Shown here piece after piece: positions 1 to 64,000 of a DNA stretch of 64,000 nucleotides. How positions within the stretch are numbered: the first letter of the stretch is position 1; each line of letters opens with the position of its first letter. Both the position numbers and the translations under genes were made by a program. The stretch comes from a virus (taxonomy: Duplodnaviria; Caudoviricetes), in the IMG/VR virus record IMGVR_UViG_3300025011_000016. One strand, given 5' to 3'. The notes below the pieces were generated by a model. The model saw only the letters and a program-made list of their open reading frames with translations. It was not told where the DNA came from and did not search any database.

Positions 1-1422
1 TTAGCCTATGAAGCGTTCTTAACTAATAATGTAACATTTATAGACTTAGATGATTGCATGAATTTCATGGAGAATATTATTCATGAGAAGAAAGTTTTAG
101 ATGATAGATTCCTACCTAATATATCAGTAGAGTTATTAATAAAGAGATTAAAATCAAATTTCCAGGATTATAAAGATTCATATGAGGATATACTATTCTG
201 TTATATATTAAACCTAAATCAGAGAGATATTAATAGAATATATTTTAAGAATAACTTATATGAATTTTCTAGTCTAAGAAAGATAAATAATATGTTAACT
301 TCAGTTATGTTAAAAGTGGATGAGTTTAAAAATCCAAGTAAAGTACCAGATATTATTAAATCTGATTTAAAAGAACTCTGGGATTATTATGGGCAATTTG
401 TTTTTTACAACCATTTTGCTTTTGATAGAATTCAAAGATTGAAGAACGATGTTCGTAAGAGTGTACTAGTTATAGACACCGACTCAAATTTCATTCATTT
501 AAATCCATGGTTTATTGCAATACAGAGTAATATTGTTATGAATAATACTAAATTATTTAATAAAGATCCCGATCAAATGAAATTTATTATTATCAATATA
601 ATGTGTTATTTTATGACAGAAATGATAACTTTAGTTTTAGCTAGGTATTGTAAATATTCACATGTGCCTAAAAAATACCGACCTAAAATTAATATGAAAA
701 ATGAGTTTTTCCAAATACGAGTTATCCTAGCACCTAAAAAAAAGCGCTACGTAACTAATATACGACTCCGTGAAGGAGTTGAGATATTTCCACCACGTAC
801 TGCTATTTCAGGACATGACTTTATGAAGTCTACTACAAGGGAAGCCACTAAAGTATTTTTTACTAATTTGGTTAAAACTAAAATGATAGATAGTCCAGAT
901 ATCAATATATCTGAAATATTAAGAGAGTTGGAAAGATTCGAGGATATTGTAAGAACATCTCTTATTAATGGTGAGAAAGACTTTCTATTGCCAAAGTCCG
1001 TTAAATCGTTTTCTGCATATAAATTCCCATTCAGGGAAACGGGTTTTAGGGCGGTTATAGCATTTAATTACATTTACCCGGATATGGAGATTCAGTTACC
1101 TGAGAAATTAGACATTGTTAAAGTAAAACTTGGCACACTGTCTGAATTAGAAAAACTAAAAGGGGTGAATGAAGATTATTATAATATTTTCTTAGAAAGG
1201 GTATTTAATAATCCGGAAAAAGCTATTTCAGAAAAAGGTGTACAGGCATTTGCTATCCCACGTTCATTTCCAAATATTCCAGATTGGTTGAGGGTGTTTA
1301 TTGATGTCGATACTATTGTGAATGATAATCTGTCAAGATTTACCAGTATTCTTGAGTCTCTTCAATTAGAAACTATTAAGACATCCAGATATGAGTATTT
1401 TTCTAATATTTTAAAGATTTAG
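1..1422 (+). CDS. polB: Family B DNA polymerase, C-terminal part (5'-partial; frame is open back to base 1)
   Basis: Palm motif VIDTDSNF and a KKKRY motif; no stop codon upstream of the ATG at 58. Confidence 0.85.
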   Translation, partial: LAYEAFLTNNVTFIDLDDCMNFMENIIHEKKVLDDRFLPNISVELLIKRLKSNFQDYKDSYEDILFCYILNLNQRDINRIYFKNNLYEFSSLRKINNMLTSVMLKVDEFKNPSKVPDIIKSDLKELWDYYGQFVFYNHFAFDRIQRLKNDVRKSVLVIDTDSNFIHLNPWFIAIQSNIVMNNTKLFNKDPDQMKFIIINIMCYFMTEMITLVLARYCKYSHVPKKYRPKINMKNEFFQIRVILAPKKKRYVTNIRLREGVEIFPPRTAISGHDFMKSTTREATKVFFTNLVKTKMIDSPDINISEILRELERFEDIVRTSLINGEKDFLLPKSVKSFSAYKFPFRETGFRAVIAFNYIYPDMEIQLPEKLDIVKVKLGTLSELEKLKGVNEDYYNIFLERVFNNPEKAISEKGVQAFAIPRSFPNIPDWLRVFIDVDTIVNDNLSRFTSILESLQLETIKTSRYEYFSNILKI

Positions 1423-1434
1423 GGGTGTATATAA

Positions 1435-2139
1435 ATGAGGCGTTTGGATATTAAACCTGGAGAAAAATTTGGATTATGGACAATAGTTGATTCTCCAATG
1501 TTAATAAACTATTTAAAGAGAACTTCATTTTTATGTGAATGTAGTTGTTCTGATAAAACTCGAAGATATGTTAGCTCTAATAGTTTAGTTCGAGGAATAT
1601 CTACCAATTGTGGATGTGTGCGAAAAGTTAGTATTTTAAAAAGTAACACTAAGCATGGTTTTAGCTACAATAGATTATATGGTATATTATATGGTATGAA
1701 GAGTCGTTGTTTAAAGACTTCAACCATATCATATAAAAATTATGGTGGTAGAGGAATTAAAATTTGTGATGAATGGTTAGATGAAAAGACTGGATTAAAA
1801 ACGTTTATTGAATGGGCTATGAGAAGCGGTTATCAATCTAATTTATCAATCGATCGAATCAATAATGATGGTAACTACGAGCCATCTAATTGTCGTTGGT
1901 CAACTTCGTCCGAGCAAAATAATAATACTAGAAGTAATGTGCACATAACGATTAATGGAGTAACGAAAACTATGGGTATGTGGGCGAAGCAATATGGTAT
2001 AAATAAGGGAACTTTTAGTGGGCGCTTACGTAAAGGATTCCCAAGTACTATGCTTTTGAAACCACCCGGATATTTCAAAGATAGGTATCTTATTAAAATT
2101 AATCTCCCATCGGATGTTATAATCCATGAACATGATTAA
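1435..2139 (+). CDS. Free-standing HNH homing endonuclease
   Basis: YGMKSRC..NYGGRGIKICDEW..SIDRINNDGNYEPSNCRW is the typical phage HNH signature; N-terminal CxCxC..CGC. Confidence 0.85.
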   Translation: MRRLDIKPGEKFGLWTIVDSPMLINYLKRTSFLCECSCSDKTRRYVSSNSLVRGISTNCGCVRKVSILKSNTKHGFSYNRLYGILYGMKSRCLKTSTISYKNYGGRGIKICDEWLDEKTGLKTFIEWAMRSGYQSNLSIDRINNDGNYEPSNCRWSTSSEQNNNTRSNVHITINGVTKTMGMWAKQYGINKGTFSGRLRKGFPSTMLLKPPGYFKDRYLIKINLPSDVIIHEHD

Positions 2140-2222
2140 AGCTTATCGTGTAACTAATATAATAAATCTAGAATTGAAAAAACTTTAGTAATATTCTTAA
2201 AATTTAGAGGAGGAAAAGAACA

Positions 2223-3236
2223 ATGGATTTTTCGATTATTGTGCCTGGGGATTGTGATGCAAAATGTGGTTTTTGTTTCTGGAAACAAACTGAGGCCTGT
2301 GACAATTATATTACTAAAGTTGAATCCATAATAAGTGAGTTACCTGATGGTCATCTAAGTTTAAAACTAACTGGTGGTGAACCGACTTTAAGTCCGTATT
2401 TAAAAGACTTACTGCAACTCATAAAGAAATATAAATCTAAATTCAAAGATGTAACTTTATTAACAAATGGATCTAACTTGTATGACGTTATTGATGATTT
2501 AGGAGATATAGTAGATCATGTCTCTATTAGTATTCATCATTTTAATACTTTTATCAATGAACGTATAATGAATAGACGTTATACTACAACAAATGGACTT
2601 TTAATGAATAGAAGGTATAGTACGGCGGGTGAGCTTTTAATAAGAACTAACTCAAAATTAAATAGTTTAGGAATTGATGTAACATTTACTGCTGTTCTTA
2701 TAGATCAGTTCAATGATCATGGGGATATACTTGAGTATATAGAATTTGGTAAATCTCATGGGGCATCATCTATCTGCTTTAAGAAGATTAAAACAACTGA
2801 AATGACACTCGACCCAACAACAGAAGAGAACCTATTCAATAATACCAAACCGATATATATTAAGTCAGATACAGTATCTAGAGTTAAAATCCAACTTATA
2901 AATGGTATGAAAGTTATATGGAAAACTAGTTTACTAGAACCATCTAATTCATTTGATTGGTTTATTTATGAGCTAATATTACATCCAAATGGTCATTTAA
3001 CACGTGATTGGGAAAGTAAGAGGGATTTTGATATAATCAAAAGTGAAATGGCGCATATTAGCAGTAGTGTATTAACTAGGGCTGAATTTAATCAGGTATT
3101 CCGAGTTAGTACATGTAAACAATGTGGTGATGTATTGGAGGTACTCGATGGAACTATAAAAACCAATCATGTTCTCAAATGTAATAGATGTAATATAGTC
3201 TATAATCGTGAATTTTATCCGCCTGTGGTGTATTAA
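2223..3236 (+). CDS. Radical SAM protein with a C-terminal Zn ribbon
   Basis: CDAKCGFC (CxxxCxxC), TGGEPT, LTNG; C-terminal CKQC...CNRC. Confidence 0.85.
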   Translation: MDFSIIVPGDCDAKCGFCFWKQTEACDNYITKVESIISELPDGHLSLKLTGGEPTLSPYLKDLLQLIKKYKSKFKDVTLLTNGSNLYDVIDDLGDIVDHVSISIHHFNTFINERIMNRRYTTTNGLLMNRRYSTAGELLIRTNSKLNSLGIDVTFTAVLIDQFNDHGDILEYIEFGKSHGASSICFKKIKTTEMTLDPTTEENLFNNTKPIYIKSDTVSRVKIQLINGMKVIWKTSLLEPSNSFDWFIYELILHPNGHLTRDWESKRDFDIIKSEMAHISSSVLTRAEFNQVFRVSTCKQCGDVLEVLDGTIKTNHVLKCNRCNIVYNREFYPPVVY

Positions 3237-3237
3237 T

Positions 3238-3420
3238 ATGAGAATTATCGTTACTGAAAAAGGAAGTATTGATCGGTTTGAAATAACTAATCTTAATTGG
3301 TTTGCTGAAAAATATGTTAGTTCTTTTGATAATATGCTTTACTCATTTGAGTTTATTCTAGATGATAAAGATAAAATTATTAGAGATGATATAAATATAC
3401 GTCCAATGGCAGAATTATAA
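3238..3420 (+). CDS. Small hypothetical protein
   Basis: ORF starting just after the radical SAM stop (MRIIV...). Confidence 0.5.
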   Translation: MRIIVTEKGSIDRFEITNLNWFAEKYVSSFDNMLYSFEFILDDKDKIIRDDINIRPMAEL

Positions 3421-3442
3421 AATTTAAAGGAGTTGTTAAATT

Positions 3443-3748
3443 GTGAGATATTTATTAGTAAATCAACATAGAGCATGGGAAAGGTACGACGAGCAAATAT
3501 TTGAAACAACAGATATTGAAATAATAGCTGATAAATTTATTAATAAACATAGGCCGTATGCTATAATTATGGATGGTCCTTGTTTATCAATCTATATATG
3601 TGAAGGTAATAATATTTTAAATAAGATCTCAATATCCGGTTATCATCCTGTAACAAAAGAAATAGTTGTATCTATATTAAAGGAATCGTCCTTTATTGAT
3701 CGAAGATCTGAATTTGGTACAACTGAAAATATACGAATGAGAGAATAA
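3443..3748 (+). CDS. Hypothetical protein
   Basis: GTG start with AAGGAG RBS, 101 aa. Confidence 0.6.
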   Translation: MRYLLVNQHRAWERYDEQIFETTDIEIIADKFINKHRPYAIIMDGPCLSIYICEGNNILNKISISGYHPVTKEIVVSILKESSFIDRRSEFGTTENIRMRE

Positions 3749-3829
3749 TTCCATCAGTTCGTATTATATTTTATTAGACCACGAACTTTATATTAAGATA
3801 ATGAGTTAATTAATAGGAGGTAAAAACAA

Positions 3830-4642
3830 ATGGCGTTTAATACAAATAATGGTCAGAACAATTCACGTGAAGCTGCTAATGTTAACACTAAAGGACTTTC
3901 ATTCTTTAACAAAGATGGATACGATGGTGGAGCCGCATTCTTAATCGGGTATTGGAATGGTCTAATCTCATTGAGGATGCATCCTGCCCTAGAATTGAGC
4001 AAGCAAACTGAAACAAGAAAATTTGATTATGAGAAGGTAGTATCTACCGCGTTGACTCCTGAAAAAGCTTTTATTCTTGCTACAAAAATCGAAAAAGAAA
4101 TTCTTCCGGCTATTGAAAAAGATGAGGCTCATTCCGTTGGTATTCCAGTTGGAAGTGATTCATTGTTGATCGTTTCAACCGGTAAAAAATTAATAGGATC
4201 AATTGCGCCATATATTGCAATTCATAAGTCTCTTGATCCTAAAACCAAACTACCTTCTATGAGTATGTATTATTCATTTAACTCAGACATAAGCATTGAC
4301 AACTACGATGAAACTACCGGCGCATTTGAAATGGGACCTAGTCTCAATGCCGAGCTAATGGTATTCCTTAATGTCTTAAAGACATCCATTATCGGACTCG
4401 GAAACTCAACAGTCCACGCATCACGTTGTGTAGACAAATACTTTAAAGACAAATTAAACAGTGACATCGGTGAAATTGCTGGTAAACTTGGTATAACCAT
4501 TACCGGCCCACAAAAGAATTCATATGGTCGTGGAGATATTTTCTCTAATGGTGGAAGACAGGAGAATTCATCTCGAACTGAACCTCAGACTAATGTTGAA
4601 AATCTGAGTAATATTGATGATATTGAGAAGTTTCTAAACTAG
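3830..4642 (+). CDS. Conserved jumbo-phage protein, possibly ssDNA-binding
   Basis: AGGAGG RBS; beta-rich core, low-complexity linker and acidic tail (NIDDIEKFLN) as in SSBs; function inferred only. Confidence 0.4.
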   Translation: MAFNTNNGQNNSREAANVNTKGLSFFNKDGYDGGAAFLIGYWNGLISLRMHPALELSKQTETRKFDYEKVVSTALTPEKAFILATKIEKEILPAIEKDEAHSVGIPVGSDSLLIVSTGKKLIGSIAPYIAIHKSLDPKTKLPSMSMYYSFNSDISIDNYDETTGAFEMGPSLNAELMVFLNVLKTSIIGLGNSTVHASRCVDKYFKDKLNSDIGEIAGKLGITITGPQKNSYGRGDIFSNGGRQENSSRTEPQTNVENLSNIDDIEKFLN

Positions 4643-4643
4643 A

Positions 4644-4784
4644 ATGGGATTTCTTGGTTTTGAATCTAAACGTGAAAAAAATCTTAGGTTACAATTATTA
4701 GATGCTCAAAATGAAATTGGTAGATTAAAAGCCGAGAAGGAAGGTATTCCATTTTTCGGCACAAAATATTCTGATTCTGAGTAA
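4644..4784 (+). CDS. Possible 46-aa protein (MGFLGFESKR...)
   Basis: Short ORF directly after the preceding stop; weak RBS. Confidence 0.35.
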   Translation: MGFLGFESKREKNLRLQLLDAQNEIGRLKAEKEGIPFFGTKYSDSE

Positions 4785-4837
4785 AATTATGTGTTAATAC
4801 GAGACTTATAAATAGTGGCGATAACCAAGCCTGTTAA

Positions 4838-4968
4838 TAATATTTATAAGTTGTAAAAAATCTTTATCGACTAACGTAAATAAAGATTTTCGCCGTTGGT
4901 CGGACGGTTTAAAGAACCTTAAACGGTTAAGTTATTATGGTATCTAACTAATACTACTAACACGACAG
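4838..4968 (+). ncRNA. Orphan TnpB omegaRNA scaffold / element right end without tnpB
   Basis: Near-identical to the 3' ends of both tnpB elements (13519-13649 and 49444-49574, approx.), ending in the same CTAACACGACAG. Confidence 0.8.
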
Positions 4969-5094
4969 GACGATAGAATTAAAATATCCGCCGATGATAT
5001 AAGAAGAAGAGTAAATTCATCTAGATAAAATTAATAATGGGCTATAAAATAATATAGCCCATTATTTTTTTACTGTTACTAAGGAGGTTATTAT

Positions 5095-5793
5095 TTGTCA
5101 AATGAATTTACAACAAAAGATGAAATTATCTTTATAACATATGATGATGTCATTAAGAGTCGCAATCCATTTATTCTTAATCAAATATTACAAAAGTATA
5201 AATCATATTATAATGATTTCTTAGATTTATCCCAGATAGAGAATTTGAATAAGAAACAACTTGATTTATTTTGTCTTAAACGTCAACATAAAAATATATT
5301 TCATACACTTGCAAAAAAGGAATTTGATTGTAATACGGCTATGAAAGAAATTAGTGATAAATATTATGATATGTTTATTGAATCTGAATTATTGACTATA
5401 GGTAAATCATTGAGCTTTATTCTACATCAAAAATTTACTAAGAAGATATATATTCATAGTCAAGAATATGATAAGAAAATCCACTTAGACATTCAGATGA
5501 ACTATAACGATATGGACAAAGTTAATTATGTCACGGGCAACTTAATTAATGTTATTAATACTATCGATGGTATTACCTCATATATACTTGCTGATATTAT
5601 GGATGTATCAGCTTTATTGGCTACTGATAAGATAGCTTATACTAATATTCTAGTTGCTAACTATGGATACAATTTTACGTATATTGATAATAAGTTAAAT
5701 CTTCGAATGAATTTAGATGACGCTATAAAAGAGAGAATATTTAAATTTGCTACATTCATGCCAATTGATATTGTAAAAAGTGATTTTAAATAA
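5095..5793 (+). CDS. Hypothetical protein (possible degenerate HAD-like fold)
   Basis: TTG start with AAGGAGG; N-terminal IIFITYDDVI resembles HAD motif I but lacks the canonical DxD. Confidence 0.55.
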   Translation: MSNEFTTKDEIIFITYDDVIKSRNPFILNQILQKYKSYYNDFLDLSQIENLNKKQLDLFCLKRQHKNIFHTLAKKEFDCNTAMKEISDKYYDMFIESELLTIGKSLSFILHQKFTKKIYIHSQEYDKKIHLDIQMNYNDMDKVNYVTGNLINVINTIDGITSYILADIMDVSALLATDKIAYTNILVANYGYNFTYIDNKLNLRMNLDDAIKERIFKFATFMPIDIVKSDFK

Positions 5794-5867
5794 ACTTAAA
5801 ATATTATAAAATACTACGGGTAAAACAATGTCTTAATGAATCTAACGAAATAATAGGAGGTAAACTA

Positions 5868-7679
5868 ATGGATTATTGTACTGACGGTTGTGGTTATACT
5901 GGTGAGAGTTATAAACGGAGGATTATAAATGGAGAGAACATCTTGAGTAATGAAGTAGTAATGGGCGGTGGTGAATATATTCCACTCGGGTTTCGAGGCA
6001 TACCTGAAGTTAAAAAAAATACAGAGTATCAATGGAATATATTGAGTGAGGACGAGTTTAAACAGCGAATACTCAATGTATTTAGTCAAGTATCATCGGC
6101 TTTAGTGAAAACTCTTGGTCCCTATGGATCTACGACTTTGATCGAACGTTTTGGTGAAATGTGTATCACAAAAGACGGCTGGTCGGTATTGAAGAAGATC
6201 CATTTCACTGAAGAAATTAATAATCATATCTTACAATTGTTATTTAATATAAGCTCGCAAATTATATTAAAAATCGGTGATGGAAGTACATCTTCGATCG
6301 TAGCAGCCGATTCAATTTTCAATAATCTTAGTAAATGTGAGGAATTAAAAACTATTAGATCCAAAGATTTAATGGATGTTGTAAAACATTGTGTTGAGCT
6401 AATAACGGGTATCATCTTAATTAATTCTACTAAGATAGATCCTATTAAAGATCCTGAATTTTCTGATATCTATAAACTTGCTATAATTTCAACGAATGGA
6501 AATAAAGAGGTTTCAGAAATGATACGCTTTATTTATGCCGATACGGGAAATTCCAGTATCGAATTTAATAAATCCAGAACGGGTAAAACTAACTTCGAGA
6601 TAGTTAACGGTTACAAATGCATGATAAATTATATGGACCCGATATTTATTACTAATGATGCGGGTACATGTGATATTACCAAACCGATGATGTTAATGTT
6701 CAATCATAAGATTGAAATGATTCATTATGAGAAAATAATACAACCTCTTATACAAGAGGCTCTTAATTCCGATAGAAGAATTGTTGTGATAGCTCCATAT
6801 TATGATAATCAATTGTTAAATCTAATCCGTCGTAATAGTAATATAGAATTTAGAGCAACTCAAAAATGTACAGTTGTGTATACAAAAGTGGCGTTAATAA
6901 GTGATATGCATAATGAATATTTTAATGATTTCTGTATGATGACCGGAGCTATGATGATTAATGAATCTGCGGCTGAGGATATAATTGAAGGTAAAATTAA
7001 TCTTGAAGAATATGTTGGAGAAGTTGGTAAGATTTCAATCGGCGATAAAACCAGCTTAATAAAAGATTGTTTTAAGATGAATACTGACGAACATCAAAGA
7101 TATATGAATGATGCTGTCTCTAAATATAAACGAGTTGAAGAAACTCACAGTCAACTCGGAGTAGTTAATTCGGAACTATATGATCTCAAACAACGAATTT
7201 CTAAATTACGTGGAAAAATGGGAATAATATCCGTCGGTGGTTATTCCACACTTGAAAAGGATAGTAACTTCGACCTTGTTGAAGATGCGGTTAAATCTTG
7301 TGAATCTGCATATAATTATGGATTCAATATTGGTGGGAATTTGGCGATCCCTATTACTATACAAAAACTATTATGTAATGATTTCGGTATACCTGAACTT
7401 GATAAAATCGTTTTGAGATTATTTGATACTGCTTTCAAAGAAGTATTCTTTAAAGTATTAAAGAATAAATATACTCATGAATCTGATGTATATATTAATA
7501 GTTTAGTAAACGAAGCAATTGATCGGAGACAATGTTGGGATTTGATTAACGAGAAATTCTCCGATGATGTCATCAATTCATGCCATACTGATATTGAGAT
7601 ATTAAAAGCATCAACATCTATAATCTCTTTGCTGATATCTAGTAATCAATATATATCTATTCCACAACCAACTGAATAA
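5868..7679 (+). CDS. groEL: Phage GroEL-like chaperonin
   Basis: KTLGPYG, ITKDGWSVLK, GDGSTSS, EDAVKS..A..GGN motifs. Confidence 0.9.
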   Translation: MDYCTDGCGYTGESYKRRIINGENILSNEVVMGGGEYIPLGFRGIPEVKKNTEYQWNILSEDEFKQRILNVFSQVSSALVKTLGPYGSTTLIERFGEMCITKDGWSVLKKIHFTEEINNHILQLLFNISSQIILKIGDGSTSSIVAADSIFNNLSKCEELKTIRSKDLMDVVKHCVELITGIILINSTKIDPIKDPEFSDIYKLAIISTNGNKEVSEMIRFIYADTGNSSIEFNKSRTGKTNFEIVNGYKCMINYMDPIFITNDAGTCDITKPMMLMFNHKIEMIHYEKIIQPLIQEALNSDRRIVVIAPYYDNQLLNLIRRNSNIEFRATQKCTVVYTKVALISDMHNEYFNDFCMMTGAMMINESAAEDIIEGKINLEEYVGEVGKISIGDKTSLIKDCFKMNTDEHQRYMNDAVSKYKRVEETHSQLGVVNSELYDLKQRISKLRGKMGIISVGGYSTLEKDSNFDLVEDAVKSCESAYNYGFNIGGNLAIPITIQKLLCNDFGIPELDKIVLRLFDTAFKEVFFKVLKNKYTHESDVYINSLVNEAIDRRQCWDLINEKFSDDVINSCHTDIEILKASTSIISLLISSNQYISIPQPTE

Positions 7680-7745
7680 TTAACAATTTGGAGATATGAT
7701 TTTGTCATATCTCCAATTATTTACTTTTAAAGGAGGAAATTAATT

Positions 7746-8501
7746 ATGTATATGGCGCAAAATCTTAAAGCCTTTATTAAAAATCCAGCAGGCCCTGGAA
7801 GTACTGCACAAGGTAACATACAAATTATACGAGATGATCTAAATAGAAGATTTCTTAAATTAGTGAAAGAGAAACCTATAACTCTTGATGTGTACAGAGA
7901 CAAAGATGAATATTATTTCCATTTTAAAATACCTAGTGAAACCGAACGAACTAATACATATGATGTGGTACTACATTTCACTATGGGTGAAGATGATTTC
8001 AAATACGACAATTTCATTAATAATTACTATATGATCTTCTTTTCCAATAGTCCTAATTTCGTATATACATTTGCATATACTTATAATGAATATGGTTTAC
8101 TTATTCCTCATTTGGCTAATAAATATAAAGATATCGTTTTAGATCAGAATCCTCTTGTTCGTAACCCCGGCGAAGTCGTTAACTACGATAAATCGATATA
8201 TTTCGCTTGTCATTATATAGAGGAAAATAGAAAATACCTAAATAAAATGCATCTTAATTCTATAGCTAAACCTTTTGACGTTAAGAAGTTTAATGAATTA
8301 ATTAGACCTACGGATAGAATCGACATTGATATAAAGAAAGAGGATAAGCGTCTTAGGGATGAAAAAAGAAAAATTAAAGAAGATGCACTTAAAAAACCTA
8401 AGAAGGTAATTGAAAGAGTTTCTGATACTGTAAAGAGAATAGTACCTCTTAAGAAGATAGTTGCGCGTAAGTCATCTAAACCTAAAATAAAATCTAAATG
8501 A
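7746..8501 (+). CDS. Conserved hypothetical protein with basic C-terminus
   Basis: AAGGAGG RBS, 251 aa, lies between the chaperonin and the gp226-like gene. Confidence 0.7.
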   Translation: MYMAQNLKAFIKNPAGPGSTAQGNIQIIRDDLNRRFLKLVKEKPITLDVYRDKDEYYFHFKIPSETERTNTYDVVLHFTMGEDDFKYDNFINNYYMIFFSNSPNFVYTFAYTYNEYGLLIPHLANKYKDIVLDQNPLVRNPGEVVNYDKSIYFACHYIEENRKYLNKMHLNSIAKPFDVKKFNELIRPTDRIDIDIKKEDKRLRDEKRKIKEDALKKPKKVIERVSDTVKRIVPLKKIVARKSSKPKIKSK

Positions 8502-8540
8502 ATTTATATATTATTACTTTAAGAAAACATAAAAGGAGTT

Positions 8541-10630
8541 GTGTTAATGTCAAATGATGATATACGTTCAGTTATATTAGTTGATGAATGGGAACCTGAA
8601 GAAAGGGATGTGATTATCCGACATGATGGAAAACTAGTAATAATACCATTTGACAAAATATTTAACAAGGATAATATAACAAGTTTAAATACTTTTGTTA
8701 TTAAAAAAGAATCATATGTGAAACGTTTGGATCATGTACTGAATAAAGATGGCACTATATCTAAAGGTATATGTCATTATCTAAATTATTTCATTAAGTA
8801 TTATGATTTAGATAATGAGTTATTATTGTCATATATAAAACTCAAATACATTATTGACAATAAGAAAAAGTCTATTAAGTTAATATCTTTCATCAAGATG
8901 TTGTATTCTATTCTGTTTACAGAATCATTAAAGAATAAAATACGACACTTAGTAGAAGACAATTACCATGTTGATGTTACTTCACATAATGGTATTAAAT
9001 ATACCAAATCAATGGAATTTACAAATGAACATGCAAAACTATTAATGATGATCTCAATGAGTATGAAGATAATGGTTCCTATCATATTTCATTTTATCAA
9101 TTCGTCATCTATGTTAAAGGAACCGAATTATATCTTTCAATTTTATGAACGATTGTTCTATATGTATAAATATGATGAAGAGGTTGATATCTATAATAAA
9201 CTATGGGTATCTACATTGGCTAAAGTTAATGTGAATGCTACAAAACATCGAGTTATATGGGACCAGCGAGAAATATTTGGAACAGATCCGTTAATAGAGC
9301 TTGATAAACTATTAAAGGAGAAGATAATTTCTGAAACTATGTTCAAATATACATTTGATAAAAACATTATCAGTTTTAACAGTGTGGTAAAATAATCTAA
9401 TGCCACCTTTTCTTTAACTGACGGGAAGTTCCTTATAGCTTAAACTACTTAATCGTAATAATGTTTAAGATTGGATAATCCGCAGCCAAGATTCTTATAT
9501 AAGAATAAGGTTCAACGACTAGAGTGTGACTCGTAGATCTATAGTTTAGATTGAAATAAGAAAACTCATCTTAATTAAGATGAGAAGATATAGTCTTATA
9601 TCCTATATAACTATAGGGAAGTTCATAAGAGAACTGCATAGATTAACAACCTATGTGAACACGATGCTTAGAAAAACAGCTTGGTTACTTCATACGAGAA
9701 CCTTATGAATTCTCATTAATTGAGTTAAACAATAAAAAAGATCTCGACGGTTTTTTATAGAAGCCGGTTTTCTCTTAACTGACGGGAACTTCCTTATAGC
9801 TTAAACTACTATAAGTAATAATGTTTAAGATTGGACAATCCGCAACCAAGATTCTTAATACAAGAATAAGGTTCAACGACTAGAGTGTGACTCGTAGATT
9901 TATAACTAAATCGAAGTGGAGAAACTTCATAATATTATGAAGAAGATATAGTCTATTATCCTAAAGTAATTTAGGGAAGTTCATAAGAGAACTGTATAGA
10001 GTTATAATCTATATGAATATAAAGTTATCAGGATTAGATAAGCTTGAGATTAACAGTAATAAGATTGATGAATCTTTAATTATATTATCTGGGATTAATA
10101 TAAAGAAAACTATTAAGAGAATTAAGAATAAAATGAAAGTTAAGATCAGTGAAGATGAATTAGAATATTATAAGATCAATCATCACATTAATAAATTTCA
10201 TGTTAGTCTCATATTCTTTTTCTATGCTAGACATTTTGGTAATTATCGAGATCTTAATCTATTAACCCGAAGACAATATTTAACCTTACTAATACTTCTT
10301 AAACGTAAATTACAAATCCAAGGAAATACTTACTTACCCCAGGTTTTAACAAGTAACATTGAAGGTAAATTAAATACTCGTACAATTCAAAATACTAAAT
10401 TCTTAATGAAGATTGAAAATTCTTCTATATATCAATCATTAATGCAAGATAAATTTTCAACTTTAGAAGAATTAAAGAAATCTAATCTAATACTTAATCT
10501 ATTATCAACTATTCTTAATACAACATTTACATGTGTTGATTATGATAATCGAGACAAGTTGGGTACTACATTGGATATTAACTCTGATATGATATCCGAT
10601 GAGTTTCTTAATTTCTTGAATCAATTATAA
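8541..10630 (+). CDS. Putative non-virion RNAP promoter-specificity subunit (AR9 gp226/phiKZ gp68-like); spliced, exons 8541-9388, 9667-9751, 10025-10630 (about 512 aa)
   Basis: Removing two introns gives one continuous frame ...NSVV-LEKQLGYF...KKDLDG-LSGLDKLE...; size and position two genes after the chaperonin match AR9 gp228-gp226 synteny as recalled. Confidence 0.65.
9389..9666 (+). ncRNA. Group I intron (ORF-less)
   Basis: P1 GUGGU/GCCAC with U.G at the 5' splice site; core elements GACGGGAA, AATCCGCAGCC, GTTCAACGACTAGA, AAGATATAGTC; terminal G; P10 UUAGA/UCUAA. Confidence 0.9.
9752..10024 (+). ncRNA. Group I intron (ORF-less)
   Basis: P1 CGGU/GCCG; same core elements as the 9389 intron; terminal G; restores the frame DG-LSG. 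Confidence 0.9.
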
Positions 10631-10638
10631 CAAATCAT

Positions 10639-10676
10639 TAATAGTAGTGAATCTTTTCGATTCACTACTATTAATA
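10639..10676 (+). terminator. Long inverted repeat (terminator-like hairpin)
   Basis: TAATAGTAGTGAATC-TTTTC-GATTCACTACTATTA. Confidence 0.55.
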
Positions 10677-10713
10677 AGGAGGAATTCTATATGTATATAA
10701 AGATGAATAAATT

Positions 10714-11742
10714 ATGAATAATCTTGAGATGAAAAACCACTTAAGAAATAAATTATTACAAATTCAATCTGCCAAACAAAATGGCCCTAAACAAATCTTA
10801 TTAAGATGTCCAGTTTGTTTAGATTCACAAAAAGATCTTTCACATGGGCATTTTTCTGTTAAGATAGATATGTTCAATGATGAACCTGTAATATTTCATT
10901 GTTTTCGATGTGATATTAGTGGTATTCTCACACCAACTATGTTGCGTTCATTTAAGATTAATGATTTACAATTAAACAGTGGATTATTATCTTATAATAA
11001 AGCATCTTTAGGTACTAATAACAAATCTTTTACTTTATATAATAACAATCTAAATTTAAGAGTTCCAACACCTAGTGATAATGAAAGAACTTCATTAAAA
11101 CAAAAATATATTGAAGGAAGACTGGGTGTAAAATTTACCATAGAAGAATTGGTTAATCTAAAGGTTGTGTTTAATTTAGGAGAATTCTTAAAATTTAATG
11201 GTATTGATACTTTAACTACAAATAAATATAAAGCTAGATTATTACATAATGACTATGTGGGGTTTTTAACTGCGAGAAACGAGTTTATAAATTTCAGAGA
11301 TATTACTGGAAGAAATGAGAGATATGATAAATATAACGTATATAATAATCTGGATAACACTCGAAAGTTTTATACTATACCAAACTCAATAGATCTTTTG
11401 ACGCGTGATAAAATTACTATTAATATAGCTGAAGGTGTTTTTGATATCTTAGGTATATATCATCATTTATACGAAAAGGAACATAAGAATATTATCTATA
11501 CTAGTGTAAATGGTTGTGGTTTTGTATCTGTAATAAAATATTTTATTCAAATGGGAATCTTTGGTAATGTGGATGTAAATATTTATTCTGATAAAGATAA
11601 ATCACCTATATTTTATAAGAAGTTATATTATGAATTAAAAGACTGGATACATACAATTAATCTATTCTATAATGAAATAGGTAAGGATTATGGTGTTACT
11701 AAAGATAAAATAAAGATTATCAAACGAAAAATAGAAAGGTGA
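10714..11742 (+). CDS. DNA primase-like protein (Zn finger + Toprim)
   Basis: CPVC..HCFRC Zn-binding domain; Toprim IAEGVFD and YSDKD. Confidence 0.75.
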   Translation: MNNLEMKNHLRNKLLQIQSAKQNGPKQILLRCPVCLDSQKDLSHGHFSVKIDMFNDEPVIFHCFRCDISGILTPTMLRSFKINDLQLNSGLLSYNKASLGTNNKSFTLYNNNLNLRVPTPSDNERTSLKQKYIEGRLGVKFTIEELVNLKVVFNLGEFLKFNGIDTLTTNKYKARLLHNDYVGFLTARNEFINFRDITGRNERYDKYNVYNNLDNTRKFYTIPNSIDLLTRDKITINIAEGVFDILGIYHHLYEKEHKNIIYTSVNGCGFVSVIKYFIQMGIFGNVDVNIYSDKDKSPIFYKKLYYELKDWIHTINLFYNEIGKDYGVTKDKIKIIKRKIER

Positions 11743-12059
11743 ATTATTATATGAATAAACGTATAACTGAGTTAACACGATATTTTATAAAAGGCTCATT
11801 GGTTGGAGAAATTGTCCCATCTAAAATAGATTCGTTTCTAAATGAATTGAATACCTTAATTATAAAATACTGCGGTGAAAAGTATTATCTTAGTAGTGAA
11901 GTGGAGGCTGTTGACTCTGAGACATATAAGAGTAAAACTGAGGAAATAAATGAAAAAGAAAGTGAAGGATTAGTCACATGTCCATATACCTCAGAATGGT
12001 GTGATAAGCTAAAGGATAAAGAACTTAAGTCAACTTTCATACCTCCTAAAACGACATAA
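11739..12059 (+). CDS. Hypothetical protein
   Basis: Start overlaps the primase stop (GTGA); 106 aa. Confidence 0.55.
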   Translation: MNYYMNKRITELTRYFIKGSLVGEIVPSKIDSFLNELNTLIIKYCGEKYYLSSEVEAVDSETYKSKTEEINEKESEGLVTCPYTSEWCDKLKDKELKSTFIPPKTT

Positions 12060-12191
12060 AAAATGAAGATGGATAAACGATCATTTAAGATTGTTTATCC
12101 ATCTTCTTATATAAAAAAGAGGAGGACTGTGGGAAAAGGTAGTGAGCAATCTACCCTTTCTTAATTATCTGTTTAGTAAATTATTTACCAA

Positions 12192-12246
12192 TATATAACA
12201 AAAGACATATAATTATTTTTTTTAATTATATGTCTTTTGTTATATA
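12192..12246. repeat. Perfect 24-bp-arm inverted repeat abutting the tnpB element
   Basis: TATATAACAAAAGACATATAATTA-T-run-TAATTATATGTCTTTTGTTATATA. Confidence 0.75.
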
Positions 12247-13649
12247 GTCTGTGCTTTAAGGAAACTTAGAGAAATAACTTAATCAGTAGTCTTAATAATT
12301 CATTCCTAATAAGATATTATTATACTTATAACAAATAATATAAGAAAGGGGGTGAAGATAAATGATTAAGACTTTTAAAACGAGAATACGACCAACTAAA
12401 GAACAAGAGATATATTTAAACAAATGCTTTGGATATAGAAGATTCATATACAATAATGCTTTAGAATATTTTAATACCCTTTTAGAGCATAATGGTAATA
12501 TTATTGATAAAACATTAAAGAAGTTCTTTGATAAGTTTGATTATATTACTCATATATACTCTAAGAAAGAAAAGGAACCGGGATTTGAATGGACTCAAGA
12601 GTATAATAAGTCAATAAAGAATGAAGTGGCTAGTGATTTTAATATAGCTATTAATAAGTTCTTTAAAGATATTAAAGACAAGAAACGATGTAAATTACAT
12701 TTTAAAAGAAAGATTCATGGAAATGGTTCTTTTAGAATATACAAGACGAATAAAGGTAATGTTAAAATTATTGATAAGAAGTTATTCTCTTTTATTATTA
12801 ATAGAGAATACGGTCACATGCCATTGAAAACTTTTGAAGATATAAGCTTTTTATATCACTATGATATAAAAACAATGACTATTAGTATGAAGAATTTTAA
12901 ATATTATGTATCATTCACTTATGAAATAGATATCCCAAAGCATAAACATAAGAAAAATATGGTAGGTATAGATTTAGGAATACATAATCCAGTAGTTTGT
13001 TTTGATGGAAACGATATCATAAATCCTAAATTTCCGAAGGGAATTATTAAGAAACTAGAGAAGAAAGTTGATAAACTCTCAGTAATAGTTTCTAAAAAGA
13101 AGTATGATAAACGTAACCCATCAAAGAACTATATAAAAGCGAGAACCAAACTTAATGATATTCACGTCAAAATAGTGAATATCAGAATGGATTATATTCA
13201 GAAGGTATCTACATTCTTAGCTAAGACTTATAGAAACGTAATAGTTGATGAGTTTAGTTTTAAAGAGTTATTAACAGAGTCCGATGGTAATACGCGTATA
13301 AATAGAGGTATACACAGAGTTGGTGACTTTATGTTTACACAGGTGTTAAAATATAAATGTCACTTTTATGGTAGTGAATATATTTTAGCATTACCTAATA
13401 GTACCATTACATGCTCTGAATGTAATCATAAACTTAAAACTAAGTTAAAGTTATCTCAAAGAATCTTTAATTGTCCAATATGCGGACATATAGATGGTAG
13501 GGATAACAATGCTTCTATTAATATTTATAAGTCATTTAAAGGATCTTTATTAACTAACGTAAATAGAGATTTCGCCGTTGGTCGGACGGTTTAAAGAACC
13601 TTAACGGTTAAGTTATTGTGGTATCTAACAAGTACTACTAACACGACAG
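12243..13649 (+). mobile_element. Truncated IStron-type element (tnpB + omegaRNA, intron core missing)
   Basis: Similar to the 47917-49574 element from TATAGTCTGTGCTTTAAGG (end of intron S element) to CTAACACGACAG. Confidence 0.85.
12362..13594 (+). CDS. tnpB: TnpB (IS200/IS605-family RNA-guided nuclease)
   Basis: N-terminal KTRIRPTKEQ HTH, GIDLG (RuvC-I), CSEC/CPIC Zn finger, RDNNASINI (RuvC-III). Confidence 0.9.
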   Translation: MIKTFKTRIRPTKEQEIYLNKCFGYRRFIYNNALEYFNTLLEHNGNIIDKTLKKFFDKFDYITHIYSKKEKEPGFEWTQEYNKSIKNEVASDFNIAINKFFKDIKDKKRCKLHFKRKIHGNGSFRIYKTNKGNVKIIDKKLFSFIINREYGHMPLKTFEDISFLYHYDIKTMTISMKNFKYYVSFTYEIDIPKHKHKKNMVGIDLGIHNPVVCFDGNDIINPKFPKGIIKKLEKKVDKLSVIVSKKKYDKRNPSKNYIKARTKLNDIHVKIVNIRMDYIQKVSTFLAKTYRNVIVDEFSFKELLTESDGNTRINRGIHRVGDFMFTQVLKYKCHFYGSEYILALPNSTITCSECNHKLKTKLKLSQRIFNCPICGHIDGRDNNASINIYKSFKGSLLTNVNRDFAVGRTV

Positions 13650-13769
13650 GATGGAGATATTGTATTTATTTAATATACCAGTTAATGTATTTACTTGCAA
13701 ATCTGTATTCAATTCAGGAAAATTCTCTAAAATCTCAAGTTTGAGTAAATCAAGATAAAGGGACGGCAT
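13638..13769 (-). CDS. Small protein whose stop codon is supplied by the tnpB element end
   Basis: AGGAAGGAG RBS, MPSLYLDL...; the TAG lies inside the element's CTAACACGAC. Confidence 0.45.
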   Translation of the reverse strand: MPSLYLDLLKLEILENFPELNTDLQVNTLTGILNKYNISILSC

Positions 13770-13822
13770 AGTATGGCACAACTCCTTCCTATTTCTAGTA
13801 AGAGTATACCATACTAATGCCG

Positions 13823-13930
13823 TCAAATGCAACCCATATTGCTTGGATCAATAGATAAATATTTATTTTTATCGTATATATTATTAAAAATCTCTTCTTT
13901 ATAAATGTTTAAAATTAATTCATTCATCAT
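13823..13930 (-). CDS. Small hypothetical protein (35 aa)
   Basis: GAAAGGAAG RBS, MMNELILNIY... Confidence 0.4.
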   Translation of the reverse strand: MMNELILNIYKEEIFNNIYDKNKYLSIDPSNMGCI

Positions 13931-14078
13931 ATCATTACTTCCTTTCGTTATCAAATAATTAATAATTTGTTATCACGAAAGTAACTAATAATTCACGATT
14001 TGACAATTTATTAATTATGTCGTATAATGCGTCAACTACGACATTAAATCTACCAAAGATGGATCTGAATTTACAGAG

Positions 14079-14261
14079 TTAGTCACCAATTCCTGCAGGT
14101 ATTCCGCAACCAAACCATATTATTTTGGGACAATGCTCACATGATAAACAAATTCCTCGTCGTGAATATTCACCCTGTTTCGGACATTTCACATCTTTTT
14201 TGGCATAACAATATTCTTGCATTTTTTTATTGCTCAAAATATTTTTCACCCACCTTCCCAT
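14079..14261 (-). CDS. Small Cys-rich protein
   Basis: Six Cys including CLSCEHC. Confidence 0.45.
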   Translation of the reverse strand: MGRWVKNILSNKKMQEYCYAKKDVKCPKQGEYSRRGICLSCEHCPKIIWFGCGIPAGIGD

Positions 14262-14282
14262 AATAAAAGAGCCTTTCGGCTC

Positions 14283-14516
14283 TTATAATCTGCACACACT
14301 TAATACATTTTCTAATCCTAATATCTCAATTGCTTTAGTTAAGACAATTTCAGATTTATCATTATCGTGATAAGTGCATCTACCATTTTTATATGCACCA
14401 CAACAACTGCAATTTGAACCACTTAAAAAACATGAGCTTAAACGAAATGTAAACGGGTTTTCCTTTTTACTATCTAGTTTTTTTAAATACTCTGTTAGGG
14501 ATTCGATAGAACTCAT
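14283..14516 (-). CDS. Small Cys-rich protein
   Basis: GGGAGG RBS before MSSIES; C-x4-C-x-CC-x6-C cluster. Confidence 0.55.
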   Translation of the reverse strand: MSSIESLTEYLKKLDSKKENPFTFRLSSCFLSGSNCSCCGAYKNGRCTYHDNDKSEIVLTKAIEILGLENVLSVCRL

Positions 14517-14596
14517 ATTATTACCTCCCAATATTAGAATAAACTCTAGATAATTTTGTTTTATCTAGAGTTTAAATTGATCATCTTTGTCTGTGA

Positions 14597-16759
14597 CTAC
14601 AATATAGATTGGGTTTTCATCCATGCTGAAATCAAGCCTGCAAAGTGCTGTTTACAGGAATCGGACATTGGATGTATATCGTCGTACATCCATATTTGCC
14701 GAAGTGATAAGTCATGCACCCACACACCATCAACTTGACGAGGGTTTTCGTTTAGATTTTCAAGATTTGAACCCACATGATTCGACCCGTTATAACCTGT
14801 ATCGTGCCATACATGAGACACATCCCAATATCCAGTGGTTGTAATTTGTGTCCTTGCCCTTACGTCACTTTCTTCCCATAGCTTATAAAGTGGAAATCCA
14901 AAGTAATTAGATGCCGTTTCCTCTGCTTCCCAAACATGTCCTAACTGATATCTACTGTCGTCATTGTCGTAATGCCCAACCATTAGTATTTTTATTCGTG
15001 GTTTACGTAAACGTATTTGTTGTACCAGATAAATAAACGCACCCACAGCATAATGCCTATCATTTGAAGTTGCTGGGACGCTAGTATAGGTTAAAGCAGA
15101 AGCGTCTCCTGTGGCATCATTCCTAAAATGCTCGAAAACAATTGCATCCGAAGTAGCAATGTATGACTCAATACGTCCAAGCATAGCACCTGTGATTTTC
15201 CCAGTTATGCTTAAATCACCTTCGATATCCATGGAATCATCCCAACAGTAAGAATATGCCAACCATCGCATACTATTATATGTTGCACCATTATTCGCAT
15301 AAACGTCAATTGGTTTTAAAGCCGGAATCCCTATAACAGGTGTTACAGGGTCTACACTAACATATGTATCTGCAAGCATATCCCCATAGCCAATAACACT
15401 TGTTACTTCTCCTTCAGTATAACCCTTTGCTATAAGATAGGCTTTACGATCCGTTGTTTTCCAGCAATCAAACAACCGCCTACGTTCTTCCTGTGTCATT
15501 GATAATGTACGCAGTACATTTGCCATCCATAGACCAGTTATTCCAAGGTCATCACCCAACTCAGAGGTATCATAAACAGAACCACCTATACGCATCATTG
15601 ACGAACCGACAGCTTTATTAGTCACGGTTGCTCCAATTGCCGTACCGACTAGGATAGGGTGCCCTTGTTCAGGAATTGATGTTCCTAACCACAAAATATT
15701 TTTACCGATGTATTGTCCATTCCCTTGTAGTGATAGTTCTTGCGAAAGTGCTTGCACTTCTCCATATGCTGCAAGTTTTCTTTTCTCAGAATAATAATTT
15801 ACAGTAAGACTTGACGTTAAATTTGTAACATTACTACCGTCAATCGCCTTAATAATAACTGCGACATATAGGTAATCACTATCAAAAGCGTATTCCGTAC
15901 ACCAATCTTGTATAAATTCAAAAGGCTGTCCATACCCATCGTTATTAGCATTCACGACAAGCTGAAAACCAGTTGCCGCCTCAAATCCGCTTAGATTATA
16001 CGTGGGAAGCACAATAAATGCCCTCGTATTGATAATAAACTTATTACCAGTAGCATCAATATTACCAGTTATCAGATTAGCATAAGCACTTATGACATCC
16101 CCACCATACCTAACAGTAGTTTCAACCCTTGACAATATAACTGTGTTATGACTTATAACACTTAAAATGCTATCTAAATCAATCCCAGTTATATCCGCAT
16201 CACTATTATCTTTTACTATAATGTATAAATATTTATGGCTTAACGGGTTTATATACACAGCGTTCGACGCAATCCATCCACCTATTGTTGTAATAGCAGT
16301 TCCCTTTATATCACACCCTTTTATAAGAAACTGATAACCTAGCTTGCAGGACAGGTTAGCGACGAATTCGGACTCAAGTATCACCCTAGCCCTTATGTTT
16401 GACACAACTTCTGAACCATCAGCATCGTTAAACGTGCCAATTGTTAAATCAGCATAAGATTCGGTTGCTGTGCCAGACAACTTATCGCCAACTAAATTAT
16501 CTATTTTGCCAATCTGCCCTCTTATTGAGGTTCCTATATTTGCATAGGTTGCTCCGTCTGCACCAACTCTACCGTCAATTAACTCAGCATCTCCAGTAGT
16601 GCTTCCTGCCGAAAGTGTTGCAAGATTTGTTATTCTTGCGCTTTCTAAATCCAAGTCTACTTGACGTGCTTTTGTTGCTAACTCCTGCACATTCTCTGCC
16701 TTATACGTCATAAGATCTTTCTTAATACCAGCACTTGGATCATACCTAGATTGCGACAT
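14597..16759 (-). CDS. Tail-fibre/receptor-binding-like protein with SGNH esterase domain
   Basis: N-terminal ELIDGRVGADGATY virion-anchor motif; SGNH blocks LWLGTSI, HFRND, DDIHP; GGGAGG RBS before MSQSRY. Confidence 0.65.
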   Translation of the reverse strand: MSQSRYDPSAGIKKDLMTYKAENVQELATKARQVDLDLESARITNLATLSAGSTTGDAELIDGRVGADGATYANIGTSIRGQIGKIDNLVGDKLSGTATESYADLTIGTFNDADGSEVVSNIRARVILESEFVANLSCKLGYQFLIKGCDIKGTAITTIGGWIASNAVYINPLSHKYLYIIVKDNSDADITGIDLDSILSVISHNTVILSRVETTVRYGGDVISAYANLITGNIDATGNKFIINTRAFIVLPTYNLSGFEAATGFQLVVNANNDGYGQPFEFIQDWCTEYAFDSDYLYVAVIIKAIDGSNVTNLTSSLTVNYYSEKRKLAAYGEVQALSQELSLQGNGQYIGKNILWLGTSIPEQGHPILVGTAIGATVTNKAVGSSMMRIGGSVYDTSELGDDLGITGLWMANVLRTLSMTQEERRRLFDCWKTTDRKAYLIAKGYTEGEVTSVIGYGDMLADTYVSVDPVTPVIGIPALKPIDVYANNGATYNSMRWLAYSYCWDDSMDIEGDLSITGKITGAMLGRIESYIATSDAIVFEHFRNDATGDASALTYTSVPATSNDRHYAVGAFIYLVQQIRLRKPRIKILMVGHYDNDDSRYQLGHVWEAEETASNYFGFPLYKLWEESDVRARTQITTTGYWDVSHVWHDTGYNGSNHVGSNLENLNENPRQVDGVWVHDLSLRQIWMYDDIHPMSDSCKQHFAGLISAWMKTQSIL

Positions 16760-17186
16760 AACTGACTCCCTCCCCACTTATAGATGAATCAATATAGATT
16801 TGATTAGCATTGGCTACAGCAAATGTGAATGCTTCCTTGGCACCAAGCTTCACCCCATAAACAGCCAATGAAACATTTACTCCACCGGCGAAGACACTTC
16901 CTGTATTAGTATCCAAACCGATAACAGTTACCTCCCGACATGGTATATTAGGTAATTGAGTTCTGGTTCCAGCAGTAGTGACTAATTTTAATGCCCCAGT
17001 TAATGACGTACTACCACATAATGCTCTATATATACTAGATAACCATCCTCTGGCTCCAGTACCCCCAGTTGCTTGTGATACACCAGTAGCATCAGTTCCG
17101 TCTAATATAGCTGCCGCAGAATGCGTTCCATCAGGATTTTCTACAGCTTTAAATGGTACACCACCAATAAGAATTATTTTATCCAT
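16746..17186 (-). CDS. Small beta-rich virion accessory protein
   Basis: 146 aa, overlaps the SGNH gene, same GC-richer composition. Confidence 0.6.
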   Translation of the reverse strand: MDKIILIGGVPFKAVENPDGTHSAAAILDGTDATGVSQATGGTGARGWLSSIYRALCGSTSLTGALKLVTTAGTRTQLPNIPCREVTVIGLDTNTGSVFAGGVNVSLAVYGVKLGAKEAFTFAVANANQIYIDSSISGEGVSYVAI

Positions 17187-17296
17187 TTTAACTTCAACTC
17201 CTTTGTATTATGTTATTTTAATATTATGTTTAATTCATTACCACATGAAGATTAATTATACTATTTTATAAGTATTGGTTATATATCTTTACCTCT

Positions 17297-17308
17297 AACA
17301 ATTAACTA
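17297..17308 (+). promoter_or_regulatory. AACA-N6-TA late-promoter motif (also at +5824, +18543, +26786, +29797, +45078, +50923; -39638, -41907, -44682)
   Basis: Same motif shortly upstream of many operon starts; matches the AR9 late promoter consensus as recalled. Confidence 0.65.
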
Positions 17309-17337
17309 ATAATAACTAAAATAGGTGGTGTATATTT

Positions 17338-18528
17338 ATGGGACATTTAATTGATGAAAAAAGGTTTATAAACAATAACATCTTTAAATATGAAGAGAGG
17401 ATGAATTCTCAATACTCAAGATTTCTAGATAAAACCCCTACATTTATAACGTATTACAATATAAATAATATTACATCTATAACAGATACAGGTTTTTTAA
17501 ATGTGGAGCGTATTATTGATTATAATTCTCCTATACGATTTAAGCGAATTGATGATCTTCCAATTTATGGACTTGATACAATTCTGCTAGATTTAACAGA
17601 TGACGAAATAGGCCTAGATACTTCATATGATGGTGAAGTAGTTATATTACCTAATACCATACGGCCACTTCCTAATGATTGTTTTACGATAACATATCTA
17701 GATAGTAATTATTTATTTATGGTAACAACTGTTAATTATGATACCATTAAGAGTAATAACTATTATAAGATTTCATTTGTTATTAGATCGTTAACACCCG
17801 ATATTAAAAATCAATTATTATTACAGGTTGAAGAAGTATATAACTGTGTTCTAACTAATATAGGAACGCAGGAGAAATGTATAATTCGATCTGATATATA
17901 CGAGAAAATTATTCTTATGAATGAAATGTATAAAGAAATCTGTGAAAAATATAAAATATTGTTCTATAATATAAGATATAACAGTTTTATGTATATTGAT
18001 GAAATCAGCCATATAAAATACTATGATAAATATCTAACATTCTTTATTAATAAACATCAGTTATTTAATGAACGATATGAATATGATACATTGTTTTTAG
18101 TAAATGAGGATGACAATCATAAATTTCCTCTTGAATACGATAAGTCATTTTATCACATTTTAGAAAAAAATAAAAAGAGTATGATTCCAGAGCATATTAA
18201 TTATGCAACTGGTAGTGTAGCTAATACATCATCTATATTCAGGTACTATAATGACGTATATGTAAAGAGTATATATTTCTCAGATATTGGTTTGCCATAT
18301 ATTGATGATATACTTATTAATAGCATAATCAATAGTATACCATCAGATAAGGTTAGTTATAAAACAATTATTGATTATTTTAATAATAATGTGAATGTTA
18401 TCGATACATTTGATATGGGACCATTGGCTGAGAACGATTATATTGAGTACGATTTAAATTCATTCATTCTAATTCCTATGCTATTATTTATTCTCCGTGT
18501 GTACTATAATAAATTCATGGCGAATTAG
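17338..18528 (+). CDS. Putative virion structural (neck-like) protein
   Basis: 396 aa, preceded by the late motif; function inferred. Confidence 0.55.
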   Translation: MGHLIDEKRFINNNIFKYEERMNSQYSRFLDKTPTFITYYNINNITSITDTGFLNVERIIDYNSPIRFKRIDDLPIYGLDTILLDLTDDEIGLDTSYDGEVVILPNTIRPLPNDCFTITYLDSNYLFMVTTVNYDTIKSNNYYKISFVIRSLTPDIKNQLLLQVEEVYNCVLTNIGTQEKCIIRSDIYEKIILMNEMYKEICEKYKILFYNIRYNSFMYIDEISHIKYYDKYLTFFINKHQLFNERYEYDTLFLVNEDDNHKFPLEYDKSFYHILEKNKKSMIPEHINYATGSVANTSSIFRYYNDVYVKSIYFSDIGLPYIDDILINSIINSIPSDKVSYKTIIDYFNNNVNVIDTFDMGPLAENDYIEYDLNSFILIPMLLFILRVYYNKFMAN

Positions 18529-18584
18529 TTATTTTTTTCTAAAACATTTAAATAAATAAGTGAATTATGTGAGGTGATTATATT

Positions 18585-18830
18585 ATGTTAAATAATCTTA
18601 AAAAAAGTATCAGAGAGAATCAAAACAGAGAATTTGTCACTGAAGCTACAATTAAACATACTACTGATGATGATATACGAGATATATTCTTAAATGATGA
18701 TTTAATGGATGGTGCTGAAGATGATCCTGAAATTACTAAACTGATTGATAAAATCCCCGAGTATGGAGATGCTGAGGATATCGATCTGGCTACACTCGAA
18801 GAACAATATATACCTGAAGGAAAAATATAA
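18585..18830 (+). CDS. Small acidic protein with xxE processing-like sites
   Basis: Late motif upstream; FVTEA and TLEE motifs. Confidence 0.6.
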   Translation: MLNNLKKSIRENQNREFVTEATIKHTTDDDIRDIFLNDDLMDGAEDDPEITKLIDKIPEYGDAEDIDLATLEEQYIPEGKI

Positions 18831-18855
18831 TTACGGAAAGGGGTTTGAATATAAA

Positions 18856-19212
18856 ATGAAAGTTACTAATAAAATGGTTAAAGTCCTCTCTAATGATATT
18901 ATATATCCAAAGGGAGGAATTTCAGGTCCAATCCTGACTCCATATATGGAGGATGTTCGTACCATCTTCATCATGATTACCCGCAACATAAAAGTTGTTG
19001 AGGTTCTTTCTGATGGATCTGAAGTGGTCCTGAACACTAAAAACTTCGATGCCAAAATCACTCCAGACGTGATCGAAGAGATTGTTGAACCTATCGTGGA
19101 GACAAAAGTGGAAGTGGTTCCTGTAATCGAAGAGATTAAACCGGTTATCGCAATCGCACAACCCACCAACCAGCGCAAAAAACCTGAACCCGATGCCATA
19201 GAAAAAAAATAA
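18856..19212 (+). CDS. Hypothetical protein
   Basis: GAAAGGGG RBS before MKVTNK (more likely than the track start at 18745). Confidence 0.65.
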   Translation: MKVTNKMVKVLSNDIIYPKGGISGPILTPYMEDVRTIFIMITRNIKVVEVLSDGSEVVLNTKNFDAKITPDVIEEIVEPIVETKVEVVPVIEEIKPVIAIAQPTNQRKKPEPDAIEKK

Positions 19213-19216
19213 TACT

Positions 19217-19262
19217 AAAGAAACCCCATATGTGTAATCTCATACACATATGGGGTTTCTTT
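19217..19262. terminator. Bidirectional terminator hairpin
   Basis: AAAGAAACCCCATATGTGT-loop-ACACATATGGGGTTTCTTT. Confidence 0.7.
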
Positions 19263-19948
19263 TATGTTTAAGCCAATAATGGTCATTTAAATTGTTAATA
19301 GATATTCTCATCTTAATGAAAATATGTATTAAATACCTAAAACACTTTTAACCATTTTTATTTGAGTAATATTAAAGTTTACTCAAATCCTCCGATAGTA
19401 TCGCCTTCTAAAATAATATCTTCGCCTTCATCCATAGAGGGCTACATATATTATAAGTAGATACGCGGGCAAACACACCATCAGTTTTCTATATCAAACT
19501 AAGAAACTAACATATTTTGTACATGATATAGAGCGTCAACAACTATGTTATATTTCCTTCTACACGTTCAGTAATTATGTCTTAAATATCAAATATTTAT
19601 CTACGTCTAAACAACTTTATATTACAATCTCTAAACTATATACCCTTCCTACTCAGTAAATTGAATAAATGATATTTATACGATTAGTATAGAGGTTAGA
19701 AACTCCACATATTAATTATAATATATGCAGCTTTTCACCACCTTCCCTAGTAAGAATTGTATAATACTTTAATTAAGTATCGTTACAAACTTAAGAGGGG
19801 CCTCACCACCTTTCTATATATAATATAGTAGGTTAGTGATAAGGGTTAATAATAAGGCTTTGCTATATAATCACCTTCATTTCTGTTAACTATTATTGTG
19901 GTGACACATTATAACCATCCTTTCTTATTTTATAATACTTATATTAGT

Positions 19949-19958
19949 ATAATATATA
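19949..19958 (-). promoter_or_regulatory. TATATATTAT motif, candidate early promoter (also at +8505, +32771; -26746, -28259, -29263, -45046)
   Basis: Identical 10-mer recurring upstream of non-structural genes; resembles the phiKZ early TATATTAC consensus. Confidence 0.55.
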
Positions 19959-19980
19959 TTTTAATTATCTTAAAATACGA

Positions 19981-20023
19981 TAATGAGATAGAGCTATGTT
20001 TTACACATAGCTCTATCTCATTA
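19981..20023 (-). terminator. Terminator hairpin after the RNAP gene
   Basis: TAATGAGATAGAGCTATGT-TTTAC-ACATAGCTCTATCTCATTA. Confidence 0.65.
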
Positions 20024-23000
20024 ATCATTTTCGAAACGTGTCATCATATATAGTGTATGAACACCCTCATTGGTTGTCTTTCTCATATTACTACCAGCGA
20101 TATTTAGAATATGAGCTTTAGATGTCATAATTTCAATAGCTTCTTTATTAGCTTCTTGACTAAATAAACCCTTTACTGTAACCTGATCCAAAATATTCAT
20201 ATAGATATTTAATCCATACAGTTCTCTTATGAACTTCCCTATATTAATATAGGATATTAGACTATCTCTTCAATAGAATAAATCTATTGTTTTCCCATTT
20301 CGATATATAACTATATCTACGAATTACTTCTAGTCGTTGAACCTTTCTCTTATATAAGAGACTTGGCTGCGGATTGTCCAATCTTCCATTAAAGAAGCTA
20401 TAAGGAGTTTCCCGACAGTTAAGGAAAATACGGCAATACAATGACCGTCGTACATGTAAACTCCATATTTTCATATGGCATGGACTATATCTTCACCGTA
20501 TAATAATAAATTATTAATTAGGTGTCCTGCACTTCCCAACTAACCCACAAATTAGTCAGTACACTACTAACTACTATATAATTATATGATAGTAATTTTC
20601 GTTAGTCTCTACATCTTCTCTAATTAATTTACATATTTTCACATATTGTAATTTTAACATGGGGGTTTTTATTTTGGGTGTATCATTTAGTTTAGACTCT
20701 ATTTTAATCAATATTTCATTACGGGAATTTTTATCACAATAGAATACAAAATATCCTTGAATAATACGTCCAAATCGAACCGCATGAGTTACAGAACTTT
20801 TATTACTATCTATTGAATCAGCAAATGACTTCGCTCCTTGGAATATATGAAATAACCCATCTTTAAATGCAATTATAGGTTTAGATTTATCTCGTTTAGT
20901 TTGTTCAGAATGTCTAAATAATTTTGTACTTTCACTCATCTTATATTTAGACTCACTATTCATAGTTCCACCGACCCCACCTGTTTTCTTATTATATCCA
21001 ATATTAGGATCATTTGCTTTTAAAGTTGATATCCAATATACCTCTTTTTCGTTCATTTCATTTTTAGAGGTGCATGTGTCTATTATACTGCAATCAAAAT
21101 TATTAAATCCATATTCATTAACTATTTTTATAATATGATATAAATTCGATTTCCTATTAAGCTTTTTATACTTATAATCCTTAAGTCGTGAATGTAGATT
21201 TATTGTCTGACCAATATAAATTTTACCATCTATATTATTTCTCAACATATATATTACACCAAAATGTTTTTTCGATTCAATTATTAGATCATCATTATAC
21301 ATAATAACCCCCCTTATTATATATAAGTTAGTATAAAAGTATTTTTTTACAATATATGAATTTCGTAAATCAATTAAAGCTTGACACGGTATTTCCAGCT
21401 ATCCATATTTCAGGACCTTAGGTTCTCTTACGAAGCTTATTCGTCAATGCTTATTTCACTTCTACCGTTAGCATGAGTATTGTGATACCCATACACCGCC
21501 TGTTAAGCGTTCACAGGATTTTTAACTAAGCTATTTCTAGCAAAGGGAGACAACAACTTTTATCTCCGTTTAAACCAGGTAGATATAAATTTGACATACT
21601 CACAGTATCTGCAAATAGAGTGGATATTTCTTCTTTAGGTAAACTAAGATCGATCCTAGGATAATTCGTATAGACTCTATTTCCAATAAACATCGGTATA
21701 GTTTGGTGGGTACTTAGGACTGATATTTTGTTAGGAAAGCTACTGAAATAATCTGAAATAGGATATCTCGTAACGAATACCATTTTATCTGATGTAACAT
21801 CAACTGCCGCTTGATATAAAATATCACACCAAGTTGCCTTCCTTTGTACTAAGGGAGATTCAGTTTCAGGAACCCCTGGTTTATAATCTTTTCCTATAAA
21901 TCGCATATATAATTTCTTCCCATCAGATCTAGGTTCCTCGACGGGAAGTTCAATTGGTGTAAATCTATCGGATACACTAAATATGAATCTATCAATTTGT
22001 TTTTTAAGATATTCTTCGTTGAAATATAATGAGGGATCTTTTAATTTCACATATCCCATGGAACCGTCCGGATTTCTTACAGGATACTTATTACCAACCT
22101 TCTCTAATTCTCTATGGAAGAAATTTTTAACCCAATTTATTATAAATGGTGTAAATAATGAACATGTTTGTGCAAGAGGAATACCAACATGATAAAAATC
22201 TATTTGCATCTCAGATGGTTTATTTGCTTTGAATATAGGTGCAGAAATTCGTTTATTCATATAGAATATAACTCTATACAGTTCTCTCATGAACTTCCCT
22301 AATTTTCATTAGGATACTAGACTATATCTTCAGGAAATTAAGAATTCCTGAACTCCCATTTCAATACAATAATGTATCTAACTCACGGTAAATTAATATA
22401 ACCATATTTCCGTGTGATAGTCGTTGAACCTTATTCTATTAGATAGAATCTTGGCTGCGGATTGTCCAAACTTAAACATTGTTACTTTAAGTGGTTTAAG
22501 TTCTAAGGAGATTCCCGACAATTAAGGAGCTACGTGCAGTAAATCCACACTCCTCGATCCGAAATCAACCGATTTACCCATTAAATTTTTTCTAATTAAT
22601 CCATTCTTCTTTTCTATTCTACCTTTGAGCAAATCATAAATTTCTACTAAGACTTCCTGAACCTTAGCCCTAGTTCCATTAAGTACAAAATCAAAATTAT
22701 TGGAGTTCCTCAACACAGTTGCGAATCTTAATAATTTAGCGTACTTATCATTGATCTCATGATGACTAATCTTACCCTGTGTTGCTGATTGTAAATTAAC
22801 ATCACGATAGAATGCTGGCACTACAATCCAGTACTCAGTAAATAAAGTATCTTTATCATACGATCTCAGCAAGTCAATTCTTTCACTACGTATAGAACTG
22901 GCATTCTTTTCAAAGTTTATTTTTTCCCAATTTTTATATAAGAATTCTAATCCAGTCTCACCAGATTCCTCAGCTTCAACCAATTGTCCATTTTTATCTA

Positions 23001-23271
23001 TTATAAAATTCTTTGATCCATATACAATAGATTGAAAATTTCTATTCATACGTTTTAATAACTTATAAACAAATGGGTGTAAGAAGTGCCCATTTAGTTT
23101 AATATAAGCATAAGTTTCTCGTCGTTCATTAACAGATACACCGAATATATTTGTAGATAGTAAACCACCAGATGTTGGTATACTACCTTTTTCAAATATT
23201 ATGATTTCAGTGATTTCTTGTAATGAATTAACTTGAATAAACTTCTTAATTGGTATTAAATCAATCTTCAT
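20021..23271 (-). CDS. rpoC: Multisubunit RNAP beta'-like subunit containing the catalytic motif; exons 23271-22547, 22249-21562, 20452-20444, 20188-20021 (529 aa)
   Basis: GKSVDFGSRSV-ISAP (= GKRVDYSGRSVI), TRYP, and spliced GLNGD-YDG-DQ (= NADFDGD); exon lengths sum to 1590 nt. Confidence 0.9.
20189..20443 (-). ncRNA. Group I intron (ORF-less)
   Basis: P1 ACGGU/GCCGU; core CAATCCGCAGCC, GTTCAACGACTAGA, AAGAGATAGTC; terminal G. Confidence 0.9.
20453..21561 (-). ncRNA. Group I intron with GIY-YIG endonuclease ORF
   Basis: P1 GGAGAU/GUCUCC; R element TGTAGAGACTAACG, S element AAGATATAGTCC; terminal G; P10 ACGAC/GUUGU. Confidence 0.9.
20574..21302 (-). CDS. Intron-encoded GIY-YIG homing endonuclease
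   Basis: GVIY..RNNIDGKIYIGQT; GYN; NUMOD-like HSEQTKRDKS. Confidence 0.9.
   Translation of the reverse strand: MYNDDLIIESKKHFGVIYMLRNNIDGKIYIGQTINLHSRLKDYKYKKLNRKSNLYHIIKIVNEYGFNNFDCSIIDTCTSKNEMNEKEVYWISTLKANDPNIGYNKKTGGVGGTMNSESKYKMSESTKLFRHSEQTKRDKSKPIIAFKDGLFHIFQGAKSFADSIDSNKSSVTHAVRFGRIIQGYFVFYCDKNSRNEILIKIESKLNDTPKIKTPMLKLQYVKICKLIREDVETNENYYHIII
22250..22546 (-). ncRNA. Group I intron (ORF-less)
   Basis: P1 GUGU/GCAC; core GTCGGGAA, ACAATCCGCAGCC, GTTCAACGACTA, AAGATATAGTC; restores RSV-ISAP. Confidence 0.88.
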
Positions 23272-23641
23272 ATATTTCTTGCTCCTCGGAAATATTTTTA
23301 TTCATTATAGAAATATCTATTTTGTTTGAACTCTTAATGACATCTAGAGTAAAATATTTAGCGTGAATGTAAGTATTAGAACCCAATTCTGTTTTTAATG
23401 TCTTATTGAAATTATTTAATAATGGTTTTGTTTTAAAATGTATATATATTAGAAGTTTATCAGTCTGTTCATTACAGATTATCTTCTCTACATTTTTTAA
23501 ACATAGATTTCTTATTAATGAATAAAAGAATTTAAATTTCTCATAATGATAATTCAAGATGTTTTCAAATAGAGAACAGTCTGACAATTCAGACTTTGTT
23601 AATTGATTGAATATAATGATCATATCGTTTTCCATTCTCAC
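23261..23641 (-). CDS. Hypothetical protein
   Basis: AGGGGGAG RBS; overlaps the RNAP start. Confidence 0.6.
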   Translation of the reverse strand: MRMENDMIIIFNQLTKSELSDCSLFENILNYHYEKFKFFYSLIRNLCLKNVEKIICNEQTDKLLIYIHFKTKPLLNNFNKTLKTELGSNTYIHAKYFTLDVIKSSNKIDISIMNKNISEEQEIYED

Positions 23642-23682
23642 TCCCCCTTACTTTTTTACTACCAACAGGCTGGGGATCTATA

Positions 23683-23877
23683 TTACTTTCGCAATATAGA
23701 TTGTCTGGCTTGTTCACTCTTCATCCTTTCTGCTTCTTTCTTTCGTTCCTCTTCTATTTCTTCCCGTTCTCGTTTAAGACGCTCTATTCTAGTTTCCCTC
23801 ATAATAAGGGCCTCTCGATACGATAATTTATATTTAAAATCATCCATATCAAGCTGCCCTTTATAAAGTTCAAGCAT
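23683..23877 (-). CDS. Small charged coiled-coil protein
   Basis: 64 aa E/R/K-rich ORF directly after the baseplate-hub-like gene. Confidence 0.55.
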   Translation of the reverse strand: MLELYKGQLDMDDFKYKLSYREALIMRETRIERLKREREEIEEERKKEAERMKSEQARQSILRK

Positions 23878-23903
23878 CTCATCCAGAAAGGCATAGAATT
23901 GTT

Positions 23904-25436
23904 TTATTCGACTTTTGTACTCATTGCCTGTTGATATTTGTAAAAAAGTATGGCTTCTAAATCCATTGGTAAGGATTGAGTGTGATATTTACAATTAGGA
24001 CATTGAACATTCATTAAACCGAATTCGAAACTCAATCCTTCTAGGATAGAATCTCCTTGTTTTGTCAAGATGATAATATCATTGTCAGTAAGGGAATAAA
24101 TCACTTTGGCAATTTCGAATGCCCCTTCAATCTCATAATATTCCTCTTCATTATCTGGATCGGGTATAAACATCTTATTTACGACAGATGATAAAACAGA
24201 GGCTTGATTATATTTAACCTCTTTATTTTCTGATAATTCCTTGATAGATTTATTAATAAAGTCATATGCCGACTGTACGAACACATCTACTATAATACCA
24301 CTTACTGGTAATTTAATAGTTTTCGTATTACTAACCGGAGCTTCTGCATAATGTGATTTGGCGCTTTCAACTGAATGTGATGCATCAATTGTGCTGGAAA
24401 CTGTGTGCTTCATAGCTTCAGTCATTTTCTCAGCCCGGATTAATGATTTTACCGAATAAAGATGACTGAATTCTGTAGGACATTTTTCACACTTCAATGT
24501 GATTTTATCATCATCTGGATAAGTTGCACATAGTAAACCATATAAGAATATGTTATAATCAATGGCCGCAGTATGGTGGAGGAAATCATTGTATTCCATC
24601 TTACCAATACTGGTATCTTCTATTTTAGAATGGATCAATGACCATTTCTTTTCAGTATCTAACAATGCATTTTGAGAATCGTTCATTAACGCCATTACTT
24701 CATACGTTGAACATCCTCGTATCGTGGCCGTATAACCGGATGCTAATAATACTATAGGGGTTGAATGTATATTAGAATGTCTTTTGATAAGAGTTTCAAG
24801 ACCGTCTTTTTTCTTAATCTTTTTACTCTTAATAGTTTTCAGACTTATCGTTTCAACTTCTTCAAGTATGATCTTTTTAGCCCGTTCAAGTTTATCTCTT
24901 TCAGCATCTGTGAAATTAATTACATTACCCATTCCGGTTTTATCAATAATAACTACTGCTTCATTATAAGTGCGATCAAATTCATCTTGTGTCATTTCAT
25001 CCGACTCTTCGTCATCATCTAATTTCTTCTGTTTAGCTTCCTCTTCCTTTTTGGCTATAATCTCGGCTGTATCTTTATCATATTCCTGCATATATTCACC
25101 AATACTATCCATCACATCGTATGATAAGCCAGGAGGTGCTGGTGCTTTTTGCACTTGCTGATCCAATTCATTCGTGTTAATAACAAGACCTGGACCATCA
25201 TATGATTCTTGGTTTTTATCAGATAAACTTACCCCATCATTAGGCAGTTGTGGGATATCAGTATTAACAACTACTGGTTGGTGTATTTTAATACCTGAAG
25301 CCCAATCACTTCCAATGGATACTGTAAGATCCTCATCAGTATCAGTTGGTTTAGTTATCTGAGTTGCAGTTTTTTTTAGCTGGCTTAAATCCATCCCAGT
25401 ATCTCTTAATACATTTTCGTCATCCATACCACTCAA
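23904..25436 (-). CDS. Baseplate hub assembly protein-like (T4 gp26/gp51-like)
   Basis: CEKC and CPNC Zn motifs with an acidic N-terminus; adjacent to a gp25-like gene. Confidence 0.5.
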   Translation of the reverse strand: MSGMDDENVLRDTGMDLSQLKKTATQITKPTDTDEDLTVSIGSDWASGIKIHQPVVVNTDIPQLPNDGVSLSDKNQESYDGPGLVINTNELDQQVQKAPAPPGLSYDVMDSIGEYMQEYDKDTAEIIAKKEEEAKQKKLDDDEESDEMTQDEFDRTYNEAVVIIDKTGMGNVINFTDAERDKLERAKKIILEEVETISLKTIKSKKIKKKDGLETLIKRHSNIHSTPIVLLASGYTATIRGCSTYEVMALMNDSQNALLDTEKKWSLIHSKIEDTSIGKMEYNDFLHHTAAIDYNIFLYGLLCATYPDDDKITLKCEKCPTEFSHLYSVKSLIRAEKMTEAMKHTVSSTIDASHSVESAKSHYAEAPVSNTKTIKLPVSGIIVDVFVQSAYDFINKSIKELSENKEVKYNQASVLSSVVNKMFIPDPDNEEEYYEIEGAFEIAKVIYSLTDNDIIILTKQGDSILEGLSFEFGLMNVQCPNCKYHTQSLPMDLEAILFYKYQQAMSTKVE

Positions 25437-25456
25437 TTTAAATCCCCCTTATTATT

Positions 25457-25906
25457 TTAATTCGCGGTATTATCAAATTGATAATTAAACAATGTTTCAC
25501 CCGCAGAATTTTTACCAAAACCGAAAAGAACATCAGTTGTAACACCATCAATGATTATAGGAATTACAATGATTAAGACAGATTTCTCATTATAAGATGC
25601 AACAAAAGCTTTTACTTCACCCAGATTTAAATATGGAACTAAAGCATTACATTGATTATATATTTTTTCTTTTAGTTCTTCGGCATCGATTTGTTCTTCA
25701 AACTTATATAGATATGATCTGATATTAATACCAATCCATGGTAAACTTGGAATATTTCCAGGACGTAAAAAGAATAAGTTTAATAAAACCTGAACTATAG
25801 AATCTTTACTACTTAAAACTTTTTGTTGTTGAAAATTATCTAGACCAAAAACAATTTCCGATCCGAAACCTGCCAATATAAAATCACCTCCTCTGAGCAT
25901 ATACAA
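25457..25906 (-). CDS. Baseplate wedge / gp25-like protein (likely TTG start at 25876)
   Basis: LLNLFFLRPGNIPSLPWIGINIRSYLY resembles the gp25 family; AGGAGGTG RBS. Confidence 0.55.
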   Translation of the reverse strand: MYMLRGGDFILAGFGSEIVFGLDNFQQQKVLSSKDSIVQVLLNLFFLRPGNIPSLPWIGINIRSYLYKFEEQIDAEELKEKIYNQCNALVPYLNLGEVKAFVASYNEKSVLIIVIPIIIDGVTTDVLFGFGKNSAGETLFNYQFDNTAN

Positions 25907-25994
25907 ATACTGTATTATTTATTAATATGTATTCGAAATTAGATAGAATTAAGGATTAAGCTTATTAATACAAAAAAAATAGCCTTAGCTATTT

Positions 25995-26705
25995 TTATGC
26001 GATATTAATCTCATCACTCATAATAACTTCATTATATTTATTCTTACCACCTAATTCACTTATCTGAGTATCATAGTATTCATTTAATTCTTTCATATAT
26101 TTATGTATATATCCACTCATTTCAATTTCATCGATAATATTAATACCTTGCTGTATTATCACACAAACTGATAATGGTAATACAGTTGCACCAGTAAACC
26201 ATAATACACCTGAAGAAAATCCCGTTCCGGCAATACTTGATAATGTAGTAAATATACCTTTCCGTGATGATAAGTAAGTAACATCTTCAACATGCTTAGC
26301 ATCCATTATTATGGTTTCTACTCTAGATTCAATACCATTTATTAAACCCATAAGTGGATTGAGAAACATAAAGATGAACATCATTAAAAATAAATATTTA
26401 AACCCAGTTGTTAATACGATTGACAGGTATATTAGATTAAGTACAACTAAACAATATTTCATTTTAGTATAATATGGAAGAATTCTTTTCTGCCATTCAA
26501 GAGAACGGGTTCGACTATTGGTTAAATATGTTGTCCATATTAAAGATACTCCTTGTGAAGACATTTGAATTAATTGAAATAGAATAAGGCCTGTTATGAT
26601 ATTATCGAATATTAATTTAGCTATAGACATTGATACAAAAGCATTAAAGAATATTTGTAGACATTGTAGGGAAGTTCTCCGTTTAAAGAATTCTTTTTTA
26701 GTCAT
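25995..26705 (-). CDS. Multi-pass membrane protein
   Basis: About 5-6 hydrophobic segments; TATATATTAT motif upstream. Confidence 0.7.
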   Translation of the reverse strand: MTKKEFFKRRTSLQCLQIFFNAFVSMSIAKLIFDNIITGLILFQLIQMSSQGVSLIWTTYLTNSRTRSLEWQKRILPYYTKMKYCLVVLNLIYLSIVLTTGFKYLFLMMFIFMFLNPLMGLINGIESRVETIIMDAKHVEDVTYLSSRKGIFTTLSSIAGTGFSSGVLWFTGATVLPLSVCVIIQQGINIIDEIEMSGYIHKYMKELNEYYDTQISELGGKNKYNEVIMSDEINIA

Positions 26706-26799
26706 TTTAACTACCTCTTTCTATTAATCTATGAGTATAATATATAGTTAAATACATTGAGTATACGATTCCCATAAATGTAGAAAACAAATACTTAAT

Positions 26800-27630
26800 A
26801 TGAAATCTAAGGATGGTGGATTTTTAATGAGTATAAAATGTCCTATCTGTAATGGTAAATTTAATGAATTGGAAGATGTCTATAGTCATATTGATGAGGA
26901 ACATAATGAATCTATACCTAAAAATTATATACCACAACAATATTATTATGCATTGAAAACTGGTAGAGAACATGGTGATTGTATAATATGTAAAAACTCA
27001 ACTAGATGGAATCCGATAACTGGTAAATATAATAGGTTTTGTGATGTGCCTGAGCGTAAATGTAAAATTAAATATCGAGATATATTTAAACAAAGAATGA
27101 TCGGTAAATACGGTAAGATTCATTTATTAAATAGTCCAGATCAACAAAAAAAAATGTTAGCCAATAGGAGTATATCAGGTGAGTATATTTGGACCGATAA
27201 TACAAAAATGATATATACTGGTACTTATGAATTAGACTTTTTAAAGTTACTTGATATATTGATGGAGTGGGATTCAAACGATATTATGAGCCCAAGTCCT
27301 CACCAATATTATTATGAATATGAAGGACAAACGAAATTTTATTTTCCGGATGTATTTATACCATCACTTAATCTTGAGATTGAAATAAAATCGGGTGAGG
27401 GTAACAGAAACGCCCACCCGAAGATTAAAGCTGTGGATGATGTCAAGGAGAAACTAAAAGATGAAATTCTTATGAGCCAAAAAGAATTTAGTTATATTAA
27501 AATACTCAATAAGAATTATGAGCCTTTCTTTGAATTTCTTATGAAAAGTAAACAGAACTTTATTGAATCCAAAGATGGTGAAGTATCTAAACCTATATTT
27601 ATAGTCAGGGAATCGATTGAGGTAAATTGA
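26800..27630 (+). CDS. Zn-finger + PD-(D/E)xK nuclease-like protein
   Basis: CPIC..H..EEH (C2H2), CIIC; YFPDVFIPSLNLEIEIK. Confidence 0.65.
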   Translation: MKSKDGGFLMSIKCPICNGKFNELEDVYSHIDEEHNESIPKNYIPQQYYYALKTGREHGDCIICKNSTRWNPITGKYNRFCDVPERKCKIKYRDIFKQRMIGKYGKIHLLNSPDQQKKMLANRSISGEYIWTDNTKMIYTGTYELDFLKLLDILMEWDSNDIMSPSPHQYYYEYEGQTKFYFPDVFIPSLNLEIEIKSGEGNRNAHPKIKAVDDVKEKLKDEILMSQKEFSYIKILNKNYEPFFEFLMKSKQNFIESKDGEVSKPIFIVRESIEVN

Positions 27631-27759
27631 TGATTTATACTAAAGAAAAAGTAGATGCTATTGTTAGACAAATAACTCCCGATTTATAAAAAAAAATAAA
27701 TATTAGAGAATGAATAATATGGAATTAATTCCATATTATTCATTCTCTTAAGTAAAGGT

Positions 27760-28206
27760 TTATTCAACTATACCATAATGCCGCATGTATTTATCCCATA
27801 AGGCATTAACGTCTTTTGCAACATGATCATCAATTTTAAAACATTTACCAACATATGCTAATATGGTATTTAGATTACTTATACCAGACTCATCAAATTC
27901 TATGGAACAATCTTCATAGTTTATGAGGTTCTGATAACTGTATTTAGATTCCACCTGAACTGGATTTGCATTGATAACGAAGTCACATTTACCATTTATG
28001 TCATTCAGCCAGTTACTCTCAATGAAGAAGTGAACCTTCTTGATTTGCAACATACGCTGTAATCTACCTAATATTCCCATAACTGCGATTTTTGAAATAT
28101 GTTCATATGAATAACAAACCGGAATAGTTTCTACGATTTCATTTCTGTTACCTAATTGTCTAGCTACGTTCTTGTAATAGGATAATTCTTTAAAATTGAT
28201 TTTCAT
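27760..28206 (-). CDS. Hypothetical protein
   Basis: GAGGAG RBS before MKINFK; TATATATTAT motif upstream. Confidence 0.6.
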   Translation of the reverse strand: MKINFKELSYYKNVARQLGNRNEIVETIPVCYSYEHISKIAVMGILGRLQRMLQIKKVHFFIESNWLNDINGKCDFVINANPVQVESKYSYQNLINYEDCSIEFDESGISNLNTILAYVGKCFKIDDHVAKDVNALWDKYMRHYGIVE

Positions 28207-28283
28207 CTGTGGGCCACACTCCTCTTTATTTTTATATCTAACTAATCGTATAATATATAGATGAAAATGAACATGATTATCTG

Positions 28284-28466
28284 TTAAAGAGTTCGTAACC
28301 TGACACCTAATGCAACTTGCCAAAACGTTAGCGATAATAATATATAATACTCTCTATATGTCCCAAAACTTTCACTAGATAAATGTATTCCCAATGCAAA
28401 GCTTTTAAATCTCCAGTTATTCATAAAACTACATACTATCGGAGAAACCTCATAATCATCATTCAT
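28284..28466 (-). CDS. Small hypothetical protein
   Basis: ATGA overlap with the upstream stop; GAAAGAGG RBS. Confidence 0.45.
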   Translation of the reverse strand: MNDDYEVSPIVCSFMNNWRFKSFALGIHLSSESFGTYREYYILLSLTFWQVALGVRLRTL

Positions 28467-28845
28467 ACAATAACCTCTTTCTTTTAAATCTTTTAATTTC
28501 ACTTCGTAATGTAATAATATTCTTTTCATTTAAATAATTGAATTCTTTCATATCCATCAAAACATTTTCTAAATCATCAATATATAATACATTATATGCA
28601 ATTAGTTTATCTATTAAATAAGAAGATATTACTAATTCATATATACTACCAGATATAAATTTATGTAAATCATCATTTGTGTTTAATCGCTTAGATGTTT
28701 TTGCTTTTGAAATCATACGTTTAATAATACATCCAATTTGAATTTTAGTTATATTAAATTCAGCAGAAATATTTTCCTTAGACTCACCTAAACTATATTT
28801 TTTAAATATTTGTAAATTTCGCCCATATAAATTATCACGTGACAT
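28459..28845 (-). CDS. HTH + RNAP alpha-CTD-like protein (paralogue 2)
   Basis: N-terminal RNLQIFKKYSLGESKENISAEFNIT HTH; C-terminal SIYELVISSYLIDKLIAYNVLYIDDL. Confidence 0.6.
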   Translation of the reverse strand: MSRDNLYGRNLQIFKKYSLGESKENISAEFNITKIQIGCIIKRMISKAKTSKRLNTNDDLHKFISGSIYELVISSYLIDKLIAYNVLYIDDLENVLMDMKEFNYLNEKNIITLRSEIKRFKRKRLLYE

Positions 28846-29221
28846 TTCTTAAACCTAAATTGTTCTTATATACTTCTAAACTACCCTTAATATTAATAAT
28901 GATATTTTTACTTAGATATTGATCGTTCTCGATATCAGGTAATTTACTTTCAAGATCATCAATAGTATATATACCTAGTCTGAATAATTTATTTACAGTT
29001 AAAGTAGATAAATTTAAATCTTGAATTGTTGATTTTAAGAAATTTGGCCCAGTTCCTTTTTTGTCTAGACTCTTATCTAATTTCACCCAAGTCATTTGTC
29101 TAACTATTTCATTGATCCTACAATGTGAAAGATTGAATGCTTCACATAACTCAATAACAGATTCTCCGGCGTTATACCTATCGATAATTTTTTTATTACG
29201 ATTTTTAAGTTTTGTTGACAT
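28835..29221 (-). CDS. HTH + RNAP alpha-CTD-like protein (paralogue 1)
   Basis: Mor-like HTH RNKKIIDRYNAGESVIELCEAFNLS; LKSTIQDLNLSTLTVNKLFRLGIYTIDDL aligns with the alphaCTD pattern ([23 protein letters not shown]). Confidence 0.7.
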   Translation of the reverse strand: MSTKLKNRNKKIIDRYNAGESVIELCEAFNLSHCRINEIVRQMTWVKLDKSLDKKGTGPNFLKSTIQDLNLSTLTVNKLFRLGIYTIDDLESKLPDIENDQYLSKNIIINIKGSLEVYKNNLGLRNVT

Positions 29222-29335
29222 TTTAACTCCTCCTAATTATTTATTCCAATCATATAATATATAGTTGAAACGTAACTTTAATTAAGTGTTATTACATTAA
29301 TAACACTTAATTAAAGTGGAGGTGAAATATTATTA

Positions 29336-29756
29336 ATGTATAAATCATTTAAATTTCGTATATATCCTAATAATGAAACAAAGTAATATTATTGATAAAA
29401 TAATGGGGTGTACTCGATTCGTATATAATTATTTTCTTAATTTAAAAATTGAATATTATGAGATTAATAAAACCACTTTTACTTATAATATGTGTAGTAA
29501 AGAATTAACAGCATTAAAGAAAATTAATCCATGGTTGAAAGAAGCTGACTCTGTGTCCCTTCAACAATCAATAAGAGATTTAGATAATGCTTATCAAAAA
29601 TTCTTTAAAGAGAAAACAAATTTTCCAAAATTTAAGAGTAAGAAGAGGCCAAAACAAAGTTATCGAACTAATGCTAATAAGAATAGAAGTATTCTTATAA
29701 AAGATAATACAATACGTTTACCCAAACTTGGTTGGATACGATTTTGTAAAAGTTAA
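29336..29756 (+). pseudogene. tnpB: Frameshifted, truncated tnpB (second IS605 lineage)
   Basis: MYKSFKFRIYPNNE, then +1 A, then QSNIIDKIMGCTRFVYN...PKFKSKK...LPKLGWI; ends before RuvC. Confidence 0.85.
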
Positions 29757-29835
29757 TTTACGGGATCATACAAAATCTATTAAAAGCATGTTATCGAACA
29801 ATGTATTAAAATAAATATATGATAGGGGTTGTTAT

Positions 29836-31773
29836 ATGATGGATAAACAAAAGATTTATAACTTCATGGGAATTAATGAGAATCTGTTATCAGCTAAAGA
29901 TAGAAGAGAATTACCTGAAGATAGTTTCGGTTTACCAGTGCAACGAAAATATCCATTAAATGATGAAGATCATATCAGAAAAGCTATTCAGTTTTTTAAG
30001 TTCTGTCCAGCTTTTCAAAAGAAGGTTTTAGCTATCAATATCAATAAAAGGGCTAAACTTCTAAATATGAAAATAAAGATTAATCATGATAATCCATTCT
30101 ATAAATATGCAGATAAGCATATAATTACTGAATCTTTGGGATCAACTAATCATCTTGCTTTAGAGGGATTAGTTGATATTCCTGAATATGGTAATATCAA
30201 TACTAAAGTTTCTGAAATATTAGATGATATACAATCTAAAATGATGACTAGTGGAGGAGAATTATTGGATTTTGAAAAAAGCTTACAAGAAAATATTATT
30301 CCACAATTAGTCACTTCATGCAAAAATGATATTGAATCTGGTTTACATATGATGAATCCTCTACGTTTATTAAATATGATAATGCAGAATCAATATACAA
30401 CGGTTTTTCTATATGGACATTTTATTGTAGGTCCAAGTACTCAGGAGGATAATGAGATATTCTACAATATTATATCAGATATCTGTTATACTATGTATGC
30501 TAAAATATCAGGAACTGATAAAAATATTAAAGCGCAGATTAGTATATTGCAAAACTTAATAGATCATTTTAGCTGTAACATATTTCATATTGAAAGAAAA
30601 GTTCAAGAAGTTCTCTTTGATTGCTACATTCATCGGCGTGAGTTAAGTATAAATAGTGAAGAAATTATTTCATTCGATACTCTTAAATCTATGGAAGATC
30701 ATCTAAATGATTTCCTCAGTTCTATTAAAGATAAGGAGTCTTCTATGTTATCGATATTAAGTTTTCCAAAAGAGATAATGGATTCTGTTCTTAAATCCTC
30801 CGATATGAATCTACTTAATACTAAGAATTATTTAAACAATCTGAAAGATCAACTTAAAAATCAAATAAATATTATAATGATGACCAACCAAATAAGTTGT
30901 GTTAGAGATCAGTTTAATGACGATAAAACATTTCTATTAAAAGATGTACCTAGAGATAATATTGATATATTCAATATAATTGAATATTTACCAGAAATGA
31001 TACTTAGTAGAAACATTAAATATTACAATAAAGATTATAGTTTGTATCTTGATAGTAAAGATTTATTAACCTTTACAGGCCTAAGAAATTTACTTGATAA
31101 TATATATATGACCCATGATAAATATGGTAGTGATATATATTTTGGTATCAATAAAGATAAATTGTATATACTAGGTAAAACTAATATTGCAGGAGAGGTT
31201 ATAATGATCAAATTATATGATTGTAAGAATCTGAATGTTGAGAATAACTTTACAACTACTGATCCCAGTAAATTAACTCCTATGACTATAAGTAAAATAA
31301 ATATTCTGATGAATGAAAAGGAGAATACTCTGTTATTAAGTAATATATTAACTGAAGGGTTAGACATCGATAAAGAAGGTAATATTAGATATGAAATGAA
31401 ACCGAAGAAATCATATATGGATGAGTACGCAGATAATCATCGATTATTATTAGTTAATCTAAAAACTAAAAACTATGATGCTGCTAAAAAGAACTTAGCA
31501 TTCTTATTCGCTCTAATTAGTATTATTGAACGTGATGTAATTTACAATAAAAAAACAAGAATCACTGATGATCAACGTATAGATGCAGAAAAAGCTCGTA
31601 CTTTTGCAATCAATGATTTTAAAACATATTTGAAAGAAATACAGAAAGTTGATCCTAAATTTGATTTTACTAAATTCTATGAGGATGGAGGTTATGGCTC
31701 ATTAGTAATAAATATATCACATGATTCAATATTAGGAATTAAGAAATTATTCAAAACAATTATGCTTGCATAA
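29836..31773 (+). CDS. Probable internal head protein
   Basis: LSAKDRRELPEDSFGLP..RKYPLND..HIRKAIQFF domain; ITES/ALEG/LTEG sites; late motif upstream. Confidence 0.55.
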   Translation: MMDKQKIYNFMGINENLLSAKDRRELPEDSFGLPVQRKYPLNDEDHIRKAIQFFKFCPAFQKKVLAININKRAKLLNMKIKINHDNPFYKYADKHIITESLGSTNHLALEGLVDIPEYGNINTKVSEILDDIQSKMMTSGGELLDFEKSLQENIIPQLVTSCKNDIESGLHMMNPLRLLNMIMQNQYTTVFLYGHFIVGPSTQEDNEIFYNIISDICYTMYAKISGTDKNIKAQISILQNLIDHFSCNIFHIERKVQEVLFDCYIHRRELSINSEEIISFDTLKSMEDHLNDFLSSIKDKESSMLSILSFPKEIMDSVLKSSDMNLLNTKNYLNNLKDQLKNQINIIMMTNQISCVRDQFNDDKTFLLKDVPRDNIDIFNIIEYLPEMILSRNIKYYNKDYSLYLDSKDLLTFTGLRNLLDNIYMTHDKYGSDIYFGINKDKLYILGKTNIAGEVIMIKLYDCKNLNVENNFTTTDPSKLTPMTISKINILMNEKENTLLLSNILTEGLDIDKEGNIRYEMKPKKSYMDEYADNHRLLLVNLKTKNYDAAKKNLAFLFALISIIERDVIYNKKTRITDDQRIDAEKARTFAINDFKTYLKEIQKVDPKFDFTKFYEDGGYGSLVINISHDSILGIKKLFKTIMLA

Positions 31774-31878
31774 GTAAAATTGTGTACATTCAGTAAATCT
31801 GAATGTACACAATTTTTATTACTTACTACATCTAAAACATATCTATAAAGAAAGAAATTAAAAGGAGCTGTTATAATA

Positions 31879-32757
31879 ATGTTAAAAAGGATTAAAACAA
31901 ATAAATCTATTGAAATAACTTTAATGACTATAACATATATTATTCTCACATCTTTAATATTTTTATCATTTAGGTATAATACAAATAATATATCGTCCCC
32001 GTCCACTACTCAAAACAATGCACCTACTGAAATCCAAACTATAGCACAAGTGGATGAACCTAAAATTACCGAACCCGTACTAATTAGTGAGTTTTATTAT
32101 GTTGATACTGATATCCTCAATGTACGTAGTGCACCGTCTATTGAATCCGAAAAGATTACTCAATATGTTAGAGATCAAAAACTTGAAGTTATTAATAAGT
32201 CGGAAACATGGTATCAGACTAAGGATGGATTTATTCATTCTGACTACTTAATAACTATAAATAAATATAATGAAAACATTAAGAAGTACGTGATATCTAG
32301 AGGATCGTTACCTTTAGATTTTATACGTTCCACAACTTTAGACATACGGACCCGATCAAATCTAACTATTAACGATTTAAGGTTATTACTTAAAGATACT
32401 GAATTAGAAGGAATTGAGAAATCAATACTTGATGTTGAAGATAAATATAAGATTAATGGTTTCTTTACATTAGCAGTTGCTCGTTTAGAAAGTGGTAATG
32501 GCACTTCACCTATTGCTAGAGATAAGAATAATTTATTCGGTATGAATGCCTTGGATGGTGACGCATATGCTTCTGCATATAGTTATAAATCAAAATCGGA
32601 TTCAGTACATTCTTTTGGTAAAACCATAAAGACACGTTATATTGATAATGGGACTATATGTATATCTGAAATAAATCCTATATACTGTAGTAATTCCGAC
32701 TGGGGAATTATAATAATTAAACTTATAAAGGAGGATTACGAACGTGTAAAAAGATAA
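31879..32757 (+). CDS. Membrane-anchored SH3b + GH73 glucosaminidase
   Basis: N-terminal TM; LNVRSAPS SH3b; AVARLESGNG, NNLFGMNA, Y..K. Confidence 0.85.
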   Translation: MLKRIKTNKSIEITLMTITYIILTSLIFLSFRYNTNNISSPSTTQNNAPTEIQTIAQVDEPKITEPVLISEFYYVDTDILNVRSAPSIESEKITQYVRDQKLEVINKSETWYQTKDGFIHSDYLITINKYNENIKKYVISRGSLPLDFIRSTTLDIRTRSNLTINDLRLLLKDTELEGIEKSILDVEDKYKINGFFTLAVARLESGNGTSPIARDKNNLFGMNALDGDAYASAYSYKSKSDSVHSFGKTIKTRYIDNGTICISEINPIYCSNSDWGIIIIKLIKEDYERVKR

Positions 32758-32846
32758 CGTTAATTTCAATTATATATTATTAAGACAGATAATATAAAGT
32801 TATATTTCCCATAACAAAAGATTAATAAAAGTAGGAGGTTGTTGTA

Positions 32847-33437
32847 ATGAGTGTAAATCAAACTTTAAAGAAATCAAACAATTTACTCGAAACAAATGTC
32901 GAGATCGATCCAGTTGGTGTTGTCTATAACATAACCGGGTCCGCAGTAGAGGAATTCCTATACAGCTATCTGGTAGATACATGTAAAATTGATCGTGTTT
33001 CAGGTGTACGGACTAATGTTGTCCGCGACGGATCAGCTCGTCCAGAAATGTCATTATACGTATTTATTGATGATAAGTCCAGGGATGTTAATACCGGAAT
33101 GCATAAAATTTCCTCGGCCCTTGCCAGTCGAATGGAAGAGGGAAATTATCAAATTTCCCCTGAGTTAAAAGAGGCAATGCAGCCTATTTGCAGAGATTTC
33201 AAGATCAACTCGAATCCAAGAGAACATGTCATTTACTTCAAATGTAGTATCTTCAAAGTTATCGGCATAATGTTTGCCGTCGATCCAAGAAGCCAAGCGA
33301 TTACAATTTCTGAAATCGCCCGGATTAAGAAACGGGATAGTATCTTAACTGTGATCAAAACAAACAAGTTCTTAGATCGGGAAGATTCTGGCGGCCTTGA
33401 TAAACTTCAAAATATTATTTCCCGTATCGAAGATTAA
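32847..33437 (+). CDS. Hypothetical protein
   Basis: AGGAGG RBS, TATATATTAT motif upstream. Confidence 0.7.
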   Translation: MSVNQTLKKSNNLLETNVEIDPVGVVYNITGSAVEEFLYSYLVDTCKIDRVSGVRTNVVRDGSARPEMSLYVFIDDKSRDVNTGMHKISSALASRMEEGNYQISPELKEAMQPICRDFKINSNPREHVIYFKCSIFKVIGIMFAVDPRSQAITISEIARIKKRDSILTVIKTNKFLDREDSGGLDKLQNIISRIED

Positions 33438-33505
33438 TCGGATACTGAATAAAAAGATATGTGGTAACACATATCTTTTTAATTTTTTTGTAGAGGGGAT
33501 TATGT

Positions 33506-33865
33506 ATGGCAAAGAAAGAAAAACCTGAAAAAATTAAATTTGAAATAGTTGAATTTATTGGATCTTTAAAAGAGAGTGATCAGCACGACTGGTGTAAACT
33601 GGTTGCGCGTATTGCCTGGAATGATAAACCACCATCCTTAGATATACGTAGTATGAATTTATCTGATCATAGAGCAGGTAAAGGTATTAGTTTAACTGAT
33701 GAAGAAGTCGACAAATTGATTGATTTATTATTAGAAAATGATTATGGATCATTGGAATTACTTGAGAAAGCTGTAGCTAAAAAGAGGAATCGGTTTACTA
33801 TAACTACAAATAATAATACATATCTTAATACAGATGAGAATTACGTGATCGAAATAAAACAATAG
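33506..33865 (+). CDS. PC4/YdbC-like ssDNA-binding protein
   Basis: WCKLVARIAWN...LDIRSM...GKGISLTDEE. Confidence 0.75.
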   Translation: MAKKEKPEKIKFEIVEFIGSLKESDQHDWCKLVARIAWNDKPPSLDIRSMNLSDHRAGKGISLTDEEVDKLIDLLLENDYGSLELLEKAVAKKRNRFTITTNNNTYLNTDENYVIEIKQ

Positions 33866-33871
33866 GGGCGG

Positions 33872-34972
33872 TTGGTGATTCCCTTGGATATTATCTTTAA
33901 TATGTTTAAAGTCAAATTTAAAAAGCTGGACGAATTAATGGATAAACATTGTTCTCATATTGGTAATACATCTAAGTTTAATATATTTATTAATCTAGAA
34001 TCAGTTATTAATAAGTTATCTAGTTCTAGTATAGATCAATATTTAAAAGTTAAAGAAGACAGATCGTTTGAGTTAATAAGCAATATAATTAATCTAGCTG
34101 CACATTATAGACTCTTCTTCACAAAGAATAAGGTATATTCAAAGGTTTATATTTATACAGGAAATCCATCTACTAAGCATTATAAAAATCATATAGTATT
34201 ACCTGAGTATAGATCTTATTATCAACATAAGTATTCAGGCGATCCAAATAATTTTGTATTAAATTCAGTATTAAACGAATCCATACCCTTCACTAAAATC
34301 ATATTAGAGTACGTGGAGGGTGTATATCTCATTCAAGGTGATGGTATAGAATCATCTCTCATACCTCACATAATAACGAAAGGTTCAGATGAGGAATATA
34401 TTAATTTCATTGTAACTACAGATAAGTACGATTATCAATATGCATGTAAAAACTTCTATATTATTAGACCAAAAAGAGATGATAGTTATGTTATCAGTAA
34501 AGAAAATCTTATTACTGAACTAAAACTTGAAAGTAAAATTGTTAATGATAAGAATATCAATGCTCAATATTATCCATTTATATTATCTATACTAGGAGAT
34601 AAATATCGATCGATTGAGAAATTAAAACGTATAGGTTTATCTACTATCATTAAGATGGTTAATAAAGCTATTAGTATTAATATAATTGGTAAAGATGTTT
34701 ATAACATTAATATTCTTTCAAATATAATAAAGGAAGAGTATAAACAATTACTACTCAATAATTACCAATGTATAGATCTAGATACCCAATTTCAATTATT
34801 AAATATAAAGGATTTATATACTATTACATCACAAGTGATTGATAAATTTGATAATGTATCATTAAAAAGGATAAATGATGAGTACTTTATTAACAACCCA
34901 TTATCTCTGATGGAATTAACAGCCGCTACTAAACTTATTACTAAACGAAGTAAAACAAATATATTTATATAA
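33872..34972 (+). CDS. 5'-3' exonuclease / RNase H (FEN-like) family protein
   Basis: IFINLES, VTTDKYD, ILGDKYRSIEKLKRIG (H3TH-like). Confidence 0.55.
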   Translation: MVIPLDIIFNMFKVKFKKLDELMDKHCSHIGNTSKFNIFINLESVINKLSSSSIDQYLKVKEDRSFELISNIINLAAHYRLFFTKNKVYSKVYIYTGNPSTKHYKNHIVLPEYRSYYQHKYSGDPNNFVLNSVLNESIPFTKIILEYVEGVYLIQGDGIESSLIPHIITKGSDEEYINFIVTTDKYDYQYACKNFYIIRPKRDDSYVISKENLITELKLESKIVNDKNINAQYYPFILSILGDKYRSIEKLKRIGLSTIIKMVNKAISINIIGKDVYNINILSNIIKEEYKQLLLNNYQCIDLDTQFQLLNIKDLYTITSQVIDKFDNVSLKRINDEYFINNPLSLMELTAATKLITKRSKTNIFI

Positions 34973-34984
34973 GGAGTGATTTAA

Positions 34985-35218
34985 TTGCTATTGAGTAAGG
35001 TAAGTCTACCTAAACTAAAGGAACGTTCTCTTAAATTACATGATGATTTACTTTTCGATACAGGTTGGTTTAATTGCAGACGAATACGTAAAGAGTTGGC
35101 ACTGATAAGTGATGAAATTGATTATCAAGAGGGTCGTAAGCAATTTGCGAATAGACCTTATAGTAAACCAACTATGCTCAGAGCTGATGAGGTAGTCAAT
35201 TGCCCACCAAGAAAATAA
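34985..35218 (+). CDS. Small hypothetical protein
   Basis: AAGGAGTG RBS, TTG start. Confidence 0.5.
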   Translation: MLLSKVSLPKLKERSLKLHDDLLFDTGWFNCRRIRKELALISDEIDYQEGRKQFANRPYSKPTMLRADEVVNCPPRK

Positions 35219-35243
35219 TATATTTGAATGGAAGTGGATTATA

Positions 35244-35602
35244 ATGAATGAATTACATGATGTGGTTTTACTTGATCTAAATACAGACATTAGGTTTACT
35301 AAAGAATTAATTGATATTGCATTGGGTGCCGACCATATATCTGAATTAATGCGCTGTGGATCATGGTTTGGTGAACTCGGAATTGGAAACGACCCGTTGA
35401 TTATTGATAATAAGAGAATTGCTTTTAAGATTCTCAAATATTATTGGATTGGAAATATGCTATGGGCACTATTACTATTCTAAATACCCCTAGTGGTAAA
35501 ATCCTGAGTGATCTCTTTAATACGGTAAAATTTAAACCACAAGGATTTGATGATAAAAGATCCCCGAGAAAGATTCATATAACTAAATTTGTTGCATGTT
35601 AA
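35244..35602 (+). pseudogene. Frameshifted paralogue of the 35627 gene (prohead-protease-like fold)
   Basis: Aligns with 35627-35992 (SWFGEL, IAFKI..YYWI); a 1-nt deletion near 35462 shifts the GTITILNTPSGKIL tail out of frame. Confidence 0.7.
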
Positions 35603-35626
35603 TTTGAATGAAAGAGGTTTATTTTA

Positions 35627-35992
35627 ATGGCTAAAATTTATGAAGTTATATTACTTTATTTAAACAAAGATCATCAATTTACCAAAGAAGAAGTTGATAG
35701 AGAATTGAAAAGTAATATGCTTATTGTAGAAGCGATACAGCGTAATTCTTGGTTCGGTGAATTGATTTCTATAGGGGATGTGAAAGCCGATCCATTCTTA
35801 TGTAATTTCAGTAATATTGCATTTAAGATCATCCAGTATTATTGGATAGACAATATACTTGGCGGGTCTATTGAAATTTTAGATACTCCTAAGGGAAAGA
35901 TTCTTGAAGCTTGTATCAGTAAAGTACAATTTAAAATGAATGGTGTATTTAATACGGAACAATTTTTAATAACTCACTTTAATGCATATTAA
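35627..35992 (+). CDS. Inactive prohead-protease-like protein
   Basis: SWFGEL..NIAFKIIQYYW..GSIEILDTPKGKIL follows the T4 gp21/S77 pattern but lacks the catalytic His and Ser. Confidence 0.55.
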   Translation: MAKIYEVILLYLNKDHQFTKEEVDRELKSNMLIVEAIQRNSWFGELISIGDVKADPFLCNFSNIAFKIIQYYWIDNILGGSIEILDTPKGKILEACISKVQFKMNGVFNTEQFLITHFNAY

Positions 35993-36087
35993 TATAAATA
36001 AAGACTAAGCTTACATGCTTAGTCTTTATTTTTTTTGTCTTAGTATACAAATATATAATAATAAATATAAAGGTGGATGATTTATAA

Positions 36088-37338
36088 ATGAATAATATGC
36101 CTACTGATATGAAGTTTTATAAATACATAGTAGAATCTTTTGTTATATTATTACCCGATGATCCAGTACCAATAGTTATAGAACCTAAACATATAACTGA
36201 TATTGCAATTGAACGTGATTATGATGATGATTACTATCCTATTATACGATTATCTACTATATTGACACCTACAGTATATTTTAATATATTAAAAAATAAA
36301 TTAGGTGTTAGGTTTAAACTAAGAATACAGAAGTTTATATATGATAAAAGTAATCAATTTCAATTTAAAACCGATGTGTTCAATAGAATATTTTCAGTTT
36401 ACTTAAATGAAGATACACCATTTATGAGTCAATCAACTTATGACGAAACTAAGAAGGTAGAGAAATCTGAGACTACTCCTAAAGATTTAAGTAATGAATT
36501 TACATTTTATTTATTTAATGAATGGGACCTTATTAATACAAGGCGTATAAACAATAAGATATTTTCTAATTGTAATATGACTGATGTTTTAACGCATATG
36601 CTCGGTATTAATCATTTCATCGAAGTTCTTATGACTCCATTAGACAATACTACTGTATATGAAGAAGTTATATTTCCTCCTCTACCATTCTTAGGAGGAT
36701 TATTGGCTTTAGAACAAGCATATGGATTTTATAAGAATGGATTATTATTATTCTTTGATGTTGAATGTACGTATTTTATTGATTTAAATGTTAAGTGTAC
36801 AGCATTTAGATTAGCTGAATATACACAAACTGTATTTAATATACGAGATTCTATCAGTAGTGATGTATTTACTCCAGGAAGTTATGTGGATGATATTAAT
36901 AAGAAATTTATTATAAATGTACTTCCTAATACTATACAAATGCATAGTCATTCAATTGTTACAGATCAGACTGAAGGTAATAATCTATTAATTATTAATC
37001 CAGAAACTGGTATTACAACTGACCTAAGAACAAATTCAACTGAACGTAAAGATGGGACATACAAAGTCATGGTCAATAAGAACAATAATGAATATTGTAA
37101 TTCTATGGCTAAATTACAAAGAAGTGAAAATAGTAAAATTATAACTCTCAGTATAGGAGATTTTGATACCGATGTAATTACACCAAATAAAGAGTTCTTA
37201 TTTGTATTTGAAAATCAAAAGATTAATACCGAATATGGTGGTAATTATCGTATTAGTAAAAATCATATTGTCTTTAATAAACAAGGTGAAGACTTTACTA
37301 TAAATGCTACATGTGAATTTAGAAAATATACAGAATAG
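36088..37338 (+). CDS. Putative baseplate/tail structural protein
   Basis: 416 aa; TACA-N6-TA late-like motif upstream; function inferred. Confidence 0.5.
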   Translation: MNNMPTDMKFYKYIVESFVILLPDDPVPIVIEPKHITDIAIERDYDDDYYPIIRLSTILTPTVYFNILKNKLGVRFKLRIQKFIYDKSNQFQFKTDVFNRIFSVYLNEDTPFMSQSTYDETKKVEKSETTPKDLSNEFTFYLFNEWDLINTRRINNKIFSNCNMTDVLTHMLGINHFIEVLMTPLDNTTVYEEVIFPPLPFLGGLLALEQAYGFYKNGLLLFFDVECTYFIDLNVKCTAFRLAEYTQTVFNIRDSISSDVFTPGSYVDDINKKFIINVLPNTIQMHSHSIVTDQTEGNNLLIINPETGITTDLRTNSTERKDGTYKVMVNKNNNEYCNSMAKLQRSENSKIITLSIGDFDTDVITPNKEFLFVFENQKINTEYGGNYRISKNHIVFNKQGEDFTINATCEFRKYTE

Positions 37339-37373
37339 ATGAGATTAACTCTCATCTATTCTCTTTTTAGTTT

Positions 37374-38516
37374 TTATTTAGTACCCATTGCTTTCTTAGT
37401 GCCTTTTTCATCAGGATCATTATCTACAGTTGAACCAGCTTCTTTAATTATAGCTTTTAATGCATTCATATAAGCTTTAAATCGCTCTTCTAAAACTGTC
37501 ATTAATGCAGATATAACTAATTGCTTAATCTGCATATTATTTTTAAGAAATATTAATTCAATAGTAGATAACCCATCATATTTTTGATTAACTTCATCTG
37601 TTTTCTTTTGTTCAGCATCAGATTTATTTACAATAGTGACTTCAGTATGATTAGTTTTTTTTGTCGTATCGGCAAGTTTCTTTGGTTCATCAGTAGTCTT
37701 TTCGGGCTGTTTAGGTTGATCGGCTTCAAGAAGGATAAAACTATCCAACTGAGCAATATCAGTTGAACTATAAAACGTATTTTCAACTAAACAGAAATTC
37801 TCTGATACTGGACGTGTCTTCAACACCTTTTCCACACGCTGAAATTCCTTTTCTGAAGCATCCATTAAAGCTTTAACCATGGGCTCGATGTCTTTCCCAT
37901 AATTAAAACAATAATTTTTAAATTCTATAACTTGGGTTTTTAATTTATCTCCTTCTAAGGCGATAGCTTCAACGCCTTTAGCATTACCACCACGATAATA
38001 GTTTTTCAATCCATTAGTCAAATCGTCATTAGCATCTAGATATTCACTATAAATATCCTTTTTGATTTCATCTAAATTCTTATATTTTTCTAGTGTTTGT
38101 TTATTAGACATAATCTTATCCGTTTGTTTCTGAATGGTGTATAAATCAGTTTTCAATCTATTTATTGGCATATTCCAAAAGGGTATCATTTGTATTTTAA
38201 GCTTACTATAATCAATTTTATCAAACTTATTAAAATTTGCATCCATCCAAGCTTTATTTGATTCAAACATAGATTTTGTTTTCTCCGAAAATATACCAAA
38301 GATTCTCTTAAAGAATTCAGCCAATTTTGCAAATACACCAGTAGTTTGATTACTAGCATTATTAGTAGCGACTTGGGCTTCTTCAAATAATACTTGATAA
38401 TTCTCTAATGTAGTAATAATAAAATTTGATTCATCTTCCATTCTATTAAAGATAGTTTCATTAAACTCTTTAGTTACAGTTAAATTATTCCTTAATACTA
38501 ATGCACAATAATCCAT
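37374..38516 (-). CDS. Internal head protein paralogue
   Basis: LFEEA followed by the amphipathic helix FAKLAEFFKRIFGIF. Confidence 0.6.
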   Translation of the reverse strand: MDYCALVLRNNLTVTKEFNETIFNRMEDESNFIITTLENYQVLFEEAQVATNNASNQTTGVFAKLAEFFKRIFGIFSEKTKSMFESNKAWMDANFNKFDKIDYSKLKIQMIPFWNMPINRLKTDLYTIQKQTDKIMSNKQTLEKYKNLDEIKKDIYSEYLDANDDLTNGLKNYYRGGNAKGVEAIALEGDKLKTQVIEFKNYCFNYGKDIEPMVKALMDASEKEFQRVEKVLKTRPVSENFCLVENTFYSSTDIAQLDSFILLEADQPKQPEKTTDEPKKLADTTKKTNHTEVTIVNKSDAEQKKTDEVNQKYDGLSTIELIFLKNNMQIKQLVISALMTVLEERFKAYMNALKAIIKEAGSTVDNDPDEKGTKKAMGTK

Positions 38517-39607
38517 TATGAATCACCTCTAATCGTTTCTATTTTCTTTTCAGGTCCACTAAATAGAGATTTACGAATAATCACTTTATATAACTTCATA
38601 CATTCTTTAATAGCATTAACCTTTTCAGTCATAACCGTTATACATATACTACCAATTTCTTTAGATTGAGTATATTTAAAATTAAAGAATGTATTAATAA
38701 CATCCATCTTCTGTAAATCATAATTATGTTCAACGGTATCATCTTTTGTTATTCCAGATGAATTGGAATTCATACTTATATGGTGCATACCTGTAACTTT
38801 AGTTGTATTTCGATAATAAGTTGATGCACTCTTTTCAAAGAAGTTTTTCATACTTTCAATGAGAGATATAACTCTATCTTTTTCTTTATTAGCATCGTTG
38901 AATGTCCTTTTTAAATTTGGATAATCATTAATAACTTTATCAAGATATGATTTATTAACAGTTATATCAATCTCATCTTTATCTACATTATTACGATAAG
39001 TTCTCTTAGTATGATCTAAGAATTCTTCAGATGTAATCTCACCATTAGCTCCAATTACTTTAGCTCTTACTTTATTCATAAAAGTTTCTGAAGTAAATTC
39101 TTCTCTTTCTTTAATAATATCAGCTTTCTTCATAGTATGAACTTTATCTAATTCACTATTGTAATCATTAATAACGTTAGTTACCTCATCCAATTTAGGA
39201 ATACTTGAACTAAATGTATACTCATATCCTTTAACTGTAAAGTCAGGTTTAAGATCACTAAACTTATCTTTATATTTAGTTAAGAATGAATCAAAATCTC
39301 CTATATAAGCATAGATAATCATAAATACGTTTTTCATGAATTCAATAAAACGATTTAATAAATTCTTAAAGAATTCAATAACAGAATGAATGAAATCACC
39401 CATTCCTTCAGTAAGAATATCAACATTCTGATCTTTTAATGCTAAATGAGTTACCTGAATATGATTTCTATTAATATCAAAATAATTTTCTTCTAATATT
39501 AAGAGAGTTTCTAAATGTGATTGAGTTACATCAAAATCTTCAATATAAGCTTTTGGTCTATTAGTTGTTACTTTTTTAGAAAATATATTTTCTAACATAT
39601 ATACCAC
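38516..39607 (-). CDS. Internal head protein paralogue
   Basis: ILTEG-MGDFIHSVIEFFKNLLNRF. Confidence 0.65.
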   Translation of the reverse strand: MVYMLENIFSKKVTTNRPKAYIEDFDVTQSHLETLLILEENYFDINRNHIQVTHLALKDQNVDILTEGMGDFIHSVIEFFKNLLNRFIEFMKNVFMIIYAYIGDFDSFLTKYKDKFSDLKPDFTVKGYEYTFSSSIPKLDEVTNVINDYNSELDKVHTMKKADIIKEREEFTSETFMNKVRAKVIGANGEITSEEFLDHTKRTYRNNVDKDEIDITVNKSYLDKVINDYPNLKRTFNDANKEKDRVISLIESMKNFFEKSASTYYRNTTKVTGMHHISMNSNSSGITKDDTVEHNYDLQKMDVINTFFNFKYTQSKEIGSICITVMTEKVNAIKECMKLYKVIIRKSLFSGPEKKIETIRGDS

Positions 39608-39695
39608 TCCTTTTATACATAATCATTATTAATTTGTTTCAATAAATAAAAAAGTTATACTAGATGAATTAATTCATCTAGTATAACTTTTGGTA

Positions 39696-40769
39696 TTAGA
39701 GACTTCGTATAGCCGCTTCGAGGATGGAATTGGACGGGGTATAACCGTCAATACTGTTGAAAGAATCCTTAACAACCTTAAATCTTAAGAATGTTTTTAG
39801 AATCGATTGATAATCTCTCGCCTCTTCTTTATATGCATCAATTTCAACACGGGCGATAGTCGATACTAAAGTTATAGTAAATCGCATCATCTCACTCGAA
39901 TGCCCAACAAATGGTGCAATTTTTGAGTAATCGTCACCTTTAAATTTATTTGCAGCTTGATTAATTGCTGTGATTGAGCGGTTGATAAGAGTAGTCGCCT
40001 TTTTTTCCTTTTCAGTTATAACATTAATAGTCTTATCTTTATTTTTCAAAGAAGTCATCATCTCTTCTCTGGTAGGTCCATTAAATGATTCAAATTCTTG
40101 TTTTTCAGTTTCATTATTCCGACATGCCTTTTTGAGATTATCCTGGAACTCACTCAAAGATTCAGCACCTAGAACCTTGAGAAGCTCTTCTTTCGAATTT
40201 TCGGCGTTATACTCTGACTGAAGTGTATCTTTATGTTTGGTTAACGCATCTTGATGTGCTGAAGATGAGACAGCGTTTCCCTCAATATCTTTAGCATAAT
40301 CCTCATGCGCCTTTGCAATCTTCCCAAGCTTATCAGATACTGCACTCTGTGCACTTTCAATAGTGTATTTAAATCCTTTATATTTAAACCCCTTGGGGTT
40401 TTTGCCACGAATTTCAGTTTCAAATTTGGTAACAAACTCTTTACCTGAAGAAAATATGAGACTTAGAGCCCGGCGAACAACCTCATACCAAGATTTGAGT
40501 TTATCCATTAACGTTTTAAACATACTCTTTATCCGCGTCCACATGTCAGTGGCAAATCCTTCTAATAGAATATCTACCGTCGAGGTCCCTTCAAATACGG
40601 ATTCCTCCATCATAACATCCGAAATGTACATACCCGCCCGTATTTGATAAGATTCTTTCGCCGATTCTGTAATAATTAGATCATGACCTTCGGATGTTGG
40701 AATAGTATTAGGATAAATTATACTATCTTGACTGGATTGAATATTTTCCCGTTTACTGAAAATAGACAT
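39696..40769 (-). CDS. Internal head protein paralogue
   Basis: LLEG-FATDMWTRIKSMFK; SSGKEFV..F..EI, GFKYKGFKYT. Confidence 0.65.
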   Translation of the reverse strand: MSIFSKRENIQSSQDSIIYPNTIPTSEGHDLIITESAKESYQIRAGMYISDVMMEESVFEGTSTVDILLEGFATDMWTRIKSMFKTLMDKLKSWYEVVRRALSLIFSSGKEFVTKFETEIRGKNPKGFKYKGFKYTIESAQSAVSDKLGKIAKAHEDYAKDIEGNAVSSSAHQDALTKHKDTLQSEYNAENSKEELLKVLGAESLSEFQDNLKKACRNNETEKQEFESFNGPTREEMMTSLKNKDKTINVITEKEKKATTLINRSITAINQAANKFKGDDYSKIAPFVGHSSEMMRFTITLVSTIARVEIDAYKEEARDYQSILKTFLRFKVVKDSFNSIDGYTPSNSILEAAIRSL

Positions 40770-40808
40770 AACTTTATTTCCTCCTTCACTCTAGTTATAT
40801 TTATTTAA

Positions 40809-41864
40809 TTACGCTTCTTTTTTATAACGAAACGCGGCCATACATACAGCTTTATAATCATTATTACGAGCAAGAACTGCAGATTTCCAAGCCCCAAAAT
40901 ATTGAAGCGCGATAGTCTTTGCTTCACTAAAGGCGGACGAACGTTTTTGTGCTACAGCGACCATGTTATAATGCGCGGTACGAGTTGTATCAGCAATATC
41001 TTTTTTACCAGCATTAGTCTGATGCTCCCGTCCCATTTTATCAATTTTTGAAATTTCATCCTTAAATATTTTTTCACAATCTGCTTCAGCATCTTTTGCT
41101 TTCTTTGCTGCCGTTTCAGATTTAAGTGTATTGATAATGTCCCCAATATTGATAGGTTTCTCTTCTTTATCAGTTTCATCTTTGGCCCCATTGCGGAAAT
41201 GCCGATATAAGGCCTCAGTGTACTCATCTTTATCAAGATCATTTACACCACAATAAGTTCCTCTTAACTTGTTGAAAATTTCATCTTTAGTCTCATCAAA
41301 TTTCTCAATTTGAGATTCTATTTTCTCCCCACTGGTATAATTTAAAACAACAATGGCTGAGCTGGCAGTAGTTAAGAATGTGTTTGCCTTGTCACTACCG
41401 TCAATGTTTGTGTATTCAAACATCTTATATTTGAATCCACCAAGAGTTAAACCTCTCAGATCTTGTTCATGCTTAGTGGCAAAATCTTTGCCTGATTTAA
41501 ACATGTTGTCAAAAGCCCGAATGACTGAATTAAAAAACGCCCTGAGTTTACCAAGCATATTGGTAAAGAAAGCTTTAATACGCTCCCATACATTACCAGC
41601 CATACCCTCGGTGACGGAATTAAACTTCTCCATACGGGCATCGATTTCCAAAGCATCGGCTCCAGATTCTTGGAGGATTTTAACATCCTTCCGCATTTCC
41701 AAATCCTCCATGTCAAGCGCATGGATAGATTCAATAACTCCAAGTAGATCCTCATATCCTTCTTGTACGGCTAAAAGCTCGCCGTTGAATTCGGTATGAT
41801 AACCTTCATAAACAGGTATACTCACATCAGTATTTGTGGATGATTTTCTAGCGAAAATACTCAT
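40809..41864 (-). CDS. Internal head protein paralogue
   Basis: VTEG-MAGNVWERIKAFF; KSGKDFA..H..DL, GFKYKMFEYT; clearly related to 39696-40769. Confidence 0.65.
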   Translation of the reverse strand: MSIFARKSSTNTDVSIPVYEGYHTEFNGELLAVQEGYEDLLGVIESIHALDMEDLEMRKDVKILQESGADALEIDARMEKFNSVTEGMAGNVWERIKAFFTNMLGKLRAFFNSVIRAFDNMFKSGKDFATKHEQDLRGLTLGGFKYKMFEYTNIDGSDKANTFLTTASSAIVVLNYTSGEKIESQIEKFDETKDEIFNKLRGTYCGVNDLDKDEYTEALYRHFRNGAKDETDKEEKPINIGDIINTLKSETAAKKAKDAEADCEKIFKDEISKIDKMGREHQTNAGKKDIADTTRTAHYNMVAVAQKRSSAFSEAKTIALQYFGAWKSAVLARNNDYKAVCMAAFRYKKEA

Positions 41865-41938
41865 ATTTTTAATCCACCTTTCTACATTATTTTTTTATAT
41901 TAATGTTTAATGTTGTGATAATAAAATAGTCTACATTT

Positions 41939-42925
41939 TTACAGTAATTTGAATCCATTACCATCTGAAGATTCAGATTGGGTTGCCACATCATTAATTG
42001 TCCAACCACGATTTTCTTTATTGAGTTCATCCATAGATTTTGATTCACTTGTAGTATGATTAACTCGTATTTTATCTGATATAGATTGAAGTTGACGAAT
42101 AACTTCACTTTGCTTCTTAATAACAGCAGATTTCTTATTTGCTGGTAAAGCAGCAATACCAATACTATTCTTATTCAATTCAATAAAGGCCGCCTGTTGT
42201 TTTAAGTAATCGGACATTCTCATTCTCGAATGATAGAAATAAAAGATTAATTCTCTTATGATGGGCACTAATACTAATACGCCACCGATTATTAATGTAG
42301 GCACAATGATATCATCAATACCTATAACACTTTCTTTACCACTATTAATAACACCGTTAATGGCTTTTGAGAAATCACCCGATTTAACACAACCATTAAA
42401 CTTATCAAGATTTTGAATACATATCCAACCAGTTTGTTTAGTATTCTTAATAATAGTAAATTCAATTCTATCTGGTCGTTTAATGTAATCTACATATGAA
42501 GAGATAATAGAAGATATTGCCTCAACACATGCACAAACTAAAAGGTTATATTGGAGAATAATGAATTCTTTCTCAAGTTTAAATCCTTTTTCAAATGCAT
42601 CTCTATAAGCAGTAATATTAGATATGGATTTATCAACTATATCCAATTCGGATATAGTTATATTGGATTTAGTTGCAATATCCCTTAAAAGAGCAATACT
42701 ACTCATCATAGATTTGTAACCACTATATCTGGTGATATCACCAGCACTAATAGGGATATCTTCAAAATTAATATGGGATTTTTCTAATGCAGATTTATAT
42801 AGATTGGATATCATAGTATTATTAACTTGAGCCTGTTCGGATTCCATTAATCCATAAACTTTATTTCTATCAGCAAATGTCATAGCATTTTCAAGTAATA
42901 TAACCATCATTGGATTATTAATCAT
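41939..42925 (-). CDS. Putative virion (head) protein
   Basis: LLEN/LMES sites, hydrophobic segment; late motif and operon context. Confidence 0.55.
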   Translation of the reverse strand: MINNPMMVILLENAMTFADRNKVYGLMESEQAQVNNTMISNLYKSALEKSHINFEDIPISAGDITRYSGYKSMMSSIALLRDIATKSNITISELDIVDKSISNITAYRDAFEKGFKLEKEFIILQYNLLVCACVEAISSIISSYVDYIKRPDRIEFTIIKNTKQTGWICIQNLDKFNGCVKSGDFSKAINGVINSGKESVIGIDDIIVPTLIIGGVLVLVPIIRELIFYFYHSRMRMSDYLKQQAAFIELNKNSIGIAALPANKKSAVIKKQSEVIRQLQSISDKIRVNHTTSESKSMDELNKENRGWTINDVATQSESSDGNGFKLL

Positions 42926-42934
42926 ATTAATACA

Positions 42935-43320
42935 CCTCCATTATTTTATAACATAAATTAATTTTCTTTATTAATTGTAAAATTATATTCATACAATTCT
43001 ATTGCTCTATCGAATAACAGATTAAATGCTCCTTCCCATTCAACCCCATGCTCATCATTTGGTCTAGCAGTATGTGCTAATTCATGCGCTAAAATCTCAG
43101 GTAACGCTGAAAGTGGAATATCGGTTGATATATCAATTAACGGTGTGCTACCGTCGTCCGGAAAAGTTGTTCTTCCTGCTCCTTCTAAACCATCTATATA
43201 TTGAATATCTGCCAAAATTTCAGGAAATAATTCTTCAAACGCTTTTAATACAAAAGGTATTGGATCATTAATAATTTTTAATACCATATTATACCCTCCA
43301 TTATTTTATAACATAAATTA
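42935..43320. repeat. 26-bp direct repeat (42935-42960 and 43295-43320) flanking the HExxH gene
   Basis: CCTCCATTATTTTATAACATAAATTA present twice; it contains an upstream stop codon and RBS on the minus strand. Confidence 0.85.
42958..43287 (-). CDS. Small SprT-like HExxH zinc-binding protein
   Basis: ILAHELAH...DEHGVEW. Confidence 0.7.
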   Translation of the reverse strand: MVLKIINDPIPFVLKAFEELFPEILADIQYIDGLEGAGRTTFPDDGSTPLIDISTDIPLSALPEILAHELAHTARPNDEHGVEWEGAFNLLFDRAIELYEYNFTINKEN

Positions 43321-44634
43321 CATCTTATTCATTAGTTTAAGAATTTCTTTAGTATCTGTCTTAGCAGAATTCTCTCTTTCTAATCCATTGAAGGTTACTG
43401 ATTGATAACTCTTTTGTCCATCAAATAAGAAATGGGCTATTTGTGTGGAACTATCCACGACAACAAAACCTAATAAGAAATATGTTTCCATGATCTTATC
43501 TACAAACATTGGATTCATTAGATCAAAACCATAATGAGTTTTAATAAATTCCACTTCTTGTGCTGAAACTACAATAGTCGTATTAGGTAAGATTTTATTT
43601 GGTAGAAATAATCTGTCCTTCATCTTGGCCATAAGCTTCTTACGTTTTAATGTTATCCACCAAGGAGATGCACCTTGACTTCTACTAACAACATCATCTT
43701 TTATTTCTTTAATATTAAATAAGAAGTCTTTAAAGAATTCTGTTTCACCAGTAGTCCATTTAATAAAGTTAAAGAACTTGTTATCATTGTTACAACCATT
43801 GATAAGATTAGTTATCATTTCATCAGAATTTATCGGATGCATAGTTGTTTTAACCCCAATGATAAAATCTTGATAACCGTGGTTTAATCCGTCATTGTCT
43901 ATTACATTAACTCGAATATGCAAAGTTGTAGGGACTAACTCATTGGATTTTTTTACATCATTATCCAACAATACTTTTTCATTCATCTTAACATCATTAT
44001 CTTTTGGTTTAGCTATACTTTGGTATTTTGATGGGGTATCTTTATCCAGATTTTCAGTTATAATTTGATTATGACGAGCTGACACTTCTGGATCTTTAAA
44101 GACATATAAATTATTTCTAGGATTAAATTTACTATTGACACTTTCCATGACAACATAATCTAAAATACTCATAAGTTGTTCATTATTACATTTTAGTACT
44201 TTAGTAGTTGATCCTTCACAAGTAATGGCTAATATATGCATATTTCCAGTTTCACTAACAAAACAATTATAGTTCTCAATAATATGAGCATCAACGGCAC
44301 TATTAGTAAGATCATTTCTATCAGTTTTAATATCAAGGTTCTGGTGAAATTTCTTTAAATACCCAGCAGCATCTATATCTGAATCGAGATTAAGCATAGG
44401 ACTCATTGTAAGAACAATCTGTGTGAAAGATGAATATTCACGTTCAAGTGCTTTAGATATAGTTTGTAAAGTATCTATATCCATAGATCTAGATACCAAT
44501 ACTGGAAATTGTAAAGTCCCTTCGGCACTACGTTTTGATATAGATGAATACTTTTTACTTTTAAAGTACTCTTCAGCAGTACCAACAACATTTATTGCTT
44601 TAATTGTATCGAGGACATCTCTTAATAATCCCAT
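43318..44634 (-). CDS. Putative virion (head) structural protein
   Basis: 438 aa; late motif at 44671-44682; IIEN/VMES/ITEN sites. Confidence 0.6.
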   Translation of the reverse strand: MGLLRDVLDTIKAINVVGTAEEYFKSKKYSSISKRSAEGTLQFPVLVSRSMDIDTLQTISKALEREYSSFTQIVLTMSPMLNLDSDIDAAGYLKKFHQNLDIKTDRNDLTNSAVDAHIIENYNCFVSETGNMHILAITCEGSTTKVLKCNNEQLMSILDYVVMESVNSKFNPRNNLYVFKDPEVSARHNQIITENLDKDTPSKYQSIAKPKDNDVKMNEKVLLDNDVKKSNELVPTTLHIRVNVIDNDGLNHGYQDFIIGVKTTMHPINSDEMITNLINGCNNDNKFFNFIKWTTGETEFFKDFLFNIKEIKDDVVSRSQGASPWWITLKRKKLMAKMKDRLFLPNKILPNTTIVVSAQEVEFIKTHYGFDLMNPMFVDKIMETYFLLGFVVVDSSTQIAHFLFDGQKSYQSVTFNGLERENSAKTDTKEILKLMNKM

Positions 44635-44719
44635 TTAAGTTATCATCCCTTTCTAAACTATATTATATCTTATGGATATGTTTTGAAAACAAAAAAAATA
44701 TTCATCCAACAATATACGA

Positions 44720-44890
44720 TTATCTAGATAAGTTTTTTAAATACTTTCTATGTTTTTCGTCATATCTTTCTTGTGCGGATAGTTTGCTTAATCGTAGATT
44801 ATTATCCTCCTTTCTTTTATTGAATCCATCTCGATCCGTTATTGTACTTCCGGCACTTATTATAAATGCGATAGTTTGTAATATACTCAT
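44720..44890 (-). CDS. Small hypothetical protein
   Basis: GGAGGGG RBS before MSILQT. Confidence 0.4.
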   Translation of the reverse strand: MSILQTIAFIISAGSTITDRDGFNKRKEDNNLRLSKLSAQERYDEKHRKYLKNLSR

Positions 44891-45119
44891 AACTAAAACA
44901 TCCCCTCCAAATTTCTTTTTACGTCTTTGTAATTTAATTACAATCGACAACAACAACTTGTGAGGGAGAAGTTTTAATAATAAATATAAATACCATAATC
45001 GTAGTTGGATGAATATTATTTTGCTATTATGCATATATAATATATATACATACTTTCCATTAATTCTCCGTTAATACAACAAATATATAATAATCCTTAA
45101 AGAAGAAGGTGAAATACAT

Positions 45120-46577
45120 ATGTTACTTAGAGTAAGAATTACCCCTGCTATTGGTTTAAATGTGCGTGAAGGTCCTAGTACGTCATTCAATAAAGTATCA
45201 GCTTTATCTCAAGGGACTGAAGTGGTTGTAAATGATCAGGCGAGTGATGGGAGTAGAAAATGGTACAGACTTGATGATAATAATGGGGGTTGGTGGATTT
45301 GTGGAGATTATGTAGTAATTGTTGAAAATCTAGACCCGAATCAAGTGCCGACACAAACACCGCCAACTCCTCCAGCAACCCCACCGTCGACAACACCACC
45401 TATAGATACCGCAGTAACTCCACCTAAAGACTACGCTGCAATTCAGGCCGCTTTAATTGCAAGTGGAACTTTGCCTCCAGATAATGTATTTGGTAGTAAT
45501 CTTGATGTTACATCTATAGGTAAAAATAATGCTGAACAATTATCAGCTATAACCAATAGCTCAAATTTTCCACCTTTAGTATCAGTTAATAAAGGGGTTA
45601 ATATTTATAACTACTTCATGGATCATTCATTTATAGAGAATAATCTAAAGAAGGTAAGGAATAATCTAAATCTAATTGGAGATAAAGGGTTTAGTGATAT
45701 GAATCAAAAATTATTCACTGAATTTAATAAGTATAAAATTGCATTTCCAGATTATCATTTATCAAAGACATTTGCTTATGTATTCTTTACTCGACCTGAT
45801 CTAAATTTGATCGAATATCAGGGTGATGGTATTTATACATTATTACCTGATGTTGAAAAAGATCCTACGTATTATTACTTATCTAAAAATAATTCTAATA
45901 TATTATTATCATTAACCAGATACTTATCAGCAGATCATCCGTTCCACCCATTTTTATCTAATACGGCAACTTCTTTTGAAATAGCCGATGAGTATATAAA
46001 GACAATGGAACATGGTGAAACTTTTACTGGTTATAAAGTGATGTACGGTAAGAATAATATTGAATCAAAAACGGCTGGAACATTTAATGTTAACTTCATA
46101 GATGATCAAGAATTTTCTGTATATAAAACACATAAAGCATGGATTGATTATATATCTAAAGTTTACAGAGGGGAATTGAAAGCTAGTGATGAATACATTC
46201 ATAAAAAAATATTAGATTATGCGTGTTCAGCATACTATATACTTTGTGGTCCTGATGGTGAAAGTATATTGTTTTGGTCTAAATACTTCGGAGTGTTTCC
46301 AACGAATGCACCATCTAGCGTAACTAGTTGGACCAAAGGTAATCTGATGAAAATACCAGAGTATTCAACAACATTCGCATACGCGTTTAAAGAAGACTTC
46401 AGTCCTTTAACATTAGCTGAATTTAATATGAATAATACAGGATCATACTTATATAGAAAAGTATATGAGCCAACATTAGTGGGTACTGGGAAAACATTCA
46501 TGGGTGCACCATTTATTGAAACAAATATATCTAGAGGATCTAAGGCATATGAATTTAAACTTAAATTTAGGAATTAG
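45120..46577 (+). CDS. SH3b-tagged tail/baseplate protein
   Basis: GLNVREGPSTSF SH3b, Pro/Thr linker, tail-tube-like C-terminal region. Confidence 0.65.
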   Translation: MLLRVRITPAIGLNVREGPSTSFNKVSALSQGTEVVVNDQASDGSRKWYRLDDNNGGWWICGDYVVIVENLDPNQVPTQTPPTPPATPPSTTPPIDTAVTPPKDYAAIQAALIASGTLPPDNVFGSNLDVTSIGKNNAEQLSAITNSSNFPPLVSVNKGVNIYNYFMDHSFIENNLKKVRNNLNLIGDKGFSDMNQKLFTEFNKYKIAFPDYHLSKTFAYVFFTRPDLNLIEYQGDGIYTLLPDVEKDPTYYYLSKNNSNILLSLTRYLSADHPFHPFLSNTATSFEIADEYIKTMEHGETFTGYKVMYGKNNIESKTAGTFNVNFIDDQEFSVYKTHKAWIDYISKVYRGELKASDEYIHKKILDYACSAYYILCGPDGESILFWSKYFGVFPTNAPSSVTSWTKGNLMKIPEYSTTFAYAFKEDFSPLTLAEFNMNNTGSYLYRKVYEPTLVGTGKTFMGAPFIETNISRGSKAYEFKLKFRN

Positions 46578-46592
46578 AGGTGATTAGTAATT

Positions 46593-49500
46593 ATGACTAT
46601 ACTACAAAAAGATTACAGTAGTAATTATTCAATAAAAGAATTAGCTATAAATGACATAGCTCCTAAATATTTTGATATGGTTGATATTAATCAATTAAAT
46701 ATTGGAATGTTTGGTTATAGTACAGAAATGATATCCAATACGACTGAAGATACATTTAATGCAGTTTCAATATTCTTGAAAGAAATGTTTCCTAATAAAG
46801 CTATATTACCAGAATCAATTTATAATTATGCATCATTATTTCAATTAGATAATTTATTTGCAACGCCTGCAAGTACGTATATGATGTTATTTATCAATGA
46901 GAAAGATATAGTTAATTTGGGGATAAATAAAGGTTCTTTCTATGAGTTTATATTAGATTCCGATCTAGTAATAGACATTGAAGATAAACGATTTATGTTG
47001 GATTATAATATAGTTATAACAGCCAAACCATATAAGACAGATTATATTTTTACAGCTCAATATAAATTAGATTTTACAAATTCATTGAGTGATGAAAATG
47101 GTCCGTATATATTAAAAGCTAAAAGAATAAATTATACTGGGAATAAATATTTAGGTTTATTTGTTAAGGTTAGACAATTAAGTAAAACATCTATAAGTGA
47201 ACAAGTATTCACTAATGATAAAATTAACTTTCCTACATTCTCACTTAATTTTGTAGATCAATTAGCAAATTTTGAAATATATTATAAGTCACCAGATTCA
47301 TCTGATTTTATTCAACTGAAAAAAAGAGTTGTCAATACACCGGCTATAGATACTCCATTCTGTTATTATACCGTTAAAAATCAAAATGAAATTGTTATCA
47401 GTTTCTCAACACTCAGTAAATACTTTCAACCAAAATTTAATTCGGAATTTAAAATAGACCTGTATACAACGACTGGAAGTGCTGGTAATTTTCCTGCATA
47501 TACAGGTACTGAAGTAAATGTTATTCCTAAATCTGAAATATATACGTATAATAATGGTATTGTCATATTTGCTATACCACAGTCTGATAGTGTAGGTGGG
47601 TCTGATTATTTAGACATTGAAGAATTAAGATCGATTGTAGTTGAAAAATTCTCTACTGTTGATTCATATACTAATGAGAATGATTTACAAGTATATTTCA
47701 CTAATTTTAAATATAGATATGGTAATGAGATATTATTTATAAAAAAAAGAGATGACGCATTTGAAAGATTATTTTCATCATTTGCGTTACTGAAAGATGA
47801 GAATAATGATATTTATCACACTAACACATTACATGCAATTATTATACCAAGTGAATTCGATACCATATATATTCAAAATAAGTTACTAGTTTTAAAACCA
47901 GGACATCTTTTTAGATTCTAATATGAGTCTCGTTGCATAGTAATATGCAATTGCAACTACTTTAATTGCGGGAAACTCCTTATAGCTTAAACTGATATAA
48001 ATATAAACAAAGTTTAAGATTGGACAATCTGCAGCCAAAGATCTATTTATAGATTTAGGTTCAACGACTAGAACGTAAAGTTCGTAGGGCTCAAGTGAGT
48101 GGGTGAGAATCCCTTAAATCGAAATGGGTAGCCCCAGTATAACAACGTTATAATGGGTGAAGATATAGTCTGTGCTTTAAGGAAACTTAGAGAAATAACT
48201 TAACCGTAAGTCTTACTAATTCATTCCTAATAAAATATTATTATGGGTATAACAAATAATATAAGAAAGGAGGTGAATAAAAAAAATGATTAAGACTTTT
48301 AAAACAAGAATACGACCGACTAAAGAACAAGAAGTATATTTAAATAAATGCTTTGGATATAGACGATTTATATATAATAATACCTTAGAGTATTTTAATA
48401 AGATCCTAGAATTCAATGGTAATATTATTGATAAGGATTTAAAGAAGTTCTTCGATAAATTTGATTTTATTACTCATATATATTCTAAGAAAGAAAAAGA
48501 ACCGGGATTTGAATGGACTAAAGAATATAATAAAACTGTAAAGAATGAAGTGGCTAGTGATTTTAATATAACTGTCAACAAGTTCTTTAAAGATATTAAA
48601 AATAAGAAACGGTGTAAACTTCATTTTAAAAGAAAGATCCATGGTAATGGATCATTCCGAATATACAATAAGAATAAAGGTAACGTTAAAATTATTGACA
48701 AAAACAAATTCTCTTTTATTATTAATAGAGAATATGGTCATATGTCATTGAAAACTTTTGAAGATATAAGTTTCTTATATCAATATGAAATAAAAACAAT
48801 GACTATTAGTATGAAGAATTTTAAATATTATGTATCATTTACATATGAGTTAGATGTCCCAAAGCATACTCATACGAAAAACATAGTGGGTGTAGATCTA
48901 GGAATACTTAATCCGGTAGTTTGTTTTGATGGAAAAGATATCATAAATCCTAAATTCCCAAAGGGAATTATTAAGAAACTAGAGAAGAAAACCGATAAAC
49001 TTTCAACGATAGTTTCTAAAAAGAAGTATGATAAGTACGATCCATCGAAAAACTATATAAAAGCGAGAACCAAGCTTAATGATATTTATATTAAAATAGT
49101 GAATATCAGAATGGATTATATTCAGAAGGTTTCAACCTTCTTAGCTAAGACTTATAGAAACGTAGTAGTCGATGAGTTTAGTTTTAAAGAATTACTTACA
49201 GAATCTGATGGTATTAAGCGTATTAATAGGGGTATTCATAGAGTTGGTGCCTTTACGTTTACACAAGTGTTAAAATATAAATGCTACTTTTACGGTAGCG
49301 AATATATTTTAGCGTTACCTAATACTACTAACACATGCTCTGAATGTAACCATAAACTTAAAACTAAGTTAAAGTTATCTCAAAGAATCTTTAATTGTCC
49401 AATATGCGGGCATATAGATGACAGAGATAATAATGCGGCTATTAATATTTATAAGTCGTTTAAAGGATCTTTATTAACTAACGTAAATAAAGATTTCGCC

Positions 49501-50917
49501 GTTGGTCGGACGGTTTAAAGAACCTTAAACGGTTAAGTTATTGTGGTATCTAACGAATACTACTAACACGACAGATAAGGTAGATACCAATGCCGTTGAG
49601 TTAATTCCTATCCTGACTATTAAGGATGATATTGGTGTATTAACTGATGACTATATATTCACAAATTTATTTCTAGTTACAGTTAGTAAATCTCCAGGGA
49701 TTATTGGTTACTATATTAATTCAATTGATGATAAATTGTCTCTAGATTACGAGTATGTGAATTCAGATTCCATAGTACAATTCATATGTAATAACATCAA
49801 TATATATAGGAATGCAATTGCAGGTGAGGATGTATACAAGATTACAGTCGCATTAACTCCAACCTTAGATGACGGTGAAGTAATGGCAACTAAAGTTGCC
49901 AATATTATTACAGACTTAGGAATATTAAAGATAAAAATAATGGTGGAAGATAATGGAGTGGAGATTTGCTATTTAGATACAATAATGACAGATTTCGATG
50001 AATTAACGAATATATATACATTTGAAGCAACTTTGAGTACTACTGATTACATGACTTTCGACCAATATATGCAAGTTATGAATATTAATAATACTATCGA
50101 TGGGATTATTTTAGTCAATACTTTAATACCTATGTATAATTGTAAATTAAATGTTTATGCTTTCTATAAGTATAGTGAACTTGACGAAGAGGGAAATCTA
50201 TATAAAATACCCCATATATATGATCATATTGCTGAATTACAACCTTATACTTTAACAAATAAATATTCAACAGTAGATAAAAAAGTTAATTTCATAAGTC
50301 CTCTTAATATCTTAAGAAGTATGGTAAACTTCACATCCGCTAATAATGTTGATGGGTATGATGTTACCATCAGTGCAGTTCCATTTGTATCAGCACCTAT
50401 GATGAAAGATCCAATTAAGTATAATTCTTTTATGAAAACTATATTGATTCAGTATGAATATATGCAAAATGCATTATCTAAAGTCACTAATAATTATGGT
50501 ATAGATATGAAATTTTATAATACTTATGGGAGATCAAATAATTTTATTGCAGGTGATCTAGGGGTTCAACTAGATAATGTCAATACTAGAATATATATTA
50601 GAGTTAAACCTAGCGTTGGTTCAGATGTCGATGATTTAATTCTATCATTAAAAGTATTCATCAAGAAATTTATTGAAAGTATAAATGCTTTAGGTTCAAA
50701 TGGGATTTATATATCCAATTTAATTACTAGTGTAGAAACAAATTTTTCCACCGTTGAATATATGAGGTTTGGTAATCTTAATGATTACGATTCTTCGGTT
50801 CAAATAATAGAGAACCGAACTCCCGATATAACATCATTGTCTAAGATTGATAGACAAAATTATGTGCCTGAATATCTAACAATTAGTTTAGACGATATTA
50901 TTATTGATCTATTGTAG
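46593..50917 (+). CDS. Baseplate wedge-like protein, spliced; exons 46593-47916 and 49575-50917 (888 aa)
   Basis: T + AT joins to give ...PGHLFR-Y-KVDTNAVEL...; TTGSAGNF motif of gp6-like wedge proteins. Confidence 0.75.
47917..49574 (+). mobile_element. IStron: group I intron carrying tnpB and omegaRNA, no tnpA
   Basis: P1 AGAU/GUCU; core GCGGGAA, CAATCTGCAGCC, GTTCAACGACTAGA, AAGATATAGTC; tnpB inserted after S; terminal G of ...ACGACAG. Confidence 0.9.
48286..49518 (+). CDS. tnpB: TnpB (IStron-encoded)
   Basis: Highly similar to 12362-13594; GVDLG, Zn finger, DRDNNAAINI. Confidence 0.9.
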   Translation: MIKTFKTRIRPTKEQEVYLNKCFGYRRFIYNNTLEYFNKILEFNGNIIDKDLKKFFDKFDFITHIYSKKEKEPGFEWTKEYNKTVKNEVASDFNITVNKFFKDIKNKKRCKLHFKRKIHGNGSFRIYNKNKGNVKIIDKNKFSFIINREYGHMSLKTFEDISFLYQYEIKTMTISMKNFKYYVSFTYELDVPKHTHTKNIVGVDLGILNPVVCFDGKDIINPKFPKGIIKKLEKKTDKLSTIVSKKKYDKYDPSKNYIKARTKLNDIYIKIVNIRMDYIQKVSTFLAKTYRNVVVDEFSFKELLTESDGIKRINRGIHRVGAFTFTQVLKYKCYFYGSEYILALPNTTNTCSECNHKLKTKLKLSQRIFNCPICGHIDDRDNNAAINIYKSFKGSLLTNVNKDFAVGRTV

Positions 50918-50969
50918 AATCAAACATTATACTAATTAAACGATAACGAGTGAAAGAGGCGATAATAAA

Positions 50970-52163
50970 ATGACAAATTTTCCTAAAACTAATAATGTTG
51001 TTGTTAAGCATAATACAGGAGTTAAAACTCTTAATGCCATTAATAATATGAGTATTGGTGCGGCATGTAAAGAAGCTTATATGAAGAGAGTGCTAGTTGA
51101 ACACTATGAAGACATAGATGCAAGTGCTATTCAATCTGAGAAAGAATATGAAAATAGACAGGCTGGGGGAAATATCGCCAGTCGACAAATACTAGAATCC
51201 CAATTATTCTATAAGAGTAATGATATTTACAGAAGTGGCAAAGAGATTTTATTCAAAGAAATTGTATTTGAACTGTTTAGAAAATCCTTGAATCTTGATG
51301 AAGAGTTCGTTCTTGAACATCTTGAGAATTTAAAACAAGTTTCAGATTCTTATATCGATAAGAATGGTGGTTTTAAACTTCTTGAAACTGCCAGTATGGA
51401 GAGTAAATTCCCATTATTGAAAAATATACAGTCTCTATGCGAAAGTGTTGCCAAGGAAGTTAGTAAGAAGAAGATGAAATTGGCACCACAAGTTAGCACA
51501 GCAAATCAATTAACATTTGAACTTAGTGAAGATGAGAAGAATGAATTTGATTATGAGAAAGATAAACTTGGTATGGATGAGTTGGCAGGTCTAGTCAAAC
51601 AAAAAGTACTAACTGTTATTCAAGATGAAAAAAGTCGGCAGAGTAAAGAAGATGATCTCATTACAGATATTGAAAATCAATTGAGGGATGATGATACTGT
51701 AACTGATCCTACATCTGCCCAAGAAGCATTTTCTAAAATTAGGATTAAACAAAATCCCGTTGAAGAGGTTACATTGTTTAGTGCTTTAATGCACCACTCT
51801 TATAAAGAGTTGTTAGAGAATACCGCCACTCAAGATTCTGATACCAATAATGCAGATGATAGGGAAGATAGAAATTATAAGGTTAATGTTGATGTGGATG
51901 ATATTAATGGTAGTAGTGACCTTGATCATTTAGATCATCAAAATAGACATTCTAATGAGTATGATTTATCTGGTGAGATCGGTGAATATCAACCTGATAA
52001 AAATACTTCATTCATCGACAGGGATGAATTTGAGATCGATATGGATATGGTCCTTGCTGAGGCATTAACTAAGTATACACTAATTGAATTATGTCATACC
52101 TTACAACTTGAAAAATACGATGCCAAATCTGTTAAAAAACTTTCTCAGAAATTACTACAATAA
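50970..52163 (+). CDS. Putative virion/head protein
   Basis: Late motif at 50923; acidic, with several xxE sites. Confidence 0.55.
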   Translation: MTNFPKTNNVVVKHNTGVKTLNAINNMSIGAACKEAYMKRVLVEHYEDIDASAIQSEKEYENRQAGGNIASRQILESQLFYKSNDIYRSGKEILFKEIVFELFRKSLNLDEEFVLEHLENLKQVSDSYIDKNGGFKLLETASMESKFPLLKNIQSLCESVAKEVSKKKMKLAPQVSTANQLTFELSEDEKNEFDYEKDKLGMDELAGLVKQKVLTVIQDEKSRQSKEDDLITDIENQLRDDDTVTDPTSAQEAFSKIRIKQNPVEEVTLFSALMHHSYKELLENTATQDSDTNNADDREDRNYKVNVDVDDINGSSDLDHLDHQNRHSNEYDLSGEIGEYQPDKNTSFIDRDEFEIDMDMVLAEALTKYTLIELCHTLQLEKYDAKSVKKLSQKLLQ

Positions 52164-52206
52164 AAAAACGTATAATATGGAGGTAGCTTTTAAAGCTACC
52201 TCCATA

Positions 52207-52530
52207 TTATACGTTTCGTTTAGGTCTTATGGTAAGTTCTCCATTACCAGATAATATTTTAAAAATAAAGTTAATATCAATAGTGGGTGGTATTAAATTC
52301 TTTAATAATTGTGTAATTTTATTTCTAATCTCAGTAATATCTTTTTTACGATCTATCTTGATAATCATCTCTTCAGAAGTAAAACTAAAGTTATATTCAC
52401 CAGTTATCTGACTTCCCAACCTAATTAAAATTGAAGTCGCATTAATTTTATTCTTCTTAATTTTTTTCAATTGATCATAGATATAATTATTGACCAATCT
52501 ATTCTCAACTATTTCTGCAATTTCCGACAT
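52207..52530 (-). CDS. Hypothetical protein
   Basis: AGAGGTG RBS, 107 aa. Confidence 0.55.
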   Translation of the reverse strand: MSEIAEIVENRLVNNYIYDQLKKIKKNKINATSILIRLGSQITGEYNFSFTSEEMIIKIDRKKDITEIRNKITQLLKNLIPPTIDINFIFKILSGNGELTIRPKRNV

Positions 52531-52599
52531 AGTGGAACACCTCTATTCTTTTATATAATTAATATATTGTATATAGGTAAATATAAAATAACTATTTTA

Positions 52600-53256
52600 T
52601 TATATAATAGAATCCCTTTCTATTATGTTATCAATACCCTCATTATATACTTTCCACGATTCAACTTTCTTCTTATTGAACTTGCAATCATACTTGTCCA
52701 TATATTCAATATGAATTTCTATTCGTGGTTTAAATGAATAAAATTTTCTTACCCTTCCATCTATTATGAGACAATCTTCAATCAATAAATGTTTCTGAAT
52801 CATATCTGAATAAGTCTTACCGGCGTTATCCCAGTCGGGTCTTGGGAGAGCGCATAATGTTTTTAGTTCAGCTAATATCTTTTCAACCTTAGACATATTA
52901 TCGGGCATTTTCATATACAGGTCACAATAAAATTTACATGGTGTGGTTATTAAATGATGTAAGTCCTTTGAACTATCCATAAAATCCTTAAATATATCAT
53001 TATAATTCTTGGCATCCTTCACATAAAAAACCCTTCTTCTACCTATTCTTGGGCGAGCCGTTGCCTGTGGAAAGAAGTAGAAAACAAAGTCTAATGATTC
53101 CCATTTTACTCTTTTTAATTTCATTAAAGCTTTTTTAAGATTGTCGATGTCTTTAGTCGATGGCTTTAATAAATTTAATATATATTTGAATCGTTCTGAA
53201 AAATCATTTGGTATGTGATCATATTTTTCTTGATATTCTTTAATCCTTCTCTTCAT
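52600..53256 (-). CDS. rusA: RusA-like Holliday junction resolvase
   Basis: ATARPR; RPDWDNAGK..SD; IEDCLIIDG..RKFYS.KPRIEI. Confidence 0.75.
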   Translation of the reverse strand: MKRRIKEYQEKYDHIPNDFSERFKYILNLLKPSTKDIDNLKKALMKLKRVKWESLDFVFYFFPQATARPRIGRRRVFYVKDAKNYNDIFKDFMDSSKDLHHLITTPCKFYCDLYMKMPDNMSKVEKILAELKTLCALPRPDWDNAGKTYSDMIQKHLLIEDCLIIDGRVRKFYSFKPRIEIHIEYMDKYDCKFNKKKVESWKVYNEGIDNIIERDSII

Positions 53257-53265
53257 ATTACACCT

Positions 53266-54993
53266 CTATATTCTAAATAACGGTTCAATTTTATTCCGAA
53301 TATTTTGTACAAATTCTTTATATATATTACCAGGTAGATCAATAGTTGAACCAAAGAATACTGAAAACATAGTTTCTAATCTGACCATAAAATTAGGTTT
53401 GGTTATGTCGATACCACATGATACTGCTAAGAATTCTATCAATCCCTGATTCTGAAAGAATAATTCTGGTTTACTAGTAGAGCTAATCATCAAATTACTA
53501 TACAAGTCCTTTATACCTATTTGAACTTTCATTTCAGTTGGTAAACCATCTACTGTCCAAGATTCACCATTACCACCTTTATCAATACTTATAGAATCTA
53601 TTATTCCCAATTCGCAGGAAAACCATCCTTTGGCAAATGCTTTTACTAAGAATGGTGCGGAATAACTATTTGCCCCAGTTTGTCTCGGCATAGCTAATCC
53701 TAATATATGCATTAATGGAACTAATATATTTAGATAAATACTTTCTTTATCACCATATGGAGATACTAAATTCATACTCACACTATATGATTTATTATAT
53801 GCGGAATCGCCCCATAATTCAGGGAATAGTATATTAGATCCAGTTAAAACTTTATCTGACATACCAAGTAATCTAGACCAGAATCCATCTCCTGAACTAT
53901 TAACCATTTTTTGAGATATTTCTTCTAAATTATTAGCGAATGATTGTTTAGCAACATCAATATTTTTAAGATTGGCTGTATTAGTTAAGAAAGATAATTC
54001 TTTAATTATTCCCTCAGTACTATCAAACATTCCTTCCATTTTTGATTGATGTGTATTATTATTTGATGATTCCGAGAATGATGTACTGGGTTCTACATAA
54101 AATTGCACGTATTTATATCTACCGAACATGAGATCATATATGTCAGTTTCAACTGTAGATACATCAAATAGTGATTTCTTCGGAGTATCTTTAGGCACAT
54201 AATCGCTTTTATACTTGTAATCACTCCAGTCGTAGTATTTATATGGTGCTCCATCACCAGGACCTTTTAAATCTCCAATCTGTAGATATAATGCACAAAC
54301 CCTACACATGAGATTGACATATTTCATGTATTCTGCGTAATCTGTCAGAAAATCAAAATATCTTATTTCTGATGTATTCCCAATTATCTTTAGTAATGAA
54401 TCTTGTGCTTCAGGTTCATCCGTAGTTTTACCTGTAAAAAAGGATGTTATTGCTGAACGGTCATCAGCAGATACATCTGGTAGATAATTAGGACGACCTG
54501 GAACAAAATATATTATAGGGGATTCAGCCACTATGTTCTCAAGATATTTTCGCCCTAGATCTAAAGAATCGTTTATTCTGAAATCAGTTTCTTTTGTAAA
54601 TTGAAATGGGCATCCGAATAGTCTGGTTGAAGCGTCGATCTTAACTTCATACTTTTTTGTTGCTGCATATAACATCTCTATTATTTTAGCATCAAGTCCT
54701 GGGCTAGTTCCAGTCGCTGGAGGTGTATCAGTTGAACCTGTAGATGGTGGTGATGTTGTGGGTGAAGTTAATGGTGGTACATCTGTACCAGGAACTTTTG
54801 TTGCATATGTTCCACATATCCACCCCCTACCATCTGTTAAACCATACCAAACAACTCCACCGACAATAACTAATTTATCAACGTTTACAACAGTTCCTTT
54901 TGGTATTGAACCACTGATTGGATAGTTAGTTCCAGCACCTTCTCTGAAATTTAAATCTGAAGAATTCGTTGTTATAGTTACATCATATGACAT
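53266..54993 (-). CDS. SH3b-tagged tail/baseplate hub protein
   Basis: LNFREGAGTNY SH3b, Pro/Thr linker; directly downstream of the TMP. Confidence 0.65.
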   Translation of the reverse strand: MSYDVTITTNSSDLNFREGAGTNYPISGSIPKGTVVNVDKLVIVGGVVWYGLTDGRGWICGTYATKVPGTDVPPLTSPTTSPPSTGSTDTPPATGTSPGLDAKIIEMLYAATKKYEVKIDASTRLFGCPFQFTKETDFRINDSLDLGRKYLENIVAESPIIYFVPGRPNYLPDVSADDRSAITSFFTGKTTDEPEAQDSLLKIIGNTSEIRYFDFLTDYAEYMKYVNLMCRVCALYLQIGDLKGPGDGAPYKYYDWSDYKYKSDYVPKDTPKKSLFDVSTVETDIYDLMFGRYKYVQFYVEPSTSFSESSNNNTHQSKMEGMFDSTEGIIKELSFLTNTANLKNIDVAKQSFANNLEEISQKMVNSSGDGFWSRLLGMSDKVLTGSNILFPELWGDSAYNKSYSVSMNLVSPYGDKESIYLNILVPLMHILGLAMPRQTGANSYSAPFLVKAFAKGWFSCELGIIDSISIDKGGNGESWTVDGLPTEMKVQIGIKDLYSNLMISSTSKPELFFQNQGLIEFLAVSCGIDITKPNFMVRLETMFSVFFGSTIDLPGNIYKEFVQNIRNKIEPLFRI

Positions 54994-55067
54994 AATGAAA
55001 ACCTCCTTTAAATATAAAAACCATAGAGATAAGATATTAATCTTATCTCTATGTTTTATATTAATTA

Positions 55068-58000
55068 TTAAGTTATTCTACCTCTAGCAATAGTTTTGGC
55101 CACTTCATAGTTTCTAGATTCTTTATCCTCTTTCTTAGTCCCCATTCCCATAAAAGGATTTATACTAGTACTAGTTTGTCCTGGAGCAATAATAATATTA
55201 TTTTGTGAAGTATTTCCAGATGTTGGAGGTTGATTATTTGATACATCAACTTGAATTTTCATATTTGAAAGACTACGTATACCATCAGTTGTATTACCAG
55301 TATTCGATGCTATTGATTGTAAGACATGTATAGCTTCAGATAATAACTCATCACTAAAGCTACCTGTATTTGATGCTTGTTGATTATTACTCATATATGA
55401 TCTTACTGCAGGAGAACTTCCTGATGAGAAACTTGGGAATGACAAATTATTCATAACTGTGCCGTTATCTGGATTAGATGTGAGTTTGCTTGTTATAGAG
55501 TCAGTTAATTCTCCGAAACCACCAGGTACATGTTGTGCCCCATATCCACCTTGTTCTGGGTCCCAATCAGATAAGTCTGAGTATAATCCAGACATCCTGC
55601 CTGAATATATGCCAGAATGTTTACCCCAATAACTCTTTGCTTTAAATTCATTATATAAATGATCAAATTCAGATTTACCAGTTTGAGATGTTTTTGAATA
55701 TGCTGACATAAATGGACTTATATTAGCAGGTCCAGTATTTGCAAAATCTCCTAAGAATACTATTGATCTAGGATCTGCTATTTTCTTAGGAACTACTCCA
55801 TATTTATATACTTGAGATAAATTTGTATCTCTAACATGATTCATAATCATGTCGTCTTCAACTTGTTTAGTAATACCATAATTGCTAGTTAAGAAATTTT
55901 GCAATCTAGTTTGTTCCGAATTAGACCAAGGAGAATTACTATTCCAATTAACTTTATTAGCAAAATAATTAGCTTCACTGTTACCAGGTAATTTTGCCGC
56001 CATATTTTGCATAAGTTGTTTAGCGTATCCACCTCTCCATTGTAAAGCTCCAATGGATGGTGATATAGATTGTCCTGTACTTCCATTTATGTCATTCTTA
56101 GCAAAAGTATAGTTTCCATTAGATTCATGCTTAATAGTTTCTTCAGCAGTTTTCTTCAATATAGCATCTTGTAAATTCTTTGGTATAAAATCAATACCTG
56201 CTGTACTAGATGGTGCTTGTATAGGTGAACCCGTATCATCAGTTCCCCAAGATAATTGATCATTTCTTCCAAAGAAGGCATTCTCAGTATATATACCCAT
56301 TAACTCACTCAATTTACTAAATAAATCTTCACCTGAAAATGGTCCTTCTTTTTTTGCAACAGATGGGCTAGAACTCGGTGTATCTGTACTTGGTGTAGGG
56401 ATAGGTCCACCACCATATTTAAAGCCCCATGCTTGTTTAGCCTCATTCATTACAGTGTTCATATTATATGAATGTGAATATTTTTCTCCTCTTGGGTCGT
56501 TAATCATAACCTTATTAGGACCATCATTACCAACAGCTACTACAAAATGTCCGGCTGAAGTAAATGGTGAATTTTCTGAAGCTGACGATCCGGGTCGAAT
56601 TCCAGATAATACTATAGGCACACCATTATCTAACCAATTTCTAACAGTTCCTTTATTTGAAGATGGATCGATCTGTGTTGTTTGCATACTAAACTTCTTT
56701 GCTATATCATTAAAATATCCCCAACTAGTTCCTTGATTCGTACTATACCCATCTTCTTGTGCGATCTTAGCCATTTGAACTGGAGTATATTGCTTACCAG
56801 TTAATTGAGATACAACCATCGCGGCTGATGTTGGCCCACAACCACGTTTTTCCATTGCTGGATTAGGTGAGTGTCCTTTTCCTGGACTATAATCATAAGG
56901 AACATTAGCCCAACGATCATCGGCTTGGGAATAATATGAGAAGTTATTAACAGTCGATGGGGCTTCTCCAAAACCACCATTAAATCCACCCATACCACCT
57001 CGACGAACATTAGATGTAGTATTGGTACTGAAGTTCGCATCTTTAAGCTCAAGATCGGCATTTCCATTGAAGAGGTTTACAACCGAATTCCAACCATTCT
57101 TTACTTTATCTCCAATTTTACCAAAAGTATTTTTCATACCATCAGCAATATTTTTAAAGAATGATTTTATTGGTGTAATAGCATCATCCACATATCCTGA
57201 GATAACAACCCAAGTATCTCTAAAAGCCTTAACTATAGGTTCTGTTTTCTCATTAATATCCTTTTTAATTCCGGCCACTTTTTCATCAACAATTGACGTC
57301 ATAACGGACCAAGTATCTCTAAATGACCCTGAAATCAAATCGACTTTTTCACCAACATCTTTTTTAATCTCAGCCACTTTTTCATCAACAATTGACGTCA
57401 TAACAGCCCAAGTATCTCTAAATGATCCAGTTATCGAATCTAGTTTTGTGCTCGTTTCAGTACTAATCTTTTCACTGGTCTTACCTAAATTAATACCTAA
57501 TGTATCTATAAAGTTATTTGCCGTAACTCCAATCCCATATATAGTTTTTGCAGTCTTTTCAGAATCTAGTATACCCAATGATGCACTTTCCAGCCCACCC
57601 GATATTCCTGAGGCTATTCTCATTCCAGTAGATATAGTTCCATTACCCGTAACATTGAGATTCTTTTTAACGGTATCGTTATTTATAAAATCACCAACTA
57701 TTGGCATATTATTGGCGACCCATTTAGTATTGTTAACAATACCATTGCCTACATAACTAGCTCCCTGAGAAATCTTCCCACCAACGTAACTAGCTCCATT
57801 TTTAATTCCACCGACAACTTTATCGGCAATAGTTGGATTTGTTAAGGCATTATATTCATCTGGAGTTAAATTTTTATTATTTTCGATATTATATTCTTCC
57901 AATTCCTTTTTAAAGGCACCTTGATTATTTTCTAATTTAATTCCTTTATCGTCACCAGCCCATGCTGCATATAAATAATTAGCAATCATTTCCAGAAAGC

Positions 58001-61000
58001 CTGTTCCTCCAGTTATTGATGAGGCTATCGTATTTCCTTGGGTAGCACTGACAAATACATCGTTTGCTATATTGATCAAGAAGAACCAACTAAAATTTAA
58101 CATCCCCTTCATAGCAGATGAAATACTCTTCATCATATAATCAGTCTGCTCTGGGTGTACTCTGAACAAATGAGACGCCTCAAACCACCCAGTTACAAGA
58201 CCATATGTTACCCAAGTAGCATCAAGTAAGCCTAATGTTGCTGCAGATCCTGCTAAACGAGCAGTACCAGCTAACCATTTAGGAAGTGTCTTTCCAAGAA
58301 CCTCTTTCGTGAATACCTTAGTTACAGTTGCGCTTATTGCCCCAAAACCTTTTTTAGCTTGTGGGCATTTCTCCCCAAGATATGCAAATAATTTTGACAT
58401 CATTTCTTGAATAGTTTTTTGAATTTTAGCTATCTGTGACCCTTTAACATCATTGGCCATTTTAGTCGAATCCTCTATAACAGCTAGACCGGATTCTTTT
58501 ACAACAGAAGAGGGTTTCCCTAATATTTTAGTCAATACTTTTTTACCTGTATTAACTATTGGATTTACTACTTTGGTGCCAGTTTTAATCATTTTACGCC
58601 CACCAGCTACCATAGGTTCCACAAGTTTCTTATTTAAAAGTCTGGTGCCATATACGAGTCCTTTACCAACATGCTCGGCAGTATCCATATCTGTTATCGG
58701 ATTACCATAGGTATCACTGTGATCACCATCGGTTGGGGAATCAGTTTTACCTATAAACCAATTAAATAACTTCTTTAAATATGGTAATGCCATTAATGCG
58801 GCTGTTGTGATTAAACCAGCCTTACCAAATATTCCTAACCAATCTGCTCGTTGGCCTTTAATAAGGCCAGCAATATTGCTTAATAAAGATACCTCTTGAA
58901 TCTGACTATTCTGAGTAAATTCTCTATCCTCTCTGGCTTGATTTTGAGCTATAGTAAAAGAAGCGGTTCTTCTGGATACTTGTTTCTGGTCAGCATTCAA
59001 CTCAGCTTCTTGTGCAGCTTCTTCAGCTCTGGCAGCATCCTCTTTATCTTCTTTAGTATCAAAAATATTCATTGCACCGAGCATTGAGTTTGTAATTTGA
59101 TCCATCCCATTAGATATAGAACGGAAGGGAAGTACTTTTCCTCTTGTTGATGAACCTGAGTTTGGAGATGGAGTGGTTGATACTAATCTAACTGGTAATG
59201 TATCCGATGAAACTATTCGTACTGGCATTGGAGTTAAATTCCCTGAATGGGTTACTCCATCAGTTCCTGTAGGAGCTAAAGTTCTTGCACTTCCATTAAT
59301 CTGCATTACCCTAACTTCTTTAACTAAATCTAAAGAACCCCCGGCTATAATAACCTCACTTTTCCACCCAGCCATTTTACCAATAGAACCAGCTAAGAAC
59401 TTAATAGGTGATGTTACAATTTCAAATAAACTATCACCAATAGAAAGTAATTTCTGACCTACTGATGTGACTACATTAAATGTGAAATCTGTTATAGCAC
59501 TTGCCGATTTAAACATAAAGTCAGTTACCATAGGAACCATTTTGAATAGTGCACCTACAGTACCAGATATAGCTTTACCAACAGCTTCACCAATACCTTT
59601 TGTTATCATACCTAAACCTTGTCCAACACCGAGAAGTATTTCTCCAAGGCCTTTACCGAAACCGATTAGTGAATGTGATACTAAACCTAATGTACCACTG
59701 AATAATTTAGCGACACCTTTTAATGATTCACCAATGGCAGGTCCCACAATCTTTAATGATTCAGCGACCGTTTGTAATGCAAATCCAACAGTTTTTACTA
59801 TAGCTAATGGTAATTTAACTAAAGCCAATAATGTTTCTTTACCAATATTTAATACTTCTTTACTAAAATTCCACATCCCCTTAGCTATATCGACAGGAAT
59901 TTTTACAATTGCTTTACCTACACTTACAATTGTAGTACCAAGAGTTGATAATTTATCTCCAACATATCTAATTGGTTTCATCAATAATTCTTTAGCTGTG
60001 TCAAAAGGTTTATATAAAGCTCTTTTTATTTTACCTAAGAAACCAATTCTATCCCTATTAGAACTACCGGATAGATCTTCATCTCCTATACCACTTTGTT
60101 GTTGTAATAATTTTCTTATTTTAAATACATTACTACCAACACCATCTAATTGACCTTTTACTTCTTGAGCAATAATCTTAATATCGCTGGCCATATCATT
60201 CATAATTTGAGGTTTAAATTCTAATGTAGACGTCTTACCAGATTTACTAACTTGAGGTGCTAAAGTAGTTGTATTTGTTTTATTTGAAGAATTATCCATT
60301 ATAGGAGTTGGTCCATTATCCTGTTGAGAGTTATTAATTGGTGGAACTAATTGAAGAGTGGGTCTTGATTGAGTTGGTCCACTTTGAGTTGTTGGTATAT
60401 TAGAACTTTTCGATTGCCTATAATCATCTAAACTAACAACGGGAAATGTAGACTTATTTGATTGATTTGGATTTGACATATTGTTAGCTTCAGCTATTCT
60501 AGTATTAGCCGATTCAATAGGATTTCCTTCACTACCATGAGTTCTATATACATCAACTATTACGTTACCATTTCTATCAAAATTATCATAATCGTTATCA
60601 GAACCAACACCACGTCTTCTATTAAGTTTATCCCACTTAGCATCCAATATAGCTTTCTTCTCATTATATTTAGCTGCAGTATCGGATGCTCGTTTAGCTT
60701 TAGCAATCTCTAATTCCTTAGCATAAGGTGCTCCTTCAGAACTATTCCTAGCATCTTCAATAGCTTGTCTATTGAATATACTGTCTTTAACTGAACCCCA
60801 GAAACCTCTTTTCTTACGATAAGCCGCAACACCTTGCTCTTTATGTCGAGCCATTAATCCTTCAGATAAACCTTCCATAGCTCTAAGTGGTGCTGACAAT
60901 AATGGCCCAAATATTCTACCAATACCATTAAGAAGTGTTGATAAGAAACTTTTCAAAGGTTTCATAACATTATCATTCATAAATTGTCCAAAAGGTTTAC

Positions 61001-64000
61001 CAACAAATTTCTCAAAGGAAGTCCCTAAGAATGTTTGAAAGTTTTTCCAACCCTGAACAAAAGTATCTTTTAAGCTCCTAATCATAAGAGTCATTTCATG
61101 TTTTAAAGGATCTATTGCATTTAAGAATGGATTAGCAATACTCTCCCCAAACCATTTTTGTATATTAAGGTTTATCTCTCCGAATTTTAATTTTAAAGGA
61201 GCTAATACTTCTAACTTTGTCCAGTTAATAAATTTCCCGAAAAGTCCTCCTTTTCTTAATTGTGTATCAGCATCGAATTCACCAAACAAAGCCTTTCTCC
61301 ATTTATCTGAAGATAATGCAATACCTGCGGCGGCACCTAATAATGCTCCACCAATAGGACCACCAGGTAATAGCATCGCACCCATTAAACCAAATTTACT
61401 TGTAATCATACCAAGTGCGGCTCCACCAGCCGCACCAGCTCCCATATTACCAAATAAATTTTTATTCTTTCCTTTTCTAAATTGACCAAATAATTTGTCT
61501 ACAACTCCACCTTGTCTTTTTCCATCAGCATCTTTCTCACCAAACATCGCCTTTTGAAAACGTTCGGATCGTACTAATAAAGATGTGCCAACCCCTAATA
61601 TAGCCCCACCGACAATTCCTCCAGGTAAGAAAAATGATGGTAATAAGCCGAAGCTAGTTAATAATGATTTAGCGGCTCCCATACTAGCTCCACCAATTAT
61701 ACCAACCTTATTCTTCTTTAAAAAATCAGTTGTTTTTTTACTAACAAAACCACCAATTCGAGTTCCATTAATATCCTTAGGACCAAACAACCAATTATTA
61801 AATCTATCTGATTGGGATAAGAATCCCATAGTAGTCGCGACTACAGCCCCACCAATAGGGCCACCTGGTAATAATAACGAGCCTAGTAAACCTAATTTAC
61901 CTCCAAATAATAAACCAGCAGTTCCACCTAATAAACCATAAGCTAATGACTTTGGTGCCTTCTTTTTAATATTTTTAAATAGTTCATCCATGACAATATG
62001 ATTCTGATTATCTTTACCACCAATTCGTTTTGGTCCAAACATAGCATCACTAAAGTTTTGGAAACCTTTACCAATACTACTAACAATTCCAGAAAAAACA
62101 CCTTTAGTATTATTAGTAGGATCATTAGTATCTTTCTTGCCAAATAAATATTCTTTTAAATTTCCTTTAAAGTCTTTAAACATCGATTTCAATTCACCGA
62201 AAACACTAGAATTATTATCTGAGAATTTATCACCAGCTCTATTAGTATAACCTTTACCAGTGAAATAATATTTAGCCCCATCCCAGATATCCATTAATGA
62301 ATTTGCAGTTTGGGAGAATACACCATTTTCTCTTGCCCCATTAGCTCCACCCGGATCTCCAAATAGATAATTGGCTAATTTAGAGAGTTTACCTTTAGCT
62401 GTATTAACCATTTCACTATTTTTCAATTTAGTTATAAATCCATCTTTTCCAAAGAGAGCATCTTTAATCGGGAGAAATATCTCTGTCTTCATCCATGTAG
62501 AAAATGTTTCAAATTTAGTTTTCATTAATGATAAAGTCTTAGAAAAAAATGAAGTGTTCTCATCAGTTCCTTGTTTACCAAACACCATTTCATACATGGT
62601 TAAATCTATCTTCTTAAATACACCTGATAATAATTTAACTGGTGCCTGAAATAAATCATTGACTTTCTCTCTAATCATATTATATCTTTCTTGAGCGTCA
62701 CCTTTAAAGAATTTACCTGCCCATTTGAATATATTATTACCTTGATTTGGTCCAGGAACTTTATCTCTTTCACTCACATATGTTCCAATTTGAGCTTGAA
62801 AATCTCCTTCTCCTAGACCCGAATCTGAAAGTGAATCTATTGTTCTTTGACCATGATTCATTCTCTGACCAATTTGAGTTTCAGTTGATGGTGTGATTGT
62901 ATTATTCTTTCGATTTCTTTCTTTTATAATATCTTCTCTTTGTTTCATTCTCTTTAATCCACTACTACTATGAGTCGGTGGAACGAATGGTGAAAGAGGA
63001 TCTGTATTAGTTGACTGATTTGGAAATACTATTATGCCTTTAAGTAATATTTTTTTAATATCACGTAAATAATCTAAACTGTTAAGATCATATGCATCGG
63101 ATGGCAATAACCCTCCGCCTTTTTTTAGTTTAAACTTACTTGGATCTTTAGTATCGCGAGTAAGATGACCATCTATTCCAGCTTCATTAAATATATTATT
63201 AGCATTATTCTTTAAAGGATTCTCCTCGGCATCCATCATGAATCTGTTTTGTTCTCTACGGGCATTAATTACGCCCATACCAAACATCTGTGATTGCATA
63301 TTCTTAGGTAGAGATAGAATCAATTGTCTAAAGAATTTCTGCTGATCCCCTTTAAATTTAAATACATCAGCTAGTTCATCAACGGCATTACCATTTTTAT
63401 CTTTAGTACTAGTTGGATTTACAAGATAATTAGATTTTGCAAGGTTTATAAAGAAACTATCTATATCTTTATAAAATTTATTACGTTCCACACCATCTTC
63501 AATATAAAATGAATTAGCTCTATCTTTTATTTCACTAATAGCATCACTAAATTGATTTAGAACAGTTCTTTCTTTCTGATCATCAAAATCTTTTTTCATT
63601 TGATAAACTGATCCAAATGTTCCCTTATCATAATCGAAACCCATCTCTTCTTTACCTGTTAAAGCAGAGAGTATTTTTCTTAAATATGTTGGTATAACAT
63701 CAGTTATTGATTTCTTAACATACCCATCAAAAGGAACTGGCCCTTTATTAAACTTAGACATATCTACAGATGATTTTGTTTTAACATTAGCTCCAAACAC
63801 CTGACCAAATAATTGCATTATAGGATTATCAGATTTATAAGCTAGTCTGTTAATTTTCATTAGCATGGCTGGGAAAAATCCCTGAAAGGACTTATCCATA
63901 TCTGTCATCGCTGACTTAAGCATATTTGGTATTAAAGCTGTAACTATTTTAGTTGAAATAAAACTTAAGGGTGAGGCCGCAAGGAATTTTAAAGTATCTT
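55068..64000 (-). CDS. Tape measure protein with C39-like peptidase and lysozyme-like domains (5'-partial)
   Basis: Frame open to the window end; Gly/Ala-rich helical repeats; YYSQADDRW..GCGPTSAAMV..GHFVV; KHESNG..IGALQW. Confidence 0.85.
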   Translation of the reverse strand, partial: DTLKFLAASPLSFISTKIVTALIPNMLKSAMTDMDKSFQGFFPAMLMKINRLAYKSDNPIMQLFGQVFGANVKTKSSVDMSKFNKGPVPFDGYVKKSITDVIPTYLRKILSALTGKEEMGFDYDKGTFGSVYQMKKDFDDQKERTVLNQFSDAISEIKDRANSFYIEDGVERNKFYKDIDSFFINLAKSNYLVNPTSTKDKNGNAVDELADVFKFKGDQQKFFRQLILSLPKNMQSQMFGMGVINARREQNRFMMDAEENPLKNNANNIFNEAGIDGHLTRDTKDPSKFKLKKGGGLLPSDAYDLNSLDYLRDIKKILLKGIIVFPNQSTNTDPLSPFVPPTHSSSGLKRMKQREDIIKERNRKNNTITPSTETQIGQRMNHGQRTIDSLSDSGLGEGDFQAQIGTYVSERDKVPGPNQGNNIFKWAGKFFKGDAQERYNMIREKVNDLFQAPVKLLSGVFKKIDLTMYEMVFGKQGTDENTSFFSKTLSLMKTKFETFSTWMKTEIFLPIKDALFGKDGFITKLKNSEMVNTAKGKLSKLANYLFGDPGGANGARENGVFSQTANSLMDIWDGAKYYFTGKGYTNRAGDKFSDNNSSVFGELKSMFKDFKGNLKEYLFGKKDTNDPTNNTKGVFSGIVSSIGKGFQNFSDAMFGPKRIGGKDNQNHIVMDELFKNIKKKAPKSLAYGLLGGTAGLLFGGKLGLLGSLLLPGGPIGGAVVATTMGFLSQSDRFNNWLFGPKDINGTRIGGFVSKKTTDFLKKNKVGIIGGASMGAAKSLLTSFGLLPSFFLPGGIVGGAILGVGTSLLVRSERFQKAMFGEKDADGKRQGGVVDKLFGQFRKGKNKNLFGNMGAGAAGGAALGMITSKFGLMGAMLLPGGPIGGALLGAAAGIALSSDKWRKALFGEFDADTQLRKGGLFGKFINWTKLEVLAPLKLKFGEINLNIQKWFGESIANPFLNAIDPLKHEMTLMIRSLKDTFVQGWKNFQTFLGTSFEKFVGKPFGQFMNDNVMKPLKSFLSTLLNGIGRIFGPLLSAPLRAMEGLSEGLMARHKEQGVAAYRKKRGFWGSVKDSIFNRQAIEDARNSSEGAPYAKELEIAKAKRASDTAAKYNEKKAILDAKWDKLNRRRGVGSDNDYDNFDRNGNVIVDVYRTHGSEGNPIESANTRIAEANNMSNPNQSNKSTFPVVSLDDYRQSKSSNIPTTQSGPTQSRPTLQLVPPINNSQQDNGPTPIMDNSSNKTNTTTLAPQVSKSGKTSTLEFKPQIMNDMASDIKIIAQEVKGQLDGVGSNVFKIRKLLQQQSGIGDEDLSGSSNRDRIGFLGKIKRALYKPFDTAKELLMKPIRYVGDKLSTLGTTIVSVGKAIVKIPVDIAKGMWNFSKEVLNIGKETLLALVKLPLAIVKTVGFALQTVAESLKIVGPAIGESLKGVAKLFSGTLGLVSHSLIGFGKGLGEILLGVGQGLGMITKGIGEAVGKAISGTVGALFKMVPMVTDFMFKSASAITDFTFNVVTSVGQKLLSIGDSLFEIVTSPIKFLAGSIGKMAGWKSEVIIAGGSLDLVKEVRVMQINGSARTLAPTGTDGVTHSGNLTPMPVRIVSSDTLPVRLVSTTPSPNSGSSTRGKVLPFRSISNGMDQITNSMLGAMNIFDTKEDKEDAARAEEAAQEAELNADQKQVSRRTASFTIAQNQAREDREFTQNSQIQEVSLLSNIAGLIKGQRADWLGIFGKAGLITTAALMALPYLKKLFNWFIGKTDSPTDGDHSDTYGNPITDMDTAEHVGKGLVYGTRLLNKKLVEPMVAGGRKMIKTGTKVVNPIVNTGKKVLTKILGKPSSVVKESGLAVIEDSTKMANDVKGSQIAKIQKTIQEMMSKLFAYLGEKCPQAKKGFGAISATVTKVFTKEVLGKTLPKWLAGTARLAGSAATLGLLDATWVTYGLVTGWFEASHLFRVHPEQTDYMMKSISSAMKGMLNFSWFFLINIANDVFVSATQGNTIASSITGGTGFLEMIANYLYAAWAGDDKGIKLENNQGAFKKELEEYNIENNKNLTPDEYNALTNPTIADKVVGGIKNGASYVGGKISQGASYVGNGIVNNTKWVANNMPIVGDFINNDTVKKNLNVTGNGTISTGMRIASGISGGLESASLGILDSEKTAKTIYGIGVTANNFIDTLGINLGKTSEKISTETSTKLDSITGSFRDTWAVMTSIVDEKVAEIKKDVGEKVDLISGSFRDTWSVMTSIVDEKVAGIKKDINEKTEPIVKAFRDTWVVISGYVDDAITPIKSFFKNIADGMKNTFGKIGDKVKNGWNSVVNLFNGNADLELKDANFSTNTTSNVRRGGMGGFNGGFGEAPSTVNNFSYYSQADDRWANVPYDYSPGKGHSPNPAMEKRGCGPTSAAMVVSQLTGKQYTPVQMAKIAQEDGYSTNQGTSWGYFNDIAKKFSMQTTQIDPSSNKGTVRNWLDNGVPIVLSGIRPGSSASENSPFTSAGHFVVAVGNDGPNKVMINDPRGEKYSHSYNMNTVMNEAKQAWGFKYGGGPIPTPSTDTPSSSPSVAKKEGPFSGEDLFSKLSELMGIYTENAFFGRNDQLSWGTDDTGSPIQAPSSTAGIDFIPKNLQDAILKKTAEETIKHESNGNYTFAKNDINGSTGQSISPSIGALQWRGGYAKQLMQNMAAKLPGNSEANYFANKVNWNSNSPWSNSEQTRLQNFLTSNYGITKQVEDDMIMNHVRDTNLSQVYKYGVVPKKIADPRSIVFLGDFANTGPANISPFMSAYSKTSQTGKSEFDHLYNEFKAKSYWGKHSGIYSGRMSGLYSDLSDWDPEQGGYGAQHVPGGFGELTDSITSKLTSNPDNGTVMNNLSFPSFSSGSSPAVRSYMSNNQQASNTGSFSDELLSEAIHVLQSIASNTGNTTDGIRSLSNMKIQVDVSNNQPPTSGNTSQNNIIIAPGQTSTSINPFMGMGTKKEDKESRNYEVAKTIARGRIT
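57200..57430 (-). repeat. 99-bp (33-aa) tandem repeat in the TMP
   Basis: SFRDTW(A/S)VMTSIVDEKVA.IKKD repeated 2-3 times. Confidence 0.8.

What the first reader, a model, noticed from the sequence alone, without database searches (positions are those of the whole stretch)
4838..4990. Orphan omegaRNA with its own guide: possible trans-acting, multi-guide TnpB system in a phage
About 130 nt matching the tnpB 3' end/omegaRNA scaffold sits alone between genes, and homology starts and stops almost where an omegaRNA would. It ends in the same CTAACACGACAG, followed by a different flank (GACGATAGAATTAAAATATC). With the two tnpB loci this gives three scaffolds with three guides. If transcribed, either TnpB could load it and target a third sequence (competing phage, host, or an empty site). 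I saw no matching target in this window by eye.
Basis: partly seen in the sequence, partly recalled or inferred. Interest (0 to 1): 0.78.

Follow-up and report, generated by a model that had tools for sequence, protein, structure and literature searches.

The report
Gene-less IStron stump keeping TnpB guide scaffold
The "orphan guide RNA" is real, but it is the 193-base leftover of a mobile intron-transposon hybrid (an IStron) that landed in a small phage gene and later lost its ribozyme and its nuclease gene; its guide-RNA scaffold still looks usable by the phage's other TnpB nucleases, which is a known kind of situation.

Summary
Window 4838-4968 is 91-95% identical to the last ~131 nt of every tnpB element of this phage. 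It ends in the same CTAACACGACAG and is followed by its own flank.

- **IStron family.** The tnpB elements are group-A IStrons (group I intron plus tnpB plus omegaRNA, no tnpA) of a ~250-kb groundwater jumbo phage.
- **Insertion site.** A 70%-related phage shows the empty site. The piece is a 193-nt insertion (4776-4968) after TCTGAT, inside a small conserved ORF. Joining 4775 to 4969 restores a 63-aa frame.
- **Content.** It holds short decayed relics of the tnpB 5' and 3' coding ends plus a well-kept scaffold, with no ribozyme core and no left end. It probably descends from a tnpB-deleted IStron lineage, of which a second copy is present in the sample.
- **The guide.** It is simply the downstream flank, so the only target that the sequence supports is the uninterrupted allele of the same gene. 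I found no other target.

The scaffold is structurally intact, lies in sense orientation before a terminator, and could be loaded in trans. I could not test expression or loading, and nothing shows selection for a multi-guide system.

The kind is known: gene-less IS200/IS605 derivatives with omegaRNAs, and ORF-less IStrons. This scan has already reported similar orphan scaffolds in other phage genomes.

The parts
4644..4784 (+). Truncated small ORF (46 aa). Codons up to 4775 are the original gene; TCT GAG TAA (4776-4784) comes from the inserted element.
   Evidence: It is called as a 46-aa gene in all contigs of this phage. The homologue in relative L023 is 62 aa. The first 44 residues are about 68% identical.
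4770..4775 (+). TCTGAT, a TAM-like motif directly 5' of the insertion; it also gives the U before the splice-site position.
   Evidence: The three full IStrons follow TTAGAT, ATTGAT and ATAGAT. Here position -5 is C, not T.
4776..4968 (+). The 193-nt IStron remnant, which is the whole insertion.
   Evidence: Joining 4775 to 4969 gives an open 63-aa frame (...KYSD|DDRIK...) that matches L023 (...RYMDDDRRYK...). Homology to a second tnpB-less copy also begins at 4776.
4776..4786 (+). TCTGAGTAAAA, a probable relic of the tnpB 5' coding end (about nt 31-42 of the ORF).
   Evidence: It matches 10 of 11 bases of TCTGACTAAAA in the sequence upstream of the second tnpB-less copy. That sequence itself aligns 14/15 to the start of the ligase-IStron tnpB.
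4787..4837 (+). Decayed relic of the tnpB 3' coding end (second CxxC of the zinc finger and the RuvC-III DNNAA..INIYK region), with frameshifts and stops.
   Evidence: It is 62-69% identical and collinear with the tnpB copies. Against tnpB1, 0 of 2000 shuffles reach the observed score, and the best local hits in tnpB1 and L006 fall at the collinear position. Orphan-unique changes fill 18 of 53 columns.
4838..4968 (+). omegaRNA scaffold (right end of the element), ending ...CTAACACGACAG.
   Evidence: It is 91-95% identical to the tnpB-linked copies. The consensus fold has 37 pairs; the orphan breaks 2, and the tnpB-linked ligase copy breaks 3. Its MFE is -27.7 kcal/mol, z -2.6, and it scores 141 bits with the covariance model.
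4969..4988 (+). Would-be guide, GACGATAGAATTAAAATATC. It is the first 20 nt of the cut-off 3' part of the small ORF (4969-5028).
   Evidence: The flank differs from those of all other copies. It has only a self match in the 118-kb record.
5033..5075 (+). Intrinsic terminator that closes the transcription unit containing the remnant.
   Evidence: A 14-pair stem followed by a T run. The relative L023 has an equivalent hairpin and T run after its small ORF.
12243..13649 (+). tnpB1 element (tnpB at 12362-13594). It has an intact TnpB and scaffold but lacks the ribozyme core; homology starts inside the intron S element (ATATAGTC).
   Evidence: There is no Rfam intron hit in 9300-12450.
47917..49574 (+). 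tnpB2 IStron, the full-length reference: group I core 47907-48192, tnpB 48286-49518, scaffold to 49574.
   Evidence: RF00028 scores 78.8 bits, E 7e-20. Pfam finds the TnpB domains. Joining 47916 to 49575 gives one 889-aa frame with a single, final stop.

Best explanation
Window 4776-4968 is a 5'-truncated, gene-less stump of a group-A (IS200/IS605-type) IStron. An IStron, most likely one that had already lost most of tnpB, inserted after TCTGAT in a small phage gene. A later deletion removed the ribozyme core and left the last ~190 nt, so the element cannot splice and the host ORF is now cut short at 46 aa. What survives intact is the omegaRNA scaffold (4838-4968). It lies in sense orientation between the truncated ORF and the operon terminator, so it should be transcribed as a 3'UTR. 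I infer that TnpB made by the sister IStrons can bind it. The resulting complex would carry the downstream flank as its guide and would therefore be specific for the uninterrupted allele of this same gene in a co-infecting relative. That is ordinary IStron/TnpB homing logic operating in trans, a guide-only hitchhiker. It is a by-product of element decay, not an evolved extra guide. Shown here: homology, boundaries, the empty site, an intact fold, and cognate TnpB genes. Inferred: transcription, TnpB loading, and cleavage of an empty allele.
For: - **Homology and shared end.**
- **IStron nature of the family.** tnpB2 carries a full group I core (RF00028, 78.8 bits), and its removal restores an 889-aa frame. 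The ligase and helicase copies have the same layout. All three full copies follow TWGAT and begin with TC.
- **Empty site.** Relative L023/L024 has a 62-aa ORF and a 77-nt spacer where the window has 46 aa plus 310 nt. Joining 4775|4969 restores the frame through DDDR. The 50%-identity relatives also lack the element.
- **Descent from a tnpB-deleted lineage.** A 285-nt contig at phage depth matches 4788-4905, including the diverged ex-coding stretch. It continues upstream into a relic of the tnpB start.
- **Scaffold kept.** Orphan-unique changes fill 8 of 133 scaffold columns against 18 of 53 in the ex-coding relic (Fisher p 3.5e-6). Only 2 of 37 pairs are broken, fewer than in a tnpB-linked copy. 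The 3' 75 nt carry a single unique change, in a loop.
- **Transcription context.** It runs in the same direction as its neighbours, with a terminator at 5033-5075.
- **Cognate nucleases.** Three tnpB genes lie in the 118-kb record. They align to ISDra2-type TnpB across the RuvC motifs.
- **Literature.** Gene-less IS605 derivatives often encode omegaRNAs that must be used in trans (PMC10055086). A PATE with IStron ends and ORF-less IStrons are both described (10.1101/2023.11.20.567912; PMC4227781).
Against: - The strong decay of the ex-coding relic seems to predate the orphan, because it is shared with the second tnpB-less copy. It therefore argues for constraint in that lineage (splicing or guide function) and not in the orphan itself.
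- On the orphan's own branch, the visible changes (4868, 4869, +T at 4887, the A-run) all fall in the scaffold's 5' stem-loop. That gives no sign of purifying selection.
- The motif before the insertion is CTGAT, not the TWGAT of the three full copies, so cleavage of an empty allele might be poor.
- The closest sampled relative differs from the guide at 8 of 20 positions at the homologous site.
- The left deletion end coincides with the original insertion boundary to within a few bases. I cannot explain this.
Confidence: 0.55

Rival explanations
1. Inert relic. The stump is transcribed or not, but TnpB does not use it productively, or no cleavable allele exists, and it persists only because nothing removes it. 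The intact look of the scaffold is inherited from a constrained ancestor, the splicing-competent ORF-less IStron, and the truncation is recent.
For: - All orphan-branch changes seen against the second tnpB-less copy lie in the scaffold, and only one lies in the 50-nt junk stretch.
- The TAM is non-canonical, CTGAT.
- It is a single copy with no left end.
- It is identical in all sampled contigs, so it is fixed.
Against: - The 3' 75 nt of the scaffold are essentially unchanged, and base pairing is kept or improved (GG to AA turns G-U into A-U).
- The sense orientation inside an operon makes transcription likely.
- TnpB is known to accept omegaRNA supplied in trans (10.1101/2023.11.20.567912 used TnpB in trans on a mini-IStron).
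Confidence: 0.35
2. Domesticated extra guide. The phage keeps the orphan scaffold because the TnpB-guide complex attacks a competing phage or a host sequence.
For: There are several TnpB copies and several guides in one lytic-type jumbo phage genome. One GAT+18-nt match lies in the rpsH gene of Methylocucumis oryzae.
Against: - The guide is exactly the cut-off continuation of the interrupted ORF, as expected for a passive flank.
- There is no second match in the 118-kb record or the fetched loci, and none in IMG/VR.
- The single bacterial match equals the chance expectation of about 1 for this A-rich 21-mer in 596 Gb (my estimate). It also has GAGAT where TWGAT is expected and lies in an unrelated reading frame.
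Confidence: 0.05
3. Cis-acting RNA element. The structured stump serves as a 3'UTR stabiliser or processing site for the upstream operon, or as a TnpB-binding decoy that titrates the nuclease.
For: It is a stable multi-hairpin fold placed between the last ORF and the terminator. In a studied IStron, TnpB binding to the scaffold changes the fate of the RNA (10.1101/2023.11.20.567912).
Against: Relatives manage the same operon end without it, and nothing is specific to this role.
Confidence: 0.05

Closest known systems
PATEs and other gene-less IS200/IS605 derivatives that encode an omegaRNA used in trans (Geobacillus stearothermophilus, PMC10055086; a PATE with IStron ends in C. difficile, 10.1101/2023.11.20.567912 fig. 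S3B)
   Same: It has no protein gene, keeps the right-end omegaRNA scaffold, has a flank-derived guide, and depends on TnpB encoded by sister elements.
   Different: PATEs keep both left- and right-end hairpins and are usually multi-copy and mobilisable by TnpA. This piece has no left end, is single-copy in the data held, and no tnpA was found in the 118-kb record.
Group A IStrons (CdISt1 / CdiIStrons, IS200/IS605 type; PMC4227781, 10.1101/2023.11.20.567912)
   Same: Its parents in this phage fit that description: insertion after a TTGAT-like pentanucleotide, a 3' end in ...CAG, a group I core at the 5' end, and tnpB plus omegaRNA at the 3' end. tnpA is absent, as in the C. difficile copies.
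   Different: The orphan itself has lost the ribozyme core and tnpB, so it cannot splice. The host is a jumbo phage, not a Firmicute chromosome.
ORF-less IStrons (BcISt1 variants of emetic Bacillus cereus, PMC4227781)
   Same: The nuclease/transposase ORF was lost by internal deletion while the element termini were kept.
   Different: Those variants keep the ribozyme and still splice. Here a further 5' truncation removed it.
ISDra2 TnpB-omegaRNA (PMC8612924; structures 8exa, 8h1j)
   Same: The TnpB is of the same type (phmmer E 4e-23 to 8bf8/8exa). The scaffold overlaps the tnpB 3' end and stops at the right-end boundary, and the TAM is TTGAT-like.
   Different: In ISDra2 the omegaRNA is encoded in cis with its tnpB. 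Here it stands alone.

Membership tests
TnpB omegaRNA (right-end guide RNA of IS200/IS605 elements) | Scaffold homologous in sequence and fold to the one encoded over the 3' end of a cognate tnpB | tested here: met
   It is 91-95% identical to four tnpB-linked copies. It keeps 35 of 37 consensus pairs and scores 141 bits with the covariance model.
TnpB omegaRNA (right-end guide RNA of IS200/IS605 elements) | Ends at the element's right boundary and runs on into unique flank that serves as guide | tested here: met
   All copies end ...CGACAG and then diverge.
TnpB omegaRNA (right-end guide RNA of IS200/IS605 elements) | Cognate TnpB with RuvC and zinc-finger domains present in the same genome | tested here: met
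   Pfam finds PF12323, PF01385 and PF07282 in both window copies. There are three copies in the record, and they align to ISDra2 TnpB across the RuvC motifs.
TnpB omegaRNA (right-end guide RNA of IS200/IS605 elements) | Transcribed, processed and bound by TnpB | not testable with these tools
   No RNA run is listed for this DNA. Only context is available: sense orientation upstream of a terminator.
TnpB omegaRNA (right-end guide RNA of IS200/IS605 elements) | A TAM-flanked target matching the guide exists | tested here: inconclusive
   The reconstructed empty site would read TCTGAT plus guide, but CTGAT differs from TWGAT. No natural empty allele or other target was found.
PATE / miniature IS200/IS605 element | Both left-end and right-end terminal structures retained | tested here: not met
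   There is no similarity to the IStron left end or intron core upstream of 4776 or inside the element.
PATE / miniature IS200/IS605 element | Multi-copy family of the same short element | tested here: not met
   The 4776-4845 part occurs once in the 118-kb record and in the fetched loci. One related tnpB-less copy is seen only as a short contig.
IStron (group I intron plus IS) | Group I ribozyme core | tested here: not met
   There is no RF00028 hit in 4400-5200, even at E up to 10. The parent copy tnpB2 scores 78.8 bits.
IStron (group I intron plus IS) | Insertion after a T-rich xTGAT pentanucleotide, 3' end ...CAG, and precise in-frame interruption of the host gene | tested here: met
   The junctions read TCTGAT|...|CGACAG, and the frame is restored by removal.

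The most novel reading that the evidence does not exclude
The stump is a minimal guide-only homing element. It encodes nothing but an omegaRNA, borrows TnpB from the five or more IStrons of the same jumbo phage, and so drives itself and its linked phage alleles into co-infecting relatives that carry the intact small gene. That would extend RNA-guided marker exclusion to a locus that holds neither an intron nor a nuclease gene.
Probability: 0.2. Interest if true: 0.6.

Novelty: new member of a known kind. Interest (0 to 1): 0.3.

Why it matters
If TnpB does load it, about 130 nt of RNA scaffold is enough for a piece of DNA to ride on the RNA-guided homing machinery of other elements. A phage with several TnpB copies would then automatically gain one more cut site against relatives each time an IStron decays. 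That bears on how guide-only loci, and ultimately arrays, could arise from transposon debris. As it stands, the locus is a clear, well-bounded example of IStron decay in a jumbo phage. The boundaries come from a natural empty site, which is useful for defining the TAM, the right end and the minimal scaffold of this TnpB family.

Tried and rejected
- **Close relatives in phage collections.** megablast of 3800-5900 against GenBank phages found nothing. The best TnpB hits there are only about 32% identical, and a distant blastn of the right end gave only a weak Nodularia phage hit. The search for related loci in IMG/VR with TnpB and with the 232-aa neighbour found nothing; records of the same phage appear to be withheld there.
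- **Pattern scans.** A 19-mer of the scaffold in IMG/VR gave one GC-rich chance hit, L004. A 20-mer in JGI metagenomes returned only a 1-kb fragment of the same phage's tnpB1 locus, L005. Two further IMG/VR scans for the second tnpB-less copy found nothing.
- **Whole large contigs.** I could therefore not fetch the ORF-less IStron.
- **RNA evidence.** No RNA holder is listed.
- **Empty allele in the source samples.** No contig joins across the element. These are contigs, so absence is not shown.
- **Rfam.** No family matches the orphan.
- **Sigma-70 promoter scan.** It gave only background-level matches, and the phage probably uses its own RNA polymerase.
- **Left-end remnant reading.** I first read TCT at 4776 as the retained IStron 5' terminus, making a mini-element with both ends. 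I rejected this after the second tnpB-less copy showed that TCTGAGTAAAA matches a tnpB 5' coding relic.
- **Free local alignment of the ex-coding stretch.** Alone it is not significant against the whole gene. Only the collinear test is significant.
- **L010.** It has the helicase 5' flank joined to the tnpB2 3' flank. I treated it as an assembly chimera and did not use it.

Full report
**1. The observation**

The 12-mer CTAACACGACAG occurs three times on the + strand, at 4957, 13638 and 49563, where 0.14 matches are expected by chance. The two distal sites lie 55 nt after the stop codons of two 410-aa ORFs (12362-13594 and 48286-49518). Both ORFs carry the three TnpB Pfam domains. Alignment shows that 4838-4968 matches the 3' end of both elements and that all three sequences diverge directly after ...CGACAG.

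The block is not an assembly artefact. The same sequence lies in at least six contigs from independent ENA, JGI and Logan assemblies of groundwater metagenomes.

**2. What the tnpB elements are**

The window belongs to a 118-kb IMG/VR record. That record is part of a phage of roughly 250 kb: the window's own proteins occur on contigs of 241,705 and 248,564 b. GC content is 30.6%.

Upstream of tnpB2, Rfam finds a complete group I intron core at 47907-48192 (RF00028, 78.8 bits, E 7e-20). Joining 47916 to 49575 fuses ORFs 46593-47921 and 49541-50917 into one 889-aa frame whose only stop is the final one. tnpB2 is therefore an IStron, a group I intron with tnpB and its omegaRNA at the 3' end.

Two further copies from the same phage have the same layout. 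One splits a NAD-ligase gene (L006) and one follows a helicase-like gene (L011). The three full copies follow TTAGAT, ATTGAT and ATAGAT and start with TC. That gives a TWGAT TAM, as in group A IStrons and ISDra2 (PMC4227781; PMC8612924).

No Y1 transposase was found in the 118-kb record. A third tnpB lies at the record's end.

tnpB1 is different. Its homology to the others starts inside the intron S element at 12243, and no ribozyme core lies upstream. It is a 5'-truncated copy that kept tnpB.

TnpB2 aligns with ISDra2-type TnpB across the RuvC-I, II and III motifs, so the nucleases look functional.

**3. What the orphan is**

The 232-aa gene downstream of the orphan has a 70%-identical homologue on contigs L023 and L024. 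In those contigs a 62-aa ORF is followed by a 77-nt spacer with a terminator. In the window, a 46-aa ORF is followed by 310 nt.

The window's 46-aa ORF (4644-4784) matches the first 44 residues of the 62-aa ORF. If 4775 is joined to 4969, the frame stays open to TAA at 5026-5028 and reads ...GTKYSD|DDRIK..., against ...GTRYMDDDRRYK... in the relative. So 4776-4968 (193 nt) is an insertion into a small conserved gene, directly after TCTGAT. More distant relatives (about 50% identity) have neither the small ORF nor the element.

Inside the insertion there are three parts:
- **4838-4968.** This is the well-kept scaffold.
- **4787-4837.** It aligns collinearly with the last part of the tnpB coding region (second CxxC and the RuvC-III DNNAA...INIYK stretch) at 62-69% identity, with frameshifts. 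Against tnpB1, 0 of 2000 shuffles reach the observed score. In free searches, the best hits in tnpB1 and L006 fall exactly at the collinear position.
- **4776-4786.** TCTGAGTAAAA matches a relic of the tnpB 5' end (see section 4).

There is no ribozyme core and no left end.

**4. A sister copy and the order of events**

I laid contigs of the source samples on 4300-5500. One 285-nt contig has the phage's depth (47.8 against 52) and matches 4788-4905. Within the diverged 4788-4837 stretch, the only listed difference is at 4833. At 4868, 4869 and 4887 the contig carries the consensus state of the tnpB-linked copies.

Upstream, the contig runs into unlike DNA. The last 30 nt of that DNA match the start of the ligase-copy tnpB at 14 of 15 positions. 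They then read TCTGACTAAAA, which matches the orphan's 4776-4786 at 10 of 11 positions.

This is a second, tnpB-deleted copy elsewhere in the genome. It is probably the 591-nt ORF-less IStron that other agents of this scan reported (e1-5389363, e1-5389376). I could not fetch it.

My reading of the order of events is as follows. An IStron lineage lost most of tnpB by internal deletion, and its coding relics decayed. One member inserted into the small ORF. A later 5' deletion then removed the ribozyme. How the left deletion end came to lie within a few bases of the original insertion boundary is unexplained.

**5. Is the scaffold still a usable omegaRNA?**

The consensus fold of five copies has 37 pairs. 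The orphan breaks two, and the tnpB-linked ligase copy breaks three. GG to AA at 4858-4859 turns two G-U pairs into A-U pairs, and the extra T at 4887 lengthens the same stem. The 3' 75 nt have one orphan-unique change, in a loop. The covariance model gives 141 bits, against 155-165 for the tnpB-linked copies.

Orphan-unique changes fill 18 of 53 ex-coding columns but only 8 of 133 scaffold columns (Fisher p 3.5e-6). Because the sister copy shares the ex-coding divergence, this contrast reflects constraint in the tnpB-less lineage. In that lineage the right end is also needed for splicing. It does not show constraint on the orphan itself.

On the orphan's own branch, the few visible changes lie in the 5' stem-loop of the scaffold. 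The data show an intact scaffold but no selection for it.

The element lies in sense orientation between the truncated ORF and a strong terminator at 5033-5075, so read-through transcription is likely. No RNA data exist for this DNA.

**6. The guide and its target**

The 20 nt after the right end are the first codons of the cut-off tail of the small ORF. The target that the sequence predicts is therefore the uninterrupted allele, TCTGAT followed by the guide.
- No other match with up to 5 mismatches and a GAT-type TAM exists in the 118-kb record or the fetched loci.
- The exact 20-mer is absent from IMG/VR.
- GAT plus 18 nt occurs once in 185,579 prokaryote genomes, in rpsH of Methylocucumis oryzae. 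It sits behind GAGAT and in another reading frame. For this A-rich 21-mer in 596 Gb I estimate about one chance match.
- The homologous site of the closest relative differs from the guide at 8 of 20 positions.
- No contig in the source samples joins across the element. This does not show that an empty allele is absent.
- The C at TAM position -5 departs from the T seen at all three full copies.

**7. Comparison with what is known**

- A PATE with IStron ends is shown in 10.1101/2023.11.20.567912.
- ORF-less IStrons and IStrons in Clostridium botulinum phages are in PMC4227781.

The present piece fails the PATE definition, because it has no left end and is single-copy. It also fails the IStron definition, because it has no ribozyme. 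It meets every sequence-level criterion of an omegaRNA.

This scan has reported similar stand-alone scaffolds in other phages (e1-5380349, e1-5346411, e1-5401876) and PATE cases (e1-5396197, e1-5449568).

**8. Verdict**

The piece is a decay product of a known kind of element, and it may still work as a trans-loaded homing guide for its own site. It is not an evolved multi-guide system. It is a new member of a known kind, of modest interest.

Noticed in passing
window 12243-13649: tnpB1 is a 5'-truncated IStron that keeps tnpB and the scaffold. Homology to the full copies begins exactly inside the conserved intron S element (ATATAGTC), right after a terminator hairpin. This hints at recombination within intron cores.
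   Followed up: partly
L011 16461-16486 (same phage, gyrase/topoisomerase A-like gene 15828-18230): The tnpB1 guide (GATGGAGATATTGTATTTAT) matches 17 of 20 positions behind CCTGAT inside this gene. Similarity is limited to 19 nt. It may be chance or a possible self off-target.
   Followed up: partly
L032 1987-2007 (-), Methylocucumis oryzae Sn10-6: A single exact match of GAT plus the first 18 nt of the orphan guide lies in ribosomal protein S8 (rpsH), behind GAGAT. This is about the number of hits expected by chance.
   Followed up: partly
window 9412-9523 and 9775-9884 (between ORFs 8541-9395 and 10013-10630): Two stretches are about 80% identical to the P-Q-R part of the tnpB2 intron core. 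The relative L023 has one uninterrupted 508-aa gene here, so the window's gene seems split by introns. Rfam gave no hit at E up to 0.01 in 9300-12450.
   Followed up: partly
window 20237-20453 (-) and 22297-22575 (-): Two further group I introns score above Rfam's gathering threshold (69.8 and 65.7 bits).
   Followed up: no
L010 (ENA k127_43395, 3952 b): This contig joins the helicase-site 5' flank to a TnpB 98% identical to tnpB2 and to the tnpB2 3' flank. It is either an assembly chimera across the repeat or a real recombinant between two IStron loci.
   Followed up: no
window 4874-4955 in runs X1/X2: Summed contig depth over the scaffold core is about 15 times that of the single-copy flanks. 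At least four different downstream flanks are seen, so the sample holds many more right-end copies than the seven or so I could place.
   Followed up: no
G000:C1:118301-118474 (+): A third tnpB runs into the end of the 118-kb record. The assembly probably broke on this repeat.
   Followed up: no

Follow-up and report, generated by a model that had tools for sequence, protein, structure and literature searches.

A ribozyme-less, nuclease-intact IStron derivative between genes of a groundwater phage

Introduction

What keeps a tnpB gene intact once the splicing transposon that carried it has lost its ribozyme? The locus described here (copy A, positions 12242-13649, + strand) raises this question. 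It lies in a window of 64,000 nt, the whole stretch of DNA analysed, which is part of a 118,479-base linear virus record that is 64% complete. Copy A is a 5′-truncated member of a tnpB-only, IS605-type IStron family, and its nuclease gene lies outside an intron, between host genes. It is an intron-free IStron derivative. Judged from its structure, copy A should not be able to splice, and excision by TnpA should fail without a left end. Our reading is that a full IStron inserted antisense into the 3′ end of a small gene, lost its 5′ part by a microhomology deletion, and has since been maintained selfishly as a free-standing RNA-guided homing nuclease. We assign this reading as a whole a probability of about 0.52.

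Results

The phage and its IStron family

The same proteins were found on contigs of up to 272,509 bases, all from a single groundwater series. Based on the primase, a chaperonin, many group I introns and a motif upstream of genes, the phage would be an AR9-like jumbo phage of ~272 kb. The upstream motif, AACA-N6-TA(A/G), was seen 23 times against 1.5 expected and was compared with the AR9 late-promoter consensus (PMC5312081).

Copy A is known in one phage population only. Its locus was base-identical across independent assemblies (L010-L013, L015-L017 and L019), so it is not a misassembly. Proteins P0001 and P0125, which look like chimeric assemblies between tnpB copies, were omitted. Two deletions were observed elsewhere: one of 2 nt that frameshifts tnpB copy A near window position 13237 (L018; protein P0123, 3 contigs) and one of 21 nt in a 60-aa neighbour gene (L026). 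Either may be a strain variant or an assembly error.

The first-pass annotation had called copy A the second tnpB copy. It is instead one of five, which are 84 to 89% identical and are accompanied by a gene-less stump (copy F). The four full copies measure 1,648 to 1,669 nt and follow the target-adjacent motifs (TAMs) TAGAT, ATGAT, TAGAT and TTGAT; the stump follows CTGAT. Each of the siblings B to F has its target pentamer abutting the left end. The host genes of the full copies are essential and include a virion gene, DNA ligase and helicase; both exons around copy B match phrog_18960. A Y1 TnpA was sought without success in the 118-kb contig (64% complete) and in a complete relative of 218 kb. 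TnpB-based searches of viral and metagenome contigs for related loci returned none, as did searches via the upstream 102-aa gene and via the omegaRNA motif.

In all four full copies the internal guide of the intron covaries with the target (AGAT with AGTCT, TGAT with AGTCA; window 47912-47933, L005 2632-2655, L003 2614-2640 and L009 2632-2655). This covarying guide may double as a DNA guide for the transposase, or it may be adjusted for splicing. Small group I introns also occur at window positions 9400-10020 and 20190-22580, some of them as tandem introns with a spacing of about 360 nt; one S element (20460-20494) lies directly upstream of another intron. Rfam at its threshold detected just two of these small introns. 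A 127-aa open reading frame at 29373-29756 with an HTH_OrfB_IS605 domain alone is an unrelated, more distant tnpB remnant.

Copy A lacks the ribozyme and keeps every splicing-independent part

Copy A is homologous to the full IStron copy B (47917-49574) from 12242 (ATATAGTC) to the terminal GACAG at 13649. The earlier placement of the homology start in the intron S element thus holds, one nucleotide upstream of the position first given (12243). Copy A is 87 to 89% identical in DNA to copies B and C over 1.3 to 1.4 kb, and both alignments start in the S element. Neither a left end nor a TAM nor a P/Q/R element was found upstream of 12242. The deletion junction reads GTTAT/ATAGTC, and no T-rich pentamer TAM abuts a left end. 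Since ATATA is common to the palindrome and the S element, the junction is resolved only to within 12242-12246 (Table 1).

As first noted, the ribozyme is gone: no complete group I ribozyme (P1-P9) is present, and what is left is the S tail and P9. Rfam reported no intron at copy A, at a gathering threshold that misses the full copy as well. The S/P9 layout is that of other group I introns of the phage, and because copy A keeps both pieces, it derives from an intron. An ancestral intron-free insertion sequence was rejected on these grounds.

The remaining parts are in place, and the earlier statement that the ribosome-binding site, tnpB and the omegaRNA were kept was borne out by sequence, Pfam and a five-copy alignment. 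Copy A retains tnpB inside P9, the IR stem on both sides and the element end CAG. The IR stem is slightly weakened (12 bp, against 14 in copy B). The omegaRNA stem-loop series is the same in all five copies (z=-2.8 versus shuffles) and is conserved in the gene-less stump too. The promoter-like motif at 12330-12343 is 1 base longer than the late-promoter-like consensus of the phage; it may act as a promoter, although with some uncertainty. All parts that do not depend on splicing are intact.

Table 1. Features of copy A, its flanks and two sibling copies (positions in the window)
Feature	Position	Strand	Basis
Perfect palindrome, 24-bp arms (12192-12215 / 12223-12246), T7 loop	12192-12246	.	
ATATA, 5-nt microhomology between palindrome arm and intron S element; deletion junction	12242-12246	+	five-copy alignment
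Intron leftover: 3′ half of S element (J8/7-P7′) and P9 hairpin (12254-12271)	12242-12271	+	
IR stem, 5′ arm; loops out tnpB, pairs with 13606-13617	12273-12284	+	folding, duplex, alignment
AACA-N7-TAA promoter-like motif	12330-12343	+	invariant in five copies
tnpB ribosome-binding site	12346-12355	+	sequence; conserved across copies
tnpB, 410 aa, intact	12362-13594	+	Pfam, alignment
OmegaRNA scaffold and element right end (GACAG); 5′ limit approximate	13530-13649	+	folding
Guide region, the right flank of the insertion	13650-13669	+	homology to other copies ends at 13649
Convergent ORF, 43 codons; last codons and TAG stop from the element	13638-13769	-	
Long hairpin, ~28 bp with G-U pairs	13762-13824	-	-35.9 kcal/mol, z=-4.9
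Copy F, gene-less stump; omegaRNA near-intact	4776-4968	+	removal restores 63-codon ORF
Copy B, full 1,658-nt IStron, TAM TAGAT	47917-49574	+	removal restores in-frame host gene

The TnpB of copy A and its active site

Copy A TnpB is 89% identical to that of copy B, carries the Pfam domains HTH_OrfB, OrfB_IS605 and Cas12f1-like_TNB with an intact zinc finger, and aligns to ISDra2 TnpB (PDB 8BF8/8H1J; E=8e-24). AlphaFold run on the five-copy TnpB alignment gave a model too poor to use (pLDDT 38). The RuvC triad is D204, D296 and D381 in all five copies (codon 296 at window 13247-13249). The residue equivalent to 296 is Glu in ISDra2 TnpB and in all 116 first-pass homologues. Among the 147 nearest relatives, position 296 is Glu in 123 and Asp in 24, the nearest ones included, and is never nonacidic. 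By this comparison, Asp at RuvC-II is a trait of the clade that does not set copy A apart, and the unusual D-D-D active site is probably live. A nuclease-dead interpretation of D296 was rejected because the Asp is clade-wide and the position is always acidic. With the terms used, a literature search returned no publication on TnpBs with a D-D-D triad.

Two changes private to copy A, A322D and D379G, are both radical. Site 379 is Asp in 110 of the 116 and 132 of the 147 homologues and Gly in copy A. These substitutions would weigh against continued function of copy A.

Selection on copy A and the date of the cut

Pairwise dN/dS was computed over 390 codons. The value for copy A against copy B was 0.12 (0.08-0.17), far below 1; against C, D and E it was 0.24, 0.19 and 0.16. 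The dN/dS check that accompanied the domestication claim thus gave a low ratio, yet full IStrons gave the same among themselves (0.14 to 0.22), and with equal values there the test does not discriminate domestication. Branch omega values were 0.17 for A, 0.10 for B, 0.25 for C, 0.21 for D and 0.20 for E. Selection on copy A is no stronger than on its siblings.

How much of this selection postdates the cut depends on the date of the cut, which the intron leftover helps to fix. Its first 41 nt are identical to copy B, while the A branch has a dS of ~0.21, that is, 0.2 changes per site expected; for a cut of the same age as the branch, 0 of 41 would have a P of ~2e-4. Over 50 nt the leftover differs from the consensus at 4 positions, compared with 0 to 3 in full copies. 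The near-intact leftover dates the cut to the second half of the branch, and since it has barely decayed, much of the selection on tnpB is older than the cut.

These observations also fit the main competitor of our reading, in which the same deletion took place very late and tnpB is a passenger, intact for lack of time and free to decay. We regard this account as possible and as clearly the less favored of the two. Along with the fresh leftover, it draws on the radical changes D379G and A322D, on the presence of a second decayed copy (4776-4968), on the tnpB frameshift in one assembly, possibly an assembly error, and on the loss of the left end: an element that is not excisable has no further use for the usual job of TnpB. 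It demands, however, a narrow time span: a neutral history after the cut can account for the 33 nonsynonymous changes only with a cut in the last ~5% of the branch. The private changes of copy A (10 synonymous to 5 nonsynonymous) resemble those of the full copies, and private changes have already accumulated in the IR-stem arm. With the date integrated out, the Bayes factor for continued selection was 2 to 18, a rough figure that ignores survivorship and gene conversion between copies. We lean toward continued function of tnpB since the cut; the cut may also be so recent that selection has not acted since.

How the break arose

The first-pass annotation was right that a perfect palindrome with 24-bp arms is fused to the break; such a palindrome is not unusual in this genome. 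It folds at about -28 kcal/mol on both strands. The 118-kb contig is unusually rich in long perfect palindromes: 11 have arms of at least 20 bp (20 to 25 bp), most of them at gene ends, and 15 of the 21 longest have a stop codon no more than 13 nt away. Upstream of copy A, the + strand gene is already served by a separate hairpin at 12065-12106. The 24-bp palindrome was therefore assigned to the minus-strand unit into whose end the element inserted, probably as the native bidirectional terminator of that unit. Because palindromes of this kind are common and native here, a fold-back scar left by the truncation was rejected. A sigma-70-like site at 12185-12213 did not rise above shuffle level.

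We consider it very likely that a full IStron inserted antisense in the 3′ end of the small gene and was then cut by a microhomology deletion. An alternative without any deletion is that the element was born short: excised at a cryptic internal left end, with the short form inserting after GTTAT. The sequence AAGAT/ATAGTC stands at the break in 4/4 full copies, AAGAT is followed by AGTCT and a hairpin as at the true left end, and NTTAT targets are known for group A IStrons (PMC4227781). The joined flanks moreover give an in-frame end of the small ORF, with the stop within the palindrome arm. Against this, about 8% of positions lie that near a WGAT by chance, GTTAT is unlike the NWGAT targets of the family, an AT-rich arm stops any frame quickly, and no second copy shares that left end. 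A short-born element is accordingly unlikely.

The guide and its possible targets

The earlier statement that the guide is antisense to a small gene whose stop is supplied by the element was correct as to position: the 20 nt at 13650-13669 are antisense to the convergent ORF. The standing of this ORF as a gene is less secure. Its codon score (z=2.4) gives the idea weak support; a word search found no homologue, and gene callers did not call the ORF. Its strong Shine-Dalgarno sequence (13782-13790) and its start codon are both buried in the long hairpin, which begins where the upstream minus-strand gene stops; the hairpin would be a terminator or a translational lock. If the palindrome is the minus-strand terminator, it lends the ORF mild support as a gene. 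A perfect sigma-70/sigma-A consensus promoter (12/12) at 14000-14028 on the + strand points antisense into small minus-strand genes at 14079-14531.

Copy A had also been described as retargeted. A new guide is automatic for any IS605-type insertion: the guide differs in all six copies, each being its own downstream flank, and since this is so in every copy, a new guide says nothing about adaptation.

Targets outside the locus were not found. The TAM plus guide is absent from the 118-kb contig (64% complete) and from the other loci examined, where the best seed match had 2 mismatches in 12 nt and no extension. Scans with the guide or TAM plus guide through viral, metagenome and genome contigs returned only the occupied locus or chance coding matches of 15 to 21 nt, and guide matches in public collections ended at 15 to 19 nt in unrelated coding DNA. 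The search for TAM plus guide in relatives lacking the insertion, proposed at the outset as a check, therefore yielded no empty allele of copy A in public collections. Copy A lies in an accessory block (11751-17186, about 5.4 to 5.6 kb) between the primase and a head-tail joining gene; the block contains small genes, the tnpB copy and genes of 726 and 146 aa. Three related phages (64 to 66% primase identity) lack the whole block, so an empty allele could be obtained only from very close strains.

The guide does resemble an intron element. Positions 13650-13663 match the S motif GATGAAGATATAGT, found in several introns here, at 12 of 14 positions, a level reached by ~1.5e-4 of genome positions. 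The likeness was noticed after the fact and is probably due to chance. No TAM precedes the S-motif matches, and targeting of intron S elements was rejected on both grounds.

These results bear on the claim of domestication, by which TnpB is kept for the phage, as a nuclease or as a TldR-like repressor, and its guide has been selected for some other target, be it a host gene, a rival phage or the intron S elements. The lost left end, the intact ORF and omegaRNA, purifying selection, fixation in all assemblies and the 12 of 14 guide positions shared with the S motif would all suit it. Its difficulties are the lack of any such target in the sequences scanned, of a TAM at the S-motif sites and of a new partner gene, a guide that runs unbroken into the ORF-like flank, selection not above the level of the siblings, and three acidic RuvC residues, where a TldR has lost at least two of the triad (bioRxiv 10.1101/2023.11.30.569447). 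The claim was not supported, and we consider domestication in this form the least probable of the accounts weighed. Adoption of TnpB by the phage in a broader sense, against competing phages or as a trans supply for other omegaRNAs, is very improbable as well.

Discussion

In the reading we prefer, deletion followed by selfish maintenance as a homing nuclease, a full IStron would have inserted antisense to the small minus-strand gene, at an NWGAT within its 3′ end; splicing there would be useless for repair of the host RNA. Deletion via the 5-nt ATATA beside the terminator hairpin would then have removed the TAM, the left end and the ribozyme core. The tnpB gene would be expressed from the element's own promoter-like motif and ribosome-binding site, and TnpB would bind an omegaRNA carrying the right flank as guide. 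During mixed infection TnpB would cut the TAM and flank in uninserted relatives, and break repair would copy the whole allele. Copy A TnpB could also serve sibling omegaRNAs in trans. Upkeep would be by selfish drive and not by benefit to the phage. The order of events, expression, cleavage and homing are what we infer for copy A from its DNA. TnpB has roles in both retention and homing (PMC10055086); without a left end and excision the retention role lapses, and cutting of empty alleles or work in trans would remain.

Much of this setting is already described: IStrons, tnpB-only elements, phage IStrons and intron-less IS605 neighbours. With the group A (IS200/IS605-type) IStrons CdISt1 and CdiIStron (PMC4227781; bioRxiv 10.1101/2023.11.20.567912), the family shares a T-rich pentamer target ending in AT, the CAG end, tnpB with a 3′ omegaRNA, an IR stem around the ORF, the lack of a full tnpA, and full siblings that split genes in frame. 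Copy A differs in having lost the ribozyme and the left end while keeping the nuclease. In C. difficile 630, three intron-less IS605 elements occur beside IStrons (bioRxiv 10.1101/2023.11.20.567912). A 2014 survey found that ORFs were lost, that splicing was always retained and that there was no separate IS component (PMC4227781); given that pattern, a ribozyme-less, nuclease-intact derivative is new.

Three other systems come close. The non-autonomous tnpB-only IS605 elements and PATEs (PMC10055086) likewise combine tnpB with an omegaRNA whose guide is the flank, with TnpA, if any, in trans. Copy A differs in lacking both left end and TAM, so that it is not excised and leaves no donor joint for TnpB to guard, and in carrying a P9 leftover. 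The free-standing homing endonucleases of T4-like phages, for which intronless homing is described (PMC2988022), are also intron-free nuclease genes between phage genes, and cutting of an empty allele is what we propose here. Copy A encodes an RNA-guided RuvC protein and not a GIY-YIG or HNH enzyme, its target would abut the insertion, and its homing is proposed only. With TldRs, domesticated and nuclease-dead TnpB repressors, copy A shares a tnpB-like gene with a guide RNA in a phage and incomplete transposon ends; by contrast it keeps three acidic RuvC residues, the zinc finger and the right end, has no partner gene, and has a guide that equals its flank, with no distant target found.

At present copy A is one decayed representative of a known element, seen in a single population of an uncultured phage. 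It shows IStron decay opposite to the published pattern, with the ribozyme lost and the nuclease kept. The clade of TnpBs with Asp at RuvC-II may be of biochemical interest by itself. The family also offers a natural control, in which the same TnpB-omegaRNA occurs with and without an intron and also in a form that lacks the excision route for which TnpB is the proposed guard. If copy A is still cutting and spreading, it would establish RNA-guided intronless homing between phages. If it is indeed maintained or adopted, it would have been caught in the middle of the step from a splicing transposon to a stand-alone programmable phage nuclease.

Follow-up and report, generated by a model that had tools for sequence, protein, structure and literature searches.

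A candidate split ribosome-binding site, bridged by a predicted long-range RNA helix, for a conserved micropeptide gene of uncultured jumbo phages

A short and seemingly non-coding unit in the genome of an uncultured jumbo phage carries a conserved micropeptide gene whose ribosome-binding site may be split, with its two halves brought together at the base of a long RNA helix. The unit lies within a 64,000-nucleotide stretch of DNA (hereafter the window, meaning the whole stretch that was analysed). Judged by the way its codons change among relatives, a small acidic open reading frame (the micro-ORF) is a real, conserved protein-coding gene, and the same comparisons suggest that the micropeptide is the one conserved product of the unit. 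We consider it probable, at a chance of roughly two in three, that the last of four strong Shine-Dalgarno (SD) sites in the leader (SD 4) is the micro-ORF's own SD, as part of a split ribosome-binding site. On the basis of modelled folds, the architecture is a much larger variant of a known translation-initiation signal, and it is kept, with covarying arms, in roughly eight independent lineages of uncultured jumbo phages. The case for this reading is built from conservation, coding signature, helix covariation and the geometry of spacing.

The phage and its relatives

The source contig is an IMG/VR record of 118,479 nt with 31% G+C, and the window is its reverse strand. Proteins of the window are also recorded from a contig of 272,509 nt, which indicates that the 118,479-nt IMG/VR record is a fragment of a genome, and near-identical DNA is present as short sequencing-run contigs in groundwater and sediment samples from three studies. 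The phage is a jumbo phage with split RNA polymerases of the phiKZ/AR9 type. Its virion RNA polymerase (RNAP) beta'-like gene is interrupted by group I introns, of which the genome has at least 16, and by a gene for a GIY-YIG endonuclease. The nearest cultured relatives of this polymerase gene are found in jumbo phages of Staphylococcus, Listeria and Bacillus.

A DNA search with the unit against cultured phages gave no match, and the micropeptide motif is absent from the cultured phages examined. The records of five more distant relatives yielded only promoter-like matches in a DNA search and no match in a search for the micropeptide. Relatives were found through neighbouring proteins: a small neighbouring protein led to L149 and L150/L151, and a structural-protein search (50-58% identity) led to L155, L157, L158, L160, L161 and L162, and later to L165 and L166. 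A unit in the same slot is present in eleven related metagenomic phages, and the acidic micro-ORF is its most conserved element in all of them. Every lineage identified through the structural protein has an early promoter directly 3' of the terminator of the polymerase gene and, just upstream of the bidirectional terminator, a micro-ORF of one family. Relatives with 36-42% identity in the neighbouring structural protein have only about 200 nt in the slot, and from these the unit first gave the impression of a recent insertion, which the conservation seen in closer lineages overturned.

The flanking genes of L149 and L150/L151 are about 70% identical to the window at the DNA level, and the non-coding stretch reaches 69-77% DNA identity to L149 and L150 over the stretches that align. 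Identity is about 50% at the third codon positions of the flanking genes, 60-77% in the central non-coding part and 80-89% in the acidic micro-ORF. Given that both the non-coding part and the micro-ORF exceed the third positions, we regard the unit as old and under selection. Searches by nhmmer and blastn with an alignment of the window, L149 and L150 detected no similarity to L155, L157 and L158 beyond the promoters.

Boundaries and coding content of the unit

A first-pass annotation of this region, made from its letters, had proposed a transcription unit of about 700 nt ending at a bidirectional terminator. The promoter motif, SD-like sites and micro-ORFs that it named are all on the minus strand as it said, and the unit is indeed self-contained, with hairpin terminators at both ends (Table 1). 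We infer an early mRNA about 730 nt long, which the injected virion RNA polymerase would probably transcribe.

Table 1. Features of the unit and its surroundings in window coordinates, in the order in which the minus strand would be transcribed.
Feature	Position	Strand	Remarks
Virion-RNAP beta'-like gene, three exons	23271-22522, 22290-21526, 20200-20021	-	upstream of the unit
Hairpin terminator T1	19981..20023	-	19-bp stem; terminator of the preceding late gene (final exon of the gene in the row above)
Early promoter (virion-RNAP type)	19949..19961	-	10-mer at 19958-19949; predicted transcription start near 19942
Orphan SD 1 and 7-codon upstream ORF	19886..19924	-	SD 19924-19915; ORF 19909-19886, not conserved
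Orphan SD 2	19868..19877	-	without start codon; predicted pairing with an upstream pyrimidine tract
Orphan SD 3	19805..19814	-	without usable start codon; predicted pairing with an upstream anti-SD-like tract
SD 4	19735..19744	-	proposed to be the SD that the micropeptide gene uses; followed after 2 nt by the 5' helix arm
Predicted helix, 5' arm	19704..19732	-	core 19731-19716
Enclosed RNA domain	19470..19703	-	234 nt; inner hairpins; anti-SD-like box
Predicted helix, 3' arm	19440..19469	-	core 19456-19441; stops 4 nt before the AUG
Micropeptide gene	19379..19435	-	18 codons plus stop, acidic; no adjacent SD; core motif [LIFYVM][ED]G[DE][TV][IMCLV]G
Bidirectional hairpin terminator	19217..19262	.	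20-bp perfect stem with T runs on both strands; used by the unit and by the convergent plus-strand genes

The early promoter of phage AR9 has been defined experimentally as a 13-nt AT-rich consensus with a 6-nt spacer and a purine start, and it is read by the injected virion polymerase (PMC5312081). Positions 19961-19949 of the window agree with this consensus at 13 of 13 positions (PMC5312081). The predicted start nucleotide is an A in the window and a G in AR9, and both occur in the genome of the window. The promoter 10-mer has 26 copies in the 118-kb record, about 20 of which precede the SD and start codon of a real ORF by 30-50 nt; the copy at 19958-19949 is the sole well-formed one that has no sizeable ORF after it. 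The early promoter is conserved in L149, L153, L155, L157, L158, L160, L161, L162, L165 and L166. On its upstream side, the stop codon of the last RNAP beta'-like exon (20200-20021) sits within the stem of T1, and in L149 and L152/L153 the position of T1 is taken by hairpins that differ in sequence.

No long ORF exists in the unit in any frame or under any stop-codon reassignment, and an alternative genetic code was rejected for this reason. The density of stop codons equals the random expectation. A decayed gene of a known family was likewise discarded, given that frames read through with X matched nothing in PHROGs or Pfam and that the genome has no paralogue. The unit has no similarity to the TnpB IStron or omega RNA elements of the genome and is therefore not taken as a relic of these, and its count of GGA is about as expected, which speaks against a CsrA sponge. 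We also considered a third intron, which would make the micro-ORF the spliced C-terminal exon of RNAP. This reading was ruled out because the last recognized exon has its own tail and stop codon, conserved with synonymous changes, and because a conserved early promoter lies in between and Rfam offers no intron match.

The sense RNA of the unit folds better than its shuffles (z = -4.4), with antisense values of -1.7 to -2.3. When the covariance models of Rfam 15 were run against the window, L149 and L150, they recovered generic hairpins alone, far below threshold, and no group I intron, abundant as these are elsewhere in the genome. A scan of IMG/VR for a doubled 10-mer pattern returned unrelated coding repeats only, and a scan of IMG/VR and genome contigs with a pattern for the ORF core returned no match.

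An acidic micropeptide gene

The first-pass annotation held that the unit contains no real gene, and it set the acidic micro-ORF aside for its missing SD. That view has to be abandoned, because this ORF is the best conserved part of the unit and has a clear coding signature. A core of 11 codons, compared over nine lineages, has identities of 0.71, 0.82 and 0.35 at the first, second and third codon positions and a dN/dS of about 0.3, and all four glycine codons are used. The start and stop codons are kept across the relatives, and insertions and deletions come in multiples of three, including a 33-nt in-frame insertion in L149. The core motif has ten matches in the six frames of 292 kb of the relatives' loci, every one of them in the syntenic micro-ORF, and L165 carries a one-residue variant of it. 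The products are strongly acidic and have 13-29 residues in the relatives (counted from the last Met) and 18 in the window. We found neither a family nor a function for these products.

Three minor observations concern this gene. A hairpin at 19361-19387 overlaps the stop codon of the micro-ORF, and, judged by eye from the alignment, L149 and L150 appear to carry other hairpin sequences there. The peptide core (19382-19435, minus strand) bears a faint resemblance, probably by chance and too slight to build on, to the Mg-binding D-x-D-G-D loop of RNAP (20189-21561), and the intron-split gene for this loop stands just upstream of the micropeptide gene. Two distant relatives that have no such unit (L003:8614-8835 and L004:8584-8802, both on the minus strand) end their last RNAP exon with an acidic C-terminal tail of 15-19 residues, whose slight similarity to the micropeptide (acidic, D-I, T, aromatic, acidic end) is too weak for homology.

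A predicted helix between the SD and the start codon

Ordinary genes of this genome have a strong SD 3-10 nt before the start codon, with a median of 6. The best local SD of the micro-ORF has a dG of 0.2 in the window, and in every lineage with the helix this value is -5.4 or weaker. The helix emerged from an unbiased scan, free of prior assumptions, in which any upstream segment could serve as pairing partner for the 48-nt stretch that ends at the start codon. In all eight lineages scanned, the best partner starts 0-6 nt after an SD of dG -11.7 to -16.5 and the 3' arm ends 3-6 nt before the AUG, with helix dG values of -22 to -32 kcal/mol and 76-334 nt enclosed. The observed energy was reached by none of 25 shuffles in each of eight lineages (shuffle z -2.9 to -7.2). 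The same rule holds in ten of ten long-form lineages, two of which were tested after it had been set. One of these, L166, has an SD of -16.5 followed after 0 nt by a helix of -25.4 and, 3 nt later, by an AUG without a local SD. The other, L165, fits with a longer spacing (6 + 6 nt = 12 nt), and 1 of 25 shuffles reached its observed energy. The window, L149 and L150 share their arms, so that these data represent about eight independent lineages and not ten.

The sequences of the arms differ between lineages, and when each upstream region was set against each 3' segment, the own-lineage pair came out strongest in all rows of the matrix. For the window, L149 and L150, RNAalifold recovers the same closing helix, with G-U transitions. 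The predicted helices have 22-30 bp with few irregularities in ten lineages and about 26 bp in the window. SD and AUG are separated by 137-408 nt in the eight lineages measured and by 299 nt in the window. In relatives, the position of SD 4 holds a perfect GGAGGTGA. If the helix is counted as zero length, the spacing becomes 5-12 nt (about 6 nt in the window), compared with 3-10 nt in ordinary genes. The gap between SD and AUG lies beyond the working spacing, the computed fold closes this gap, and relatives carry complementary changes. L162, the sole lineage without the helix, has a compact unit of about 150 nt in which the same peptide gene follows an adjacent SD (dG -11.5, spacing 6).

In the arrangement that we propose, the sequence just after SD 4 would pair with the sequence just before the AUG and loop out the 234-nt domain. 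A 30S subunit could then bind the SD and the AUG together across the base of the helix, and translation of the peptide would come to depend on the fold.

As a separate observation, each arm (19441-19456 and 19716-19731) of the window, L149 and L150 carries a copy of the early-promoter 10-mer that deviates in one base, a C at the first position. These promoter-like 10-mers lie one on each strand, facing each other, and the arms of the other lineages have different sequences.

Strong SD-like sites in the leader

The four strong sites of the window pair with the 3' end of 16S rRNA at dG -10.8 to -12.1 kcal/mol, all inside 190 nt. Genome-wide, orphan sites of equal strength occur about 0.3 times per kb of strand, from which about 0.06 would be expected per 190 nt. 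The run of strong SD-like sites that the first-pass annotation described is genuine in its four very strong members; the other three are weak, and the last of them (GGAGG) lies inside the conserved micro-ORF. Its further statement that the sites lead only to micro-ORFs or to no start agrees with our finding that most lead to no conserved ORF, but the fourth would serve the acidic ORF by way of the helix.

Additional sites with dG <= -10.8 are present between the predicted RNA start and the proposed working SD in seven lineages. There are two to four each in the window, L149, L150, L155, L160 and L161, and three in L165, and they lead to nothing or to non-conserved ORFs of at most 15 codons. 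An SD-like tract near the 5' end is found in L149 and L150 as well: the first site lies at about +19 in the window, at +2 in L149 and at about +25 in L150, and at +70 to +107 in L155, L160 and L161. Among the window, L149 and L150, the SD tracts are alignable and conserved and are stronger in the two relatives, where orphan SD 3, for example, is kept at dG -15.8 (L149) and -16.7 (L150); the start codons are not conserved. In the models these tracts are mostly paired with pyrimidine tracts, at a probability of 0.1-0.5 of being unpaired. Outside the SD tracts the identity of the leader is 0.55-0.60, barely above neutral, which suggests that some of the orphan SDs may be relics.

Orphan SDs 1-3 are SD-like tracts in a 5' untranslated region without a conserved start codon, as are the stabilizing SDs (STAB-SDs) of Bacillus mRNAs. 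By analogy with these, the orphan SDs are probably stabiliser or standby sites, or else duplicates of the real SD. Rather than starting genes, SDs 1-3 would hold 30S subunits or pair inside the leader and so stabilise the long untranslated 5' part of the RNA, and some of the leader SDs may have arisen by copying of the true one. A stabiliser of this kind would stand near the 5' end of the processed RNA and lengthen its half-life in hosts with a 5' exonuclease; for the present phage this RNase J-based argument goes by analogy.

The leaders of three relatives have further contents. That of L165 (L165:7100-7400, minus strand) consists of three tandem modules, each with a strong SD and an ORF of 7-9 codons, whose peptides are alike (K-Q-Q-F type); these repeats suggest repeated duplication of an SD-start module or of the true site. 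In L157 (L157:6967-7290, minus strand) and L158 (L158:7513-7986, minus strand), the stretch from the early promoter to the micropeptide SD is occupied by intact, unrelated genes (107 and 157 residues), and the leader thus also appears to be a slot for cargo genes.

The enclosed domain as a possible control point

Among the window, L149 and L150, identity in the enclosed domain is 0.60-0.77, compared with 0.35-0.64 (about 0.5) at the third codon positions of the flanking genes. The inner hairpins show some compensatory changes in the RNAalifold model of these three sequences, with 9 pairs changed on both sides. The domain contains an anti-SD-like box that is conserved in the window, L149, L150 and L157, and thermodynamic models pair the SD with this internal box. 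Given this predicted pairing, the open form of the ribosome-binding site may be a minority state.

The enclosed domain could serve as a point of control in several ways, by alternative pairing of the SD with the anti-SD box, by a bound factor or by RNase III cutting of the helix. We raise only as a tentative idea that the domain is a switch that gates translation of the early micropeptide by setting SD-to-anti-SD pairing against the long-range helix. It is equally speculative that such a switch would respond to folding kinetics, to a factor or to RNase III. If true, however, no functional split ribosome-binding site known would come near this one in length, and it would represent a new type of phage early-gene control that was kept while the insert turned over between lineages.

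Alternative explanations

RNase III stalks flank rRNAs and occur in the early RNAs of SP82 and T7, and Panganiban and Whiteley reportedly described RNase III processing of phage early RNA in Bacillus in 1983. The helix might be chiefly a stalk of this kind, in which case cutting would free a small RNA of 76-334 nt and would end or change translation of the peptide, and the nearness of SD and AUG would be secondary. The predicted helices, with 22-30 bp and few irregularities in 10 lineages, offer the approximately two turns of near-perfect double-stranded RNA that characterize RNase III substrates, a cut within the helix would separate the SD from the AUG, and the enclosed domain of the window, L149 and L150 is conserved above the neutral level with compensatory changes in its inner hairpins. 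What a stalk leaves unexplained is the constant placing of the arms, with the 5' arm in every case starting 0-6 nt behind a strong SD and the 3' arm stopping 3-6 nt short of an AUG that has no SD, at a normal summed spacing. Furthermore, the enclosed domains of distant lineages have no detectable similarity and vary more than fourfold in length. We therefore think it unlikely that processing is the chief role of the helix. Processing and a split site could nevertheless coexist, and since a helix this long is a likely target of RNase III, we retain cutting as a rival or additional mechanism. The inverted repeat might also act at the DNA level: it could form a cruciform, bind a protein, or mark the two ends of a small mobile element inserted between SD and AUG. 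This reading has far less to recommend it. The compact form in L162 does suggest that an insertion happened between SD and AUG, and the arms in the window, L149 and L150 do resemble the early promoter 10-mer. However, the genome has no other copy of the repeat, and the arms differ between lineages yet stay complementary, G-U pairs included, which points to selection on RNA pairing and not on a protein-binding sequence. We hold this explanation to be barely credible.

The leader (19942-19745) might instead be the wreck of one or more early cargo genes, such that the micropeptide gene alone is functional and the orphan SDs are leftovers. The unrelated intact genes that L157 and L158 hold in this position would fit such a history, as would the near-neutral identity of the leader (0.55-0.60), the usual distance between the promoter and the first SD and ATG in the window, and the duplication suggested by the tandem SD-plus-mini-ORF repeats of L165. 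Against it, the SD tracts are conserved, and even stronger in L149 and L150, whereas start codons are not; no frame retains a trace of a protein family and the genome has no paralogue; and the tracts outlast about 30% divergence in sequence whose stop density is fully random. A decayed ordinary gene cluster was also one of the outcomes that the first-pass annotation had named as fatal to its proposal, and the relatives searched for it display conservation, not decay. We accordingly give a wrecked leader a low probability. The same annotation had suggested, as speculation, either a micropeptide operon or an RNA that sequesters ribosomes or an anti-SD factor early in infection. A micropeptide is indeed involved, but the sequestering role has no positive support. 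It is true that an early promoter is followed by several strong orphan SD-like sites and that seven lineages keep such sites. A decoy would require far more accessible sites per RNA than the 3-5 found here, which are predicted to be mostly base-paired (probability unpaired 0.1-0.5), and the comparative data add nothing in its favour. Moreover, one of the SDs serves a real ORF on the split-site reading, and the leaders of L157 and L158 are mostly occupied by ordinary genes (107 and 157 residues). We regard a decoy as very improbable.

Comparison with known systems

Split ribosome-binding sites are represented by a few textbook cases, with gaps of 20-30 nt. In T4 genes 38 and 25, a hairpin reduces SD-AUG distances of 22 and 27 nt to 5 and 11 nt (PMC3014915). 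As in those genes, more than a working distance separates the SD and the AUG of the present unit in primary sequence, folding of the RNA between them would restore that distance, and one subclade of related phages conserves the arrangement whereas others do not have it. The T4 gap holds one small hairpin, whereas here there are 137-408 nt with a predicted long-range helix of 22-30 bp and a domain of 76-334 nt. The T4 cases rest on mutagenesis and the present one on computed folds and comparison. Unlike genes 38 and 25, the gene here encodes an early peptide of 13-29 residues.

In Escherichia coli thrS, a folded domain interrupts the ribosome-binding site and is accommodated by the ribosome without unfolding; this hairpin is a tRNA-like operator bound by ThrRS and serves as a control element (Sacerdot et al. 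1998, cited in PMC3936740). Folded RNA would interrupt the site of the present unit in a similar way; the insert here is much larger and varies between lineages, and it has no known ligand. The present split site would be about ten times longer than those of T4 genes 38 and 25 and thrS.

For the orphan SDs, the closest parallels come from Bacillus. Strong SDs without start codons are described as prolonging the life of Bacillus mRNAs, including the polypurine 5' stabiliser of an SP82 phage early RNA (Hue et al. 1995; PMC7509114), and the STAB-SD of Bacillus thuringiensis cryIIIA is described, as cited, as a ribosome-binding stabiliser (Agaisse and Lereclus 1996; cited in PMC5737220). The likeness lies in a strong SD-like sequence within a 5' untranslated region that lacks a start codon, and in the case of SP82, whose host is a Bacillus, also in its being a phage early RNA. 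The present leaders differ in having several sites each, and a stabilising role is proposed for them by analogy. If the analogy holds, their recurrence in early leaders would extend the STAB-SD idea to uncultured phages.

A conserved natural series with gaps of 137-408 nt, set beside a sister lineage whose SD is adjacent, would reveal the amount of structured RNA that a bacterial-type ribosome tolerates between SD and start codon, and the lineages form a ready comparative set for experiments. It also appears that the sole conserved gene of a unit can be an 18-codon ORF without an SD, dismissed by gene callers and by a careful reader. This bears on the annotation of jumbo phages and on the discovery of early micropeptides, which often act on the host.

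Early cassettes in the same slot of cultured phages

Early cassettes of the AR9/PBS1 type share with the present unit the promoter consensus and the slot after an intron-split virion RNAP beta' gene. AR9 differs in that only 236 nt occupy this slot, which holds no such peptide and a 59-codon ORF. In the Staphylococcus phage MarsHill, the slot after the intron-split RNAP gene (L164:7780-8270) has a terminator hairpin and an exact early promoter of the AR9 type, and it also carries a gene for an acidic protein of 99 residues. The presence of this cassette in an equivalent slot suggests that early cassettes are widespread there among jumbo phages of Bacillota. The 59-codon ORF of the Bacillus phage AR9 (L163:9453-9689, after g145) comes immediately after the virion RNAP beta' stop codon and was left unannotated in the record; it has a good SD and resembles a small membrane peptide unrelated to the micropeptide.

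Follow-up and report, generated by a model that had tools for sequence, protein, structure and literature searches.

A predicted nine-nucleotide exon between two group I introns in the catalytic motif of a phage virion RNA polymerase gene

How could the active site of an RNA polymerase (RNAP) be assembled from a gene in which its metal-binding aspartates are separated by introns, and can a stretch of nine nucleotides between two such introns be a true exon? This question is raised by a locus of an uncultured giant phage from a groundwater metagenome, and was approached within a 64,000-nt stretch of DNA (the window). The window corresponds to C1:30399-94398, minus strand, of a 118-kb record (G000:C1) estimated to be 64% complete, and the sequence is known from DNA metagenomes only. 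The initial annotation had described the DxDGD motif of the polymerase as split by two group I introns around a 9-nt exon; all of its statements on the sequence hold, with the gene read on the minus strand, on which all features of the window given below lie unless marked otherwise. The span concerned, 20189-21561, is made up exactly of an upstream intron (intron B, 20453-21561), the micro-exon (20444-20452) and a downstream intron (intron C, 20189-20443).

The identity of the host gene follows from its exons. In tblastn, exon 2 (21562-22249; ISAPIF...LYLPGLNGD, delimited by translation, tblastn and alignment) had its best match in BpSp gp212 (E 5e-27) and matched beta' subunits of AR9-like jumbo phages, with further matches in Goe21, LPJP1, phiR1-37, Staphylococcus jumbo phages, AR9 and PBS1. 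Exon 1 (22547-23271, from the ORF list) starts with MKIDLIPIKKF and ends with GSRSV, and its N-terminus aligns with BpSp gp212 and LPJP1 rpoC1. The two are separated by intron A (22250-22546), an ORF-less group I intron of 297 nt scoring 65.7 bits with RF00028 (threshold 50), which is a paralogue of intron C with a homologous 3' tail; the join restores the frame, and the junction, RSV|ISAP, is uninterrupted in a relative (P0002). Exon 3 (20021-20188 including the stop codon; DQVTVKGLFSQEANKEA...FEND by translation) aligns with the C-terminal ends of the BpSp and LPJP1 proteins, and also with P0005. When the four exons are joined (23271-22547 + 22249-21562 + 20452-20444 + 20188-20021), the reading frame stays open for 529 aa, and this spliced product can be aligned over its entire length, beginning at Met1, with the proteins of two intronless genes, BpSp gp212 and LPJP1 rpoC1. 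The alignment is gapless around the junctions (LPGLNGDYDGDQVTVKGLFSQEANKEA vs LQALGGDYDGDTVSLRGVFSLEANKEA) and contains the segment GDYDGD, present in the gene product only once it is spliced and corresponding, via BpSp, to the NADFDGD of bacterial beta'. Homology to annotated phage beta'-N proteins, together with the DxDGD metal-binding motif, places the product among the multisubunit RNAP beta' subunits. At the level of sequence, the gene is confirmed as an AR9-g145-like virion RNAP beta'-N gene, the counterpart of g145 of Bacillus phage AR9. The lineage is very divergent, since none of the exons matched a Pfam family, RNA_pol_Rpb1 domains included, at E 0.01. In the PDB, a sequence search with only exon 2 as query gave no match, a megablast of the locus against phage records gave none either, and a homologue search of viral contigs with exon 2 as the lone query retrieved nothing.

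Within this frame, the motif is assembled as GD|YDG|DQ, with its three Asp residues on three different exons, as the initial annotation had it. Exon 2 ends with CCT GGT TTA AAC GGA GAT at 21562, the final GAT being the first Asp of the motif; the micro-exon, TACGACGGT, encodes Tyr-Asp-Gly with the middle Asp; and exon 3 opens at 20188 with GAT CAG GTT ACA. Since the nine nucleotides are three codons, their skipping would keep the frame and delete YDG, so that a product reading NGD-DQ would lose catalytic residues, in agreement with what had been proposed; the micro-exon encodes exactly the residues absent from such a product. The pattern G+TAYGAYGGT occurs once on both strands of the 64-kb window (0.16 occurrences expected for the whole window), and the Rfam match to intron C has its 5' end exactly at this sole occurrence. 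Introns B and C are each preceded by U and each end in G. They lie side by side, so that the arrangement is not a twintron, in which introns are nested with no exon between them. Because the gapless GDYDGD alignment needs YDG, and because in relatives without intron B the same nine nucleotides run on directly from exon 2 as ordinary coding sequence, the micro-exon is confirmed, as judged from alignment and relatives, as a real exon required to rebuild DxDGD.

The downstream boundary of the micro-exon is set by intron C (20189-20443), a group I intron of 255 nt without an ORF, which reaches 69.8 bits with RF00028 (threshold 50) and covers the model in full (1-253). Its P1 is formed, in the Rfam alignment, between ACGGU of the micro-exon (nt 5-9) and GCCGU at 20434-20430, as had been predicted for the downstream intron. 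The intron closes with UUUUG before GAUCAG, and it has the U.G pair in P1 and the terminal G expected of group I introns; its 3' splice site was placed by this terminal G and by the 3' tail homologous to that of intron A. Intron C is Twort-like, and its family is present in many copies in this genome. The same site is occupied in several relatives (L005, L009, L010 and L017) and in Staphylococcus phage Machias, and its P1 covaries among relatives (ACGGU:GCCGU, GACGGU:GCUGUC, AUGGU:GCC(C)AU).

Group I introns are frequent in this phage. In the 118-kb record, the group I model is matched 16 times, with several of the matches arranged in tandem. At C1:100519-101369, exons of ~36-42 nt separate three matches, and in the region of C1:19326-19420 the distance between the end of one intron and the start of the next seems to be only ~10 nt. 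A scan of the window at the gathering threshold returned two introns, and the whole-genome search places others in it, namely (in converted coordinates) two tandem group I introns ~85 nt apart at 9368-9976 (+) and another at 47907-48192 (+).

Intron B (20453-21561), which sets the upstream boundary, is longer (1109 nt) and carries an endonuclease gene. Its internal guide (21546-21557) consists of the P10 strand GUUGU(U) followed by the P1 strand GUCUCC. P1 has 6 bp (GGAGAU/GUCUCC, with a U.G pair), and directly beside it a P10 of 5 bp (ACGAC/GUUGU) falls on nt 2-6 of the micro-exon, where the initial annotation had placed it. A GNRA-capped P2 and a conserved 5' domain are also present; in blastn against cultured phages, the sole similarity of this domain extended over 67 nt of Clostridium phage DNA that carries no annotation. 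Further downstream, J6/7 and the 5' strand of P7 (GUAGAGACUAAC, 20601-20612) were located by the family consensus, inside the 3' end of the ORF, and J8/7 and the 3' strand of P7 (GAAGAUAUAGUCC), followed by a P9 hairpin with GAAA (20463-20494), by a partial Rfam alignment. RNAalifold on six family members gives a P7 of GACUA/UAGUC, with the compensatory change GGCUA/UAGCC in L019. As an alternative 5' strand of P7, a GACUA in a conserved hairpin at ~20556-20552 was considered and dropped, the consensus GUAGAGACUAAC being at 20612-20601. The last bases of the intron are ACAUG, with the terminal G. The hallmarks of group I introns (U.G in P1, a guide that forms P10, J8/7-P7 and a terminal G) are therefore all found in intron B, and its P1 and P10 covary in relatives. 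Its score with RF00028 is 25.6 bits, below the threshold of 50, with only the 3' part matching.

The ORF of intron B (20574-21302) encodes a putative GIY-YIG homing endonuclease of 242 aa and has its own ribosome site, AAGGGGGG. The GIY-YIG domain was identified at residues 15-97 (PF01541, 45.8 bits, cut-off 22.6), and over its full length the ORF is 38% identical to that of an intron in another uncultured phage (L021). In both, the C-terminus of the endonuclease overlaps P7. The C-terminal codons (..VETNE.. at 20601-20612 in the window; ..LETIE.. in L021, with the ORF end at 1930-2634) are the J6/7-P7 strand, and thus the same bases encode both the protein and the RNA core. At 21303-21340, upstream of the ORF, the strong ribosome site is preceded by an AT-rich box similar to TATATATAAT, and this box resembles the core of AR9-type early promoters, TATATTAT (bioRxiv 10.1101/2020.12.14.422802). 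The endonuclease of intron B may have an early promoter of its own, as has been reported for AR9 g190 (PMC5312081). The enzyme may cleave the intron-less allele and promote homing of intron B, for which the existence of sister alleles with and without a B-type intron (L017 and L005, see below) is indirect evidence only.

Given these features, it could be argued that intron B is not an autonomous ribozyme, and that it would need a protein helper, the prior departure of intron C or some other way of removal; the micro-exon would be real in that case as well. Such a view could draw on the sub-threshold RF00028 scores of intron B and of its ORF-less homologue in L017 (20.5 bits, threshold 50), on the terminal A of this homologue and on the 729-nt ORF that interrupts the core of intron B and overlaps J6/7-P7. 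However, the intron B of the window has every hallmark that can be checked (U.G in P1, covarying P10, consensus J8/7, compensatory change in P7, P9 with GAAA, terminal G), and in the introns of phage T4, self-splicing is not precluded by an endonuclease ORF that lies in a peripheral loop and extends into the core. We therefore hold a non-autonomous intron B to be unlikely. Intron B is read as a divergent IA-like group I intron that falls outside formal Rfam membership and for which modelling of the P3-P6 domain was not convincing. Anatomy, frame, relatives with and without introns and guide-exon covariation are established here, while self-splicing of intron B and of the other introns is predicted.

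Related phages provide natural alleles of the locus, and these decide its anatomy. No intron interrupts the motif in L011 (GGAGACTATGATGGCGACCAA). In L005, L009 and L010, GD-YDG is contiguous and an intron follows directly after GGT (Rfam 76-88 bits), L005 being part of a 250-kb contig (L005/6/7). In L008, an intron homologous to B lies directly after GGAGAT, and its guide, GUCGUA, is exactly complementary to UACGAC. Both insertions occur together in L017, a 95-kb phage contig in which a B-type intron precedes TATGATGGT and a C-type intron follows it; L017 and L018 are one phage assembled from two samples (IMGVR_UViG_3300025010_000040). The exon 2 of L005 is 92.5% identical to that of L017, and since L005 lacks the B-type intron, the boundaries of the insertion in L017 are fixed.

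A search pattern derived from the window and L008 recovered further members of the intron B family; with the pattern GGGAAGTGCAGGACNCC, one true relative (L021) and ten chance matches were obtained. Homologues of intron B are found at the B site in L008, L017 and L021, and all family members with a readable host gene are located at D|xDGD of beta'-like genes (NAD|FDGD in L021), the splice sites of the distant members L012 and L019 not being fixed. The P10 guide covaries with synonymous changes in the exon (ACGAC:GUUGU in the window, UAUGAU:AUCAUG in L017, UUUGAUG:CAUUAAG in L021), and across the relatives three insertion sites within 9 nt of the motif are used.

Two of these relatives deserve separate mention. 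The ORF-less B-type intron of L017 (L017:3535-3909, also in L018) ends with GGUAAAAUA, so that its last base is A where G is usual, and its J8/7 reads GAUAAGAUAGUCC instead of GAAGAUAUAGUCC; its boundaries are established by comparison with the sister L005, which lacks the intron, and by a P10 of 6 bp. Therefore, not every member of the family resembles a standard ribozyme. In L021:300-3100, a beta'-like gene on a 65-kb contig of another uncultured phage, four Rfam-positive group I introns and a B-type intron with a GIY-YIG gene are found within ~3 kb.

As the intron C family is multi-copy in this genome, and contigs from related runs break and join inside these intron repeats, the tandem layout might have been produced by an assembly that joined repeated intron copies from different places. 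Nevertheless, a contig of 7378 nt obtained from a further sample of this same study supports the assembly independently (and the assembly only): over 20357-22300, an interval comprising all of intron B and the micro-exon plus 87 nt of intron C, there are zero differences. Moreover, assemblies of a different phage from two samples (L017, L018) show this layout too, and the exons on either side fit one gene in frame. An assembly artefact is, in consequence, extremely improbable. Four DNA runs compared with the locus gave mostly pieces of paralogous introns; the read "joints" 20273/22254 and 20361/22256 seen in them were rejected as intron-less alleles, as they reflect the resemblance between introns A and C. 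A search of metagenome contigs for the exact spliced-junction 21-mer gave only chance matches in GC-rich bacterial genes.

How the nine nucleotides might have become an exon, and how they might be retained, can be outlined as follows. Two mobile group I introns of different families would have settled independently at homing sites 9 nt apart, within the codons of the Mg-binding motif, turning the intervening 9 nt of coding sequence into a micro-exon. Intron B, with its GIY-YIG endonuclease, would have inserted after the first Asp codon, and the ORF-less intron C after the Gly codon. An active enzyme would then need introns A, B and C all to be spliced out, giving NGD-YDG-DQ. The 3' splice site of intron B would be found via P10 with nt 2-6 of the micro-exon, and the 5' splice site of intron C via P1 with nt 5-9. 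As the two helices overlap by 2 nt, they are mutually exclusive and the two reactions should be sequential, in either order. The initial annotation had taken this overlap to imply ordered splicing, which does not follow, since a 2-nt overlap fixes no order and either intron may leave first. If intron C left first, the micro-exon would be joined to exon 3 and still be free for the P10 of intron B; if intron B left first, it would be joined to exon 2 and still be free for the P1 of intron C. The duplex energies are similar (-5.0 kcal/mol for P10 of B vs -6.0 to -6.6 kcal/mol for P1 of C) and decide on no order.

The same pairings bear on the possibility that intron B, the nine nucleotides and intron C are removed as a unit, either by skipping or as a "zombie" tandem twintron, or that the gene is a decaying pseudogene, in which cases the product would lack YDG and be inactive. 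Skipping of three codons would keep the frame, and tandem intron modules spliced as one unit are described for fungal mitochondria (PMC12308204). Yet skipping should be disfavored, since the guide of intron B, which pairs with the micro-exon at -5.0 kcal/mol, forms only a poor duplex (-3.4 kcal/mol) with the first bases of exon 3; none of the four exons is damaged and all are conserved, and, as described above, the micro-exon supplies exactly the motif residues otherwise absent and is ordinary exon sequence in relatives. Removal as a unit or decay is, for these reasons, very unlikely. By our assessment, the locus is very probably a beta'-N gene in which two introns settled independently with a micro-exon between them, both of which would have to be spliced out for activity. 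Beyond this, competition of the two ribozymes for the overlapping bases may couple their kinetics, so that splicing would time or throttle the supply of the active subunit; or a skipped, catalytically dead subunit may be regulatory; or the tight spacing may reflect competition between introns, each insertion destroying the target of the neighboring endonuclease. We regard proposals of this kind as speculative and rather unlikely.

The locus illustrates the density at which mobile introns can occupy the most highly conserved codons of an essential gene in a phage, and it offers a natural test of the minimal length of an exon that serves as the P10 partner of one ribozyme and the P1 partner of the next. 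Gene callers miss such exons, and as a result the catalytic subunit appears defective or missing when phage genomes come from metagenomes. The family of intron B is specific to D|xDGD of beta' genes, is not recognized by the Rfam model, and should be useful for annotation.

Several known systems share parts of this arrangement. Phage T4 has, in its td gene, a group IA intron with the gene for the GIY-YIG endonuclease I-TevI in a peripheral loop, at a conserved site of an essential gene. A GIY-YIG gene in a phage IA intron is thus common to td and intron B, whereas td is another host gene with another intron family and a single intron. More generally, the invasion of active-site codons by introns is a textbook theme (PMC12908238), and jumbo-phage RNAP genes are often split by at least one intron (bioRxiv 10.1101/2020.12.14.422802). 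As an example, and as the initial annotation had noted for AR9 RNAP genes, the homologous virion RNAP beta'-N gene of Bacillus phage AR9, g145, has a CDS joined from three pieces, with the homing-endonuclease genes g146 and g147 in its introns. Its intron 2 likewise interrupts the catalytic motif (DYD|GD) and, like intron C, is Twort-like. However, AR9 has this single motif intron, at a distance of 3 nt from the C site and of 6 nt from the B site, and thus no micro-exon; the intron carries an endonuclease gene other than that of intron B, and an intron B-like sequence was looked for in the AR9 locus and not found. In Machias, which like AR9 is a cultured phage, gene 117 (viral RNAP beta'-N; bioRxiv 10.1101/2020.12.14.422802) has a small intron exactly at the C site (ADFDG|D, with depositor-predicted boundaries), whereas the B site is free of introns, so that the motif is split once and the neighboring exon is long. 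The beta'-N introns of Machias (L036:6400-7300), among them one at the C site and one near the C-terminus, appear very small, ~180-200 nt each by exon positions.

A second case of the layout is the phage of L017/L018, in which the same gene has both sites occupied around the 9-nt exon TATGATGGT, but its B-type intron lacks an ORF, has a terminal A and differs in J8/7. The protein encoded by exon 2 of the near-identical sister L005 (P0003) shares ~62% identity with that of the window. Outside phages, intervening exons of less than ~4 codons are described as regular for mitochondrial introns in the MFannot paper (PMC10352661), and a second study reports, in Ophiostoma, tandem group IB modules 18 nt apart in cob-201 and a 1-nt exon in rnl (PMC12308204). 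Such organellar mini-exons are likewise flanked by self-splicing introns (group I and II) and recognized by the absence of conserved residues; they are mitochondrial and not of phages, and an overlap of P10 with the next P1 is not discussed in the relevant passages (PMC10352661, PMC12308204). In the literature titles and abstracts searched, no description of a phage micro-exon between group I introns was found. The view that a 9-nt exon between tandem group I introns is very unusual was nonetheless overstated, considering the organellar short exons, the same layout in L017 and the neighboring sites in AR9 and Machias. Introns in jumbo-phage RNAP genes, even within the catalytic motif, are already documented (AR9 record; bioRxiv 10.1101/2020.12.14.422802). 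The arrangement is an extreme form of a known one.

Follow-up and report, generated by a model that had tools for sequence, protein, structure and literature searches.

A multi-copy, transposase-less IStron in a jumbo phage baseplate gene, with features consistent with TnpB-RNA homing or retention

How could an intron that carries a tnpB gene, and no transposase of its own, be maintained and spread in the essential genes of a phage? This question was raised by a locus in IMG/VR record IMGVR_UViG_3300025011_000016, analysed here as a stretch of 64,000 nucleotides (the window). Only in IStrons, among known systems, does a single RNA have to become either an intron or a guide RNA; TnpB-driven homing has been proposed for those devoid of TnpA, and whether they are spread in this RNA-guided way has been posed explicitly as a question (PMC13565253). 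With five intact tnpB copies, insertions in essential jumbo-phage genes and no transposase found in the part of the genome searched, the phage described here is a natural test of this question, and phage co-infection provides both an intron-free target and recombination machinery. The host phage is an uncultured AR9-like jumbo phage from groundwater.

The interrupted gene lies on the plus strand, with exon 1 at positions 46593-47916 and exon 2 at 49575-50917. Exon 1 was assigned by tblastn, phrog_18960 and an AlphaFold2 model to the gp6-like baseplate wedge proteins of the AR9 gp211 family, and for exon 2, tblastn and the spliced alignment identify the C-terminal half of AR9 gp211; no Pfam domain was found in this gene at E ≤ 10. 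A single-sequence AlphaFold run on exon 1 gave a pLDDT of 31.6, and an alignment-based run (pLDDT 83) was used instead, whose model matched the phiKZ baseplate structure 9xqs (E 2e-20) as well as the P1, KP1 and T4 gp6 baseplate proteins. The N-terminal half of the fused protein is predicted to fold like the baseplate wedge proteins of phiKZ and P1 and like T4 gp6, and the original prediction of a baseplate host gene is supported by both the AR9 gp211 homology and the 9xqs match. Without splicing, the reading frame of exon 1 would end at a TAA codon (47919-47921) that lies 5 nt inside the intron. Joining 47916 to 49575 in silico creates a T|AT codon for a tyrosine shared without exception by four uninterrupted homologues (AR9 gp211, Machias_182, LPJP1_221 and phiR1-37 g207), and the fused ORFs encode a protein of 889 aa that aligns with these homologues with no gap across the junction. 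A reading of the ORF at 49541-50917 as an independent gene starting at TTG was ruled out, since no ribosome-binding site precedes it, the conserved tail described below takes up its first 34 nt, and the homologues run unbroken across the junction.

The whole element spans 1,658 nt on the plus strand (47917-49574), limits at which similarity to the sister copies begins and ends and across which the exons fuse in frame through the conserved tyrosine. Its 5' part is a group I ribozyme core running from P1 to P9 (47917-48192, +), which is complete, as had been claimed: the match to RF00028, the general Rfam group I model and the only one used for scoring, covers the full model (1-253) at 47907-48192 (+), with 78.8 bits and an E-value of 7.8e-20. 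This match was recovered in a local E-value Rfam scan, a default-filter scan of the whole window having missed it. The core includes the internal guide sequence GAGTCT (47925-47930, +) and a P9 GAAA hairpin with its "proximal" G (48173-48192, +). In the Rfam alignment, T47916 supplies the U of the P1 U.G wobble pair, and the predicted 5' splice site lies just behind it. Exon 1 ends in TAGAT (47912-47916, +), five bases that form the exon strand of P1 and also occupy the TAM position. The proximal G48192 was ruled out as the 3' splice site, as it would create a T|AA junction, a stop codon. The element ends instead at G49574, the exact base beyond which similarity to seven related copies disappears and at which the contigs of other copies likewise diverge, in agreement with the earlier claim that the end of the element and the predicted 3' splice-site G are the same nucleotide.

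The ribozyme core and the distal 3' end could be connected by a perfect 14-bp long-range helix (inverted repeat I6), with its 5' arm at 48194-48207 (+) and its 3' arm at 49529-49542 (+). This is the sole fully complementary repeat of at least 14 nt in the element, and its arms enclose tnpB; a C-to-T change in one arm of the copy inserted in a ligase gene retains a G.U pair. Through such a P9.1-like helix, the ribozyme core would regain contact with the distal 3' splice site. As the 3' arm overlaps the predicted stems SL-C and SL-D of the putative omega-RNA, the intron fold and the guide-RNA fold would be mutually exclusive. Only 93 nt separate P9 from tnpB, without any tnpA remnant, and within this spacer the ribosome-binding site of tnpB, AAGGAGGTG (48267-48275, +), is included in a 28-nt block kept in all copies of a five-copy alignment. 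A megablast search of the locus against phages returned matches limited to short stretches of the ribozyme core.

The tnpB gene that follows the ribozyme (48286-49518, +; 410 aa) encodes the HTH_OrfB_IS605, OrfB_IS605 and Cas12f1-like_TNB domains of Pfam, belongs to phrog_506 (E 1.5e-72) and aligns end to end with ISDra2 TnpB (E 4e-23), which confirms its original identification. Residues D204, D296/E297 and D381 align to the RuvC positions D191, E278 and D361 of ISDra2, and both this catalytic triad and the four zinc-finger cysteines are intact in all five tnpB copies. The dN/dS values among these copies, from 0.11 to 0.23 at dS of 0.37-0.58, indicate that TnpB is under purifying selection. 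Outside this phage population, nothing more than 35% identical to it was found, and the closest annotated phage TnpB loci (31-32% identity), from Staphylococcus phages Machias and LY01 and Enterococcus phage EFP01, gave no Rfam intron match at E ≤ 0.01. Protein homing-endonuclease domains (LAGLIDADG, GIY-YIG, HNH, His-Cys and EDxHD) were absent from the intron ORF, which showed TnpB domains only. Regarding its expression, the phage late motif AACA-N6-TA is enriched upstream of genes (27 of 101), and an AACA...TA sequence upstream of tnpB was discarded as a late promoter because of its wrong spacing. No early-type TATATTAT box was found in the sense direction in the baseplate copy (c1). TnpB would be translated from its own ribosome-binding site, and we make no claim of a promoter of its own.

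Selection is also evident in the 3' tail of the element, where a probable omega-RNA scaffold (49440-49574, +), overlapping the 3' end of tnpB, was delimited from conservation, a consensus fold and the existence of a solo copy. Identity among copies is about 87% across the tnpB ORF, 88-97% over the last 240 nt and 95-97% in the last 120 nt, and drops to 65% just beyond 49574; conservation climbs from about 49332, so the 5' limit of the scaffold is approximate. In the copy inserted in a helicase gene, the tail sequence is retained even though the reading frame differs. Four stem-loops are predicted, ending in ...ACGACAG at the predicted 3' splice site, and all seven tails share this end and then diverge. 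The fold (z -2.7) is accompanied by several G.U-compatible changes and by one compensatory pair among six tail sequences, whose variation is too low for a real covariation test. No Rfam model matched the tail.

Directly 3' of the element end, the first 20 nt of exon 2 (49575-49594, +) form the predicted guide and target, just where the original prediction had placed it; the target sequence adjoining the putative TAM position is ATAAGGTAGATACCAATGCC. By analogy with IS605 and IStron biology (10.1101/2023.11.20.567912), we infer that this start of exon 2 would act as the guide. Exon 1 does end in TTTAGAT (47910-47916), in the TAM position, and the resemblance noticed earlier to TTGAT, the TAM of ISDra2 and CdiIStrons (10.1101/2023.11.20.567912), also holds, TAGAT being a one-base variant of it. 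When the flanks of six copies were compared with 118 kb of phage sequence, the only exact match was with their own site, the rest showing 2 or 3 mismatches.

The baseplate insertion is one member of a family, as the phage contains at least five tnpB copies including c1. Four copies, with the genes for baseplate, helicase and ligase among their hosts, are predicted to splice; they are inserted in unrelated genes, and the exon fusions of the other three are also in frame in silico. In addition, a 5'-truncated intergenic copy (c2; 12241-13649, +), located just downstream of a terminator-like hairpin, keeps only J8/7-P9, tnpB (89% amino acid identity) and the tail, and a solo tail (c4; 4835-4968, +), also intergenic, consists of the last ~135 nt only, 92% identical and with the same 3' end. 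A mini copy lacking tnpB is probably present too, and a mosaic contig joins the 5' part of the helicase copy to the 3' part of the baseplate copy. The copies are 85-90% identical, with dS of about 0.5, which points to old rather than ongoing insertions. The sister sites at the end of exon 1 are TTGAT, ATGAT and TAGAT, so that all splicing copies follow WWGAT and have U at -1 (four of four); the helicase copy follows TTGAT exactly, and the other three sites are one base off. In the four copies, the exon base at -4 covaries with that of the internal guide sequence (A with GAGTCT, T with GAGTCA), and the WWGAT pattern is explained equally well by P1 pairing alone.

The original prediction of an element without transposase was upheld inside its limits, where neither tnpA nor a remnant of it was found, and the search for tnpA beyond them pointed the same way: no Y1 or serine transposase was detected in 118,479 bases, about 64% of the genome. 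Searches of viral contigs for related loci and conserved-tail patterns returned none, the same being true for the intron-less junction and the c2 empty site, and a scan of metagenome contigs returned only a duplicate of c2. Among contigs from four DNA runs, none joined 47916 to 49575, a result uninformative on the absence of this allele, since contigs drop rare variants.

Taken together, these data are probably best explained by a transposase-less group A IStron forming a multi-copy family in a jumbo phage, with homing or retention by its TnpB-RNA complex. In such a model, the IStron would be carried by the late pre-mRNA of the baseplate wedge gene, where the 5' ribozyme would fold and the 14-bp helix would close off the tnpB loop and bring G49574 to the core. 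Self-splicing would then join ...TTTAGAT to ATAAGG... and restore the baseplate gene. From unspliced transcripts, TnpB would be made, and their last ~110-135 nt plus ~16-20 nt of the start of exon 2 would become the omega-RNA. The resulting complex would recognise TAGAT followed by ATAAGGTAGATACC..., an arrangement present only in the intron-free allele, whereas in the donor the target is preceded by ACGACAG. Cleavage of the intron-free allele, followed by recombinational repair from an intron-bearing genome, would copy the IStron in. In co-infected cells or in a population of replicating genomes, this would amount to homing or, where the element had been lost, to its retention. We infer splicing, omega-RNA formation, the TAM, cleavage and homing from sequence, and RNA-guided homing of the intron into intron-free phages is plausible from what has been published on how IStrons and IS605 TnpB operate, with which the sequence is in accord. 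Homing does not explain, however, how the family arrived in four unrelated genes without TnpA.

In an alternative, the element is a non-autonomous IS605-type IStron moved in trans by a TnpA, encoded in the phage genome beyond the 118 kb searched or by an IS200/IS605 element of the bacterial host, with TnpB restoring the copy at the vacated donor site and homing between phages being incidental. The insertions in four unrelated genes, each 3' of a TTGAT-like pentanucleotide, follow the target preference of IS200/IS605 TnpA (PMC4227781), the IStrons of C. difficile are likewise TnpA-less and called non-autonomous, and the transposase search covered about 64% of the genome. Nevertheless, we consider this unlikely, given that the 118 kb searched contained no Y1 or serine transposase, that the short gap between P9 and tnpB holds no tnpA remnant and that the insertions look old. 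Besides, the ends bound by TnpA usually resemble each other, and in our reading P2 and SL-D, the hairpins at the 5' and 3' ends of the element, do not. Less likely still, TnpB would not cut DNA here at all, being a passenger, a chaperone or maturase of the intron RNA, or a regulator, while the spread took place by reverse splicing or recombination between copies. The mosaic contig and the truncated c2 and c4 do point to recombination among copies, and reverse splicing would likewise agree with the presence, at each site, of a GAT complementary to the internal guide sequence. Nuclease-dead TnpB derivatives (TldR-type) normally lose their catalytic residues, though, and here the triad and the zinc finger are intact in all copies under low dN/dS, and conservation of the tail reaches precisely to the start of a would-be guide; we therefore regard a non-cutting TnpB as very unlikely.

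A different possibility, doubtful but somewhat better placed than movement by a trans-acting TnpA, is that the phage itself benefits, TnpB using guides from several essential genes to cut intron-free relatives in co-infection and to exclude these relatives or their markers, with homing as a by-product. The copies are in genes that relatives cannot lose, such as those for baseplate, helicase and ligase, TnpB is intact even in the intergenic, non-splicing c2, and the solo tail has a flank of its own; a precedent exists in the PhiPA3 intron endonuclease, which is reported to exclude co-infecting relatives or their markers (PMC11620839). However, the viral-contig searches revealed no genome of a competitor that carries matching targets, and sequence alone cannot separate this benefit from selfish homing. 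A broader version, which we hold as distinctly improbable, makes TnpB the sole engine of both mobility and exclusion for the intron family, with seven or more guide-RNA genes (the solo tail, the tnpB-less mini copy and five that accompany tnpB, each with a different flank) acting as a CRISPR-array-like set against the element-free alleles of rivals; c2, c4 and the mosaic contig would then be footprints of nuclease-triggered repair seeding new sites without transposase.

Returning to TnpB-RNA homing or retention as the preferred reading, the features described place the element in group A (IS200/IS605-type) of the IStrons, as a phage example of a published class that adds no new principle. Its lack of tnpA is no bar to this assignment, since members without ORF A are known (PMC4227781). 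The newness originally attributed to a phage-borne, transposase-free IStron was overstated: "ORF B only" IStrons and IStrons of Clostridium botulinum phages had been listed before (PMC4227781), none of the eight C. difficile IStrons has a full-length TnpA (10.1101/2023.11.20.567912), and the homing idea is also in print. CdISt1 and the CdiIStrons (PMC4227781; 10.1101/2023.11.20.567912) share with it a group I ribozyme at the 5' end with an IS200/IS605-type tnpB behind it, a 3' end that doubles as right end and 3' splice site (predicted here), a TTGAT-like pentanucleotide before the insertion with U at -1, and several copies in unrelated genes without full-length tnpA. They differ in residing in a clostridial chromosome instead of an AR9-like jumbo phage and in their strictly TTGAT sites, in contrast to WWGAT here, and the phage element is devoid of any tnpA fragment. 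All phage copies terminate in ACAG, compared with the TCAG of group A, a descriptive feature from a 2014 survey (PMC4227781), CAG and the terminal G being common to both.

Precedents for transposase-less and for phage-borne IStrons are CsISt1 ("ORF B only") and CbISt3/CbISt4 of the C. botulinum phages c-st and D-1873 (PMC4227781). Unlike the phage element, these are group B IStrons of the IS607 type, which insert after GG, have G at -1 and end in CGG, and c-st is a plasmid-like prophage, whereas the host here is a virulent-type jumbo phage. In CboIStron (10.1101/2023.11.20.567912; PMC13521648), the 3' splice site is at the scaffold-guide junction and splicing and guide-RNA formation are mutually exclusive, a situation resembled here by the overlap between the 3' arm of the intron helix and the predicted tail stems. 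CboIStron, however, belongs to the IS607 family, has TGGG as its TAM and carries the gene for a serine TnpA, and its activities were shown experimentally, whereas those of the phage element are predicted from sequence. ISDra2 TnpB (PDB 8bf8, 8exa, 8h1j) is homologous over its full length and agrees in its catalytic positions and in having a TTGAT-type motif beside the left end, in an element that has tnpA and no intron, and its overall identity to the phage TnpB is low. Finally, the HNH enzyme g190 of AR9 (PMC5312081) and the PhiPA3 intron endonuclease (PMC11620839) are also encoded within group I introns of essential phage genes, with the same expected effect on co-infecting relatives; in them, the target is recognised by protein and the gene lies in an internal loop of the intron, whereas in the phage IStron recognition would be by RNA and the nuclease gene follows P9.

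The local Rfam scan detected a group I ribozyme (RF00028) on the plus strand at 47907–48192, covering the full-length model (1–253; 78.8 bits, E 7.8e-20), which the default whole-window scan had missed. The Rfam alignment puts T47916 in the P1 helix as the U of its U.G wobble, so that the intron starts at 47917. It carries a tnpB ORF of 410 aa (48286–49518) with its own ribosome-binding site (AAGGAGGTG) and the domains HTH_OrfB_IS605, OrfB_IS605, and Cas12f1-like_TNB. The encoded protein aligned end to end with the TnpB of ISDra2 (E 4e-23), its residues D204, D296/E297, and D381 matching the catalytic D191, E278, and D361, and the 3' limit of the element, G49574, is reached 56 bases 3' of the tnpB stop codon. 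The original prediction, for 47911–49594, of a ribozyme, a tnpB gene and ends that coincide with the splice sites was confirmed by Rfam, the TnpB domains, the family boundaries, and a gap-free spliced alignment, and we consider this anatomy very probable. Also located 5' of tnpB is a 28-nt block (TAACAAATAATATAAGAAAGGAGGTGAA, 48250–48277), near-invariant in five copies and more conserved than a ribosome-binding site requires; on the reverse strand it gives TATATTAT, which is the core of the phage early-type promoter box but lacks the usual 5' context.

The flanking ORFs (46593–47921 and 49541–50917) correspond to the two halves, N- and C-terminal, of a single gene that is uninterrupted in related phages (AR9 gp211, 904 aa; Machias_182; LPJP1_221; phiR1-37 g207). 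Joining 47916 to 49575 yields an 889-aa protein that aligns without gaps with all four homologues, and the junction codon T|AT encodes a Tyr invariant in the five sequences. Without splicing, the exon 1 frame ends at a stop codon that lies five bases inside the intron. The terminal G of the Rfam model, 48192, was excluded as 3' splice site, since splicing there would produce T|AA. Splicing at this copy is predicted with good confidence. No function was assigned to the host gene by Pfam or PHROGs, so its identification as a baseplate gene comes from structure: an alignment of the host protein with 39 homologues from a representative search was given to AlphaFold, and the model of the N-terminal half (pLDDT 83) had baseplate wedge proteins as all its top matches, including two chains of the phiKZ baseplate (9xqs, E 2e-20 and 1e-18), P1 and KP1 baseplate chains, and T4 gp6 (5iv5), which upholds the identification.

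Regarding the rest of the phage genome, 27 of the 101 ORFs in the 118-kb record have the AR9-type late promoter motif AACA-N6-TA in the 70 nt before them, against about 6% expected and 2–8 ORFs for other spacings of AACA...TA. The motif precedes ORF 45120, head of the gene block containing the baseplate gene, and lies also just before 50970; this enrichment makes it probable that promoters in this phage follow the code of an AR9-like non-virion RNA polymerase. Rfam hits to group I introns numbered 16 in the same record, 11 of them above the family cut-off, an unusually high load even among AR9-like phages; some lie in tandem. Examples of these hits are 9368–9618 and 9743–9976 on the plus strand and 20237–20453 and 22297–22575 on the minus strand. 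A single ORF of 2,951 aa occupies 55068–63923 on the minus strand.

The record contains three tnpB copies, and protein search and contig look-ups located further ones in two genes, one for a PIF1-like helicase and one for an NAD-ligase (the latter identity backed by Pfam), and also recovered the full version of the copy truncated by the record. In all four splicing copies similarity starts exactly at the 5' splice site, after exon ends (TTTAGAT, AATTGAT, TTATGAT, and TATAGAT) that share WWGAT. Covariation between position -4 and the internal guide sequence is perfect, with A always accompanied by GAGTCT and T by GAGTCA. All copies end in ...TAACACGACAG, where similarity ceases, and that very base is also where contigs of additional copies diverge when aligned to the window, one of these contigs coming from a second study. 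Exon fusions are in-frame in the three sister copies as well.

Truncated copies share exactly the same 3' end and differ in their 5' ends. One of them (12241–13649), intergenic between convergent genes, has kept nothing of the element but J8/7-P9, tnpB, and the tail. It starts inside J8/7 (ATATAGTCT...), directly 3' of a terminator-like hairpin, and its 3' flank, GATGGAGATATTGT, resembles the intron J8/7 motif GATGAAGATATAGTCT at 13 of 16 positions. This ribozyme-less copy cannot splice, yet its tnpB is intact and under selection. A solo tail at 4835–4968, also intergenic and without a nearby tnpB, retains the final ~135 nt alone, 92% identical to the IStron end and finishing in ...ACGACAG; it could be either a remnant or an omega-RNA scaffold in its own right. 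Contigs cover the element at 5–8 times the depth of its flanks. One contig (runs X1 and X2), at about single-copy depth, joins 48267 to 49467, skipping the tnpB ORF, which suggests a tnpB-less mini-IStron elsewhere in the genome, outside the 118 kb. A further contig (ERZ909591 k127_43395, 3,952 bp) is a clean mosaic, in which helicase exon 1 and a helicase-type 5' part pass into a 3' part of the baseplate type, followed by exon 2 of the baseplate gene. The switch comes ~550 nt into the element, at a point where the copies have no long identical run in common, the longest (52 nt) being located away from it; the contig may be a chimera produced in assembly, or the two copies may really have recombined.

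Both tnpB and the tail are under selection. The five tnpB genes (pairwise dS 0.37–0.58) gave dN/dS values of 0.11–0.23, with the four zinc-finger cysteines and all catalytic residues intact in every gene. Between the baseplate and ribozyme-less copies, identity was ~87% in the ORF, 88–97% over the last 240 nt, and 95–97% over the last 120 nt, with a drop to 65% directly beyond 49574. The tnpB ORF of the helicase copy is cut 14 codons short by a one-base deletion, yet the nucleotides after it are still conserved, so the constraint there acts on the nucleic acid, not on the protein. Compared with shuffled sequence, the tail has a better fold (z -2.7). Its consensus contains four stem-loops, with a single compensatory pair and several one-base changes that G.U pairing accommodates; these data are suggestive, but the tail shows too little variation for a real covariation test.

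In published IS605-family TnpB and IStron systems, the omega-RNA scaffold ends at the right end of the element, the guide is read through into the flank, and the TAM is the motif to the left of the element, which adjoins the target only in the element-free joint (10.1101/2023.11.20.567912; PMC13521648; PMC13565253). At the baseplate copy, the TAM would be TAGAT and the guide ATAAGGTAGATACC..., and the donor allele would be spared from cutting because ACGACAG, not the TAM, precedes the target there. All the sequence features of this copy fit that picture; WWGAT is also what P1 pairing requires by itself, and no intron-free allele was found in assembled contigs or in pattern scans. Of the original interpretation, the anatomy and the baseplate host stand, while RNA-guided cutting of the intron-free allele by TnpB is something we infer from the published logic and rate as slightly better than an even chance; a TnpA-less group A IStron with RNA-guided homing is, as an overall explanation, reasonably likely.

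Homing does not account for the family having reached four unrelated genes. The element lacks a transposase, as originally stated, and a search of 118 kb of the 248.6-kb genome found none either; copies could possibly have been moved by a TnpA acting in trans, and reverse splicing or break-induced ectopic copying are likewise possible routes of spread.

With respect to known systems, the element can be assigned from its sequence to the group A IStrons, because it has U at -1, a TTGAT-like site, a CAG terminus, and an ISDra2-like TnpB. A perfect 14-bp inverted repeat (48194–48207 with 49529–49542) flanks tnpB on both sides, beginning two bases after the P9 hairpin and ending 32 nt before the 3' splice site, and a C-to-T change in the ligase copy retains a G.U pair; this predicted helix is what an ORF-bearing P9.1-type extension needs to return a distant splice site to the core. 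Its 3' arm overlaps two predicted tail stems, so the intron fold and the predicted guide-RNA fold would be mutually exclusive, a conflict read here from the sequence and demonstrated experimentally for CboIStron (10.1101/2023.11.20.567912; PMC13521648). A 2014 survey (PMC4227781) had already recorded an "ORF B only" IStron as well as IStrons in two C. botulinum phages, c-st and D-1873, eight of eight C. difficile IStrons lack a full-length TnpA (10.1101/2023.11.20.567912), and a 2026 review proposed that intron homing could spread TnpA-less IStrons if TnpB is active (PMC13565253). In the literature searched, no description of IStrons in jumbo or virulent phages was found, and this TnpB lineage is isolated: among 5.8 billion clusters, nothing from outside the phage population exceeds 35% identity to it. 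The novelty here, compared with those systems, lies in the setting and in the extent of the IStron family.
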